This document shows, piece by piece, positions 1-32,000 of a DNA stretch of 32,000 bases. The stretch covers positions 1 to 32,000 of the forward strand of contig CAZECW010000114.1 in assembly GCA_964510585.1 (NCBI GenBank). The letters run 5' to 3'. The position numbers and the translations under genes are program-made. Below the pieces are notes generated by a model that was not told the origin of the DNA, did not search any database, and saw nothing but the letters and a program-made list of their open reading frames with translations. The DNA is from an uncultured archaeon (GTDB taxonomy: Archaea > Asgardarchaeota > Jordiarchaeia > Jordiarchaeales > Jordiarchaeaceae). Positions within the stretch are counted from its first letter, which is position 1. Every line of letters starts with the position of its first letter.

Positions 1-455
1 AGGCTTACGAAGCCTGAAGCCCCCCTTTTTCTGAGCAAACGGTACATGTACTTGTACTCGTACTTAACCCCGTAACCCATGCTTATGTGAATCATAACCA
101 GCTTCGTGTTCCAAAGATCGTAGTCATAGCCGAACTCCCGGGGACTCTTCTCCAGATCCTTCTCCAATCTCTTCCACTCCTCATCAGAGAGTTTAGACGG
201 CCTGCCGGGCGATTTCTCAGGCTTAAGGGCCTCAAATCCACCCTCATTCCAGAGGTTTATCCAGTTCCTCACGGTTCTCACCTCTACACCAAGATGCTCG
301 GCGACATCCTCGATCCTCAGACCAGCCGCAAAGAGCTGCAGTCCCTCAAGGCGTCTCAACCACGCCCGGTCCCCAGTCTTCAGAGCACGGTCTATCAACA
401 CACGCAGCTCCTCCAAGTCCACGTTCCTTTCAAGCTTCAACCTGGGTCTAGCCAC
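1..455 (-). CDS. IS630-family transposase, N-terminal HTH region (partial, runs off the window edge; apparent frameshift near 21-30)
   Basis: Manual translation from GTG at 455 (GGTGGT RBS upstream): MARPRLKLERNVDLEELRVLIDRALKTGDRAWLRRLEGLQLFAAGLRIEDVAEHLGVEVRTVRNWINLWNEGGFEALKPEKSPGRPSKLSDEEWKRLEKDLEKSPREFGYDYDLWNTKLV...YRLLRKRG. The HTH, GRP-x-KL, P-x-x-FG-Y..W and RLL..G pattern is typical of IS630 N-termini. Confidence 0.9.
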   Translation of the reverse strand, partial: MARPRLKLERNVDLEELRVLIDRALKTGDRAWLRRLEGLQLFAAGLRIEDVAEHLGVEVRTVRNWINLWNEGGFEALKPEKSPGRPSKLSDEEWKRLEKDLEKSPREFGYDYDLWNTKLVMIHISMGYGVKYEYKYMYRLLRKRGASGFVS

Positions 456-540
456 TCAACCACCACCAACACACAACAAACATCACAACAATAATTACGA
501 CAAACATATATAAAGGAATTTCTTTAAGAGAAAGTCTATA
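1..540 (-). mobile_element. IS630-family insertion sequence, one end plus the 5' part of its transposase; the rest lies outside the window
   Basis: Minus-strand transposase ORF, a TATA box (TTTATATA, 514-507), and an abrupt junction at a TA dinucleotide (about 537-540) exactly where the neighbouring dehydrogenase ORF stops. IS630 elements insert at TA. The exact end cannot be fixed without the other terminus. Confidence 0.8.
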
Positions 541-1084
541 TTGGCCTTTTACCTAGCCTCTCCATTAAATCCTTGGCAAATGTGACCACGTCCTTGGATG
601 TCTTTGGCCCGGGAACCACCTCAACTAGGGGGATTATGTGTGGCGGGGCAAACCAGTGGGTTATGATCAGTCTTTCGGGTTTTTTGATCTCTGCAATGCT
701 GAATATATCTAACCCTGAGGTGTTGCTGGCCAAAACGATGTCTTCCGAGCACAGTTCATCGAGTTGAGCGAATACCTTTTTCTTTACCTCGGCGACTTCG
801 GATACCACTTCAATTGCAAAGTCTGCTCCCTGAGCCCCGTCAGCTAGGCTGGTTGTGGGGTGAATGTGTTTAAGAATGGTGGAAATCTTGTTTCTGGGTA
901 CACGTTTAAACTCCGCCAGGATACCTAGATTGGACTTTATTAGGTTAGTGGCGCGTTCCAGAATCTTTTCATTTAAATCTACAAGGCTAACCTCAATTCC
1001 AGCTTGGGCAAAAACCTGTGCAATAGAGTGCCCCATTACACCGGCACCAACAACTAGAGCCTTCCTAATATTTTTCACATCCAT
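536..1084 (-). pseudogene. 3-hydroxyacyl-CoA dehydrogenase family protein, truncated after the NAD-binding domain by the IS630 insertion
   Basis: GAGVMG Rossmann motif, E-x-x-x-x-K, SNTSG and HWFAPPHIIPLVE are present. The ORF ends at LGKRPI*, where homologues (including the neighbour) continue into the C-terminal dimerisation domain. Likely start is ATG 1084 (MDVKNIRK). Confidence 0.8.
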
Positions 1085-1233
1085 AACACATCTTTCCCTG
1101 ACCAATCCATAAAAGGAGGGGAGCCTAGAAGCCCAGACAAATTCATTTATTTCCACTTTTCCATTTTAATGTTTTTAAAGAGGGGGAGAGGATGGATTTC
1201 ACTTCCTAACGCCTTCAAAGTAGCGTTGTAATA

Positions 1234-2145
1234 TTATTTCTTCTTGGGCTTGATAAACTCTGGAGATGTGAAGTCGAGAGGGCCCTTCCAGTCATAGAAG
1301 CCCTTGCCAGACTTCAATCCCAGCTCTCCCCTATCGATCATGTCTTTTAGAGCTTTTGGTGGTTTGTCGTCGGGGTTGCCGCTCTCATTATAGTAGGACA
1401 TTTCAATATCGTAGACCACATCCAGACCTACTGCGTCCATTAATGCGAATGGTCCCATGTTCATGCCTGTGAATATTCTCCATGCTCGGTCAACATCCCT
1501 GAAGTCTGCATATCCTCCAGCCCAGATTTTCAGGCACTCCTTTTTCACTGCCCGCCACACTCTATTGAACACAAAGCCCAGGCACTCCTTCTTAACCACT
1601 AGAGGAACACAGTCTATGCTTTCAATCCAAGCCTTACCCATCTCGAATGTTTCGTCACTAGTTTTGGTTCCCCTCATGATGTCCACCATGGGTCTCTGGT
1701 ATATGGGGGCGTAGAAGTGGATGTTCAGCACCTTATCTTTTCGCTTAACCGCACCCTCTATTTTTGAAACTGGAATTGAGGAACTATTAGTGGCAATGAT
1801 TGCGTGGGGTGGGGCTAACCTATCTATCTCTGCGAAAACTTTCTTCTTCAACTCTAAATCCTCGGGCACTGCCTCTATTATTAGGTCCGCATCTCTCACT
1901 GATTCAGCGAGTTTATCGTGATAAGTGATTTTCTCAAGAATTCCTTTCAGCTTTCCTTTGTCTTCCGGCGACATGAAGGTGAGTTCAACTGTCTGGGTCA
2001 CAAATTCCTTTGCAGCCTTGAGGGCCTCGGGGCTAACATCATAAATGCGTACAGCATAACCCTTGGTTGCAACCCAAGCAGAAATCTGTTTTCCCATCCA
2101 TCCAGCACCAATCATAGCAACTACTTTAATCTCCTTACTCAACAT
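1234..2145 (-). CDS. 3-hydroxyacyl-CoA dehydrogenase family protein (full length)
   Basis: GAGWMG, EAVPEDLELKK, TNSSS, GFVFNR, MGPF, D-x-VGLDV and G-x-LG-x-KSGKGFY motifs. Confidence 0.93.
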   Translation of the reverse strand: MLSKEIKVVAMIGAGWMGKQISAWVATKGYAVRIYDVSPEALKAAKEFVTQTVELTFMSPEDKGKLKGILEKITYHDKLAESVRDADLIIEAVPEDLELKKKVFAEIDRLAPPHAIIATNSSSIPVSKIEGAVKRKDKVLNIHFYAPIYQRPMVDIMRGTKTSDETFEMGKAWIESIDCVPLVVKKECLGFVFNRVWRAVKKECLKIWAGGYADFRDVDRAWRIFTGMNMGPFALMDAVGLDVVYDIEMSYYNESGNPDDKPPKALKDMIDRGELGLKSGKGFYDWKGPLDFTSPEFIKPKKK

Positions 2146-2327
2146 TTCAGCCTCCCATAATCTTTTGAGTTAACAATTTTGTATTGCGAGCTATTCACAA
2201 GCCGCTCAGTCCAGCTAGTATTAAGATGGATGTTAAGAGAATTTAAATGTTGACATTTATTTTGTGATATCAATTAGCATTAAATCCTTCAATCTGTTCC
2301 ATATGCTCATTCATTGTTTATAAGGTG

Positions 2328-2345
2328 ACCTTTTTATAAAAAGGT
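2328..2345. promoter_or_regulatory. Perfect 18-bp palindrome ACCTTTTTATAAAAAGGT in a divergent intergenic region
   Basis: Read directly from the sequence. It contains a TATA-like TTTATAAA in both directions and overlaps a second palindrome, AAGGTGACCTT (2322-2332). Function is inferred. Confidence 0.5.
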
Positions 2346-2565
2346 TAGAAGCTTATTTGTGGGTTAAAGTTATTAGCCTAGCTTTTAACGTGGAAGGTCA
2401 TCATAGCGGAAATAGTGATCTCTCTATTTTAGTGCGAAAATGCTTTAATATGCTGGCGGGTTAAACTGATGAGAAGATAAATAAGTATGTGCCATTTTTA
2501 TTAGTTAGGTATTTTAATCTAGTTCTGGACTGTTCTTAGGCTGGATTTTTAGTTGCCTAAATGAG

Positions 2566-4311
2566 GTGGTGAAACTGGCCGCAACACTAACTACCCGTCC
2601 AGCGTCGATTTTGTCTAGGGATCGTGTTAGACATGAGGAGGCTAGAAGAACAAGCATTATGGTTGCGACCGTGATTTCCGAAATTCTGAAAACGATGCTG
2701 GGACCTAAGGGAATGAACAAAATGCTGGTGACCGCTACGGGGGATGTGGTGATTACAAGTGAGGGAAAGACAACATTGGAGAAATTAAATGTTACACACC
2801 CTATAGCTAGAATTCTCATAGATGTTGCGAAGACACAGTATACCATTGCTGGTGATGGAACGAAGACCGTAGTAATTCTTGCAGCTGAACTGCTCAAGGA
2901 AGCAGGTAAGTTGCTGGATCAAAATATTCATCCCACAGTTATAATTAGGGGATACGAAGAGGCTACTAGGAAGACTTTGGAGATTTTAGAACGCCTGTCG
3001 AAACCAGTGTCCATCGAAGACGATGAAGTATTGAAAAATGTTGCGCGAATGGTTATGGGAAGCAGAATATCTACAGATTTGCAGAACCGTCTTGCTGACA
3101 TAGTTGTTATTGCTGCTAAACGTGTTGCGGAGGAGAATTTGGGCAAAATAGTTGTAAATGTAGATAATGTTGACTTCACTAAAAAAGGCGGAGGAAGCCT
3201 GAACGATTTGGAACTAATAAATGGATTAATCGTATATAAAGGAAGACCTCATCCAAGAATGCCTTGTAAGGTTAAGAGTGCCAAAATTGCTCTGCTTAAC
3301 AGCTCACTTGAACCCTTCACACGAAAAGGCATGGATTGGAGGAAAGAGTATTTAATTAAGACACCGGAGCAACTGAAAGAATTCATTGATAAGGAGAAGG
3401 AAGTTAACAAGAGAATTGTGGAGAACGTTAAACGTGTTGGCGCACGGGTTTTATTCTGCCGTAAGCGTATTAGTGAATCGATAATCAGCTTCTTTGCCGA
3501 GGAGGGAATAATGGCTCTGGACATGACTGGAGAGAAAGATATGGCAAGATTGGAGAAGGCCACGGGGGCCAAAATCGTGTCAAACATAAACGAGTTAAAC
3601 GAAAAAGACCTAGGCGAAGCTGGTTTGGTGGAGTTTAGAAAAATCTCAGGTGACGAGATGCTTTTTATTGATCACTGCAAAAACCCGAAGGCAACCTCAA
3701 TCCTAATCCGAGGGGGAACAGAGCATGCAGTAGAGGAATTAGAGAGGATTATTAAAGCCAGCCTTAAAGCTGTGGCTGTTACAATTGAGTGCGGAAAAAT
3801 CATCGCGGGTGGCGGAGCCATAGAAATGGAGGTTGCTGGAAAGTTAAGAGACTTTTCAAGAATATTTAAGGGAAGGGAACAGCTGGCAATAGAAGCCTTT
3901 GCGTCTGCCATGGAAGCTATTCCGAAAACCCTCGCAACCAATGCTGGGCTAGAACCGATTAATGTTTTGGTGGAGTTAAGATCCAGACACGCTAAGGGTT
4001 ATACAAACCTGGGAGTCAACACGGTAAAAAGGGAAGTTGAAGATGTGGTGGAGAGAGGATTGGTGGAGGCGTACAAAGTCAAACAGCATGCATTTAAAGC
4101 CGCAAGCGAAACTGCCAACGCCATTTTAAGGATTGACGATTTTATCAACGTCACGAGACAAAAAGAAAGGGAAGAAGAGGAGAAAAGACTGGCAATGGAA
4201 CGAAAAAGAATCATGGATGAAAAGATTAGAAAATTATTGGAGAAAGAGGAGGAGTTGAAACAGATAGATAAGAGCCTGACGGAAAGAATGATGCATCCAG
4301 AAACCATATAA
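2566..4311 (+). CDS. ths: Group II chaperonin (thermosome) subunit, divergent paralog
   Basis: LGPKGMNKML, HPIA, GDGT, IRGGTEH, GGGA-x-E, EQLAI, IP-x-TLA-x-NAG and ILRIDD all match the TCP-1/thermosome fold. GAGGT RBS precedes the start (2566 or 2569). Confidence 0.95.
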   Translation: MVKLAATLTTRPASILSRDRVRHEEARRTSIMVATVISEILKTMLGPKGMNKMLVTATGDVVITSEGKTTLEKLNVTHPIARILIDVAKTQYTIAGDGTKTVVILAAELLKEAGKLLDQNIHPTVIIRGYEEATRKTLEILERLSKPVSIEDDEVLKNVARMVMGSRISTDLQNRLADIVVIAAKRVAEENLGKIVVNVDNVDFTKKGGGSLNDLELINGLIVYKGRPHPRMPCKVKSAKIALLNSSLEPFTRKGMDWRKEYLIKTPEQLKEFIDKEKEVNKRIVENVKRVGARVLFCRKRISESIISFFAEEGIMALDMTGEKDMARLEKATGAKIVSNINELNEKDLGEAGLVEFRKISGDEMLFIDHCKNPKATSILIRGGTEHAVEELERIIKASLKAVAVTIECGKIIAGGGAIEMEVAGKLRDFSRIFKGREQLAIEAFASAMEAIPKTLATNAGLEPINVLVELRSRHAKGYTNLGVNTVKREVEDVVERGLVEAYKVKQHAFKAASETANAILRIDDFINVTRQKEREEEEKRLAMERKRIMDEKIRKLLEKEEELKQIDKSLTERMMHPETI

Positions 4312-4544
4312 AAAGTAGCCAAACAAGGTAAAGCTCCCAATTTTATGGTAGAAAATTATTCACAACTAGACGAAGAATAAATAAAAGAACTGAGACTAAC
4401 ATCAGCTCTATTTATCTCTCATTTTGGTAAGTGCCTCGGCATTTTTCAGAAGCGATGGTTATACTTGAGGCGCAATCGTTCACGTCTCCATCTTTTACAA
4501 ATATATAGATATTCCAAACAAAAAAGAGGGGAAGGTGTGGGTTT

Positions 4545-6095
4545 TTAGAATAGCTCGTCCATATTTACCCACTTGGGATAGTACTGATAATATTCTAGCG
4601 GGTGGGCTTTCTTAAGGCCGGCGTAGGTGGCATTCGCCAGTTTAATGACCCCTCTCCGGTCTCTGCTTAGGACCGCGAGCTTCTTTTCCTCAAGCTCCAT
4701 AAGAACTTCGTCGAGTTCTTCCTCTGTTCCCTTCAAATACATTAAAAGGTCTTCGCGAGACATGTACAACCCAGGGTTTACGCGGTAGTTCTCGGCAAGT
4801 ACCTGGAGTACGTTTTCCTCAGTTATTTTCATTTTTTCTGAGTCGGGAACCTTGTCGAAGTGGTCGATGGGAACCTTGAGTTCCGGATGAATAACTCTCC
4901 GTGGAGGCTTTATCTCATTTTCCATAAGCCTTGTGCCAAAACGGTAGAGAATCATACGCATAACTTCACTAGTCCCGGCGGCAATCTCAGTTACTTTAGA
5001 GGCTCTATATGCTGCTTCAACTGGATAAAAGCGTGTCCAACCGTCTCCACCCATTACTTGCATGGCGTTGGCTGAGGTCCACACGTAGGATTCAGATGTC
5101 ATAAGTTTTGCTGCTGTGGCTTCTATTACTGGTCCGTAGGGGCCCCCTCCTCCAATGTCTAGGAGGTGTGCCGCGTAGTAGACGAGTAGTCTGCAGGTTT
5201 TGAGGCGCATTATCATGTCCGCTATCTTGAACTGGTTGGTTTGGGCCAGCATTGTGGGCTGGTCGAATTGGACTCTTCTTTGTGAGTGGAAGTGAGCAAA
5301 TCTTATTGATTCCTTCATTTGGCCTAGTAGTTGGGATGAAGCTATGGTTCTCTCCACATTTAAGCCTGACATCATAATCGTCCAGCCGTCTCCTTCTCCA
5401 GCTAAGCGGTTTCCTACTGGTACCTTTACCTCGTCTAGGTTGAGATACCCGTTAAGTAATCCGTCTCCTCCACATAGTTCGTTTATCTTTTCCACCGTGA
5501 ATCCTTTCATACCTTTTTCGACAATGAATGCGGTTAGATGTCTGTTTGCCGCTCTGTCTTTGGGGTCTTGGCTGGTTCTAGCATATAACATGTATATATC
5601 TGCGATTCCCAGACCTGTGGTGAATCTTTTCTTACCATTGATTATATAATAATCTCCCTCCAGCTTAGCCTCTGTCGCCACCGCAGCTGCATCTGAACCT
5701 ACTGGTGGTTCGGTTATGCATATTGCGCCTATTTTTTCGCCGGTTGCCATTGCGGGTAACCATTTCTCACGCTGCTCATCGGTTCCAAAGGTTTCAATCT
5801 GGTGGACTCCCCCGAACTGGGATCCTCCATATATTGTTCCTACTACTCCCAGTCTTGATATTCCCTCGTTTATTATGCAGGCACCTGTTATTGCTAATTC
5901 CTCCCGCAGTCCCCCATACTTTTTGGGGATTAGTGCTCCGAACCATCCTTTTTCTTTTACGGCGTTTATAACTTTCCAGGGAGTTTGTTTCCTCCAAGCG
6001 GCTTCTTCGGCGTCTGGGTAGTATTGGTCTGCGAAGGCTTCTACCTCATCCGCAAGCTTCTTTTGAGTTTCGTTCCACCAAGGGAATTTGTCCAT
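4545..6095 (-). CDS. Acyl-CoA dehydrogenase (isovaleryl-CoA dehydrogenase-like active site) with a C-terminal extension of about 130 aa containing a winged-helix-like domain
   Basis: ITEP-x-x-GSD, NGKKRFTT, GF..G, LN-x-ER, RVQF, QFKIADM, MQVMGG-x-G and EIAAGTSEV motifs; the extra C-terminal region lies at about 4930-4548. Confidence 0.92.
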   Translation of the reverse strand: MDKFPWWNETQKKLADEVEAFADQYYPDAEEAAWRKQTPWKVINAVKEKGWFGALIPKKYGGLREELAITGACIINEGISRLGVVGTIYGGSQFGGVHQIETFGTDEQREKWLPAMATGEKIGAICITEPPVGSDAAAVATEAKLEGDYYIINGKKRFTTGLGIADIYMLYARTSQDPKDRAANRHLTAFIVEKGMKGFTVEKINELCGGDGLLNGYLNLDEVKVPVGNRLAGEGDGWTIMMSGLNVERTIASSQLLGQMKESIRFAHFHSQRRVQFDQPTMLAQTNQFKIADMIMRLKTCRLLVYYAAHLLDIGGGGPYGPVIEATAAKLMTSESYVWTSANAMQVMGGDGWTRFYPVEAAYRASKVTEIAAGTSEVMRMILYRFGTRLMENEIKPPRRVIHPELKVPIDHFDKVPDSEKMKITEENVLQVLAENYRVNPGLYMSREDLLMYLKGTEEELDEVLMELEEKKLAVLSRDRRGVIKLANATYAGLKKAHPLEYYQYYPKWVNMDELF

Positions 6096-6328
6096 AAATA
6101 TTTCCTCCAGAAAGGATTTAATTCAATTTTGATCATCAAACATATTAGTCTTCCTATAGATTAGGATAAAAAGAGGGATTTGTGGTGTTTCCTAGGGAGC
6201 GAATATTATTTTTAAATTATCTATATAAACGATTAGAGGGGATAGGAGATTTTATTTTTAGGGAGTTGGCATAATTCTTTTTATATTATAATGTGTATAA
6301 CAAGTTTAAGATCAGGAGGCTCAAATTT

Positions 6329-8029
6329 ATGGTTACTGTAAAGGGAAATAGGGCAATTGTAGATGCACTTGTAGAAAATGATGTGGAATATGTATTCGGG
6401 ATTTGCGGCACTTCCGTTGCTGGATTTTTATCTGCGCTGAGCACTGAGAATCGCATAAAATATGTGGTTGCACGTCATGAACGGTGCGCAGGTAGTATGG
6501 CTGATGGTTACGCTCGTGCCAGTGGAAGGGTCGGCGTTTGCCAGATGCATTCTGGCCCTGGAACGTTAAACGGTGTGCTTAGTATAGTCGACGCCTATAG
6601 GGATTCCTCCCCAGTCGTTCTACTCGCAGGCCAAGTGGAGAGGAAACTTATTGGACGTGAAATCTTCGGTGAGGCTAACCAGTTTGCGGTTCTTAAGCCT
6701 TATACCAAGTCCTGTCAACGCATTGGGCGTGTAAGTGACATTCCGAGGATTATCAATAATGCTTTTTACTTGGCGAGAGCGGGTAGACCGGGCCCGGTTA
6801 TGGTGGAGATGCCTGAGGACATATACAATGAGGAAGGTGAGGTGGAGCCAGACTTTAAAATTAGAGTTGATTCACAAATAGTTTCTCCCTCAATCATTGA
6901 GGAAGCAACGGATAGATTGATAGAAGCTGAAAAACCAGTCATTTTGGCTGGGGGAGGAGTAATATGGTCTAATGCTTCAGAGGAGCTTAAAACCATATCG
7001 GAAATGCTTCAGATACCTGTAACAACAACCCAGAATGGTAGAGGATGCTTCCCAGAGGATCACCCCTTGGCGTTGGGTGTAAGCGGCTGGTGTGGAGGAA
7101 TCAGTGTGGCTGACGACGCTCTGGAAGAGGCTGATGTCGTCCTTGCAGTGGGATGTACTATTTCTTCCCTGACCACCTACAACTTTACAACCCCAATAAA
7201 GGGGGATATCATCCAAATCAATATTGATCCAGCATCGATAGGTCAAAATTATCACTGTGACTATGGCATTGTGGGAGACGCGAAAACAGTGCTTTTGGAA
7301 ATGATAAAAATCCTCGATTCTAGGGGAGCGGTGAAAAAGTCATCCTCAAGGGCAGAAGAGATAAAAAAGAAGAAGGAGGAGTGGAACGCTATCTGGGGAG
7401 CAGATATAAATTCAGAAAGTGTGCCTGTGAAACCTCAGCGTTTACTTCGGGACGTACAAAAAACTATTCCCAAAAAGTCCATAATTGTCTCTGGAGCTGG
7501 GCTTCATCGCTTATTCATAACTGCTTATACAAAGACAATTTACCCCAGAACCTTCATTGGCTCGGTTAATCTGGGAGCTATGGGTTTCGCGTTCCCCGCT
7601 GCGATAGGTGCAAAGGCCGCTAAACCCGAAGAACCGGTGGTTTGTCTGGTGGGGGACGGAGACTTTATGATGACCATCATGGACTTAGAAACCGCTGTGA
7701 GATGTGGCTTCAACGTGGTAACAATTATTATGAATAACAACTGTTACGCTGCGCCCAAAATGTTTCAAAAGGTAAACTTCGGAACAGATTTTGGCAACGA
7801 TTACACTAACCCAGATTTTGCCAGAGTAGCCGAGAACTTCGGGGCATGTGGTTGGACTGTGGAGAAACCAGGCGAGATTGCCGATACTGTGAAAAGCGCA
7901 TTGGACTGTGGAAAACCAGCAGTAATAGACGTAAAAATAGACCCCGCAGCATTTCCGCCATTAAACCTAAAAGCAAGTTCAAGACTAAGGGGCATAGATG
8001 CAGAAAAGGCCACAAGAGGAGTACGCTGA
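6329..8029 (+). CDS. ThDP-dependent enzyme, acetolactate synthase large subunit superfamily (probably not a true AHAS)
   Basis: RHE catalytic Glu, SGPG, GRPGPV, GAMG and the GDG...NN ThDP-Mg motif. Start reassigned to ATG 6329, which follows an AGGAGG RBS. Confidence 0.9.
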   Translation: MVTVKGNRAIVDALVENDVEYVFGICGTSVAGFLSALSTENRIKYVVARHERCAGSMADGYARASGRVGVCQMHSGPGTLNGVLSIVDAYRDSSPVVLLAGQVERKLIGREIFGEANQFAVLKPYTKSCQRIGRVSDIPRIINNAFYLARAGRPGPVMVEMPEDIYNEEGEVEPDFKIRVDSQIVSPSIIEEATDRLIEAEKPVILAGGGVIWSNASEELKTISEMLQIPVTTTQNGRGCFPEDHPLALGVSGWCGGISVADDALEEADVVLAVGCTISSLTTYNFTTPIKGDIIQINIDPASIGQNYHCDYGIVGDAKTVLLEMIKILDSRGAVKKSSSRAEEIKKKKEEWNAIWGADINSESVPVKPQRLLRDVQKTIPKKSIIVSGAGLHRLFITAYTKTIYPRTFIGSVNLGAMGFAFPAAIGAKAAKPEEPVVCLVGDGDFMMTIMDLETAVRCGFNVVTIIMNNNCYAAPKMFQKVNFGTDFGNDYTNPDFARVAENFGACGWTVEKPGEIADTVKSALDCGKPAVIDVKIDPAAFPPLNLKASSRLRGIDAEKATRGVR

Positions 8030-8071
8030 TAACTCAATTTTACCTTAAAGGGATGAGAGGTGAGGCAGTTA

Positions 8072-9505
8072 ATGGATCAGAACGAGATTTTCAAAGTCCT
8101 TGCATCCATTGTGGGTGAAGAAGATGTTACAATAGATCCCGTTGAGCTTTTGGCCTATTCTTCGGACGCATCGCAATTAAAAGCAGTGCCAGTGGCGGTG
8201 GTGAGACCGGAAAACAAGGAGGAAGTTGCAGAAATCCTCAAATTTGCAGATGAAAACCGGATACCAGTTACTCCCAGAGGCGCGGGAACGAGTACTGCAG
8301 GGCAATCCCTTGCCTACAAAAATGGAATTCTAATGGACATGGTCAAAATGGACAAAATCTTGGAGATCAGCCTCAAAGATAGGATTGCGGTGGTTCAACC
8401 TGGAGTAATCTATGGAGAGCTAAACAAGGAACTTAGAAAGTATGGCTACTGCTTCCCCCCAGACCCAGGCTCAGCGATTGCCTGCACTGTGGGAGGAATG
8501 GTGGGAAACAACGCCAGCGGAGTGAGAGCATTAAAGTATGGAGCCACAGTAGACCATGTTCTCGGGTTGGAGGTTGTTCTGCCAGGAGGCAAAATCATTA
8601 GGACCGGGGGGCGGGTCTGGAAAAGCTCCTCGGGCTATAACCTGACTAGGCTTCTGGTGGGTTCTGAGGGAACCCTGGGAGTTTTCACCGAAATCATACT
8701 GAAGATAACGCCTATACCAAAGTACGTTGCGCTGATAGTTCCGGTTTTCGAAAAATTTGATCAAAGTTTGGAGGCAGCCACAGAAATCACAAATGCGGGA
8801 ATCATGCCCTCGGCAATGGAAATTCTGGACGACCTTTGCATCATGGTTATGAACTCCTTTCTGGAAGAAAAACTTCCCCAGGCCGAAGCGCTTTTATTCA
8901 TTGAGGTTGATGGAAACAACCAAAAGGCAATAATAGACGAATCAAATATAATTAAGAGTATTTGCGAGAAACTTGGAGCCCAGCAAGTAATACAATCCAC
9001 AGATCCTAAGAGGACAGAGGAACTCTGGAATCTAAGACATACTTTGGCAAACTTGCTTGCTAAAATAAGAGGGGAAAAAATGGCCATAAGCAGCATTATG
9101 GACTTCGCGGTGCCCATATCTCAGGTACCGGAAGCAGTAAGGGAAATAAAAGCTTTGGCAGCCAAGGAAAAAAGACTTATGGCAGCGTTGGGACATATTG
9201 GGGATGGAAATGTACATTTTGGTTCGGCAATTAATGTGGAGGATCCTAAGGAGAGGGAAGCTGCTACCAAGTTTTCGAGACAAGCAGCAGAAGCTATAAT
9301 AAAGAAATATGGGGGTACCTTAACAGCGGAACACGGCCTCGGACAGGCTAAATCTCATCTTGTAATGCTTGAGCACGGAGAAACAATTGAGCTTATGCGT
9401 GGAATTAAAAGAGTATTTGACCCTAACAACATAATGAACCCCATGGTGATGGGACTAACCGAAATCCCAGAGGACGAATACGTTTACATGCCAGGAGCAA
9501 AATAA
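8072..9505 (+). CDS. glcD: FAD-linked 2-hydroxy-acid oxidase/dehydrogenase subunit (GlcD/D-lactate dehydrogenase family), copy 1
   Basis: PRGAGTS, FPPDPGS, TVGGMVGNNASG, KYG, GSEGTLG, HIGDGNVH, AEHGLG and FDP-x-N-x-MNP. Start ATG 8072 follows GAGGTGA. Confidence 0.92.
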   Translation: MDQNEIFKVLASIVGEEDVTIDPVELLAYSSDASQLKAVPVAVVRPENKEEVAEILKFADENRIPVTPRGAGTSTAGQSLAYKNGILMDMVKMDKILEISLKDRIAVVQPGVIYGELNKELRKYGYCFPPDPGSAIACTVGGMVGNNASGVRALKYGATVDHVLGLEVVLPGGKIIRTGGRVWKSSSGYNLTRLLVGSEGTLGVFTEIILKITPIPKYVALIVPVFEKFDQSLEAATEITNAGIMPSAMEILDDLCIMVMNSFLEEKLPQAEALLFIEVDGNNQKAIIDESNIIKSICEKLGAQQVIQSTDPKRTEELWNLRHTLANLLAKIRGEKMAISSIMDFAVPISQVPEAVREIKALAAKEKRLMAALGHIGDGNVHFGSAINVEDPKEREAATKFSRQAAEAIIKKYGGTLTAEHGLGQAKSHLVMLEHGETIELMRGIKRVFDPNNIMNPMVMGLTEIPEDEYVYMPGAK

Positions 9506-10194
9506 TCTAGGGAAAGGAAGAGCCTAGGTGGGTTGGTTAATTCTATATCGAAAAATGTGGCTAGAGTTCAAAACGTTAGGTTTAATGCTTTGTTAGGAGT
9601 AAAGGATATAATCATAGTGAATCTTTGTAAAACAGACAATTTTTTGGGTGAATTATTGATGGATCAAAAGGAGATTTATGAAGCCCTTGCGGCGATTGTG
9701 GGTGAAGACGACGTGACCATAGATCCAGTTGAGCTGGTGGCCTATGCTTCGGATGCTTCGTTTCTGAGAGCCATACCAGTGGCGGTGGTGAGACCGGAAA
9801 GCAAGGAAGAAGTTGCAGAAATTCTCAAATTTGCAGATGAAAACCGGATACCAGTTACTCCCAGAGGTGCGGGAACGAGTTACGCGGGACAATCCTTAGC
9901 ATACAATAACGCAATTCTCATAGATTTCGTTAAAATGGATAAAATCTTGGAAATCAACCTGAAAGATAGAGTAGCAGTGGTTCAACCAGGAGTAATCTAC
10001 GGAGAGCTAAACAAGGAACTTAGAAAGTACGGCTACTGCTTCCCCCCAGACCCAGGCTCAGCGATTGCCTGCACTGTGGGAGGAATGGTGGGAAACAACG
10101 CCAGCGGAATTAGAGCGGTAAAGTATGGAGCCACAGTAGACCATGTTCTCGGGTTGGAGGTTGTTCTGCCAGGAGGCAAAATCATTAGGACCGG
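8444..10194 (+). repeat. Near-identical direct repeat between the FAD-binding halves of the two glcD genes (offset 1587 bp)
   Basis: By manual comparison, 8444-8521 is identical to 10031-10108 and 8532-8607 is identical to 10119-10194. Further high identity surrounds these tracts. Confidence 0.9.
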
Positions 10195-11098
10195 AGGGCG
10201 GGTCTGGAAAAGCTCCTCGGGCTATAACCTGACTAAGCTTCTGGTGGGTTCTGAGGGAAGCTTGGGAATATTCACAGAAATAATATTGAAGATAACACCT
10301 GCACCAAAGTATACCGCCATGATAGTGCCGGTTTTCGAAAAGTATGAGCAGGGGTTGGATGCGGCCACGGAAATTATTAATACGGGCATTCTGCCCTCAG
10401 CGATGGAGATTCTGGACGACGTATGTATAATGGTTCTGAATTCTGCCCTTAAGGAGCAGGACAGACTCCCGCCGGCTGGCGCAGTATTATTCATTGAAGT
10501 TGATGGAAGCAACCAAGAGGTTGTCAAGGAGGAGGCGGAGACAGTTAGAAAGGTTTGTGAAAAAATAGGTGTGAAGCAAATTATATACGCCACAGATCCT
10601 AAGAGAACAGAGGAGCTTTGGAAACTTAGACATTCCTTGGCAAACTTGTTAGCGAAACTGAGGGGAGAAAACATTGCGATAAACAGTATTCAAGACTTTG
10701 CGGTACCCATATCTCACGTGCCAGAGGCTATTAAGGAGGTTAAAGCGTTGGCTGCCAAGTATGGGAGACTTATGGTGGCCTTTGGACACATCGCCGATGG
10801 AAATGTTCACCTAGGTAGCGCCATAAATGTGGAGGATCCTGCGCAGAGAGAGATGGCTGTGAAGTTTGCAAGTGAAGCTGCAGACATTATTATCAAGAAG
10901 CATGGTGGAACTCTGTCGGCGGAGCATGGGACGGGTGTATCAAAGGCTGCGTTTATTGAGTTGGAGCACCGTGACACCCTTACCCTGATGCGGGGAATTA
11001 AGAAGGTTTTTGACCCACACAACATTCTGAACCCCATGGTTATGGGATTAACCGAAATACCAAAAGATGAATTTGTTTATATGGCTGGTGTGAAGTAA
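9659..11098 (+). CDS. glcD: FAD-linked 2-hydroxy-acid oxidase/dehydrogenase subunit (GlcD family), copy 2
   Basis: Same motifs (HIADGNVH, AEHGTG). Start reassigned to ATG 9659 by alignment with copy 1 (MDQ-x-EI) and an upstream GGTGA. Confidence 0.92.
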   Translation: MDQKEIYEALAAIVGEDDVTIDPVELVAYASDASFLRAIPVAVVRPESKEEVAEILKFADENRIPVTPRGAGTSYAGQSLAYNNAILIDFVKMDKILEINLKDRVAVVQPGVIYGELNKELRKYGYCFPPDPGSAIACTVGGMVGNNASGIRAVKYGATVDHVLGLEVVLPGGKIIRTGGRVWKSSSGYNLTKLLVGSEGSLGIFTEIILKITPAPKYTAMIVPVFEKYEQGLDAATEIINTGILPSAMEILDDVCIMVLNSALKEQDRLPPAGAVLFIEVDGSNQEVVKEEAETVRKVCEKIGVKQIIYATDPKRTEELWKLRHSLANLLAKLRGENIAINSIQDFAVPISHVPEAIKEVKALAAKYGRLMVAFGHIADGNVHLGSAINVEDPAQREMAVKFASEAADIIIKKHGGTLSAEHGTGVSKAAFIELEHRDTLTLMRGIKKVFDPHNILNPMVMGLTEIPKDEFVYMAGVK

Positions 11099-12282
11099 TG
11101 TCGACGGATGAAGAGAAAAGGAAAGCAATGGAAGATTGGGAAAAATTAAAGGCTGCGGAGAAGAAGACTCTGAATGATTTTCGAACACAGCTTGCTATGT
11201 GTAATATTTGTGCCTTTTGTAGAATTAGGTGTCCAGTTTACCAACAGGTTAAGTGGGAGTCGGTGACGCCGAGGGGAAAGATGCAACTACTCAGGAATGT
11301 GGTTAAGGGATGGATTAAGCCCACACCACAGGTTGCGGAGAGAATTTTCTCCTGCACAACCTGTCAGATTTGCAACCAGCAATGCGACGCAGAGGTTCGT
11401 CCATTTGACATTCTCAAAGTTGCGAGAAGAGAATTCACAGAACAGGGTCTGGGTCCTCTTCCAGAGGAGAAAAAAATGGACAGGAGAATAAAGGAGTATA
11501 AGAATCCCTACAAGGAGCCTCAGGAGAAACGTTTTAACTGGTTAGAGGTTAAGGTTCCAAAAACTGCGGATACTCTGCTCTATTTTGGCTGTGTTACAGC
11601 TTACCGATTTGGAGAAACGGGCAGGGCCATTGTGGAACTGCTCAGAAAGGCGGGATACCAATTCACAATAACTCCTGATGAGGGCTGCTGTGGTATGCAC
11701 CCCTACTGGGATGGGGAAATTAAACTCTCTGCAGAAATAGCCAGGGAAAACTTGGAAATATTCAGAAAAACTGGGGCGAAGCAGATAGTCACCGCCTGCG
11801 CTGGGTGCTATTCTACCTTTAAAAACGCCTATCCTATGCTCGTGGAAAATTTCGACTTTAAACTAATGCACTTCTCAGAGCTTCTACAGGAACTGATTAA
11901 GAAAGGCAAGCTCAAACTTAAGAAAAAATCTCCCATGAAGGTGACCTACCATGATCCCTGCCACTTGGGGAGACATGCTGGAATATACGATGCACCCCGA
12001 GAAGTAATCAAATCCATACCTGGATTGGAGCTGGTAGAGATGGAGCATAGTAGGGAAGATTCACAGTGTTGTGGTGGCGGGGGAGGATACTTTACTGCAT
12101 TTCCAGAAAACTCCGTGGAGATAGCTGAAAAACGTATAAGGGAAGCCGAGGAAACCGGAGCAGATGCAATAATTACAACCTGTCCCCTCTGTAGAACAAA
12201 TTTGGATCTGGCTATTAAGAGATTGGATTCTAAACTAAAACTTTATGATTTATCAGAGTTAGTGTTAGAGCACGTAGTCTAG
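11098..12282 (+). CDS. glcF: Fe-S oxidoreductase, GlcF/HdrD-like (4Fe-4S dicluster plus two CCG domains)
   Basis: CNICAFC..RCP, CTTCQIC..QC, GC, CCG, CAGC, YHDPCHLGR, CCGGGGG and TCPLC. The TAATG overlap with glcD copy 2 suggests translational coupling. Confidence 0.9.
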   Translation: MSTDEEKRKAMEDWEKLKAAEKKTLNDFRTQLAMCNICAFCRIRCPVYQQVKWESVTPRGKMQLLRNVVKGWIKPTPQVAERIFSCTTCQICNQQCDAEVRPFDILKVARREFTEQGLGPLPEEKKMDRRIKEYKNPYKEPQEKRFNWLEVKVPKTADTLLYFGCVTAYRFGETGRAIVELLRKAGYQFTITPDEGCCGMHPYWDGEIKLSAEIARENLEIFRKTGAKQIVTACAGCYSTFKNAYPMLVENFDFKLMHFSELLQELIKKGKLKLKKKSPMKVTYHDPCHLGRHAGIYDAPREVIKSIPGLELVEMEHSREDSQCCGGGGGYFTAFPENSVEIAEKRIREAEETGADAIITTCPLCRTNLDLAIKRLDSKLKLYDLSELVLEHVV

Positions 12283-12307
12283 TAGGGTTTGAATCCGTTC
12301 TCCCAAA

Positions 12308-12325
12308 TTTTTATTTTCCTTTTTA
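12308..12325 (+). terminator. Putative archaeal oligo(T) terminator after glcF
   Basis: T-rich tract TTTTTATTTTCCTTTTT shortly after the stop at 12282. Confidence 0.4.
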
Positions 12326-12445
12326 TAATCTGGTTTTAAACTGTTGTATCATTACTTACTTTTCCAGCTGCTAATTTTTATGTGAGAATGGTGTGAAAAG
12401 TTTTGATGAGATGTGGAATGGAATCATTTATGGATGTGAATTTGT

Positions 12446-14146
12446 ATGAAGCAGAGTTTGCGGAGCGACCTTATTAAGAGGGGATTTCAGAGGTGTACTC
12501 AGAGGGCGCTGCTTAAATCTTTGGGTTTAGACGATGAGGCTATTGAGAGGCCTTGGGTGGCGGTGGTTAACTCCTGGAATGAGATTGTTCCGGGTCACAT
12601 ACATCTCAGATCTATTAGTAGAGCGGTTAAGGCGGGGATTATTTCTGCAGGAGGCACACCCTTTGAGTTTGACACCATAGCTATTTGTGACGGTTTATGT
12701 CAGGGAACTATCGGTATGAGGTACCCTCTCCCCAGTAGAGATATTATTGCGGATAGCATTGAAGTTATGGTAGAGGCCCACATGTTTGACTCCATGGTAC
12801 TTATTCCCTCCTGTGATAAAACTGTTCCGGGACACTTAATGGCCGCGGCCAGGCTGAATATTCCCTCCATCGTGGTAACGGGCGGCCCCATGCTTCCCGG
12901 CTCATATAGGGGTAGGAAGATTACCACAGTGGAGATGCGGGAGTTTATGGGCAAATTTAAGTTGGGTGAGTTAAGCGAGGAGGAGTTGAACATAATTGAG
13001 GGATTAGCCTGCCCGGGTCCAGGTTCCTGTGCCATGCTGGGAACCGCAAACACCATGGCCGCAGTAACTGAAGCTTTGGGAATGTCGCTTCCCGGCTGCG
13101 CCACGGCCCATGCTGTGGATGCCAAAAAGATCCGCATAGCCCAAGAGACTGGAAAAAGAGCAGTCAAACTTTTGGAAGAAGGATTGCTTCCCAGGGATAT
13201 AATGACGCAGCAAGCATTTGAAAACGCTATTATAGTGGACTTGGCTCTGGGAGGCTCTCTCAATGCTACTCTACACATTCCAGCCATAGCGCGGGAGGCA
13301 AAGCTAAACATTAGCCTAGAGAGGATGGATGAGTTGAACTCGTTAACACGCCACATTTGCAACCTTCTGCCATCGGGTCCCTACAACCTTAAAGATTTAG
13401 ATGAGGCGGGAGGAATACCCGCAGTTATGAAGGAGCTGAGCGGAATTCTCAATCTTGACTGTATTACGGTGACTGGAAAAACAGTTAGAGAAAACATTAG
13501 TGATGCGAGAACATTGAGGCCGGAGGTCATAAGACCATTTGACAACCCAGTTCACTCGGAGGGAGGGCTTGCTGTCCTTAAAGGAAATCTAGCCCCAAAC
13601 GGATCCGTGTGTAAACATGTAGCGGTGGTTAAAGAAATGCTGGTTCACAGGGGCCCCGCAAAGGTCTTTGACTCCATGGAGGAGGCTATAGAAGCCCTAT
13701 TAGGTGGCCAAATAGTGGCCGGCGATGTCATAATTATCAGGTATGAGGGACCGAAGGGTGGGCCGGGAATGCGTGAAATGCACCAGATAGCTTCCATAAT
13801 AAACGGAATGGGGCTGGGGGACAAAGTGGCATTAATAACTGATGGACGTTTCTCTGGTTCCACCAGAGGAGCCATGATTGGACACGTCTCCCCCGAAGCC
13901 GCCGAGGGCGGACCCATAGCAGTAGTAAAAAATGGAGATCCGATACTAATTGATATTCCCAAAAGGAGACTAAACATGGAAGTGTCTGAAGATGAACTTA
14001 AAAGGCGTCTAGACGAGTGGAGGAGCAAAAAGCCAAAGCTTAAGGGCGCTAAGGGTTATCTTAAGCGTTACCGCTTTTTCGTCACTTCTGCGGATAAGGG
14101 TGCAGTACTCAAAGAGCCAAATGGTGATCCTGCCTTAGGCAAATAA
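12446..14146 (+). CDS. ilvD: Dihydroxy-acid dehydratase (IlvD/Edd family)
   Basis: PGHIHL, CDG, CDKT-x-PG, GPGSC, TANTM, GGS-x-N, GNLAP-x-[12 protein letters not shown]-x-EM, TDGRFSG and GHVSPEAA-x-GG. Confidence 0.95.
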
Positions 14147-14194
14147 TCCGTTACATACAAAAGGAATATTTTTGGTTTTGAACTATGTTATTTC

Positions 14195-14527
14195 ATGGAC
14201 ACTGAAACTTATGTTGCCAATTTTTTGGAGGTTTTTCCACCCATCAGGGACGCAATGACTTCTAGAATGGCGGAGCTTAACAAACAATTGAACAAAAAAA
14301 AGGAGAAGAACCCTTTTCTCATAATGCAAAAAATGATGGAAGTTACAATGGAAGTCATCAAAAAATTTGAGCCTCAAATCAAGAAAAAAACAGGAATGAC
14401 AGCCGAAGAATTCCTCAAATACCAAAAAGAACACGAGGAAGAAATTGAAGCCTACCTAGAGGAGCACCCAGATCTAAAGGAGAGAATGGAAAAACTCAAA
14501 GTAAAGATAAACATCAACGAATTGTAA
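14195..14527 (+). CDS. Hypothetical all-helical, highly charged protein (110 aa)
   Basis: The ORF fills the gap in a same-strand cluster and has natural K/E-rich composition. No family recognised. Confidence 0.7.
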   Translation: MDTETYVANFLEVFPPIRDAMTSRMAELNKQLNKKKEKNPFLIMQKMMEVTMEVIKKFEPQIKKKTGMTAEEFLKYQKEHEEEIEAYLEEHPDLKERMEKLKVKININEL

Positions 14528-14757
14528 GAAAAGTTACTCCTTCCTTACTAATTATTTTTTCTATTTCCCTCCCTACTTAATATTTATTTAGATATCATGT
14601 ATTCCCCCTTTATGTTGGTTTTTCTTTTTCTGGAAAAAAACTAGGTTTCGGCTGTGTAAATCGTGTAGAGATTTTTATTAATGAGCTGGGTGGATAACGG
14701 TTATTAGAAGAAAAGGTCTCATACACTTCTGATGCAAAACGTTTTGAGTGTGGTTAT

Positions 14758-16509
14758 ATGCCTTACTTGACTGGCGGAGAGATAATTGCCAAGACTCTTT
14801 TAGCTGAGAAAATTCCCTATGCAGTTGGAATCCCTGGACATGGGAATCTCGGTTTGGTTGATGCCTTTAAAGAACATGAAGTACCCATCATCCAAGTTAG
14901 ACACGAACAGTCCGCTTGCCATCTGGCAGACGGTTACTGTAGAGTCACTGGTAAACCATTAGCGGTTTTCACTTCTATAGGTCCCGGCGCCTGTAACACG
15001 GTTATTGGTGCAGCCACCGCCTACCTAGACAGCATTCCTATGCTGATTTTTACTGGTTCGGTTCACACCTACATGTTTGGTAGGGGCGTTCTGCAAGAAA
15101 TTGAGAGAAAACACTGGGCGGATTTCCCCAGAGTTATGGAGCCAGTGGTAAAGAAGAGTTATCAGGTAACCAGAGTCGACCAGTTGCCGTGGGTTTTAAA
15201 CAATGCTCTCAGAACCGCTCTTGGTGGAAGGCCGGGTCCTGTACATATAGATTTGCCTATGGATGTTCAAGCAGAGGCCGCCGAAGTGGAACTTCCGGAG
15301 CCTATAGGTTCCAAACTTGGGGGAAGAGTTCAGGGTGATCCTGAGAAAATACTTGAAGCGGCCAAACTTTTGGCGAAGGCTGAGAGACCTGCGATTCTTG
15401 CTGGTGGAGGAGTAATACTCTCAAATGCTGAAAAGGAGCTTGTAGAGCTGGCAGAATTTCTGGGAGCCCCAGTAATAACAACAATGATGGGGAAGGGCGT
15501 GATTCCAGAGGATCATCCGCTGAACGCCTTTTATACTGGTTCCAAGGGTTCACCTGTGGGAAGCAAGATTGGGAGGGAAGCAGATGTGCTTCTTGCGGTG
15601 GGATGCCGCTTTGCCGATGAAACCACCAGTTCCTATAAGCCTGGTGTATCCTTTAGTATTCCTCCCACCAAACTGATACATGTGGACATTGACCCTGGAG
15701 AGATTGGGAAAAATTATCCAGTCGAGGTGCCAATACTGGGTGACGCGAAGAGTGTTCTGGGAGAACTGCTCAAAGCCCTTCAAAAAATAACTTCAAAAAG
15801 GAAGTATGAGCAGTCAGAATACTTCAAGAAGCTGTGCAGGCTCAAGGAAGACTGGGAAAAGGAGTTGCAAAGGCTGAGGGAGGGCTATCCCACTACGATA
15901 TCTCGCTATCTTAAGGAGTTGAGGAAAGCTTTGCCTCGTGAAACCATAGTTGTCACGAGTGCTGGACATGCGCAAGCGTCGGCATGGCAGGAGTTTCCAG
16001 TTTACTATCCTAGGACTCATATTTCACCCGGTGGATTTTCAACTATGGGGTTCGGTGTCCCCGCAGCCATAGGAGCCAAACTTGCCAAACCTGAGGTACC
16101 AGTCATTGCCATAGAGGGTGATGGTTCATTCCTTATGACCTGCCAAGAATTGGCAACAGCTGTCCAGTACGAAGTGCCCATACTGGTCACCATTTTCAAT
16201 AATTATGGCTGGATCGCTATACGAGACCTGCAAATTGACGTTTATGGTAAAGAAAGAAGCTATGGTGTGGAGTTTAGGAACAAAGCCGGGCAACTCTACT
16301 CCCCAGACTATGTGAAGCTAGCCGAATCCTTTGGATGCTACGCGGAAAAAATAGATAAGGGTGAACAAGTGGCGCCGGCTATTCAAAACGCGATAAGCTC
16401 AGGTAAACCAGCAGTGATAGAATTAGAGGTGGCTCTGGAGCATCCTAGAAGCCAGGGCAAAGCATACGGCTGGTGGGATGTCCCTATACCCAAATATCTA
16501 AGAAGATAG
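14758..16509 (+). CDS. ThDP-dependent enzyme, IolD-like (trihydroxycyclohexanedione acylhydrolase clade)
   Basis: IolD-type signatures as recalled from the B. subtilis protein: GHGN, TS-x-GPGA-x-N, VLQ-x-x-E, R-x-x-D-x-x-TSS, SAG, GDGSFLM..EL-x-TA-x-QY, SY-x-x-EFR...DY-x-K-x-AE, and a C-terminal WW-x-V. Confidence 0.75.
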   Translation: MPYLTGGEIIAKTLLAEKIPYAVGIPGHGNLGLVDAFKEHEVPIIQVRHEQSACHLADGYCRVTGKPLAVFTSIGPGACNTVIGAATAYLDSIPMLIFTGSVHTYMFGRGVLQEIERKHWADFPRVMEPVVKKSYQVTRVDQLPWVLNNALRTALGGRPGPVHIDLPMDVQAEAAEVELPEPIGSKLGGRVQGDPEKILEAAKLLAKAERPAILAGGGVILSNAEKELVELAEFLGAPVITTMMGKGVIPEDHPLNAFYTGSKGSPVGSKIGREADVLLAVGCRFADETTSSYKPGVSFSIPPTKLIHVDIDPGEIGKNYPVEVPILGDAKSVLGELLKALQKITSKRKYEQSEYFKKLCRLKEDWEKELQRLREGYPTTISRYLKELRKALPRETIVVTSAGHAQASAWQEFPVYYPRTHISPGGFSTMGFGVPAAIGAKLAKPEVPVIAIEGDGSFLMTCQELATAVQYEVPILVTIFNNYGWIAIRDLQIDVYGKERSYGVEFRNKAGQLYSPDYVKLAESFGCYAEKIDKGEQVAPAIQNAISSGKPAVIELEVALEHPRSQGKAYGWWDVPIPKYLRR

Positions 16510-16538
16510 AGGTTACAATCTACCTATTAACAGTTTGA

Positions 16539-16620
16539 TAAAAGAAAAAAGATTAGTAAATTTACTCGTGTTTCCTTTTTTCCTACCTTTTCATTTTTTT
16601 CTGTTTCTTACTGCAACTTT
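16539..16620. terminator. Putative bidirectional termination zone between convergent genes
   Basis: T-tracts on the plus strand (about 16571-16615) and an A-tract, i.e. T on the minus strand (about 16539-16550), between stops at 16509 and 16657. Confidence 0.4.
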
Positions 16621-16656
16621 GTGGATCTTCAAGGGGTATTTGGTTAGTTTTTTTCA

Positions 16657-17742
16657 TTATTTGATTTCGTCTGGGCTTACTTCTTTGTGGGTTTCTGCGG
16701 ATTTTAGGGCTGCGAGGGCGAATTGGAGAACCTTTTTTCCCTCCTCACCGGATAGTATTGGTTCCTTGTCCTCTAATATGGCATCGATAAAGTGGAGGGT
16801 GGAGTCAATGAAGCTGTCCGCCCAATCGCATCGAAGATTCTCAAAGCACGTCAATTCTCCATCTTTATACATTATGACTGAGGGAATATCGAGCAGTTGT
16901 CCAGTGCACTGGTTTATCCAGATATAACCTTTTGTACCTGTGATTTCCACCCTCTCGTCAGTGCCATAATATTTGGATTTAATTTTCATTTCTGGAGCGA
17001 AGGATGTGTCCCATACTCCCAATTTTCCGGGAGACTTGTACTTCCACATAATTATAGCTGGAGAGTCAAGACATAAGCCAGGCCCCAGCTCTGTAGTTTC
17101 AATCCAAGCAAATACTTTGTCCACATCTCCCATAAAGTAGCGTGCAATGGAAAACTTGTGATAGCCGTCATCCCAAATGGTGGGTCCCCCACCACACTGT
17201 TCCGGCGTAAAACGCCACATCCAAGCCTCCAAGGGCACCTCCCAGCCACACTCCACGGAGCCCGAAGTCATCTTGATTCGAATCATGTGTGGGTTTCCAA
17301 TTTCTCCAGCATCCATTAGCTCCTTTGCCTTGCGGTAAGGTGGATAGAAGATGAAGTTTTCATAAACCTTAAACTTGACTCCCGCCTTTCTGGCGGCGCT
17401 TATCATCTCATCCATTTCCTTCACATTCATGGCGGGTGGTTTCTGAACCGAAACATGCTTACCAGCCTCAGCTGCGGCGACAGCAACCTCTTTGTGCAAA
17501 TAGTGGGGAAGCAGTATCTCCACCATATCTACCTGTTCGTCCTTGAGTAAATCCTTGTAATCCCTGTAAATTTTAGCTTCGGATAAACCATACTCTTTAG
17601 CCTTCTTTTTTGCTCTCACTCCTCTCGAATCACAAAGAGCCACAATCTTAGCCTTATCGGTCTGTAGATAGCCGAGAACATTAAGGTCGAAAATCCGACC
17701 ACACCCAATAATTCCGACACCCAGAGGCTTCAACTTTAACAC
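16657..17742 (-). CDS. Gfo/Idh/MocA family NAD(P)-dependent oxidoreductase
   Basis: GIIGCG-x-I, P-x-x-LH, GKHV-x-x-QKP (variant of EKP), EN, GGG...D-x-G-x-H and EITGTKG. Confidence 0.9.
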   Translation of the reverse strand: MLKLKPLGVGIIGCGRIFDLNVLGYLQTDKAKIVALCDSRGVRAKKKAKEYGLSEAKIYRDYKDLLKDEQVDMVEILLPHYLHKEVAVAAAEAGKHVSVQKPPAMNVKEMDEMISAARKAGVKFKVYENFIFYPPYRKAKELMDAGEIGNPHMIRIKMTSGSVECGWEVPLEAWMWRFTPEQCGGGPTIWDDGYHKFSIARYFMGDVDKVFAWIETTELGPGLCLDSPAIIMWKYKSPGKLGVWDTSFAPEMKIKSKYYGTDERVEITGTKGYIWINQCTGQLLDIPSVIMYKDGELTCFENLRCDWADSFIDSTLHFIDAILEDKEPILSGEEGKKVLQFALAALKSAETHKEVSPDEIK

Positions 17743-17884
17743 CTTACAAATGCAAATTTCAAAAAAGACTAACCTGTTTTAGAAAACCAGCATTTAATCC
17801 AAGTTTTTAAATTAAAATTCAGCCAGTTCTCTTATATAAATTTAAGGAGCAGTGATTAAGAATGCCATAGAAGAGGATAAATTT

Positions 17885-18178
17885 TTACCCTCCAGCAAAG
17901 GCCATAGTCAACTCTACCTTGGAGCCCTCCTTAAGTTTTACCCTGTCATAGCCACCTTGCTCTACAGGGTCCTCGCCGTCAACAACCACCATAACTAGGG
18001 GTTTAAGCTCATTCTCATTCTTATCCCAAAGCTTATCATACAATCCGTCCCCCTCATGCTTGTTAACAATTAGATTCATCAAATCTTTGAGAGAAGAACC
18101 ATGCGGTAAGTCATACTCTTCCAAAGAAGTGCCAGCAAGCTCCTTAATCACACCATAGTACTTGACGATAACCCTCAT
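17885..18178 (-). CDS. moaD: MoaD/ThiS ubiquitin-like sulfur carrier
   Basis: Beta-grasp pattern, C-terminal AFAGG diglycine, position downstream of aor. Start ATG 18178 follows GAGGTGG. Confidence 0.88.
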   Translation of the reverse strand: MRVIVKYYGVIKELAGTSLEEYDLPHGSSLKDLMNLIVNKHEGDGLYDKLWDKNENELKPLVMVVVDGEDPVEQGGYDRVKLKEGSKVELTMAFAGG

Positions 18179-18340
18179 GAAACCACCTCGGAAGCCCATA
18201 GGCCAAGCAAAGCACCCAGCAAGTTCAACTAATCGAAAAAGGGTATTTTAGCCTTTTGGAATATATTGTCAGGAAATATACCTAAGAAAAAACAGTCAAT
18301 CAAAAAATAAAGTGGTGAGGTATATTCAGTTCAAATAGCT

Positions 18341-20203
18341 TTATGCGCCCCACAGATCTTTTGCTACGTCGGGCAAACCGATAATTATTAAGCGATCCTT
18401 GGTAGGAATCGCGTCCTCGGTCCATCCGCGGAATGCATAGTAGTCCTTCATCATCACATCCATTGGAGGAACCCTACCCTTCTGGCCACCCTCTTTGGTA
18501 GGCGTCAGAAGTCTCGGGGGAAGCCTATTGTCCTTAGCAGACATACCGGCACGGACACAGTAAGCCCATTTAAGGTTAAACAGGCGGTCGGCGGTAATAT
18601 TCAGTGTCAGCTCATCAATATTCCAACCACAACAATTTCTGAAGGCCTCCAAGAAGGTCGGCGTACTCATTGCGGTTCCGCCAAACATGCAAATGACTCC
18701 CGCTGCCAGTACCGCGAAAACGTCTTGCATGACTGCAGTGAGTGTACCCTTTCCGGTGGGGTCAAATCTTCCGGTTCTTTTGGTTATACCTGCGGGTGGT
18801 TGTAGTAGTCCCATATCTGCTATGGAGGGATAACCCGTTACGTGGCATGCACCTCGGGGTGCGGTGGCATACTCTACTCCCATGCTGTAGAATGCTCGGG
18901 GGTCATGCATTGGGGCTTCGAGTCCTTTGACTGTTGTTAGAAATTCGTGTCCTTTACCCAGCTTGTCGGCTGCTGCTTGTGAGCCGTCTGCCAATAGTTG
19001 TCCCGCTTTTCCTTCTCTTCTAACGATTTTTTCTGTGAGTCTTACTACTGCGTCAGCGTTTCCCCATGCTAGTTCTATTCCGTCTATGTCGTTCTTTTTT
19101 ATTATTCCCTTTTCGTAGGCTTCTATGGCCCAGGCTACTGTGGCTCCCGTGGATATAGTGTCCACTCCATAGTCGTTGCAGAGATAGTTAACCCAAGATA
19201 TTGCTTCAAGATTATCTACAAGTAGTAATGAGCCGAATGTTCCGCATGTCTCGTATTCTGGTCCCGGTCCCTCGTATTTGTAGGGTCCTTTTTTGATTTC
19301 CACCCATCTACCGCACCTTATGGGGCAGTTGTAGCAGGCAGTTTGTTTTTTGAGTATAGTTTTGTACATAGCTCCGCCGCCGATTCTGTCCGTCCCATCC
19401 CATTCTCCTAGTTGCCAGTTTTTGATGGGTATGTCTCCGAGGGGCTTCATAGAATCCATGAAGTATTCGGTTCCATATTTTCCCAGTCCTAGTGCGACCA
19501 TTGGGTTGATTTCTATCCAGTGGGTGTACTTTTTAATTTGTTCTTTTACTGCGTCGGGGTTTGCCCACTTTATGTCTCCTGTTCCTTTAATGGCTATGGC
19601 TTTGAAATTTTTGCTTCCCATCACTGCTCCAGCTCCTCCTCTCCCTAAGGCACGGGCTTCATCGTTTATTATGCAGGCTAGTTTAGATTTCTTCTCGCCA
19701 GCAGGTCCTATACACAGAACTCTGGCTTTTTTCTCGCCGATTTCTTCTCTTATCATTTCTTGGGTCTTAAATGTGCCTTGTCCCCATATTTTTGAAGCGT
19801 CTCTCAGCTCGTATTTGTTGTCTTTTACTGAGAGGTATACTGGTTTCTCTGATTTTCCTTCGATGACTATTCCATCGTATCCCGCTCTCTTCATTTCAAA
19901 GGCGAAGTATCCGCCAGAGTTTGCTTCTCCATACCCGTGGGATATGGGAGATTTGAATACTACGGTGAATCTTGAGCTACAGGGCAAGCCTCCCGATAGG
20001 GGTCCGGTGAAGAAGTAGAGTTTGTTTTTTTCGTCGAACTCATCTATTTTTGGAGGAACCTCATCGTAGAGTAGACGCGCCCCAAATCCGCTGCCCCCAA
20101 TCCATGTTTTAGCCCATTGCTCATCTATAGGTACCTCTTTTATTTTTCCCTCTGTTAGGTTCACTCTTAAGTATTTACCCATCCATCCAAACATTTCGCT
20201 CAC
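18341..20203 (-). CDS. aor: Tungsten/molybdenum aldehyde:ferredoxin oxidoreductase
   Basis: LRVNLT, SP-x-S-x-GYGEANSGG, GRGG-x-GAVMGSKN-x-KAI, CYNCPIRC Fe-S motif, EYET, DYGVDTIS, KGLE-x-PMHDPR and D-x-LP-x-R. Confidence 0.95.
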   Translation of the reverse strand: MSEMFGWMGKYLRVNLTEGKIKEVPIDEQWAKTWIGGSGFGARLLYDEVPPKIDEFDEKNKLYFFTGPLSGGLPCSSRFTVVFKSPISHGYGEANSGGYFAFEMKRAGYDGIVIEGKSEKPVYLSVKDNKYELRDASKIWGQGTFKTQEMIREEIGEKKARVLCIGPAGEKKSKLACIINDEARALGRGGAGAVMGSKNFKAIAIKGTGDIKWANPDAVKEQIKKYTHWIEINPMVALGLGKYGTEYFMDSMKPLGDIPIKNWQLGEWDGTDRIGGGAMYKTILKKQTACYNCPIRCGRWVEIKKGPYKYEGPGPEYETCGTFGSLLLVDNLEAISWVNYLCNDYGVDTISTGATVAWAIEAYEKGIIKKNDIDGIELAWGNADAVVRLTEKIVRREGKAGQLLADGSQAAADKLGKGHEFLTTVKGLEAPMHDPRAFYSMGVEYATAPRGACHVTGYPSIADMGLLQPPAGITKRTGRFDPTGKGTLTAVMQDVFAVLAAGVICMFGGTAMSTPTFLEAFRNCCGWNIDELTLNITADRLFNLKWAYCVRAGMSAKDNRLPPRLLTPTKEGGQKGRVPPMDVMMKDYYAFRGWTEDAIPTKDRLIIIGLPDVAKDLWGA

Positions 20204-21525
20204 CTCACTTTTTGTAAGTCTGGGTGTTCGACTCGTTTGAATCCCTCTTTGGGAACGGGGTGTATCTTCTTATAGAATTTCCTCAGAGTGGAGCCTGCGG
20301 TCTGCTGGTACAGGAAGGTTGATAACGCTGACTCCATGGGTTCAACAGTTTTCAGCACGTAATCCTTACTGCCTAAACCTATCTCCTGCCCCACATTACA
20401 CTGTATGTCTTCACTTACACCCATGAAGGAACCTGCAGCACTAAACTTTGGCAAACCCGGAGCTGCTACGAATTTTTGTTCAGCAGCTGACCCCGGCATT
20501 CCCACTGATTTTATAGCCATATCTAAGCAGGCTCTATCTATAGCCACAGGATCTTTGCCAGCAAAGATTCCCATGTTTGGAATAATGGGGCGGTCGGAGT
20601 ATGGGATGCAGTCGCACCAAGGAGTGCTATCTATCGCAAAGTTTATGAATCCCACTTTCCCAGGCTCGAAAGTTTTCATACAGGCGAGTGCCGAATCAGC
20701 TATCGCAACGGAGCTCGCTTCAAGGGTGTCTAGTACTTCCAAGGTTGCGAAAACACCACAATCCAAAGTCATAAATAAGTGAGCTAAACAACCCTTGCAA
20801 AGTTCCCGATTAAATTGAATTGGCCCATCTTCAGGAACAGAAAGTGCACCTTCAGGGCAGCAGGAGATGCATGTCTCCCACTTTGCGCATTTCCTACCAT
20901 CACAGTATTGTGGGAAGTAACTTAACGCCTGCAAACCTAGTACGGGGTGAACTCCTAAGTGTAGATTGTATTTCCCTCTCTTAGATGCACACCCTACACC
21001 AATGTTTTTAATAGATCCTCCAAATACTCCCATCGGGTGCCCTTTAAAGTGGGTTAGTACTATCATGGCGTCTGCACATGCTATTGCAGTTGCGATATAT
21101 TGTTCTTTGAGTATGTATCCCTCTGGTAGGTCTACTCGGACATCGTCTGTTCCTAGGAAGCCGTCTCCTATTATCACTGGGCATCCTACTGTTCCTGAGT
21201 TGAAACCGTTTCTCTCTATGGTCATGTACTCGTCCCATGCGTTTGTTCGGAACACGTAGGGAGCGTAGGGTAGAGTGGTTGTATCAACAACGAAGGGCCT
21301 TCCTCCCAGTTCTTTCACTTTATCTGCAATTGCCCTCACATAGACTGGTCGGAGGTAGGCGGTGTTGTTCCATTCACCCATATGTACTTTTATTGCTACA
21401 TAATCGCCTTTATCTATGCACTCGTTTAGCTTGGCCTGATCGAATAGGTGGAGTGCCTTCGCTACTAGACTGGTTGCTGTGCTTTCACTCCTGTCATCCA
21501 TATAAAAAACTTCAGATTTTGCCAT
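20200..21525 (-). CDS. DUF362 family protein with an inserted 4Fe-4S ferredoxin-like segment
   Basis: AIKVHMGE, Y-x-RP, HFKGH...GG-x-IKN-x-G-x-GC-x-x-K-x-GK, Cys cluster CDGRKC..TCISCCP..C-x-x-C, CDC, and DPVAID-x-AC. GTGA overlap with aor. Confidence 0.85.
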   Translation of the reverse strand: MAKSEVFYMDDRSESTATSLVAKALHLFDQAKLNECIDKGDYVAIKVHMGEWNNTAYLRPVYVRAIADKVKELGGRPFVVDTTTLPYAPYVFRTNAWDEYMTIERNGFNSGTVGCPVIIGDGFLGTDDVRVDLPEGYILKEQYIATAIACADAMIVLTHFKGHPMGVFGGSIKNIGVGCASKRGKYNLHLGVHPVLGLQALSYFPQYCDGRKCAKWETCISCCPEGALSVPEDGPIQFNRELCKGCLAHLFMTLDCGVFATLEVLDTLEASSVAIADSALACMKTFEPGKVGFINFAIDSTPWCDCIPYSDRPIIPNMGIFAGKDPVAIDRACLDMAIKSVGMPGSAAEQKFVAAPGLPKFSAAGSFMGVSEDIQCNVGQEIGLGSKDYVLKTVEPMESALSTFLYQQTAGSTLRKFYKKIHPVPKEGFKRVEHPDLQKVR

Positions 21526-21884
21526 CTTTCTCCTCCTATCTAATATTTTTGAATAATTATTTTTGGGTGTATGTTCTTAAAATTATTTTCGCTTCATTTC
21601 AAAATTTTAAGAATTTTTCAACATTTGCCGTATCTATGCTGGAACAAAATAGTAATTATGAATATAATTTTGTTCTTATCATTATATTATATTTTTCTAT
21701 ATTAAAGGCAAAAGCAAGCTGGTTGCCCATAGTTTGAGAGTTTTTAGTGGGAACATATGCGAAGAAGCATTTTAGGTTCAATGAAATATTTTCGGTTCTT
21801 TTCATCCCTTTTTTGACAAGATTTATATTCTATGGTGTTGGATTCTTAATTTTTAAGGAGTATTGTTGGTTTGGAGTTGGTTTG

Positions 21885-22289
21885 ATGGTTAAGTTTCCTA
21901 GCGACGATTGGGCAAAAGCTTATATGAAGGCTTTAAACGAAAATAGGGCTTATGAGGATGCTGCTTTGGACTGGGAAGGTGACTTTCTCTTTGTTATAGA
22001 TCCTGATGACAAGTTAAAGCAGAGGACAGCCATATACCTTGATCTTCATCATGGGAAGTGTAGGGAAGCTTATGTTTTGAAGCCCGGTGAGGAGAAAAAG
22101 ACAAGCTTTGTCATTGAGGCTCCCTACGGTGTTTGGGTTAGAGTGATTAAGAAGGAACTGGATGCAATTCGGGGATTGATGACTGGTAAGTTAAAGTTGA
22201 AGGGAGATATGGCTAAGGTAATGCGGTACACTAAGGCAGCGCAGGAGATGGTTAACACCACAACTGCGATTCAGAGTGAGTTTCTCTAA
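21885..22289 (+). CDS. SCP2 sterol/lipid-binding domain protein
   Basis: KFPS-x-x-W..Y...LN, W-x-G, and GLMTGKLKLKGDM are characteristic. Start reassigned to ATG 21885 (134 aa). Confidence 0.88.
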   Translation: MVKFPSDDWAKAYMKALNENRAYEDAALDWEGDFLFVIDPDDKLKQRTAIYLDLHHGKCREAYVLKPGEEKKTSFVIEAPYGVWVRVIKKELDAIRGLMTGKLKLKGDMAKVMRYTKAAQEMVNTTTAIQSEFL

Positions 22290-22317
22290 ATCTTTTTTTA
22301 TTATTTTTGGGCGGGTG

Positions 22318-23487
22318 ATGGCTTTGTGGTTTTTTATCGGACCCAAAGTGGTTTTTGGAGAAGACGCTTTGGATTATTTGGAGCAGATTCAGGGCAGTAA
22401 GGCGCTTATAGTTACGGATAGAGTTATAGCGGATTTGGGGATTGTTGACAGGGTTAGGGAAAAGTTGAAGACTGCAGGTATAGAGTGTGAGGTTTTTGAT
22501 GAGGTGGAGCCGGATCCTTCAGATACTACGGTGTTTAAAATTTTAGATAGGCTGAAGGATTACGAGCCGGATTGGATAGTGGGCTTGGGTGGCGGCTCCA
22601 GCATGGACGCTGCCAAAACTGCTTGGGTATTGTGGGAGAATCCGGAAAAGAGATTAGAAGACATTAACGCCTTTACTCCAGTGAGCGTTAATCAGAAGGC
22701 GCGGCTCATTACTATTACGACTACTAGTGGTACGGGTTCTGAGGTTACTTGGGCTACGGTGGTTACTGATACAAGGGAGCATAGGAAGATGATATTGATG
22801 GCGAAGGAGATTGTTCCCTTTGCGGCGATTGTTGATCCCAAACTTACACTTAGTATGCCTCCCAGATTGACTGCGGTTACTGGTCTGGATGCTCTGACCC
22901 ATGTGGTGGAGAGTTACATTAATTCTTGGAAGAACGATTTTTCCGATGCCTTTGCTATGAAGGCTATCCAGTTTATTTTTGAGTATCTTCCCAGGGCTTA
23001 CAAGAATGGTGAAGATATGGAGGCCCGCACCAAGATGGCGAACGCAGCAACTATGGCTGGCTTATCCTTTGGAAATGCTTCTGTGGGCATCGCACATGGG
23101 GTGGCTCACTCTGTAGGAGCGGTGTTTGGTTTACCTCACGGCTTAGTTTGCGGCGTTGCTCTACCCTATGTTATTGAGTATAATATTCCCACCTCTGCAA
23201 AGTACTTGGCTGAACTAGCGGAACTTATTGGGATTAGGGAGAGGGATGAGAGGAGGGCGGCGAAGGCTCTGGCTGAAAGGACAAGGAAACTTTTGAGGGA
23301 GATTGAAATTCCCCTGTGTTTGAAGGATTTGGGTATCGGGGAGAAGGAGTTTAGAGAAAATTTTGAACGCTTGGTCAGGCTGACAATTCAGGACGCTTCA
23401 AGCACACTGAATCCCAGAACATTTACCAGAGAGGATATAGAGAAAATCTATGAATGTATTTATTATGGTAGAGAGGTTGATTTCTAA
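22318..23487 (+). CDS. Iron-containing (group III) alcohol dehydrogenase
   Basis: VEPDP, GGGSSMDAAK, TTSGTGSEVT, metal ligands DALTH, H-x-x-AH and HG, and NPR. Start ATG 22318. Confidence 0.95.
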   Translation: MALWFFIGPKVVFGEDALDYLEQIQGSKALIVTDRVIADLGIVDRVREKLKTAGIECEVFDEVEPDPSDTTVFKILDRLKDYEPDWIVGLGGGSSMDAAKTAWVLWENPEKRLEDINAFTPVSVNQKARLITITTTSGTGSEVTWATVVTDTREHRKMILMAKEIVPFAAIVDPKLTLSMPPRLTAVTGLDALTHVVESYINSWKNDFSDAFAMKAIQFIFEYLPRAYKNGEDMEARTKMANAATMAGLSFGNASVGIAHGVAHSVGAVFGLPHGLVCGVALPYVIEYNIPTSAKYLAELAELIGIRERDERRAAKALAERTRKLLREIEIPLCLKDLGIGEKEFRENFERLVRLTIQDASSTLNPRTFTREDIEKIYECIYYGREVDF

Positions 23488-23492
23488 AGAGG

Positions 23493-24380
23493 TTATATGC
23501 AGCGGTATAGTTGAATGAGGGGAGTTACATCGTTTATGGCGGCTTCGAGGCTTATGGAAGCGTATTGGTCTATATGATATTTTCCCCCTTCTTCTTTTAG
23601 TATGCGGTGTTTGACCAGTATTTCTAGGGTTTCTATTAGGCGTTCCTGGGGATTAAAGTTTTTAATTTGGTTCACGGTTTGGTTCTGCAAAATTTGGAGC
23701 GTGGTCACTTCTAGTTTTTTCTGGCGTATTTCTCTTAGTGCGGATACAATGTTTTTGGGGGGCGGTATTCCCACTTTCCAGATGAGTGTTTCTCTCCCCA
23801 GTCCTTGGAGGTTTATTATTTTGTTGTCGTGGAGCTGTTTTATGATTAGTTTGGGGTTGTTAGAAAAGTTTTGTGTGATTTTTATAATTTCTTCCTTATT
23901 TACAAGTGGGGGGGAGTGAAGTATGGCGTCGAATAGTTTTCTGGTTTCTCTCCAGTCTTGGTGTGTTCCCTCAAGGGGGAGGGGACTGTACTTTAGCACG
24001 GAGAGTCTTCCGTCTTTCTCCAGGATGGGGGATAGTTCCTTTTCGACTTTTTGGATGAGTGTTTTGAGGCAACCGTTACCGTTTGGTGTTAGTCCAGTTA
24101 TTTCCGTTACCAGTTCGGGTAGTTCTGCAGGTATGCTGAGCAGTCTTGTGGCTCGAGCGATGATTGATTCTATTCCCCGGGAGTAGAAAACATCTATGAG
24201 TTTCCTTATCTGCTGGGTGGGCAGGATGGGCTTTTTCTCACAGAATTTTTTTATGCACTGGTCAATGAATTTTCTTCGGAGTTCCTGCCCTACCTCCAGT
24301 GATGGGAAAAGTGTGGTGAATGATACCGCATCCCTATTCGCTCGGATAAAGCCCATCGAATCCGAGTGTTTGTTGTTCAA
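23493..24380 (-). CDS. Hypothetical protein (295 aa), third gene of the herA-nurA operon, probably two or three winged-helix-like repeats
   Basis: TTG start 1 nt after the nurA stop. Repeated helix-helix-helix-hairpin segments end in LHDNKIINL..., LVKHRILKEEGGKYHI and possibly ILEKDGRLSV. The fold is a by-eye inference. Confidence 0.75.
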   Translation of the reverse strand: MNNKHSDSMGFIRANRDAVSFTTLFPSLEVGQELRRKFIDQCIKKFCEKKPILPTQQIRKLIDVFYSRGIESIIARATRLLSIPAELPELVTEITGLTPNGNGCLKTLIQKVEKELSPILEKDGRLSVLKYSPLPLEGTHQDWRETRKLFDAILHSPPLVNKEEIIKITQNFSNNPKLIIKQLHDNKIINLQGLGRETLIWKVGIPPPKNIVSALREIRQKKLEVTTLQILQNQTVNQIKNFNPQERLIETLEILVKHRILKEEGGKYHIDQYASISLEAAINDVTPLIQLYRCI

Positions 24381-24381
24381 A

Positions 24382-25596
24382 TCAAACCCCCCTAGGCTTG
24401 CTTACCTTCCAAATCACCTCTAATCCATGTTTTGGTTTAAAAAGGCGATAAAACTTTTTGGGAGAAATTTTATTCTGCCGGGCTATTTTGACAATCTTGG
24501 CTAACAACTCGTCCGCAAGAAAGTTGGGTAAATCTGTCTCTATGAGACTGAACGCATGGGCAAACTCAAGCGACCAAGGTACATTGTTCAGGTTGCTTGC
24601 CTGGTAATAAATTGCGGAACACACATATTCGAGTTGCTTTTCGCTTTCCGCTATATCCTTGTGTAACTCTACTCTGATGGGGAGAGCTTCTGGGTGGGGC
24701 TTTATGTAGAAGAACTTTTGTTGGGAAAGAAATTTGGAGTAACGTTCGCCGAATATTTTCCTATTCGCCAGAGTTGTCCACAGATCACTTGTTTGGGGAA
24801 CTGTGATGTTTAGCTCATCCCGATTACCCGGTCGGAGAAGGGAGTCCAAAAGGTTGGCATCATTTATTCGGCCATAAACTCCACTTAACCAGTAGGAAAC
24901 GTTCTTGTATTTTGAAATTAGATCCATAGAGTGGGGGGACTTTATCACAAAAGCATGGAGTGTCTCTAAGAGCTTTTCAGACAGTATATCTGCCGTGCCC
25001 TGGCTTCCATAGATTTTTTCGAAAATAATTTTGTACTCCTGCTGCACCTCTCGACTCTGGTTACTGAAAATTTCTGATTCCCCCAGACTATAGGGCAGAA
25101 GATCATAGTGAGGAACAAAGGGGCCGTCCAGCAAAACGAGATCGCAACTGTTTCCCTCAAGTGCACGTAGACTAACAAGGCGCTCAAGATACTGTCGGGA
25201 CACTGCTTGAATCCGCTCCACGTCCTCGTCTACCAGGCCCATAACAGGTATACACTTTCCAACAATGTAGGGATTATGTGCCACGGGATTGTTACATTTG
25301 AAGGTTATTCCCGCCGCTGAAACTACAATGAGATCCAAACCCGCCCTTTGGCTTCTATTGGAGGAGCCGTCAACTGCAACTGTAACAGCATCTCGGGCTG
25401 CAGGATTGGTGTTAAGTGTTAGGGTTTCAAGCTGCTTACTCTCACTTAGATTCTCAACTGATTCTATGAGATCCAGATACACGTCGTAGAACCGATATAC
25501 TTCAGATTCGAGTATGTCCAGTGTCTGGTGGAAGATTTCTCCACCACAATTTCCGCCGCTTTTCTCCTCTTCCAAGAATTTTAAAAGGTTGTTCAC
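24382..25596 (-). CDS. nurA: NurA family 5'-3' nuclease (RNase H-like fold)
   Basis: AVDGS, YLER, LLDGP and C-terminal P-x-x-L-x-x-AH match the NurA D/E/D/H catalytic set. GTGA overlap with herA. Confidence 0.85.
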   Translation of the reverse strand: MNNLLKFLEEEKSGGNCGGEIFHQTLDILESEVYRFYDVYLDLIESVENLSESKQLETLTLNTNPAARDAVTVAVDGSSNRSQRAGLDLIVVSAAGITFKCNNPVAHNPYIVGKCIPVMGLVDEDVERIQAVSRQYLERLVSLRALEGNSCDLVLLDGPFVPHYDLLPYSLGESEIFSNQSREVQQEYKIIFEKIYGSQGTADILSEKLLETLHAFVIKSPHSMDLISKYKNVSYWLSGVYGRINDANLLDSLLRPGNRDELNITVPQTSDLWTTLANRKIFGERYSKFLSQQKFFYIKPHPEALPIRVELHKDIAESEKQLEYVCSAIYYQASNLNNVPWSLEFAHAFSLIETDLPNFLADELLAKIVKIARQNKISPKKFYRLFKPKHGLEVIWKVSKPRGV

Positions 25597-27194
25597 ACTC
25601 TATTCCTCTCCGCGAAGTCCCTATGGAGATCAAAGACTGTGTTTCCGCCGTAGCCCAGCTGTATGTCTCCCTTTTCAATGGTTACACAGAGAGGGTCCTT
25701 CAGCGGAGTGGCCATACCAGCTATCAGGAACTCTCCCACCCCCAAACGAGGAAGAATCTTTTGAATCTCTGGAAAATCAGTGTAGTCTTCTATGGCTCTC
25801 ATATCATTTGCTGCTGTTAAACACCCACAGAAGAGAGTGCTGAGGTTTGAGAAGACTGTTTTTGAGATTCGGGAGATTCTTTGATTAATGATGGTTAGGT
25901 TTGCCCCGAACTTGCGGCCCTCCTCAGAGAGGCTTGTTATTTTTCCTGAGGAAAGGTAGGGTTTTCCAACGGTTATCTGACCGTAGGAACCACCCATTTC
26001 AGGAATATAGTTTTTCGCCTCATCAATTATTAGGTGAATCGGGTATCTGTTTCGAAGAATCAAATCAGCAATAGTTCCAATCTTAGCCTGTCTGGCATCC
26101 AATGTGTCACAAGAAGCGTCAATAACCAGTATGTTACCAGCAGCCCTCTTCCAAATTGTGTTGTACTGATCCACGCTGCCCCCTGCAAAAATATCTTTGC
26201 CCAGCAATTTAACCCGACGCCGTATGGCTGCACTCCAGCTGCTTATAGAACCATCCTTTTTATAGAATTCGTCTAGCCACTCATTCACATAGGACATAAA
26301 ACATTCACTATTAAGCTCCGCAGCACCACATGTGAAATCCATCACGAAAATATCCGCCGCCACCTCTACAGCCTTCTTAGCCTGAGAGGGAAGCACATCT
26401 AATCCCAGAGTTTTAACAATATCGTTAGCATCTGTAGGAACCACCGGTAATTCTAAACTAGACATAACCTGGAAATTGCTACACAACTTGTCCAGATTGC
26501 TGGTAGCATATTCACCAGTATGATCCCAAACTATAACATTAACTTTCTTTTTTAGAGAGGATAACCCCACAATATTAGCCGCAGTGGTGACGCTCTTGCC
26601 CATACCTATACGGGCGAATATTCCCACCCCCAAACGCAGTATAGCTGAGGCGTCTAGATCCACTGGGTAATCGGTTTCGCGAATCTTACCCACAGGATAG
26701 TATTCTCCCTCCCTAGCGGGGTCTCGGAATAGGGCTTCGTAATCTTCCTTGTTGGATATGAATATGGGGGAACAGGGTTTGGGAGGGTGAGATAACCTGC
26801 GCACTCCGGGATGGGCAGGAATTCCATATATGCGAAGCTCGCCGAACTTCATATTTTGATCTAGTCTGGGAACCTCACCGTAAAGGCTGGAGAAGTAGTT
26901 CAAAACGTCGGTGGTTGCCCCCCTTGTGGCAGCGAAAAGGTTTGAAACCAGCCCAATAGCTTTAGTTTTTTGGTGGCTGACGGTGAGGAGTTGGCCCTCA
27001 TAAACATAATCCGTGGCGTAGTCGAAGACTGCGAAATCGCACTTTTTAGTGCTGGTTGGACTTGTTACGAAACCTACGGGAGAGGCGCCCTTCAAGATTT
27101 GTTCTTTTGAACGCAAATACTCATATTCTTCGACTTCGGAGCTCATAACGGCTCGCAGCACGGATGTTTCGAGGCCTGTTTCCTCAACCGTCAT
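25593..27194 (-). CDS. herA: HerA/FtsK family ATPase/helicase with an N-terminal HAS-barrel-like region
   Basis: Walker A ARIGMGKS, WDHTGEY, Walker B IIDEA, arginine finger EGRKFG, NQR motif, and L-x-x-GEF-x-x-x-G. Confidence 0.92.
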   Translation of the reverse strand: MTVEETGLETSVLRAVMSSEVEEYEYLRSKEQILKGASPVGFVTSPTSTKKCDFAVFDYATDYVYEGQLLTVSHQKTKAIGLVSNLFAATRGATTDVLNYFSSLYGEVPRLDQNMKFGELRIYGIPAHPGVRRLSHPPKPCSPIFISNKEDYEALFRDPAREGEYYPVGKIRETDYPVDLDASAILRLGVGIFARIGMGKSVTTAANIVGLSSLKKKVNVIVWDHTGEYATSNLDKLCSNFQVMSSLELPVVPTDANDIVKTLGLDVLPSQAKKAVEVAADIFVMDFTCGAAELNSECFMSYVNEWLDEFYKKDGSISSWSAAIRRRVKLLGKDIFAGGSVDQYNTIWKRAAGNILVIDASCDTLDARQAKIGTIADLILRNRYPIHLIIDEAKNYIPEMGGSYGQITVGKPYLSSGKITSLSEEGRKFGANLTIINQRISRISKTVFSNLSTLFCGCLTAANDMRAIEDYTDFPEIQKILPRLGVGEFLIAGMATPLKDPLCVTIEKGDIQLGYGGNTVFDLHRDFAERNRV

Positions 27195-27240
27195 ACAAAT
27201 TACCCCGTAGGGCTTTAGCTTGGTTCATTTTATAGGTGAA

Positions 27241-27260
27241 CCACTATTTAAATTTAGTGG
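27241..27260 (-). promoter_or_regulatory. Putative herA TATA box (TTTAAATA, 27252-27245) embedded in the inverted repeat CCACTA-N8-TAGTGG
   Basis: Consensus archaeal TATA on the minus strand about 50 nt upstream of the herA ATG, flanked by 6-bp inverted arms. Confidence 0.55.
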
Positions 27261-27711
27261 AAAACACAAAAAATTTTTGAATTAATGGAAGGATAACCTA
27301 TCATAATATATAAATAAAATGCGTTTTTTGTGATAGGACTTCTTATTTACTGAAAAAACTTTCTTGAAATTGTGAAAGTGGCAGGAGCAAAAAGAAGTAA
27401 GGTATGATACTTTGGGGAAAATTTGGATACTTTTTGAACAATTTTTACTGGTCTGGGGGCGAATCTGGAGGGCAAGCTTGTTCCTATCATTATTTATAAA
27501 TAATTTCGGATAGTTGTGATAGTAGCTATGTTGTGCTTATTGTACTTTTAAAGGGATATTTCTGAAAAAGACCATAAAATATATATACAGGATATATGAT
27601 ATTTCATACAAAAACCACCACTTCCACTCGTTTAGAAATAAATAAAATAATATTGACAGGTTTATTCGTCTTACCTACGGGAAAATCGGTGATTATTTCG
27701 AGGCGTCCTAG

Positions 27712-28008
27712 ATGATAGATGAATTACTAGGTTTGGGTAGATCAAAGACACGTTTGGATATTGTAAACCTCATGTTGGATGAGGGTAGACCCTTATCAGC
27801 TTCAGAGATAGCGGAAAAGCTGGGTATCAGCCTTAACGCTGCAAATATTGCTATCCACTATTTGAATAAGGCGCGTCTTTTGAATAAGGTTGAACGTGGC
27901 ATGTATGAGGTCAATGTTTATGCCTTCTGTAAGGCGTTTCTAACTTTTCTTTTAGGTTCTAAGGTTAGCGGTTATGCTGGTAAGAGTCTTGAAGAATACA
28001 CAAAGTGA
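27712..28008 (+). CDS. Small winged-helix (ArsR/MarR/TrmB-like) DNA-binding protein 1
   Basis: RPLSASEIAEKLGIS HTH, wing ending RGMYEVN, C-terminal hydrophobic helix. Confidence 0.85.
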   Translation: MIDELLGLGRSKTRLDIVNLMLDEGRPLSASEIAEKLGISLNAANIAIHYLNKARLLNKVERGMYEVNVYAFCKAFLTFLLGSKVSGYAGKSLEEYTK

Positions 28009-28028
28009 GTGGGAGGTGAAAAGCCAGG

Positions 28029-28307
28029 TTGAGTGGTCTATTAGACGATACGGTGCTGCGGCTCCGAGGTGGCAGTCTAAAGGTTCTATCGCTTCTATCC
28101 ATTTCGCACCGTCCCTTAAGGCCGGTTGAGATAGCGGATATTCTGGGCATGCAGCTCAACGATGTGGGAAAGTATCTTGTTAGGTTGGCTAGTAAAGGGC
28201 TGGTTTCGAAGGTTAACTTGAATGGCAATTCCACTGGTTACACTTCAAACCTAGATATTCTGGAACTTGTGCTGGACCATGAGCGTAGATTAAGGAATTT
28301 GGAGTAG
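28029..28307 (+). CDS. Small winged-helix protein 2
   Basis: GGAGGTGA RBS, TTG start, RPLRPVEIADILGM, RLASKGLV and GYTSN. Confidence 0.85.
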   Translation: MSGLLDDTVLRLRGGSLKVLSLLSISHRPLRPVEIADILGMQLNDVGKYLVRLASKGLVSKVNLNGNSTGYTSNLDILELVLDHERRLRNLE

Positions 28308-28334
28308 GGCCTGTTTAGGAATGGGGGCTGCTTT

Positions 28335-28634
28335 TTGAGTTCCGAGGATAGCGATAATCTTTTTGACAAGTTCGACAAGCTTATGAGGATGAGGGATAAT
28401 GCAAACAAGGTGCTCATCTACATTCTAACTAGCCCTAAGCCAGTGACTCCTAAGGAGCTTATGGATAACTTGGGTTTGACTGAGAATAGTGTTTGGAAGA
28501 CTGTTAGGCGATTGGAGGCAGATGGTTTTCTTAGATTGGTTGGTAGGGGGGAGTATGAGCCTAACTTGGGTTTGTTAACTGCGCTTCTTCTGTTTAAAGT
28601 GCAGGAGTTAATTAAAATGTTAGAAAAGAGATGA
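28335..28634 (+). CDS. Small winged-helix protein 3
   Basis: SPKPVTPKELMDNLG, RLEADGFL and RGEYEPN; close paralog of protein 4. Confidence 0.87.
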   Translation: MSSEDSDNLFDKFDKLMRMRDNANKVLIYILTSPKPVTPKELMDNLGLTENSVWKTVRRLEADGFLRLVGRGEYEPNLGLLTALLLFKVQELIKMLEKR

Positions 28635-28638
28635 TTGG

Positions 28639-28950
28639 ATGAGTGATGATGAAGAGCAGATTAGTTCCAAGGAGGCGTTTAATAAATTATTGAGGCTGGG
28701 CGAGTCCTCCATTCAGATAATTGAGTACATACTTTGCTCACCTAAACCCGTGACTCCTAAAGAACTGGTGGAAAAGTTGGGAATTACGGAAGGCACGGCT
28801 TGGAATGCGTTAAGCAGATTGCAGAAGATTGGTTTCCTTGTTACCAAAAGTAGGGGGGAGTACGAGGCAAATATAGGATTTATTTTAGCCATGGTTCTTT
28901 TCACACTAAGCGATATGGCTGAAAAATTGAGAGAAGTAAAGAGGAGGTGA
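28639..28950 (+). CDS. Small winged-helix protein 4
   Basis: SPKPVTPKELVEKLG, RLQKIGFL and RGEYEAN. Confidence 0.87.
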   Translation: MSDDEEQISSKEAFNKLLRLGESSIQIIEYILCSPKPVTPKELVEKLGITEGTAWNALSRLQKIGFLVTKSRGEYEANIGFILAMVLFTLSDMAEKLREVKRR

Positions 28951-28973
28951 ATACAAGGAGGAGTAACCGGAGA

Positions 28974-29165
28974 ATGGAAAAGTTTGCAGGCTATTAAAAT
29001 TTTCCGGGGAAGACATTTTCCACATCGAAACCATATTTTCCAGAATTGAGAGATAGACTTGGCGGCTCCTACAAAACATGGAAAGATTTGGGTTCGTTGG
29101 TCTTGTGGTTTAAATATGAGCCCAATCAAATAATCAGGTGTAGGAAGGATGTGTCCCAAATATAA
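28974..29165 (+). pseudogene. Probable decayed sixth winged-helix paralog
   Basis: AGGAGGAG RBS, ATG 28974, in-frame TAA at 28995, then the same frame reads SKPYFPELRDRLGGSYKTWKDLGSL..KYEPN. This echoes KPVTPKEL...LG...W...L and YEPN of proteins 3 and 4. Confidence 0.45.
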
Positions 29166-29301
29166 GATTCTTGGTGGCTAAAGCTCTGGAAATTGTTCTA
29201 AACGCTGACAAAGGGGATAAATGGTAAGAAGGAGGAACCAAAATGAATTAATTAAAATTTATGATTTAAAATTTAATTCAATGTGTTTGGAGGTTTAACA
29301 A

Positions 29302-29628
29302 ATGGAAGATGAAGATGTGTTTGAGGAAGGAGAGGCATTTGGGGGAGATTATAAGACTCTAATAAAGAAGTTAATTGATCCTAGAGCCAGAACTATGTAT
29401 TCCATCTTGGAACTTCTGCTTCAAAATGTGAAGAGTGAACCGGTTTCTGCCAGTAATATAAAGGATAAGCTGGGGATTTCTAAGCAGGCGGCTACCAATG
29501 CTGCGCGTAGGCTTGAGGAAACAGGATTCATAACCCGCACGCCTGAGGGATATATGGTAAATCAGGGATTCATAATAAATTTGTTAATCCAACTTGTTGG
29601 GGAAATCTTGAAAAAACTGGAGCTCTAA
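29302..29628 (+). CDS. Small winged-helix protein 5
   Basis: GGAGGT RBS, EPVSASNIKDKLGIS, RLEETGFI and GYMVN, with an acidic N-terminus. Confidence 0.87.
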   Translation: MEDEDVFEEGEAFGGDYKTLIKKLIDPRARTMYSILELLLQNVKSEPVSASNIKDKLGISKQAATNAARRLEETGFITRTPEGYMVNQGFIINLLIQLVGEILKKLEL

Positions 29629-29711
29629 ATCGAAAATTGGTAACTCAAAGAGCGTCCGCGAAGAAAAAGTAGAATAATCTGGAAGGTACTTGACAGAATC
29701 TTTGGAACTTT

Positions 29712-30821
29712 TTATATGGATATTTTCTCCAAGCCCTCAACTATGCTCTGGGTTCCCTTGCTTATTGCTACTTTTTCTAGGTCTGAACGTGTTACTATTT
29801 TACCCGTTTTTGCCGATAGGTAACATAGAAGAGCTACCTCTACAGCTTTTTTTGCCTCTTCGGGGGAGAAGGCTGGCTCCCTGTCGTTGAGTATGCATTC
29901 GGCGAAATGGGCATCCTCATTTCTAAATGAGATAATGTAATACATTGGAAAAGGTTCATGCTCCACATCAGGGCTGAACCACTGGTATCTGTGTTCGCCA
30001 GCTTCTTTGCTAGTCGAGAATATCTGCACCGGTTTTTTCCAGGAGTGATCCTCTAGAATAGTTCCCTCTGTTCCGTAAAATTCCAGTCTGTTGTTTGGAG
30101 GGCTAAACACTGTGTCGCTTACAACAACACTACCAACGCATCCGTTTTCAAATTTTAGAAGCATCATAGCGTTGTCCTCAGCCTTATTCTGCAGTTTTAT
30201 AATCTGCTTAGCTAGCCAGCAGTAAGCTGAATGCACGTCTCCTAACATCCAATTCAGTATGGCGAATTTGTGCACTGCAGCGTCCATTAACACGCCGCCG
30301 CCTGCTTTTTTTGGTGAGCCCTTCCAGTGTTCAGGCTTTGCAAGATCCGGGGTTTCATCCACACCCTCATAACCCCTTACGAGTATGGGGGTTCCTATCA
30401 GCCCAGTTTCCAGTGTTTTTTTGATGAGTTGATGTGCGGGTAGGAAGCGGTGGTTTTCTGCTATCATAAGTTTCACTCCAGCCTTTCTTGCCGCCTTTAT
30501 CATTTTGTCGCACTCTTCAAGAGTTGGGGCCATAGGTTTCTCACAGAGAATGTGTTTACCAGCCTCTGCCGCTGCGACGGTTAGCTCGGCGTGTAGGTGG
30601 TGGGGGAGGGCTATGAGAACTGCATCAATATCATCATTTTTCATAATGTCTTGATAATTCCTGGTTACTGTTAGATTGTAAATATCGGCCAATTTCTTAG
30701 CGTTTTCATAGTTCACATCAAAGGCAGATACTAGCTTAATCTTGTCCACATATTTACATGCCGAAGCGTGAAAATGAGCCGCTGTCCCGCATCCCAAAAC
30801 ACCAATTTTAACTTGTCTCAT
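29712..30821 (-). CDS. Gfo/Idh/MocA family NAD(P)-dependent oxidoreductase
   Basis: GVLGCG, PHHLH, GKHILCEKPMA, AENHRF, GGGVLMD-x-x-VH and YGTEG. Confidence 0.92.
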   Translation of the reverse strand: MRQVKIGVLGCGTAAHFHASACKYVDKIKLVSAFDVNYENAKKLADIYNLTVTRNYQDIMKNDDIDAVLIALPHHLHAELTVAAAEAGKHILCEKPMAPTLEECDKMIKAARKAGVKLMIAENHRFLPAHQLIKKTLETGLIGTPILVRGYEGVDETPDLAKPEHWKGSPKKAGGGVLMDAAVHKFAILNWMLGDVHSAYCWLAKQIIKLQNKAEDNAMMLLKFENGCVGSVVVSDTVFSPPNNRLEFYGTEGTILEDHSWKKPVQIFSTSKEAGEHRYQWFSPDVEHEPFPMYYIISFRNEDAHFAECILNDREPAFSPEEAKKAVEVALLCYLSAKTGKIVTRSDLEKVAISKGTQSIVEGLEKISI

Positions 30822-31121
30822 TGTTTTCTACTCCTTAAAACCAAGTGTAATACATTCTCCAAATACTTAGTTTATTTTTTCTATATTACTGGAATTTAAC
30901 CCTAATTGTAATATGATGTTATCTGCAAACTTATCAATTAAAATCATAGTAAGGCAGGTTTCCCTCACACTTAATGCATTCTATGATGTAAGACTTGTGC
31001 CCGCCTCCTTATAGAAAAACTAAAATAGTGAGAATACGTGAATAATCTGAAATCTTTTGAGTGGTTAGGAAAAATAATTTTGTTATTGGACGTTAAATTG
31101 TTTTGAGAAGAGGGTTTACCT

Positions 31122-32000
31122 ATGACGGTGTACGTGAATTTTCACTTCCACTTGAACATGTTCTATGCAGAGTATACGGATGAGGAAGTGATTAGGCGTT
31201 TTCCAAACATTTATAGGGCTTTGCTGGATTTTTTTGACCGCTTTCCAGAGATTAGGGCGGGTTGGGATATTGAGTCTTCCCGATCCATTAATTTTCTCAA
31301 GAGAGCCGCCCCCGACGTCATTGAAAGAATTAACAAGGGTATTGAGAGGGGCCAGTTTGAAATTTTGCTAGACACTTGGAGTTTTAGTCTTCCTTCTATG
31401 CATACGGGTGAAGAGTTTGATTTTCAGCACAAGTTGGCCTTAAAGACTTTAAGTGAAACTTTTAAGCGAGTCTCTAAAGGGTATTTTGCCCAAGAGTGCT
31501 CCTACCACTCTGCTATGCCCATCCTTTTGCGAAGGAACGGCGTGGAGTATTATGTGACTCAAATGGCTGCAGTTCGCAACTGGGTGGAAGATCTATCGGA
31601 TCTAGATTACAGGATGCATGAGTTGGTTGCCTTTGATGGCAAAACTACTATTCCCTGTGTGTTTTTCATAACTGGTGTTGTGGAGGATCCAGTTTCCAAG
31701 ATAAAAGAAATGAAAGACCATAAGTTTGGCGATGTTCTAGTCGTAATCTTGGAGGACGCTGAGGTTTTGCGAACAGACGTACTTGAAGGATACATAAAAG
31801 AGTTTGAGAAGTTAAAATATGTGAAGTACACTCTTTGCAGCGATTTTGTACGCAGAGCAAAGGTGGGAAGACGCTTAAACGCTCAAGATTTAACTTGGGT
31901 TACAGGTCCCTATGATCACCTGCTTTGGGTTAGGGATCCTTGGGATCAGCATTTATGGACCTTGAATGAAAACGCTAGACAAGAAATTCGCAAAGCAGAG
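31122..32000 (+). CDS. Glycoside hydrolase family 57-like protein (partial, runs off the window edge; absent from the ORF track)
   Basis: Manual translation gives 293 open codons from ATG 31122: MTVYVNFHFHLNMFYAEY...GQFEILL...GYFAQECSY...ILEDAE...TWV. These resemble the GH57 H-x-H, nucleophile (x)E, D-x-E acid/base and S/T-W regions. Confidence 0.72.
   Translation, partial: MTVYVNFHFHLNMFYAEYTDEEVIRRFPNIYRALLDFFDRFPEIRAGWDIESSRSINFLKRAAPDVIERINKGIERGQFEILLDTWSFSLPSMHTGEEFDFQHKLALKTLSETFKRVSKGYFAQECSYHSAMPILLRRNGVEYYVTQMAAVRNWVEDLSDLDYRMHELVAFDGKTTIPCVFFITGVVEDPVSKIKEMKDHKFGDVLVVILEDAEVLRTDVLEGYIKEFEKLKYVKYTLCSDFVRRAKVGRRLNAQDLTWVTGPYDHLLWVRDPWDQHLWTLNENARQEIRKAE

What the first reader, a model, noticed from the sequence alone, without database searches (positions are those of the whole stretch)
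2750..3775. Thermosome paralog with a degenerate ATPase site
Seen: ITSEGKTTL replaces the canonical ITNDGATIL, GDGTKT replaces GDGTTT, and ERIIKASL replaces ER-x-x-x-DA, so the catalytic Asp (GroEL D398 equivalent) is Ala. GGGAIE replaces GGGAPE. Known: these residues bind and hydrolyse ATP in group II chaperonins. Eukaryotic CCT has low-ATP-affinity subunits, and BBS chaperonin-like proteins have degenerate motifs. Inference: a non-hydrolysing, specialised subunit of a hetero-oligomeric ring. If the host is Asgard, this bears on the origin of CCT subunit asymmetry.
Basis: partly seen in the sequence, partly recalled or inferred. Interest (0 to 1): 0.65.

Follow-up and report, generated by a model that had tools for sequence, protein, structure and literature searches.

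The report
Hydrolysis-dead Asgard thermosome paralog
An Asgard (Freyarchaeia) archaeon has two normal chaperonin genes plus a conserved, selected extra subunit that has lost the residues needed to split ATP and carries a long charged tail; it resembles the low-activity subunits of eukaryotic CCT but is not their ancestor.

Summary
Window 2566-4311 (+) encodes a full-length 581-aa group II chaperonin. The stem-loop Asn-Asp is Ser-Glu, the P-loop reads GDGTKT, and the catalytic Asp (M. maripaludis D386) is Ala. GGGAIE is not a deviation.

The host is an Asgard archaeon (Freyarchaeia/Jordarchaeales). Its assembly holds four chaperonin genes: two canonical and two with altered ATP sites.

The gene belongs to a well-supported clade. 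All members share Thr-to-Lys in the P-loop, and most share Lys-to-Arg in the nucleotide-sensing loop. All carry a conserved tail of about 50 aa that usually ends in H-P-E-T-hydrophobic.

Asp-to-Ala is recent, found only in orthologs at least 86% identical. Across the clade the two catalytic Asp were lost repeatedly (at least 7 and 5 state changes). Only 13 of 33 members keep both.

The gene is not decaying. dN/dS is 0.16-0.21, the ATP-site segments and tail are its most constrained parts, and canonical constraints persist.

Best reading: a non-hydrolysing accessory subunit, probably in mixed rings. Assembly is untested.

No paralog is specifically close to a CCT subunit, so the CCT link is analogy only. 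The scan had already noted this tail, the sister paralog and a clade member elsewhere.

The parts
2566..4311 (+). Gene for the 581-aa group II chaperonin paralog. It has a GTG start and TAA stop and stands alone between two minus-strand beta-oxidation genes.
   Evidence: Orthologs cover it from residue 1 to 581.
2698..2724 (+). LGPKGMNKM (res 45-53). G46, P47 and G49 are invariant in the clade. The canonical Asp51 is Asn.
2752..2778 (+). Stem-loop ITSEGKTTL (res 63-71). The canonical Asn65-Asp66 is Ser-Glu; Asp66 corresponds to M. maripaludis D60.
2851..2868 (+). P-loop GDGTKT (res 96-101). Asp97, Thr99 and Thr101 are kept. Lys100 replaces a Thr that is 100% conserved in canonical thermosomes, and is present in 32 of 32 clade members.
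   Evidence: The equivalent T97V mutant of the Thermoplasma alpha subunit has no ATPase (PMC5983026).
3043..3066 (+). Nucleotide-sensing-loop segment (res 160-167). Thr162 is Met and the gamma-phosphate Lys167 is Arg.
   Evidence: Group III chaperonins have Arg at the equivalent of the group II Lys (PMC5635000).
3298..3363 (+). Lid (helical protrusion) tip, res ~245-266. It has a 3-residue insertion and a clade-specific D-W-x-K-E-Y.
   Evidence: AF2 confidence is low at 252-260.
3742..3765 (+). ERIIKASL (res 393-400). Ala398 (nt 3757-3759) sits at the catalytic Asp (M. maripaludis D386, GroEL D398).
3808..3825 (+). GGGAIE (res 415-420). G415, G417, A418 and E420 are invariant in the clade. Ile419 is within normal variation.
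4063..4071 (+). V-E-A (res 500-502). The canonical Glu-Pro (99% conserved) has become Glu/Asp-Ala in the clade.
4150..4308 (+). C-terminal tail (res 529-581). It has a highly charged stretch (531-548), an amphipathic helix with a conserved hydrophobic seam (549-576), and a terminal H-P-E-T-I.
   Evidence: It is predicted helical, pLDDT about 58-74. dN/dS is 0.06-0.16.

Best explanation
This is a functional, fast-evolving accessory subunit of the group II chaperonin (thermosome) of a Freyarchaeia archaeon.

Shown:
- It keeps the full three-domain fold with the built-in lid.
- It keeps the glycine-rich nucleotide-pocket motifs: LGPxG, GDG and GGGA.
- It has lost all three side chains that position and activate the hydrolytic water at the gamma-phosphate. 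The stem-loop Asn-Asp is Ser-Glu, and the intermediate-domain Asp is Ala.

Inferred:
- It cannot hydrolyse ATP. It may still bind nucleotide.
- Its clade was already altered at the ATP site when it arose. The middle Thr of the P-loop is Lys and the sensing-loop Lys is Arg.
- Hydrolysis by this subunit was therefore dispensable, and the catalytic Asp were lost many times independently.
- The most likely setting is a minority position in mixed rings with the two canonical subunits, which supply the ATP-driven closure.
- This subunit would contribute an altered lid tip and apical surface. It would also contribute a conserved helical tail of about 50 residues. The tail starts at the cavity floor and ends in a conserved H-P-E-T-hydrophobic peptide. 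It is a candidate tether or docking element for a client or partner.
For: Family and fold:
- establish the family.
- The AF2 model has pLDDT 84 and superposes on closed thermosome subunits at TM 0.88-0.92.

Catalytic residues:
- They are replaced at positions 100% conserved in 78 canonical thermosomes.
- D386A M. maripaludis chaperonin binds ATP but does not hydrolyse it (PMC5019054).

Clade:
- The clade is well supported (SH-aLRT 99, stem 0.49).
- Its markers are invariant or nearly so: K100 in 32/32 and R167 in 27/33.
- D398 is kept in 17/33 with at least 7 state changes. D66 is kept in 17/33 with at least 5. Both are kept in 13/33.

Selection:
- dN/dS is 0.16-0.21 overall. It is 0.08-0.14 in the N-terminal equatorial part, 0-0.10 in res 376-412 and 0.06-0.16 in the tail.
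- Against the Asp-retaining sister lineage, the only fixed changes at positions at least 95% conserved in canonical thermosomes are N30S, N65S, D66E, K82R and D398A.
- The gradient of constraint is the same in both lineages.

Precedent:
- Mixed rings tolerate one dead subunit type in Thermoplasma D94A-alpha and D93K-beta (PMC5983026).
- They also tolerate it in Chaetomium CCT HYD1-8 (PMC5413064).

Genomic setting:
- Two canonical paralogs coexist in every genome that has this gene.
Against: - No assay, no expression data and no assembly data exist. The tools for reads and contigs were unavailable.
- Hetero-oligomerisation is purely inferential.
- In Thermoplasma, changing the same P-loop Thr (T97V-alpha, T96V-beta) blocked incorporation into alpha8-beta8. 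A Lys there could equally keep this subunit out of canonical rings.
- Pocket positions 51, 162 and 502 vary among orthologs 86-91% identical. This hints that nucleotide binding may also be gone in this sublineage.
- Eight 50-residue tails would crowd a cavity. That argues against homo-oligomers but does not prove mixed rings.
- dN/dS is 4-8 times that of the canonical paralogs.
Confidence: 0.5

Rival explanations
1. It forms its own homo-oligomeric complex. This would be a nucleotide-independent or nucleotide-locked holdase or scaffold, with the tails bundling in the cavity, separate from the housekeeping thermosome.
For: - Clade-specific changes cluster at positions otherwise at least 95% conserved in the apical domain: QKGIDD...RRVKKS has become RKRISE...DMTGEK.
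- The lid tip is changed as well.
- Changing the equivalent P-loop Thr disrupts hetero-assembly in Thermoplasma.
- The tail has a conserved hydrophobic seam suited to helix-helix packing.
Against: - In a homo-oligomer, loss of hydrolysis stops the whole cycle; D386A locks the open state. Yet the catalytic Asp were lost at least 7 times while 13/33 members keep both. Such tolerance is easier to explain in mixed rings.
- The N-terminal strand (P-x-x-I-L-S-K/R) and the stem-loop that build the ring contacts remain thermosome-like.
Confidence: 0.2
2. It is not a ring subunit. It would be a monomeric or small-oligomer cofactor, comparable to BBS6/10/12, that docks on the thermosome or on a client through its tail and terminal H-P-E-T peptide.
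For: - The C-terminal short motif after a long helix is conserved.
- The ATP cycle appears dispensable.
- The protein evolves fast compared with its flanking genes: 86-91% against 95-99% identity.
Against: - The equatorial domain builds the ring. It is the most constrained part, with dN/dS 0.08-0.14 for the N-terminal equatorial part.
- All pocket glycine motifs are invariant across a clade that reaches down to 42% identity. In BBS proteins (my own recollection, not checked) these motifs are degenerate.
Confidence: 0.12
3. It still hydrolyses ATP with substitute groups: Glu66 instead of Asp, and Lys100 as a new phosphate or transition-state ligand.
For: - D66E is conservative.
- Asp97, Thr99 and Thr101 of the P-loop are kept, and Arg167 can replace the sensing Lys, as group III chaperonins show.
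- The pocket segments are under strong purifying selection.
Against: - Ala398 has no nearby acidic substitute; residues 397-399 are K-A-S.
- The Ala mutant at this position is hydrolysis-dead in M. maripaludis.
- N65, D66 and D398 changed together on one branch.
- T97V at the Lys position abolishes ATPase in Thermoplasma alpha16.
Confidence: 0.1
4. It is a decaying gene copy on its way to becoming a pseudogene.
For: - dN/dS is 4-8 times that of the canonical paralogs.
- Catalytic residues are lost.
Against: - The frame is open in all orthologs from 99% to 42% identity, at a constant length of about 575-596 aa.
- dN/dS is 0.16-0.21, far below 1.
- Constraint follows the canonical profile.
- The tail is conserved.
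Confidence: 0.02

Closest known systems
Hetero-oligomeric archaeal thermosomes (Thermoplasma acidophilum alpha/beta, PDB 1A6D; Sulfolobus alpha/beta/gamma, PDB 4XCD/4XCG)
   Same: - Same family and fold: 42-45% identity, TM 0.89-0.92.
- Several paralogous subunits in one genome.
   Different: - All described subunits keep GDGTTT and both catalytic Asp (78 of 78 canonical sequences).
- This one has GDGTKT, Ser-Glu and Ala, an Arg in the sensing loop, and a helical tail of about 50 aa in place of a short flexible end.
Engineered hydrolysis-dead subunits: M. maripaludis D386A (PDB 5W74, 3J02, 3IZH), Thermoplasma D94A-alpha/D93K-beta, Chaetomium CCT HYD1-8
   Same: - The same catalytic Asp is replaced by Ala (aligned to 5w74).
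- Mixed rings with one dead subunit type still assemble and fold.
   Different: - Those are laboratory mutants.
- Here the state is natural, fixed in a lineage, accompanied by loss of the stem-loop Asn-Asp, and maintained by selection.
Low-activity subunits of eukaryotic CCT/TRiC (e.g. CCT8, CCT6)
   Same: - The functional idea is shared: a ring in which some paralogous subunits contribute little or no hydrolysis. A dead CCT8 leaves complex ATPase unchanged or higher (PMC5413064).
   Different: - There is no specific relatedness. The best CCT model score is 358 bits against cut-offs of 456-800, while thermosome models score 577-585.
- CCT subunits share high similarity in the P-loop and catalytic site (PMC5413064), whereas here the catalytic residues are replaced.
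BBS6/MKKS, BBS10, BBS12 chaperonin-like proteins
   Same: - They are divergent group II paralogs with impaired ATP sites and specialised roles (PMC2846930 is listed; the details are my own knowledge).
   Different: - They are eukaryotic, much more divergent, and not regular ring subunits.
- This protein keeps all pocket glycine motifs and the ring-building equatorial domain.
- No direct sequence comparison was possible.
Group III (bacterial thermosome-like) chaperonin of Carboxydothermus hydrogenoformans
   Same: - Arg takes the place of the group II gamma-phosphate-sensing Lys (PMC5635000).
   Different: - Group III lacks the extended sensing loop and keeps GDGTTT and the catalytic Asp.
- This protein is a clear group II member.

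Membership tests
Group II chaperonin (archaeal thermosome) | Full-length Cpn60_TCP1 domain | tested here: met
   PF00118 scores 517 bits (cut-off 34.3), covering residues 37-528 against profile positions 1-487 of 490.
Group II chaperonin (archaeal thermosome) | Scores above curated thermosome model cut-offs | tested here: inconclusive
   NF041083 scores 585 against a cut-off of 400, and NF041082 scores 577 against 450; both are met. TIGR02339 scores 570 against 671 and is not met. The canonical paralogs of the same genome score 793-844.
Group II chaperonin (archaeal thermosome) | Three-domain fold with built-in lid (helical protrusion) and no GroES-type partner | tested here: met
   The AF2 model (pLDDT 84) superposes on closed M. 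maripaludis, Thermococcus KS-1 and Thermoplasma subunits at TMt 0.88-0.92. The lid segment aligns with a 3-residue insertion. Its tip has low model confidence.
Group II chaperonin (archaeal thermosome) | ATP-hydrolysis residues: stem-loop Asn-Asp, P-loop GDGTTT, sensing-loop Lys and intermediate-domain Asp | tested here: not met
   The changes are N65S, D66E, T100K, K167R and D398A. Each canonical residue is 99-100% conserved in 78 canonical thermosomes.
Group II chaperonin (archaeal thermosome) | Assembly into double rings of 8 or 9 subunits | not testable with these tools
   Only single-chain prediction was available. Sequence shows that the N-terminal strand and stem-loop are retained.
Eukaryotic CCT subunit orthologue (CCT1-8) | Reaches the equivalog cut-off of one CCT subunit model, or branches with it in a tree | tested here: not met
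   The best score is CCT-gamma at 358 bits against a cut-off of 553. All eight models fall below cut-off, and no subunit is preferred. The same holds for the other six chaperonin units of the genus. A tree with CCT1-8 could not be built because no eukaryotic sequence was available by reference.
BBS6/10/12-type chaperonin-like proteins | Degenerate nucleotide motifs and specific insertions; not a ring subunit | not tested
   No BBS sequences were available by reference. The pocket glycine motifs are intact and invariant here, which argues against close likeness.

The most novel reading that the evidence does not exclude
The clade would be a new class of adaptor subunit for thermosomes.

- The invariant P-loop Lys, together with the sensing-loop Arg, clamps a nucleotide as a permanent structural ligand, or replaces the monovalent cation the site normally needs. 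The subunit is then frozen in one nucleotide state and sets a fixed asymmetry point in the ring.
- The conserved helical tail reaches from the cavity floor and presents its terminal H-P-E-T-hydrophobic peptide. This would recruit a specific client or partner, much as the EEVD tails of Hsp70 and Hsp90 recruit TPR proteins.

If so, built-in ATPase asymmetry plus a client-recruiting element evolved in Asgard archaea independently of CCT.
Probability: 0.15. Interest if true: 0.8.

Novelty: new variant of a known kind. Interest (0 to 1): 0.55.

Why it matters
Group II chaperonins are thought to need ATP hydrolysis for lid closure. Natural archaeal subunits are described as catalytically equivalent.

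This case differs. A conserved Asgard clade has an altered ATP site from its origin. It has lost the catalytic Asp again and again while staying under selection.

That shows subunit specialisation into driving and non-driving members, the hallmark of eukaryotic CCT, can arise in archaea. It also offers a simpler natural system of three to seven paralogs in which to test how rings tolerate and use dead subunits.

The conserved tail with its terminal peptide is a concrete handle for finding a partner.

The finding does not bear on the ancestry of CCT subunits.

Tried and rejected
- **Genome-collection scan with the clade alignment.** It was swamped by canonical thermosomes, and none of the 80 loci has the tail. 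I used them only as a background set of 78 canonical sequences.
- **Organism names for distant clade members P0020-P0032.** No names are on record. Their taxonomy stays unknown.
- **Phylum scan of 400 Asgard genomes.** Tail-bearing orthologs appear only in two families of one order.
- **The look-up of sequencing runs.** There is therefore no expression test and read laying was not used.
- **ESM Atlas.** It returned only generic thermosome clusters.
- **Tree with CCT1-8 and BBS proteins.** Not possible. The 150 nearest cluster representatives score above the level of CCT matches. All ten that I classified are archaeal thermosome type. Model scores served as a proxy.
- **Mapping Thr162 to the ribose-contacting Thr157-alpha/158-beta of Thermoplasma.** I could not verify the residue correspondence, so I do not rely on it.
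- **Conserved gene neighbourhood.** None beyond the closest species. The neighbours are beta-oxidation and other metabolic genes.
- **Bacterial-type promoter and terminator scan.** At chance level, and not applicable to archaea.
- **Literature searches.** I found no description of this clade or of natural hydrolysis-dead thermosome subunits. The library is incomplete.
- **Pseudogene reading.** Rejected.
Full report
**1. The observation**

Window 2566-4311 (+) is one open frame of 581 codons. It stands between two minus-strand genes for 3-hydroxyacyl-CoA dehydrogenase and acyl-CoA dehydrogenase.

It matches Pfam Cpn60_TCP1 over its whole length (517 bits). It scores 585 and 577 bits against the NCBIfam thermosome beta and alpha models, above their cut-offs. 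It falls below the stricter TIGR02339 cut-off and far below all eight CCT subunit cut-offs.

HMMER alignments to solved group II chaperonins are ungapped through the motifs in question:
- ITSEGKTTL lies on ITNDGATIL.
- GDGTKT lies on GDGTTT.
- E-R-I-I-K-A-S lies on E-R-A-I-D-D-A.

Ala398 therefore occupies the catalytic Asp. It aligns with the engineered Ala of the D386A Methanococcus maripaludis chain 5w74.

Against 78 canonical thermosomes from across the Archaea, N65, D66, T100 and D398 are each 100% conserved.

- D51N.
- T162M.
- K167R, the gamma-phosphate-sensing Lys.
- P502A.

**2. Host and paralog family**

Close homologs carry source names of Candidatus Freyarchaeota, Freyarchaeum deiterrae and Jordarchaeales. 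The host is therefore an Asgard archaeon.

The window's genome assembly (3.78 Mb, 96% complete) has four chaperonin genes:
- Two are canonical: contigs C161 and C170, with GDGTTT and both Asp, scoring 842-844 bits to thermosome models.
- One is this gene.
- One is a second divergent paralog on contig C60, with GDGGKI and Asp-to-Asn.

Congeners hold seven chaperonin units. These include a 1,066-1,081-aa natural fusion of two units. The scan has already followed that up elsewhere.

**3. The clade**

Homologs from 99% down to 42% identity cover the query end to end and have 571-596 residues (two shorter entries are about 550 aa, probably truncated or mis-started gene calls). They form a clade with SH-aLRT 99 and a long stem.

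Clade-wide features:
- Lys at the fifth P-loop position, in 32 of 32 members.
- Arg for the sensing-loop Lys, in 27 of 33.
- Glu/Asp-Ala for Glu-Pro at 501-502.
- A charge-swapped pair of apical segments: QKGIDD...RRVKKS has become RKRISE...DMTGEK.
- A lid tip with a small insertion.
- A C-terminal tail of about 50 residues.

The pocket glycine motifs are invariant: G46, P47, G49, G96, D97, G98, G415, G417 and A418.

In a sample of 400 Asgard genomes, tail-bearing orthologs occur only in two families of one order. The organisms behind the more distant members could not be named.

**4. The catalytic residues are lost repeatedly**

Asp-to-Ala is not a clade feature. Only the window's protein and orthologs at least 86% identical have Ala398, together with Ser65 and Glu66. 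The next lineage (68-75% identity, including the complete F. deiterrae genome) keeps Asn-Asp and Asp.

Over 33 clade members:
- D398 is retained in 17, with at least 7 changes of state on the tree. The replacements are A, G, H, N, E, S and K.
- D66 is retained in 17, with at least 5 changes.
- Both Asp are retained in only 13.

So hydrolysis by this subunit has been dispensable since the clade arose.

The equivalent of Lys100 is Thr97 of the Thermoplasma alpha subunit. That residue is listed as an ATP-binding residue. Mutated to Val, it gives no detectable ATPase (PMC5983026). The ATP site may therefore have been compromised from the start.

**5. Selection**

Between the same genome pairs:

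| Gene | dN/dS |
|---|---|
| This gene | 0.16-0.21 |
| Canonical paralogs | 0.02-0.06 |
| C60-type paralog | 0.05-0.09 |

The protein is 86-91% identical among species whose flanking genes are 95-99% identical. It evolves fast but is clearly under purifying selection.

Constraint is uneven among the close orthologs:

| Region | dN/dS |
|---|---|
| N-terminal equatorial part with LGPKG, stem-loop and P-loop | 0.08-0.14 |
| Residues 376-412, holding ERIIKAS | 0-0.10 |
| Tail | 0.06-0.16 |
| First intermediate segment, 151-220 | 0.3-0.7 |

I compared the Ala lineage with its Asp-retaining sister lineage at positions at least 95% conserved in canonical thermosomes. Only five changes are fixed in the Ala lineage while the sister lineage keeps the canonical residue: N30S, N65S, D66E, K82R and D398A.

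The share of variable sites rises with falling canonical conservation in the same way in both lineages: 0.08 to 0.36 against 0.14 to 0.34. The catalytic residues were therefore removed specifically, on one long branch (0.23), without general decay.

A caveat: pocket positions 51, 162 and 502 vary among the close orthologs. Nucleotide binding itself may be relaxed in this sublineage.

**6. Structure and tail**

The AF2 model (pLDDT 84, pTM 0.77) has the standard three domains. It superposes on closed thermosome subunits with TM 0.88-0.92.

After the last equatorial helix the chain continues as a helix to residue 576, at moderate confidence. The tail alignment shows:
- a very charged stretch (531-548, with E545 invariant);
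- an amphipathic stretch with conserved hydrophobic positions 549, 554, 557/558, 564, 567, 571 and 575;
- a terminal H-P-E-T-hydrophobic in most members.

Chaperonin C-termini lie at the cavity floor (established structural knowledge). The tail would therefore project into the chamber or the inter-ring region.

**7. Mechanism**

Shown: the side chains that handle the gamma-phosphate and the attacking water are absent.

From the literature:
- The Ala mutant at this Asp binds ATP but does not hydrolyse it, and locks the open state (PMC5019054).
- Mixed thermosome or CCT rings with one dead subunit type still assemble, cycle and fold (PMC5983026; PMC5413064).

Inferred: the protein is a non-hydrolysing accessory subunit. 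Repeated loss of catalysis under continued selection is most easily tolerated in mixed rings, where the two canonical subunits supply the power stroke. Its specific contribution would be the changed lid and apical surface and the tail.

Against this, changing the same P-loop Thr in Thermoplasma prevented hetero-assembly, and nothing here tests assembly. The main rivals are a separate homo-oligomer and a non-ring cofactor. Residual ATPase through Glu66 and Lys100 is unlikely. A pseudogene is excluded.

**8. Relation to CCT**

This protein scores 577-585 bits on thermosome models and at most 358 on any CCT model. The other divergent units of the genus score 506-583 bits on those models against at most 404 on any CCT model, with no preferred subunit. 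The canonical paralogs are nearer to CCT (up to 537 bits) than the divergent ones.

The divergent paralogs are therefore lineage-specific offshoots. The resemblance to CCT's unequal subunits is a parallel, not ancestry. A proper tree with CCT and BBS sequences could not be built here.

**9. Novelty**

Reviews give one to five thermosome subunits per archaeon, all assumed to form hexadecamers (PMC5220055). My searches found no report of natural hydrolysis-dead thermosome subunits or of this clade.

About 30 of the roughly 135 nearest full-length cluster representatives also carry Lys at the same P-loop position, and many lack the catalytic Asp. Such paralogs are therefore widespread in metagenomes but undescribed.

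The scan itself had already noted four related items:
- this tail;
- the C60 paralog;
- a GDGTKT-plus-tail protein in another genome;
- the fused chaperonin.

I rate this a new variant of a known kind, of moderate interest.

Noticed in passing
Own genome, contig C60 (L004:1357-3000, +): A second divergent chaperonin paralog of 547 aa. It has GDGGKI in the P-loop and Asp-to-Asn at the catalytic position (ERLLRNAM). It is under strong purifying selection (dN/dS 0.05-0.09) and lies convergent with, and immediately upstream of the 3' end of, a large minus-strand ORF (L004:3056-4411, 451 aa) that I did not annotate, in both G000 and G005.
   Followed up: partly
L035:7522-10767 (+) in congener G005; also L044, L045, L046: A natural 1,066-1,081-aa fusion of two different group II chaperonin units (GDGTKT with Asp; GDGTKA with Asn). 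A further 569-aa paralog (L035:3340-5049, -) lies nearby. Further long ORFs lie between and after them (not annotated here; an earlier scan note, calls the cluster a corrinoid methyl-transfer cluster). The cluster is absent from the window's assembly. The scan has already followed it up on other genomes.
   Followed up: partly
Congener genomes G001-G005: The genus holds seven chaperonin units in six genes. This exceeds the maximum of five subunits quoted for archaea in PMC5220055.
   Followed up: partly
Cluster representatives P0122-P0268: About 30 of the roughly 135 nearest full-length 50%-identity representatives have Lys at the fifth P-loop position (GDGxK). Many lack the catalytic Asp (N, K, S, A, G or T instead). 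Thermosome paralogs with altered ATP sites look common in metagenomes.
   Followed up: no
window 3460-3477 and 3520-3537 (res 299-304 and 319-324): A clade-specific charge swap at positions at least 92% conserved in canonical thermosomes. QKGIDD has become RKRISE, and RRVKKS has become DMTGEK. This suggests a rearranged salt-bridge network in the apical domain.
   Followed up: no
window 4545-6095 (-): The acyl-CoA dehydrogenase has a C-terminal extension of about 130 residues (386-516) with no Pfam match.
   Followed up: no
window 536-2145 (-): Two adjacent 3-hydroxyacyl-CoA dehydrogenase genes lie here. The first ORF (536-1156) carries only the NAD-binding domain.
   Followed up: no
window 6293-12282 (+): A co-directional block: a TPP-dependent enzyme, two GlcD-like FAD oxidases, and a CCG/4Fe-4S GlcF-like subunit. 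It looks like a glycolate/lactate-oxidase-type cluster.
   Followed up: no

Follow-up and report, generated by a model that had tools for sequence, protein, structure and literature searches.

A HerA–NurA gene module paired with a row of winged-helix genes and conserved across one class of Asgard archaea

In characterised archaea, HerA and NurA form an ATP-driven DNA translocase–nuclease that acts on DNA ends, and Sulfolobus, Pyrococcus and Thermococcus encode them in herA–mre11–rad50–nurA end-resection operons. Stand-alone herA–nurA pairs are found in bacteria and archaea, for example in Deinococcus and Thermus. In the Sir2–HerA and DUF4297–HerA anti-phage systems, HerA acts as an assembly and sensing platform. 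To our knowledge, the HerA and NurA proteins of Asgard archaea are entirely uncharacterised. A 2026 review counts four NurA homologues in Freyarchaeum, with roles not assigned (PMC13748450), and we found no published description of the module reported here.

The window, by which we mean the whole stretch of 32,000 nucleotides that was analysed, contains a module of ~6 kb. Its layout is as an earlier, sequence-only reading of this DNA had described. herA, nurA and a gene for a 295-aa protein (here called X) form a tight operon on the minus strand, in which the herA stop and nurA start codons overlap by 4 nt and the TTG start codon of X lies 1 nt from the nurA stop. A 517-bp AT-rich gap separates this trio from a plus-strand row of small winged helix-turn-helix (wHTH) genes. 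Convergent metabolic genes bound the block at both ends, and the cluster contains neither mre11 nor rad50. The features, in window coordinates, are as follows.

22276-23487, plus strand: Fe-alcohol dehydrogenase, convergent flank of the module
23493-24380, minus strand: X, 295 aa, lineage-specific; N-terminal helical region and three tandem winged helices in the model
24382-25596, minus strand: nurA, NurA-family nuclease, 404 aa; PF09376 match; start overlapping the herA stop
25593-27194, minus strand: herA, divergent FtsK/HerA-superfamily ATPase, 533 aa; Pfam DUF87 match
27195-27711, no strand: shared divergent control region, 517 bp, between herA and wHTH-1
27297-27337, no strand: palindrome 1, CCTATCA-N27-TGATAGG around the TATA-like ATATATAAAT, herA side
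27483-27522, no strand: palindrome 2, CCTATCA-N27-TGATAG around TTTATAAATA, wHTH side
27712-28008, plus strand: wHTH-1, 98 aa; HTH_24 and HTH_5 matches; orthologous group 1 in the tree
28029-28307, plus strand: wHTH-2, 92 aa; HTH_IclR match; orthologous group 2 (support 100/99)
28335-28634, plus strand: wHTH-3, 99 aa; HTH_11 and HTH_24 matches; orthologous group 3, sister of group 4
28639-28950, plus strand: wHTH-4, 103 aa; HTH_11 match
28951-29301, plus strand: wHTH-5 pseudogene; tblastn remnants, with stops in every frame
29302-29628, plus strand: wHTH-6, 108 aa; MarR and MarR_2 matches; orthologous group 6
29712-30821, minus strand: GFO/IDH/MocA oxidoreductase, convergent flank of the module

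The organism is present at hot-spring sites. RNA-library contigs overlap parts of the module; contigs alone are no proof of transcription, or of where transcripts start or end.

HerA matched Pfam DUF87 (PF01935) at 49.4 bits (cut-off, 23.2; E = 8e-13), which identifies the central ATPase domain. The Walker A (G197-M-G-K-S201) and Walker B (D391-E392) motifs are invariant in eight clade sequences, an NQRxSRISK block is likewise invariant across the clade, and the N-terminal 165 residues are conserved. All NCBIfam HerA and CedD equivalogs scored far under threshold (HerA equivalogs, 31–46 bits against cut-offs of 800–970), and the Pfam HAS-barrel, found in the paralogues on contigs C137 and C130, had no match on the module HerA. 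The C-terminal half resembles PADLOC anti-phage HerA models (7.5e-23) and has its best PDB matches among HerA chains of anti-phage ATPase–effector complexes, in both cases through generic ATPase motifs only. Judged by its motifs, HerA is divergent yet catalytically intact. An Rfam scan of positions 23000-30000 placed an AgvB RNA inside herA at 28.6 bits against a threshold of 56; we took this sub-threshold match as chance.

NurA matched PF09376 at 52.4 bits (cut-off, 21; E = 6.6e-14) over model positions 3-238 of 254, and its Atlas model has the NurA fold, aligning with a NurA cluster at TM scores of 0.90/0.94. Residues D76, E138, D157 and H347, which do not vary across the clade, constitute the catalytic Asp/Glu/Asp/His set and line up with the DG, E and DG motifs in the paralogues; we take them to correspond to the active-site residues of solved NurA structures. 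A phmmer search of the PDB with NurA returned zero matches. The predicted complex of NurA with X scored 0.00, a value that counts neither for nor against binding.

X had no match above cut-off among protein families; DUF5457 (Pfam) reached 20 bits, short of its cut-off of 25.2, and was set aside. The sequence-only reading had labelled this orphan a multi-wHTH protein, and a confident AlphaFold2 (AF2) model backs the label: at a pLDDT of 84.6 and a pTM of 0.82, N-terminal helices are followed by three helix–helix–helix–hairpin units, and X is thus predicted to carry three tandem winged helices. Foldseek returned only weak matches to tandem winged-helix proteins such as SelB, RPC62, ScpB and TrmB. 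A profile of X matched only 3 clusters among 1.84 billion representatives. In a lineage whose HerA is 61% identical, X does not adjoin nurA, which suggests that X is possibly dispensable. In L031, a gene of 295 aa that lies 5.8 kb downstream was rejected as X (BLASTP E = 1.9).

On the other side of the gap, the sequence-only reading had counted five to six wHTH genes. Five are intact on the plus strand (92–108 aa), and the sixth, at 28951-29301, is the decayed member 5, of which tblastn recovered two remnants (28984-29088 and 29144-29212) that differ in frame and contain stops. The gene is intact in L017, L018 and L020 (107–108 aa) and is also decayed in the sister species L034 and L037; across sister species, the decayed copies share 78–79% nucleotide identity against 91–98% in neighbouring genes. 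Positions 29004-29301 of the pseudogene are letter-identical in an independent metagenome run, in which no contig covers 28920-29003. A tree of the wHTH proteins resolved six old orthologous groups whose order is fixed by position. Contrary to the earlier claim, the array is therefore not expanding but is a fixed set of six ancient colinear groups that is shrinking in the studied genome; the described layout stands and the expansion does not. In the genome examined from the other family (G004), which has five array genes, nothing corresponding to wHTH-6 comes after them.

The six wHTH proteins are ancient, non-redundant and Lrs14/ArsR-like. Each paralogue has its own conserved recognition helix, and the genes are co-oriented with gaps of 4–27 nt. 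In a search of the genome with the wHTH family, only the array genes exceeded 78 bits, and the next match reached 40 bits. The AF2 model of wHTH-4 (pLDDT of 92) shows an N-terminal helix, a wHTH and a long C-terminal helix, and its best full-length PDB matches were the Lrs14-like AbfR2, ST1889 and ArsR/CadC. The resemblance to Lrs14 is one of shape only, as NCBIfam NF040939 scored 16.5–27.4 bits against a cut-off of 90. Membership of the TFE family was also rejected: the top PDB profile match, 1q1h (4.8e-10), reflects generic winged-helix similarity. Another Asgard family has a distant relative, present as a single copy, whose neighbours are a PLP decarboxylase and a TraB-family gene rather than nurA.

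The module genes are not the only herA and nurA of this genome. A canonical nurA–herA–mre11–rad50 locus lies on contig C118 and further herA–nurA pairs lie on C137 and C195, in agreement with the proposal of the sequence-only reading that the module encodes a second, specialised HerA–NurA machine. Paralogues within the genome are only 23–30% identical to each other; the C137 pair is the nearest paralogue of the module (25% identity).

Both families of the class Jordarchaeia/Freyarchaeia carry the whole module. Four genus-level relatives have an identical architecture and syntenic flanks; in the other family, the herA–nurA–X / wHTH architecture is kept between different flanks (AIR-synthase-like, Pyr_redox_2 and FdhD), and in the lineage with 61%-identical HerA six small genes lie opposite herA–nurA. 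This persistence, together with a shared candidate operator, shows that the array is truly linked to herA–nurA, as had been supposed. X was found in 11/11 class genomes. In 389 Asgard genomes outside the class it had no credible match; the faint hits seen in other Asgard families (15–20 bits; E = 6e-4 to 1e-2) covered short stretches and were discarded. Cassette-type HerA was found in 10/11 class genomes and, at E ≤ 1e-20, nowhere outside the class. The single class genome with no HerA match is 83% complete, and in it the contig ends 583 nt from X. In a species-representative genome collection, the clade was confined to Jordarchaeia/Freyarchaeota records and one labelled Thermoproteota; overall, the cassette clade comprises one archaeal class and two stray metagenomic relatives. 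In its conservation, module HerA comes close to RadA, with identities of 90% within the genus and 70–72% between families, compared with 88% and 78–83% for RadA. The best match of the canonical HerA in the other family is only 29–30% identical. The module is probably a vertically inherited and class-specific set of nine gene positions.

The 1-kb stretch containing the gap has a GC content of 37%. Aligning the gap from four genomes revealed conserved blocks around a variable centre, and 18 of its 8-mers are common to the gap of the other family (4.85 expected from shuffles, with a maximum of 10). Palindrome 1 is invariant in the four genus-level genomes. In the studied genus, 102 nt separate it from the herA ATG; the other family has it too, with the 27-nt spacing kept, at ~35 nt from the herA start codon. 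The strict pattern CCTATCA-N27-TGATAGG occurs once in the 3.78-Mb genome. Palindrome 2 is a direct repeat of palindrome 1 (78% identical, 186 nt apart) that is present in all relatives and, in degenerate form, in the other family. We regard the two palindromes as a candidate operator common to both sides of the gap, and a nearer TATA-like box (about 27244-27255), instead of the box within palindrome 1, could be the real herA promoter. The control region contained no Rfam families, and the consensus fold of the wHTH-side leader (-4.5 kcal/mol, with nearly no covariation) does not support a structured RNA. A listing of small open reading frames within the gap (20–47 aa) pointed to no conserved micro-gene.

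We think it likely that the module serves core DNA maintenance (repair, recombination or chromosome processing) under the control of the wHTH proteins, and that it is not a mobile immune system, because it is present throughout the class, is syntenic and shows RadA-like conservation. HerA and NurA would process DNA ends as an ATP-driven translocase–nuclease, as in characterised archaea, and X would join them in a complex as an accessory for DNA binding or loading. At both divergent promoters, one or more winged-helix proteins bound to the palindrome arms would occlude TBP/TFB, and this occlusion at shared palindromes would switch both operons together. Against this explanation, six regulators for a single operon exceed the need of simple autoregulation.

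The sequence-only reading also considered defence. In an anti-virus or anti-plasmid system, HerA would be the assembly and sensing platform and NurA the effector that degrades DNA, while X and the wHTH proteins would be sensors or regulators of foreign DNA. A herA–nurA pair that stands alone without mre11 and rad50, the several herA–nurA paralogues of the genome and the similarity of the HerA C-terminal half to PADLOC models and to PDB chains from anti-phage complexes would all suit such a role, with which universal conservation is by itself compatible. However, defence predicts a patchy distribution, whereas X and cassette HerA are universal or nearly so in the class, the site is syntenic among metabolic genes within the genus, and HerA is conserved almost as RadA is. 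Running PADLOC for known defence systems gave matches of the ATPase to generic HerA models only; the partner genes had no match to Sir2 or DUF4297, and NurA, X and the wHTH genes lack a specific model. No specific relatives were present in PHROGs or viral contigs. A DefenseFinder/PADLOC survey of a complete relative named other systems (CRISPR-Cas, RM, Hachiman and DISARM), in a paper whose main text does not mention HerA or NurA and that found no integrated mobile element in that relative (PMC11529989). We consider defence unlikely, and the module is probably not a mobile defence island; of the earlier interpretation, the second HerA–NurA machine and the linkage of the array stand, whereas expansion and defence are not supported.

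The wHTH proteins might instead be stoichiometric DNA-binding or targeting subunits, forming hetero-oligomers with X that load HerA–NurA at chromosomal sites or structures. That all six paralogues are old, distinct, individually conserved and kept in order, each with its own recognition helix, would fit this role, as would the modelled winged helices of X and the co-orientation and short gaps of the genes, which suggest co-expression. But the subclade of the studied genome has lost member 5, and no member 6 was seen behind the array in G004, which makes a fixed hetero-oligomer unlikely; the proteins share the fold of ordinary dimeric Lrs14/ArsR regulators, and conserved private DNA sites were found only in the promoter region of the module itself. 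Such subunits are, to our judgement, quite unlikely. A site-directed DNA-processing machine new to archaea, whose core cellular function would have been invented in Jordarchaeia, is very unlikely; up to six distinct wHTH proteins and X would then recognise specific chromosomal sites or DNA structures and load a dedicated HerA–NurA there, perhaps for programmed DNA processing, for segregation or for resection linked to replication. Alternatively, the row could be an unrelated regulator cluster that sits beside a paralogous repair operon through inherited synteny only. Small wHTH genes abound in archaeal genomes, and the distant relative that does not adjoin nurA would agree with this. Against it, the pairing outlives family-level divergence between completely different flanks and extends to the lineage with 61%-identical HerA, the same palindrome precedes both operons, and the genome contains no further members of the wHTH family; we judge mere synteny extremely improbable.

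New here are the palindromes in the shared gap, the RadA-like conservation of HerA and the tri-winged-helix prediction for X. The module offers a concrete case of sub-functionalisation with defined, conserved, compact and clonable parts and a candidate operator. If it is a core maintenance machine, as we favour, it shows how relatives of the eukaryotic ancestor redeployed the archaeal end-resection motor alongside new DNA-binding partners; if it is immune, it would be an unusual, universally retained defence system. Either way, genome-unique palindromes around TATA-like boxes are a candidate for a rare, testable archaeal promoter–operator pair.

The module is a conserved, uncharacterised variant of a known DNA-processing machine. 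It shares with the archaeal HerA–NurA end-resection complex side-by-side ATPase and nuclease genes, overlapping stop and start codons and intact motifs; unlike the end-resection operons, it lacks mre11 and rad50, is very divergent in sequence, and has in addition a tri-winged-helix protein, six wHTH genes and palindromes of its own. Stand-alone pairs (Deinococcus, Thermus and C137) likewise comprise herA and nurA without mre11 and rad50, but the C137 pair has neither X nor an adjoining wHTH array. As in Sir2–HerA and DUF4297–HerA, a HerA-type ATPase accompanies an effector enzyme, with partial similarity in the C-terminal ATPase half; here, however, the effector is NurA rather than Sir2 or DUF4297, and the distribution is universal and vertical in the class and outside defence islands, whereas that of HerA anti-phage systems is patchy. 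The wHTH proteins match Lrs14/ArsR-like regulators such as AbfR2 and ST1889 in size, fold, wing and long C-terminal helix and, unlike Lrs14-family regulators, stand as six fixed paralogues in one row, tied to one locus.

The block outlined by the sequence-only reading proved correctly drawn: three minus-strand genes, a 517-bp gap, a facing row of winged-helix (wHTH) genes and convergent metabolic genes on either side. We call this unit the module or cassette, and the third gene of its operon, which encodes a lineage-specific protein, X.

25593-27194, minus strand: herA, 533 aa, Pfam DUF87/HerA at 8e-13
24382-25596, minus strand: nurA, 404 aa, Pfam NurA at 6.6e-14
23493-24380, minus strand: X, 295 aa, TTG start, nothing above cut-off in Pfam
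27195-27711: shared gap between the divergent gene sets, within a 1-kb stretch of 37% GC
27297-27337 and 27483-27522: palindrome copies, arms CCTATCA-N27-TGATAGG, TATA-like box at the centre
28951-29301, plus strand: wHTH-5 pseudogene, remnants in two frames with stops

The nurA start overlaps the herA stop by 4 nt, and the TTG of X lies 1 nt from the nurA stop. The plus-strand genes opposite encode proteins of 98, 92, 99, 103 and 108 aa, all five with winged-helix family matches, and the first four are spaced by 4-27 nt. An Fe-alcohol dehydrogenase gene converges with X, and a GFO/IDH/MocA oxidoreductase gene with the last wHTH gene. Gene pairs for DUF362 and aldehyde:ferredoxin oxidoreductase also flank the module in the genus (window 18341-21525; 12863-19765 in the relative L020), and are tandemly duplicated in one relative. 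Sediment metatranscriptome contigs from one library, 95-99% alike, span 23798-24663, 26385-26570 and 27700-28396, covering portions of X/nurA, herA and wHTH-1 to wHTH-3. One starts 12 nt upstream of the wHTH-1 ATG; contigs of this kind are no proof of transcription or of where transcripts end, and give a weak hint that the module is expressed in a close relative.

The module encodes a second HerA-NurA pair whose predicted catalytic motifs are intact. In HerA, Walker A (G197-x-G-K-S201), Walker B (D391-E392) and the NQRxSRISK block are invariant among eight clade members, and NurA retains D76 (AVDGS), E138 (RQYLE), D157 (LLDGP) and H347 (EFAH). Judging by these residues, both look like active enzymes. 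The predicted structure (Atlas model) of the window NurA superposes on a NurA cluster with a TM of 0.90; a phmmer search returned no PDB match for this protein. The NCBIfam equivalogs for HerA, CedD and anti-phage HerA scored 31-46 bits against cut-offs of 600-970, and by sequence comparison HerA and NurA are both far from every curated subfamily. We infer that the two, possibly with X, form a DNA translocase-nuclease complex.

The sequence-only reading had proposed that this pair is additional to a canonical one, and it is: these are not the genome's only herA and nurA, so the refutation that this reading had named for itself does not hold. The assembly (3.78 Mb, 217 contigs) holds four NurA-domain and eight DUF87 loci. 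Contig C118 carries the canonical set (L014:5334-12297): nurA, a gap of ~1 kb, herA, an Mre11-type phosphoesterase and a Rad50-type SMC ATPase. The nearest paralog of the cassette pair is a stand-alone nurA-herA pair on C137; C195 has an enlarged herA-nurA pair; and on C130 (L016:5269-8248) herA is followed by a 486-aa gene without a Pfam match. The C130 HerA matches the HAS-barrel model, with a HEPN gene in the vicinity. Paralogs within the genome share only 23-30% identity. A 2026 review called all four NurA homologs of Freyarchaeum uncharacterised (PMC13748450). Against the class's second family, the C118 HerA and Rad50 find best matches of only 25-30% identity, and that family carries a nurA...rad50 cluster of its own. 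It looks as if the canonical repair locus was replaced, or is evolving far faster than the cassette.

X was modelled confidently (pLDDT 84.6, pTM 0.82, built on 11 homologs) as three helix-helix-helix-hairpin units preceded by an N-terminal helical region. Foldseek returned weak matches only, to tandem winged-helix proteins (SelB, RPC62, ScpB and TrmB-like entries), and X is, on the model, a tri-winged-helix protein. Its profile found just three clusters among 1.84 billion representative proteins, all of this lineage, and the labels of homologs point to Freyarchaeota/Jordarchaeia as the organism's group. X is present in 11/11 genomes of the class, and 389 other Asgard genomes yielded nothing credible. 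An interval of 318 nt (L017:9683-10001), against the usual 1-3 nt, separates nurA from X in the complete Freyarchaeum genome.

Gene order is the same, with six small genes and syntenic flanks, in that complete genome and three other genus assemblies. In the second family, 300 bp separate the herA-nurA-X operon from five facing wHTH genes, and the flanks differ (AIR-synthase-like, an unknown 707-aa gene, Pyr_redox_2 and FdhD). A Heimdallarchaeota-labelled contig has a 61% identical HerA and six small genes opposite herA-nurA, with no X adjoining nurA; a Korarchaeota-labelled contig, cut upstream, has herA and nurA at 39% and 31% identity. Cassette HerA occurs in 10/11 class genomes and, at E<=1e-20, nowhere else in the phylum. 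The sole class genome without a match is 83% complete, and its X sits 583 nt from a contig end. A species-representative genome collection added nothing but Jordarchaeia records and one labelled Thermoproteota.

Protein identity within the genus and between the two families
Cassette HerA: 90% within the genus, 70-72% between families
Cassette NurA: 79% within the genus, 53-56% between families
X: 70% within the genus, 34-37% between families
RadA (calibrator): 88% within the genus, 78-83% between families
Canonical HerA: 85% within the genus, 29-30% between families (best match)

The pair, X, the wHTH paralogs and the palindromes have been inherited together across one class of Asgard archaea, and on these identities conservation of the cassette is housekeeping-like. 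The sequence-only reading had offered defence as one role, and the evidence disfavours a mobile defence island. Conservation of this kind (HerA at 70-72% between families, against 78-83% for RadA), a syntenic place among metabolic genes and a search that found no viral relatives all argue against one. PADLOC gave generic HerA matches only, and a published survey of the complete relative with DefenseFinder and PADLOC listed other systems and no integrated elements, with HerA and NurA absent from its main text (PMC11529989). We therefore regard a defence system as unlikely, and favour a role for HerA-NurA, with or without X, in core DNA maintenance. A literature search found no paper describing the module.

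The array had been described as expanding; it is instead an old, fixed set. A maximum-likelihood tree was built from 34 array proteins of six genomes; its six groups track gene position, requiring 6 label changes (possible minimum 5; shuffled labels average 22.7). The duplications are therefore older than the divergence of the two families and of the Heimdall-labelled lineage, and gene order has been retained. The recognition helix is conserved within each group and distinct between groups. The wHTH-5 region is also decayed in two sister species, at 78-79% nucleotide identity versus 91-98% for adjoining genes; contigs from an independent metagenome run are letter-identical across 29004-29301, with none over 28920-29003. 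In G004, a genome of the other family, the five array genes are not followed by a sixth. The annotation of the complete relative gives wHTH-2 a length of only 52 aa, its C-terminal half (L017:5747-5905); because the profile match spans ~90 codons, this is probably a start-codon call, not a truncation. The family profile matched only the five array genes in the host genome (78-129 bits; next match 40 bits), making the family, by this measure, private to the module there. The only relative elsewhere in the phylum is a distant, single-copy one (50-65 bits), which may resemble the ancestral stand-alone form. It adjoins a PLP-dependent decarboxylase and a TraB/PrgY-family gene, not nurA, in the loci examined (L041-L044, for example G335:C1:416075-416392); at 117-155 aa, it is kept in 77/89 genomes of three other Asgard families combined.

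The gap contains two direct copies of the 40-nt palindromic element, 186 nt apart; across four genus-level genomes both hardly vary, unlike the freely varying gap centre. The 3.78-Mb genome has no further occurrence of the strict pattern, and a relaxed pattern adds one dissimilar match. In the other family, an element with identical 27-nt spacing lies ~35 nt upstream of the herA start, with a degenerate second copy on the array side. The gaps of both families share 18 8-mers against 4.85 expected, and the short motifs AATGGAAG, GTGGCAGGA and TTTCTTGAAAT. Searches of the gap for Rfam families and for a supported RNA structure came back empty. Each element would be a promoter, its TATA box flanked by predicted winged-helix dimer sites, through which both operons would be repressed or released together. 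In the genus, 102 nt separate palindrome 1 from the herA ATG, and another TATA-like box lies closer, so the promoter assignment is less firm for the window genome than for the second family. We infer that wHTH proteins control HerA-NurA(-X) through these palindromes; a structural or targeting role for the set strikes us as quite improbable. The wHTH-4 model (pLDDT 92) runs from an N-terminal helix through a wHTH and a wing to a long C-terminal helix, and is closest to the Lrs14-type AbfR2, ST1889 and ArsR/CadC.

What the first reader, a model, noticed from the sequence alone, without database searches (positions are those of the whole stretch)
27712..29628. Tandem array of five paralogous small wHTH proteins with a shared scaffold and different recognition helices
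Seen: all five share P-[LV]-x-x-x-[EN]-[IL]-x-x-x-LG, a helix ending L-x-x-x-[GR]-[LF]-[LIV], a wing ending Y-x-x-N, and a hydrophobic C-terminal helix. The presumed recognition helices all differ: LNAANIAIHYL, LNDVGKYLVRL, ENSVWKTVRRL, EGTAWNALSRL and KQAATNAARRL. Proteins 3 and 4 are the most recent duplication (SPKPVTPKEL, RGEYE-x-N). Known: wHTH plus a C-terminal dimerisation helix is the architecture of archaeal Sso10a-type and viral F93-type proteins. Inference: co-expressed paralogs could heterodimerise through that helix and give combinatorial DNA recognition, or act as chromatin proteins.
Basis: partly seen in the sequence, partly recalled or inferred. Interest (0 to 1): 0.7.

Follow-up and report, generated by a model that had tools for sequence, protein, structure and literature searches.

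The report
Conserved winged-helix gene array facing herA-nurA
Five intact genes and one decayed gene for small, related DNA-binding proteins form an ancient fixed-order operon in an Asgard archaeon (Jordarchaeia); it always sits back-to-back with an unusual herA-nurA DNA-processing gene pair and shares a unique control element with it, so it is probably that machine's dedicated regulator or DNA-targeting set.

Summary
The five ORFs (27712-29628, + strand) are true paralogs with a well-predicted ArsR/Lrs14-like winged-helix fold.

- **Orthogroups:** they belong to six orthogroups (A-F). The sixth, E, survives here only as a pseudogene in the 350-bp gap (about 28947-29245).
- **Age:** all the duplications predate the split of two Jordarchaeales families. 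A more distant MAG has the order Z-A-B-(single C/D)-E-F.
- **Selection:** every orthogroup is under purifying selection (dN/dS 0.03-0.25). The recognition helix is the best-kept element between orthologs (72% identity) and among the least shared between paralogs (25%).
- **Context:** the array always faces a lineage-specific herA-nurA(-X) operon. The spacer holds a genome-unique, cross-family conserved inverted repeat (CCTATCA-N26-TGATAGG) around a TATA box, present twice here.

My best reading is a co-expressed set of ligand-independent, sequence-specific DNA binders that control or target the HerA-NurA module. Heterodimerisation remains untested, because the complex job gave no verdict. A bulk chromatin role is not favoured. 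Sso10a/F93 kinship is not shown; the nearest families are ArsR/SmtB by fold and Lrs14/Sta1 by sub-threshold sequence matches.

This scan has noted similar arrays beside nurA-herA on other DNA, in another Asgard genome, Bathyarchaeia and Nitrososphaerota. I found no published description.

The parts
27712..28008 (+). wHTH paralog A (98 aa); recognition helix LNAANIAIHYL
   Evidence: ORF and Pfam wHTH hits. Orthogroup A has support 100/99. GAGG lies 8 nt upstream of the ATG. A-like genes also face NurA-HerA in L058 and L071. An RNA-library contig covers 27700-28001.
28029..28307 (+). wHTH paralog B (92 aa, TTG start); longer wing and a short charged C-terminal helix
   Evidence: orthogroup 100/100. 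GGAGGT lies upstream. dN/dS is 0.03-0.13.
28335..28634 (+). wHTH paralog C (99 aa, TTG start)
   Evidence: The stop lies 4 nt before the start of D.
28639..28950 (+). wHTH paralog D (103 aa), the protein that was modelled
   Evidence: AF2 pLDDT 91. ArsR/Lrs14-like fold. dN/dS is 0.03-0.06.
28947..29245 (+). Pseudogene of orthogroup E (approximate limits), with stops, frameshifts and a deletion over the recognition helix
   Evidence: tblastn with the intact E of G002 gives E 2e-7 over residues 74-106. DNA aligns along the full length with the E genes of G002 and G005, and the decay is shared with G003 and G004.
29302..29628 (+). wHTH paralog F (108 aa), with its own AT-rich upstream stretch and GGAGGT
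   Evidence: orthogroup 99/97; sister of E, 97/88. Single-copy F-like genes occur in 41/43 genomes of another Asgard family.
27297..27337 (.). Operator-like element, copy 1: CCTATCA-N26-TGATAGG around ATATATAAAT, about 100 nt from the herA ATG
   Evidence: Repeat family D1. Conserved in G003, G004, G005, G006 and G010, and degenerate in G009. Unique in the genome.
27483..27522 (.). Operator-like element, copy 2 (78% identical to copy 1, 186 nt downstream, 190 nt upstream of A)
   Evidence: The second copy is present in genus g1 only.
25593..27194 (-). Divergent herA-like ATPase (533 aa, DUF87, Walker A GMGKS, Walker B IIDEA)
   Evidence: Pfam. Syntenic in every relative examined. This type was found in 10 of 201 Asgard genomes, all Jordarchaeales.
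24382..25596 (-). nurA-like nuclease (404 aa), overlapping the herA stop
   Evidence: Pfam NurA 6.6e-14. It is one of four NurA genes in the genome.
23493..24380 (-). Orphan third gene X (295 aa) of the herA-nurA operon
   Evidence: Conserved in both families at 33-35% identity. No family assignment. The AF2 model is unusable at pLDDT 39.

Best explanation
The array is one operon encoding a set of anciently diverged, ligand-independent, ArsR/Lrs14-like winged-helix DNA-binding proteins. There are six orthogroups, A-F. In this genome A-D and F are intact and E is decayed. Each orthogroup carries its own fixed recognition helix.

The operon belongs to a cassette specific to Jordarchaeia: herA-nurA(-X) on one strand and the wHTH array on the other, sharing one control region.

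Proposed mechanism (inferred): the proteins are made together and bind DNA, probably as dimers through helices a1 and a5. At least one of them, A being the best candidate, occupies the inverted repeats that bracket the TATA boxes in the spacer. That would set transcription of both the array and herA-nurA-X. The other paralogs would add further DNA specificities, acting either as co-regulators or as adaptors that bring the HerA-NurA motor-nuclease to particular DNA.

Shown: paralogy, fold, orthogroup structure, purifying selection, strict synteny, and the conservation and genome-uniqueness of the element. Inferred: DNA binding, dimerisation, which paralog binds the element, and any contact with HerA-NurA.
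For: - **Paralogy and fold:**
- **Six orthogroups older than the family split:**. The distant MAG L058 keeps the order A-B-(C/D)-E-F.
- **Selection:** dN/dS is 0.03-0.25 for all groups. Helix a4 is 72% identical between orthologs across families and 25% identical between paralogs (per-column table).
- **Operon layout:** gaps between genes are 4-27 nt or the genes overlap, each gene has a Shine-Dalgarno motif, and there is no room for internal promoters between A and D.
- **Co-occurrence:** the array is present in 11 of 11 Jordarchaeales genomes and no array was seen in 30 other Asgard genomes. This HerA type is in 10 of 11 and in 0 of 190 others. herA-nurA is divergent from A wherever the contig allows a look.
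- **Wider link for A:** an A-like gene (45% identity) also faces a distant NurA-HerA pair in L071.
- **Spacer element:** it is duplicated here, conserved across families, and occurs nowhere else in the genome. A loose pattern gives one other site against two in the control. Three of the four CCTATCA words in the 32-kb window lie in the spacer.
- **No sensor features:** there is no sensor domain and no conserved Cys or His.
- **Weak sign of expression:** contigs of an RNA library cover A, B into C, and parts of herA and nurA, but not the spacer.
Against: - No experiment or direct computation shows DNA binding, dimerisation, or binding to the element.
- The inverted-repeat arms lie about 33 bp apart centre to centre, which is wide for one compact wHTH dimer.
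- The element is absent from L058 although A's recognition helix is kept there, so the A-to-operator assignment is weak.
- Five or six regulators for one three-gene operon is excessive, which argues for something beyond simple repression.
- Distant relatives of the family are stand-alone genes in housekeeping neighbourhoods.
- F sits 11 kb from the array in G009, and F-like genes exist without the cassette. F may therefore act independently.
- The RNA evidence comes from assembled contigs, which may contain DNA.
Confidence: 0.55

Rival explanations
1. The co-expressed paralogs pair with each other through the terminal helices, so that mixed dimers read composite, asymmetric DNA sites.
For: Tight translational coupling suggests equimolar synthesis. 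The gene order is fixed over long evolutionary time. The putative interface helices a1 and a5 are the least conserved parts, at 28% and 48% between orthologs, as would be expected if partner specificity evolves. The paralog set is far larger than one operator needs.
Against: There is no positive evidence. E or F can each be lost alone while the other is kept. C and D derive from a single gene that still stands alone in L058. Both facts argue against obligate sister-pair heterodimers. The solved ArsR and Lrs14 relatives are homodimers (established knowledge; Sul14a dimer, PMC12847825).
Confidence: 0.2
2. The proteins are subunits or adaptors of the HerA-NurA machine. Their winged helices serve mainly as protein-protein or DNA-end-handling modules, in the way tandem-WH kite or ESCRT-II subunits do. 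Together with X they would form a new multi-subunit DNA-processing or defence complex.
For: Co-occurrence with a lineage-specific HerA-NurA type is strict. This pair is one of four in the genome, so it is probably specialised. There is no Mre11-Rad50 in the cassette. In L071 the NurA-HerA pair beside A-like wHTH genes is followed by an AAA_15 ATPase and DUF3226. Earlier notes of this scan report same-operon or fused arrangements in Bathyarchaeia; those are unchecked leads.
Against: The arrangement is divergent, not co-directional. The proteins show the typical regulator wHTH fold with basic residues in a4 and the wing. NurA, X and the wHTH proteins have no PADLOC system match, and HerA hits are generic. 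The flanks are metabolic genes and not a defence island.
Confidence: 0.15
3. The proteins are Lrs14/Sso10a-like nucleoid-associated proteins. They would be abundant, weakly specific DNA binders that shape chromatin, and their position next to herA-nurA would be incidental.
For: The closest named sequence family is Lrs14/Sta1, and AbfR2 and ST1889 are full-length structural matches. Lrs14 proteins are also multi-paralog, lack a ligand domain, are dimeric and are proposed to be nucleoid-associated proteins (PMC12847825).
Against: The scores are far below the family cut-off, 27 against 90 bits. The pI values are 5.0-9.3 with near-zero net charge. Each orthogroup has a distinct recognition helix under strong constraint. 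The synteny with one operon is strict, and the operator-like element is unique to the locus. Asgard archaea have histones (own knowledge).
Confidence: 0.08

Closest known systems
Lrs14 family of Sulfolobales (Lrs14, Sta1, Smj12, AbfR1/AbfR2, ST1889, Sul14a; NCBIfam NF040939, NF053606)
   Same: Both are archaeal wHTH proteins of about 100-125 aa with an N-terminal helix and a long C-terminal helix, without a ligand-binding domain, and with several paralogs per genome. AbfR2 (6cmv) and ST1889 (2d1h) are full-length structural matches. This is the best named sequence family. Lrs14 binds its own promoter (PMC12847825).
   Different: The scores are far under the cut-off, 27.4 against 90 bits. The phylum differs (Asgard, not Thermoproteota). 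As far as I know, Lrs14 paralogs are dispersed, and are not held in a fixed-order operon or tied to herA-nurA. The proteins here are not basic.
ArsR/SmtB metalloregulators (for example 6j05, 2oqg, CadC 1u2w, SmtB 1r22)
   Same: These are the best full-length fold matches: Z 12.0 (rmsd 3.3, 92 residues aligned) and Z 11.6 (rmsd 2.1, 94 residues aligned). The topology a1-a2-a3-a4-hairpin-a5 is the same. A passes the Pfam HTH_5 cut-off.
   Different: There are no conserved Cys or His metal sites. The genes are not next to metal-resistance genes. There are six specialised paralogs in one operon.
Sso10a and viral F-93
   Same: All are small archaeal or viral wHTH proteins that dimerise through a C-terminal helix (established knowledge).
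   Different: Neither appears among the listed sequence or structure matches. The model has an extra N-terminal helix and a C-terminal helix of about 24 residues.
Archaeal HerA-NurA end-resection module (Sulfolobus, Pyrococcus, Thermococcus; PMC3326311, PMC5715905)
   Same: The divergent partner operon encodes a DUF87/HerA ATPase with intact Walker motifs and a NurA-domain protein, with overlapping genes.
   Different: There is no mre11-rad50 in the cassette. The pair is one of four in the genome (four NurA in Freyarchaeum are also noted in PMC13748450). It carries an orphan third gene X and a wHTH array. No described HerA-NurA system has such an array, judging from my literature searches.

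Membership tests
Lrs14 family (NF040939) | Whole-protein score at or above the curated cut-off of 90 bits | tested here: not met
   Best score is D at 27.4 bits. C scores 16.5 and F 18.6. A and B have no hit.
Lrs14 family (NF040939) | wHTH fold with N- and C-terminal helices, as in AbfR2 and ST1889 | tested here: met
   Foldseek: 6cmv_C E 1.3e-3, TM 0.61; 2d1h_B TM 0.64. VIA: 2d1h_A Z 10.0, 90 residues aligned.
Lrs14 family (NF040939) | Homodimer that binds DNA | not testable with these tools
ArsR/SmtB family | a1-a2-a3-aR-b1-b2-a5 fold | tested here: met
   6j05_A: Z 12.0, rmsd 3.3, 92 residues aligned. 2oqg_C: Z 11.6, rmsd 2.1, 94 residues aligned.
ArsR/SmtB family | Metal or metalloid sensing site (Cys, His or Asp ligands in a3 or a5) | tested here: not met
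   Each protein has 0-1 Cys and 0-3 His, and none is conserved across the family or within the D orthogroup.
ArsR/SmtB family | Pfam HTH_5 or HTH_20 at or above the gathering score | tested here: inconclusive
   Only A passes HTH_5 (23.3 against 22 bits). HTH_20 is below its cut-off in all five. The others score best with HTH_11, HTH_24, IclR or MarR.
MarR family | Pfam MarR domain together with the 140-150-aa architecture that has a helical dimerisation and ligand domain | tested here: not met
   F passes PF01047 (34.6 against 24.6 bits). However, all the proteins are 92-108 aa with a single short a1 and a5.
Sso10a-type / F-93-type wHTH | wHTH followed by a long C-terminal coiled-coil helix that alone makes the dimer, with detectable similarity to 1R7J or 1TBX | tested here: inconclusive
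   Neither is among the 60 listed sequence matches or the 50 listed structure matches of each search. Absence from a capped list does not exclude kinship.

The most novel reading that the evidence does not exclude
The wHTH array, HerA, NurA and X together form an undescribed archaeal DNA-processing system, for repair, defence or DNA uptake. In it, a panel of five or six specialised winged-helix subunits, each reading a different DNA sequence or structure, licenses or aims a dedicated motor-nuclease. If the unchecked notes from Bathyarchaeia and Nitrososphaerota hold, the same logic recurs across several archaeal phyla.
Probability: 0.2. Interest if true: 0.8.

Novelty: new variant of a known kind. 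Interest (0 to 1): 0.58.

Why it matters
Asgard NurA and HerA homologs are uncharacterised, and Freyarchaeum stands out for having four NurA genes (PMC13748450). This cassette gives one of those pairs a specific, testable set of partners:

- a defined control element;
- six small proteins that are easy to express;
- clear predictions about who binds the element, whether the paralogs pair with each other, and whether they touch HerA-NurA.

It is also a clean natural case of one wHTH scaffold splitting into six specificities that have been held together in one operon since before two families diverged. That is useful for studying how DNA-recognition helices diversify. If the link to NurA-HerA holds in other archaeal phyla, it points to a widespread and overlooked layer of control or targeting for a DNA-end-processing machine whose cellular role outside thermophiles is still debated.

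Tried and rejected
- **C+D complex prediction:** ipSAE 0.02 against a mark of 0.32, so no verdict. It counts neither for nor against binding.
- **AF2 of the orphan X from 6 orthologs:** pLDDT 39, unusable. hhalign of X against the wHTH family gave probability 1.4%. The idea that X is made of tandem winged helices remains untested.
- **Defence and virus links:** no PADLOC system match beyond generic HerA and weak Csa3/CARF-wHTH similarity. No phage tblastn hit. Only marginal PHROG hits.
- **RNA:** no Rfam family in 27000-29800. The 187-nt leader folds no better than shuffled sequence, z +1.47.
- **Regulon search:** the strict element occurs only in this spacer. A loose version finds one other site against two in the control. 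No regulon is detectable this way.
- **Wider search with HerA:** The search for related loci reached only Jordarchaeia. The nearest outside HerA (39% identity, labelled Korarchaeota) lies on a contig cut at the side where an array would be.
- **Search with the L071 A-like protein:** only 3 relatives, all unnamed.
- **Operator in other lineages:** no shared operator was found in the L058 or L071 spacers.
- **Sigma-70 and terminator scan:** irrelevant for an archaeon and uninformative.
- **Poly-wHTH repeat proteins at the top of the profile search:** these are generic repeats without the C-terminal helix, and not fused forms of this array.
- **Read laying:** assembled contigs only, so no transcript ends, strand or levels. 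Uncovered parts say nothing.
- **Antisense ORF 28713-29159:** rejected as a gene, because its matches are the antisense of the conserved D gene.
Full report
**What is there**

The + strand between 27712 and 29628 carries five ORFs of 92-108 aa, which I call A, B, C, D and F. They align over their whole length at 29-39% identity to A. Invariant positions include a Pro before helix 3, the LG after it, a Leu in the recognition helix, and the Y-x-x-N that closes the wing. All five hit only generic winged-helix Pfam models such as HTH_11, HTH_24, IclR and MarR.

A profile of the five finds them at E 1e-25 to 1e-42 in the 3.78-Mb genome that holds the window, and nothing else better than 2e-5. They are therefore a locus-specific paralog family.

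**Organism and distribution**

Named database relatives and locus titles place the window in the Asgard class Jordarchaeia, among Freyarchaeota/Jordarchaeum MAGs from hot springs.

- The array is present in all 11 Jordarchaeales genomes searched, covering two families. No array was seen in 30 other Asgard genomes.
- A tree of 53 copies resolves six orthogroups: A 100/99, B 100/100, D 100/99, E 98/92 and F 99/97. E and F are sisters (97/88), and C and D form a clade (94/96). Every group contains both families, so all the duplications predate the family split.
- A more distant MAG (WJIK01000119, labelled Heimdallarchaeota; HerA 61% identical) has the order Z-A-B-(one C/D gene)-E-F. This confirms that C/D is the youngest duplication and that the gene order is ancient.

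**The hidden sixth member**

Two genus members have an intact E gene between D and F. In the window, the 350-bp gap aligns with those E genes over its whole length. It carries stops, frameshifts and a deletion over the recognition helix (tblastn E 2e-7). The same decay is present in the two closest relatives.

Across genomes, A-D are always present. E and F vary, but at least one of the two is always kept.

**Selection and specificity**

- dN/dS is 0.03-0.25 for all six groups, at saturated dS.
- The recognition helix is the most conserved element between orthologs of the two families (72% identity) and among the least shared between paralogs in one genome (25%).
- Helices a1 and a5 are the least conserved between orthologs, at 28% and 48% (per-column table).

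This is the pattern expected when each paralog has its own fixed target.

**Fold**

AF2 on an 80-sequence alignment gives D a pLDDT of 91, with the topology a1, a2, a3, a4 (recognition), beta hairpin and a 24-residue a5.

- Full-length matches are ArsR/SmtB repressors: 6j05 (Z 12.0, rmsd 3.3, 92 aligned) and 2oqg (Z 11.6, rmsd 2.1, 94 aligned).
- Archaeal Lrs14-family proteins AbfR2 and ST1889 also match, as does MJ223.
- NCBIfam gives Lrs14 and Sta1 only far below cut-off, 27 against 90 bits.
- There are no conserved Cys or His residues and no extra domain, so no obvious sensor.
- The pI values run from 5.0 to 9.3, unlike bulk chromatin proteins.
- Sso10a and F-93 do not appear in the listed matches.

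**Context**

Upstream and divergent lies herA (DUF87, intact Walker A and B), then nurA, then an orphan 295-aa gene X.

- This arrangement is syntenic in both families and in further contigs.
- This HerA type was found in 10 of 201 Asgard genomes, all of them Jordarchaeales.
- The genome has four NurA/HerA pairs. This matches a review noting four NurA genes in Freyarchaeum and stating that no Asgard NurA has been characterised (PMC13748450).
- In a 32%-GC contig of unknown taxon (L071), an A-like gene (45% identity) and a second wHTH gene face a much more distant NurA-HerA pair. The A-type member therefore carries the widest link to NurA-HerA.
- Other distant relatives are stand-alone genes in housekeeping neighbourhoods.
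- F-like single genes are conserved in another Asgard family, in 41 of 43 genomes.

**Control region**

The 517-bp spacer holds two 40-nt copies (78% identical, 186 nt apart) of CCTATCA-N26-TGATAGG around a TATAAAT core.

- The herA-proximal copy is conserved in both families, and the second copy in the genus.
- The strict pattern occurs nowhere else in the genome, and a loose pattern is at control level.
- Three of the four CCTATCA words in the window lie in the spacer.

Inverted repeats that bracket a TATA box are a classic layout for archaeal repression by occluding TBP/TFB (established knowledge). That one of the array proteins binds here is an inference.

**Expression**

Genes A-D are separated by 4-27 nt, each with a Shine-Dalgarno motif. 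F has its own AT-rich upstream stretch. Contigs of one RNA library from a close relative cover A (starting 12 nt before the ATG), B into C, and parts of herA and nurA. This is only a weak hint, because contigs may contain DNA.

**Mechanism and rivals**

- **Best reading (0.55):** a co-expressed panel of sequence-specific, ligand-independent wHTH proteins that autoregulate and control or target the HerA-NurA(-X) module through the shared spacer.
- **Heterodimer and combinatorial recognition (0.2):** remains open. The only complex job gave no verdict. The independent loss of E or F, and a single C/D gene in a distant lineage, argue against obligate sister pairs.
- **Adaptor or subunit role in a new HerA-NurA system (0.15):** this is the most novel reading that is not excluded.
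- **Lrs14-like nucleoid role (0.08):** disfavoured by charge, by the helix-specific constraint and by the locus-specific link.

**Novelty**

I found no paper describing a wHTH array tied to herA-nurA. This scan has noted comparable arrays beside nurA-herA in another Asgard genome, in Bathyarchaeia and in Nitrososphaerota. Those are unchecked AI notes; I confirmed the pattern only in Jordarchaeia, the WJIK MAG and L071. I file the finding as a new variant of a known kind: small archaeal wHTH regulators in an unusual, conserved, multi-paralog operon with a dedicated partner machine.

Noticed in passing
window 28947-29245: Pseudogene of the sixth paralog (E), shared with the two closest relatives. 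Strains in runs X14 and X16 replace 28981-29101 inside it with 126 other letters.
   Followed up: yes
window 27297-27337 and 27483-27522: A duplicated, genome-unique inverted repeat around a TATA core. It is conserved across two families.
   Followed up: yes
window 23493-24380 (-): Orphan gene X of the herA-nurA operon. It has no family, its AF2 model has pLDDT 39, and it is absent from the WJIK cassette. That cassette instead has a 63-aa CxxC...CxxC protein upstream of herA and a 205-aa protein after F.
   Followed up: partly
G000 contigs C137, C118, C195 and C114: The genome has four NurA/HerA pairs. The window's pair matches the family models least well among the three HerA-sized pairs.
   Followed up: partly
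L025:1456-1812 and L026:1489-1848: A single-copy F-like wHTH gene is conserved in 41/43 genomes of another Asgard family. In both loci examined it is convergent with an MfnA-like PLP decarboxylase gene.
   Followed up: partly
L071:1-5300: In a 32%-GC contig, a distant NurA-HerA pair beside A-like wHTH genes is followed by an AAA_15/AAA_21 ATPase and a DUF3226 protein. This composition looks like a defence system.
   Followed up: no
P0084, P0086, P0088, P0092, P0099: Long proteins made of 4-28 tandem wHTH repeats, for example 640 aa with 8 repeats of about 70 aa. They top the profile search by summed score. Their nature and taxa are unknown.
   Followed up: no
L075 and L076: Distant stand-alone relatives of the family share a GatD / GPN-type GTPase | wHTH | EMG1(Nep1) neighbourhood in two unrelated contigs.
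   Followed up: no
window 12446-17742 and 18341-23487: The flanks are metabolic genes (aldehyde:ferredoxin oxidoreductase, DUF362, SCP2, Fe-ADH, Gfo/Idh/MocA, GH57), not a mobile element or defence island.
   Followed up: no
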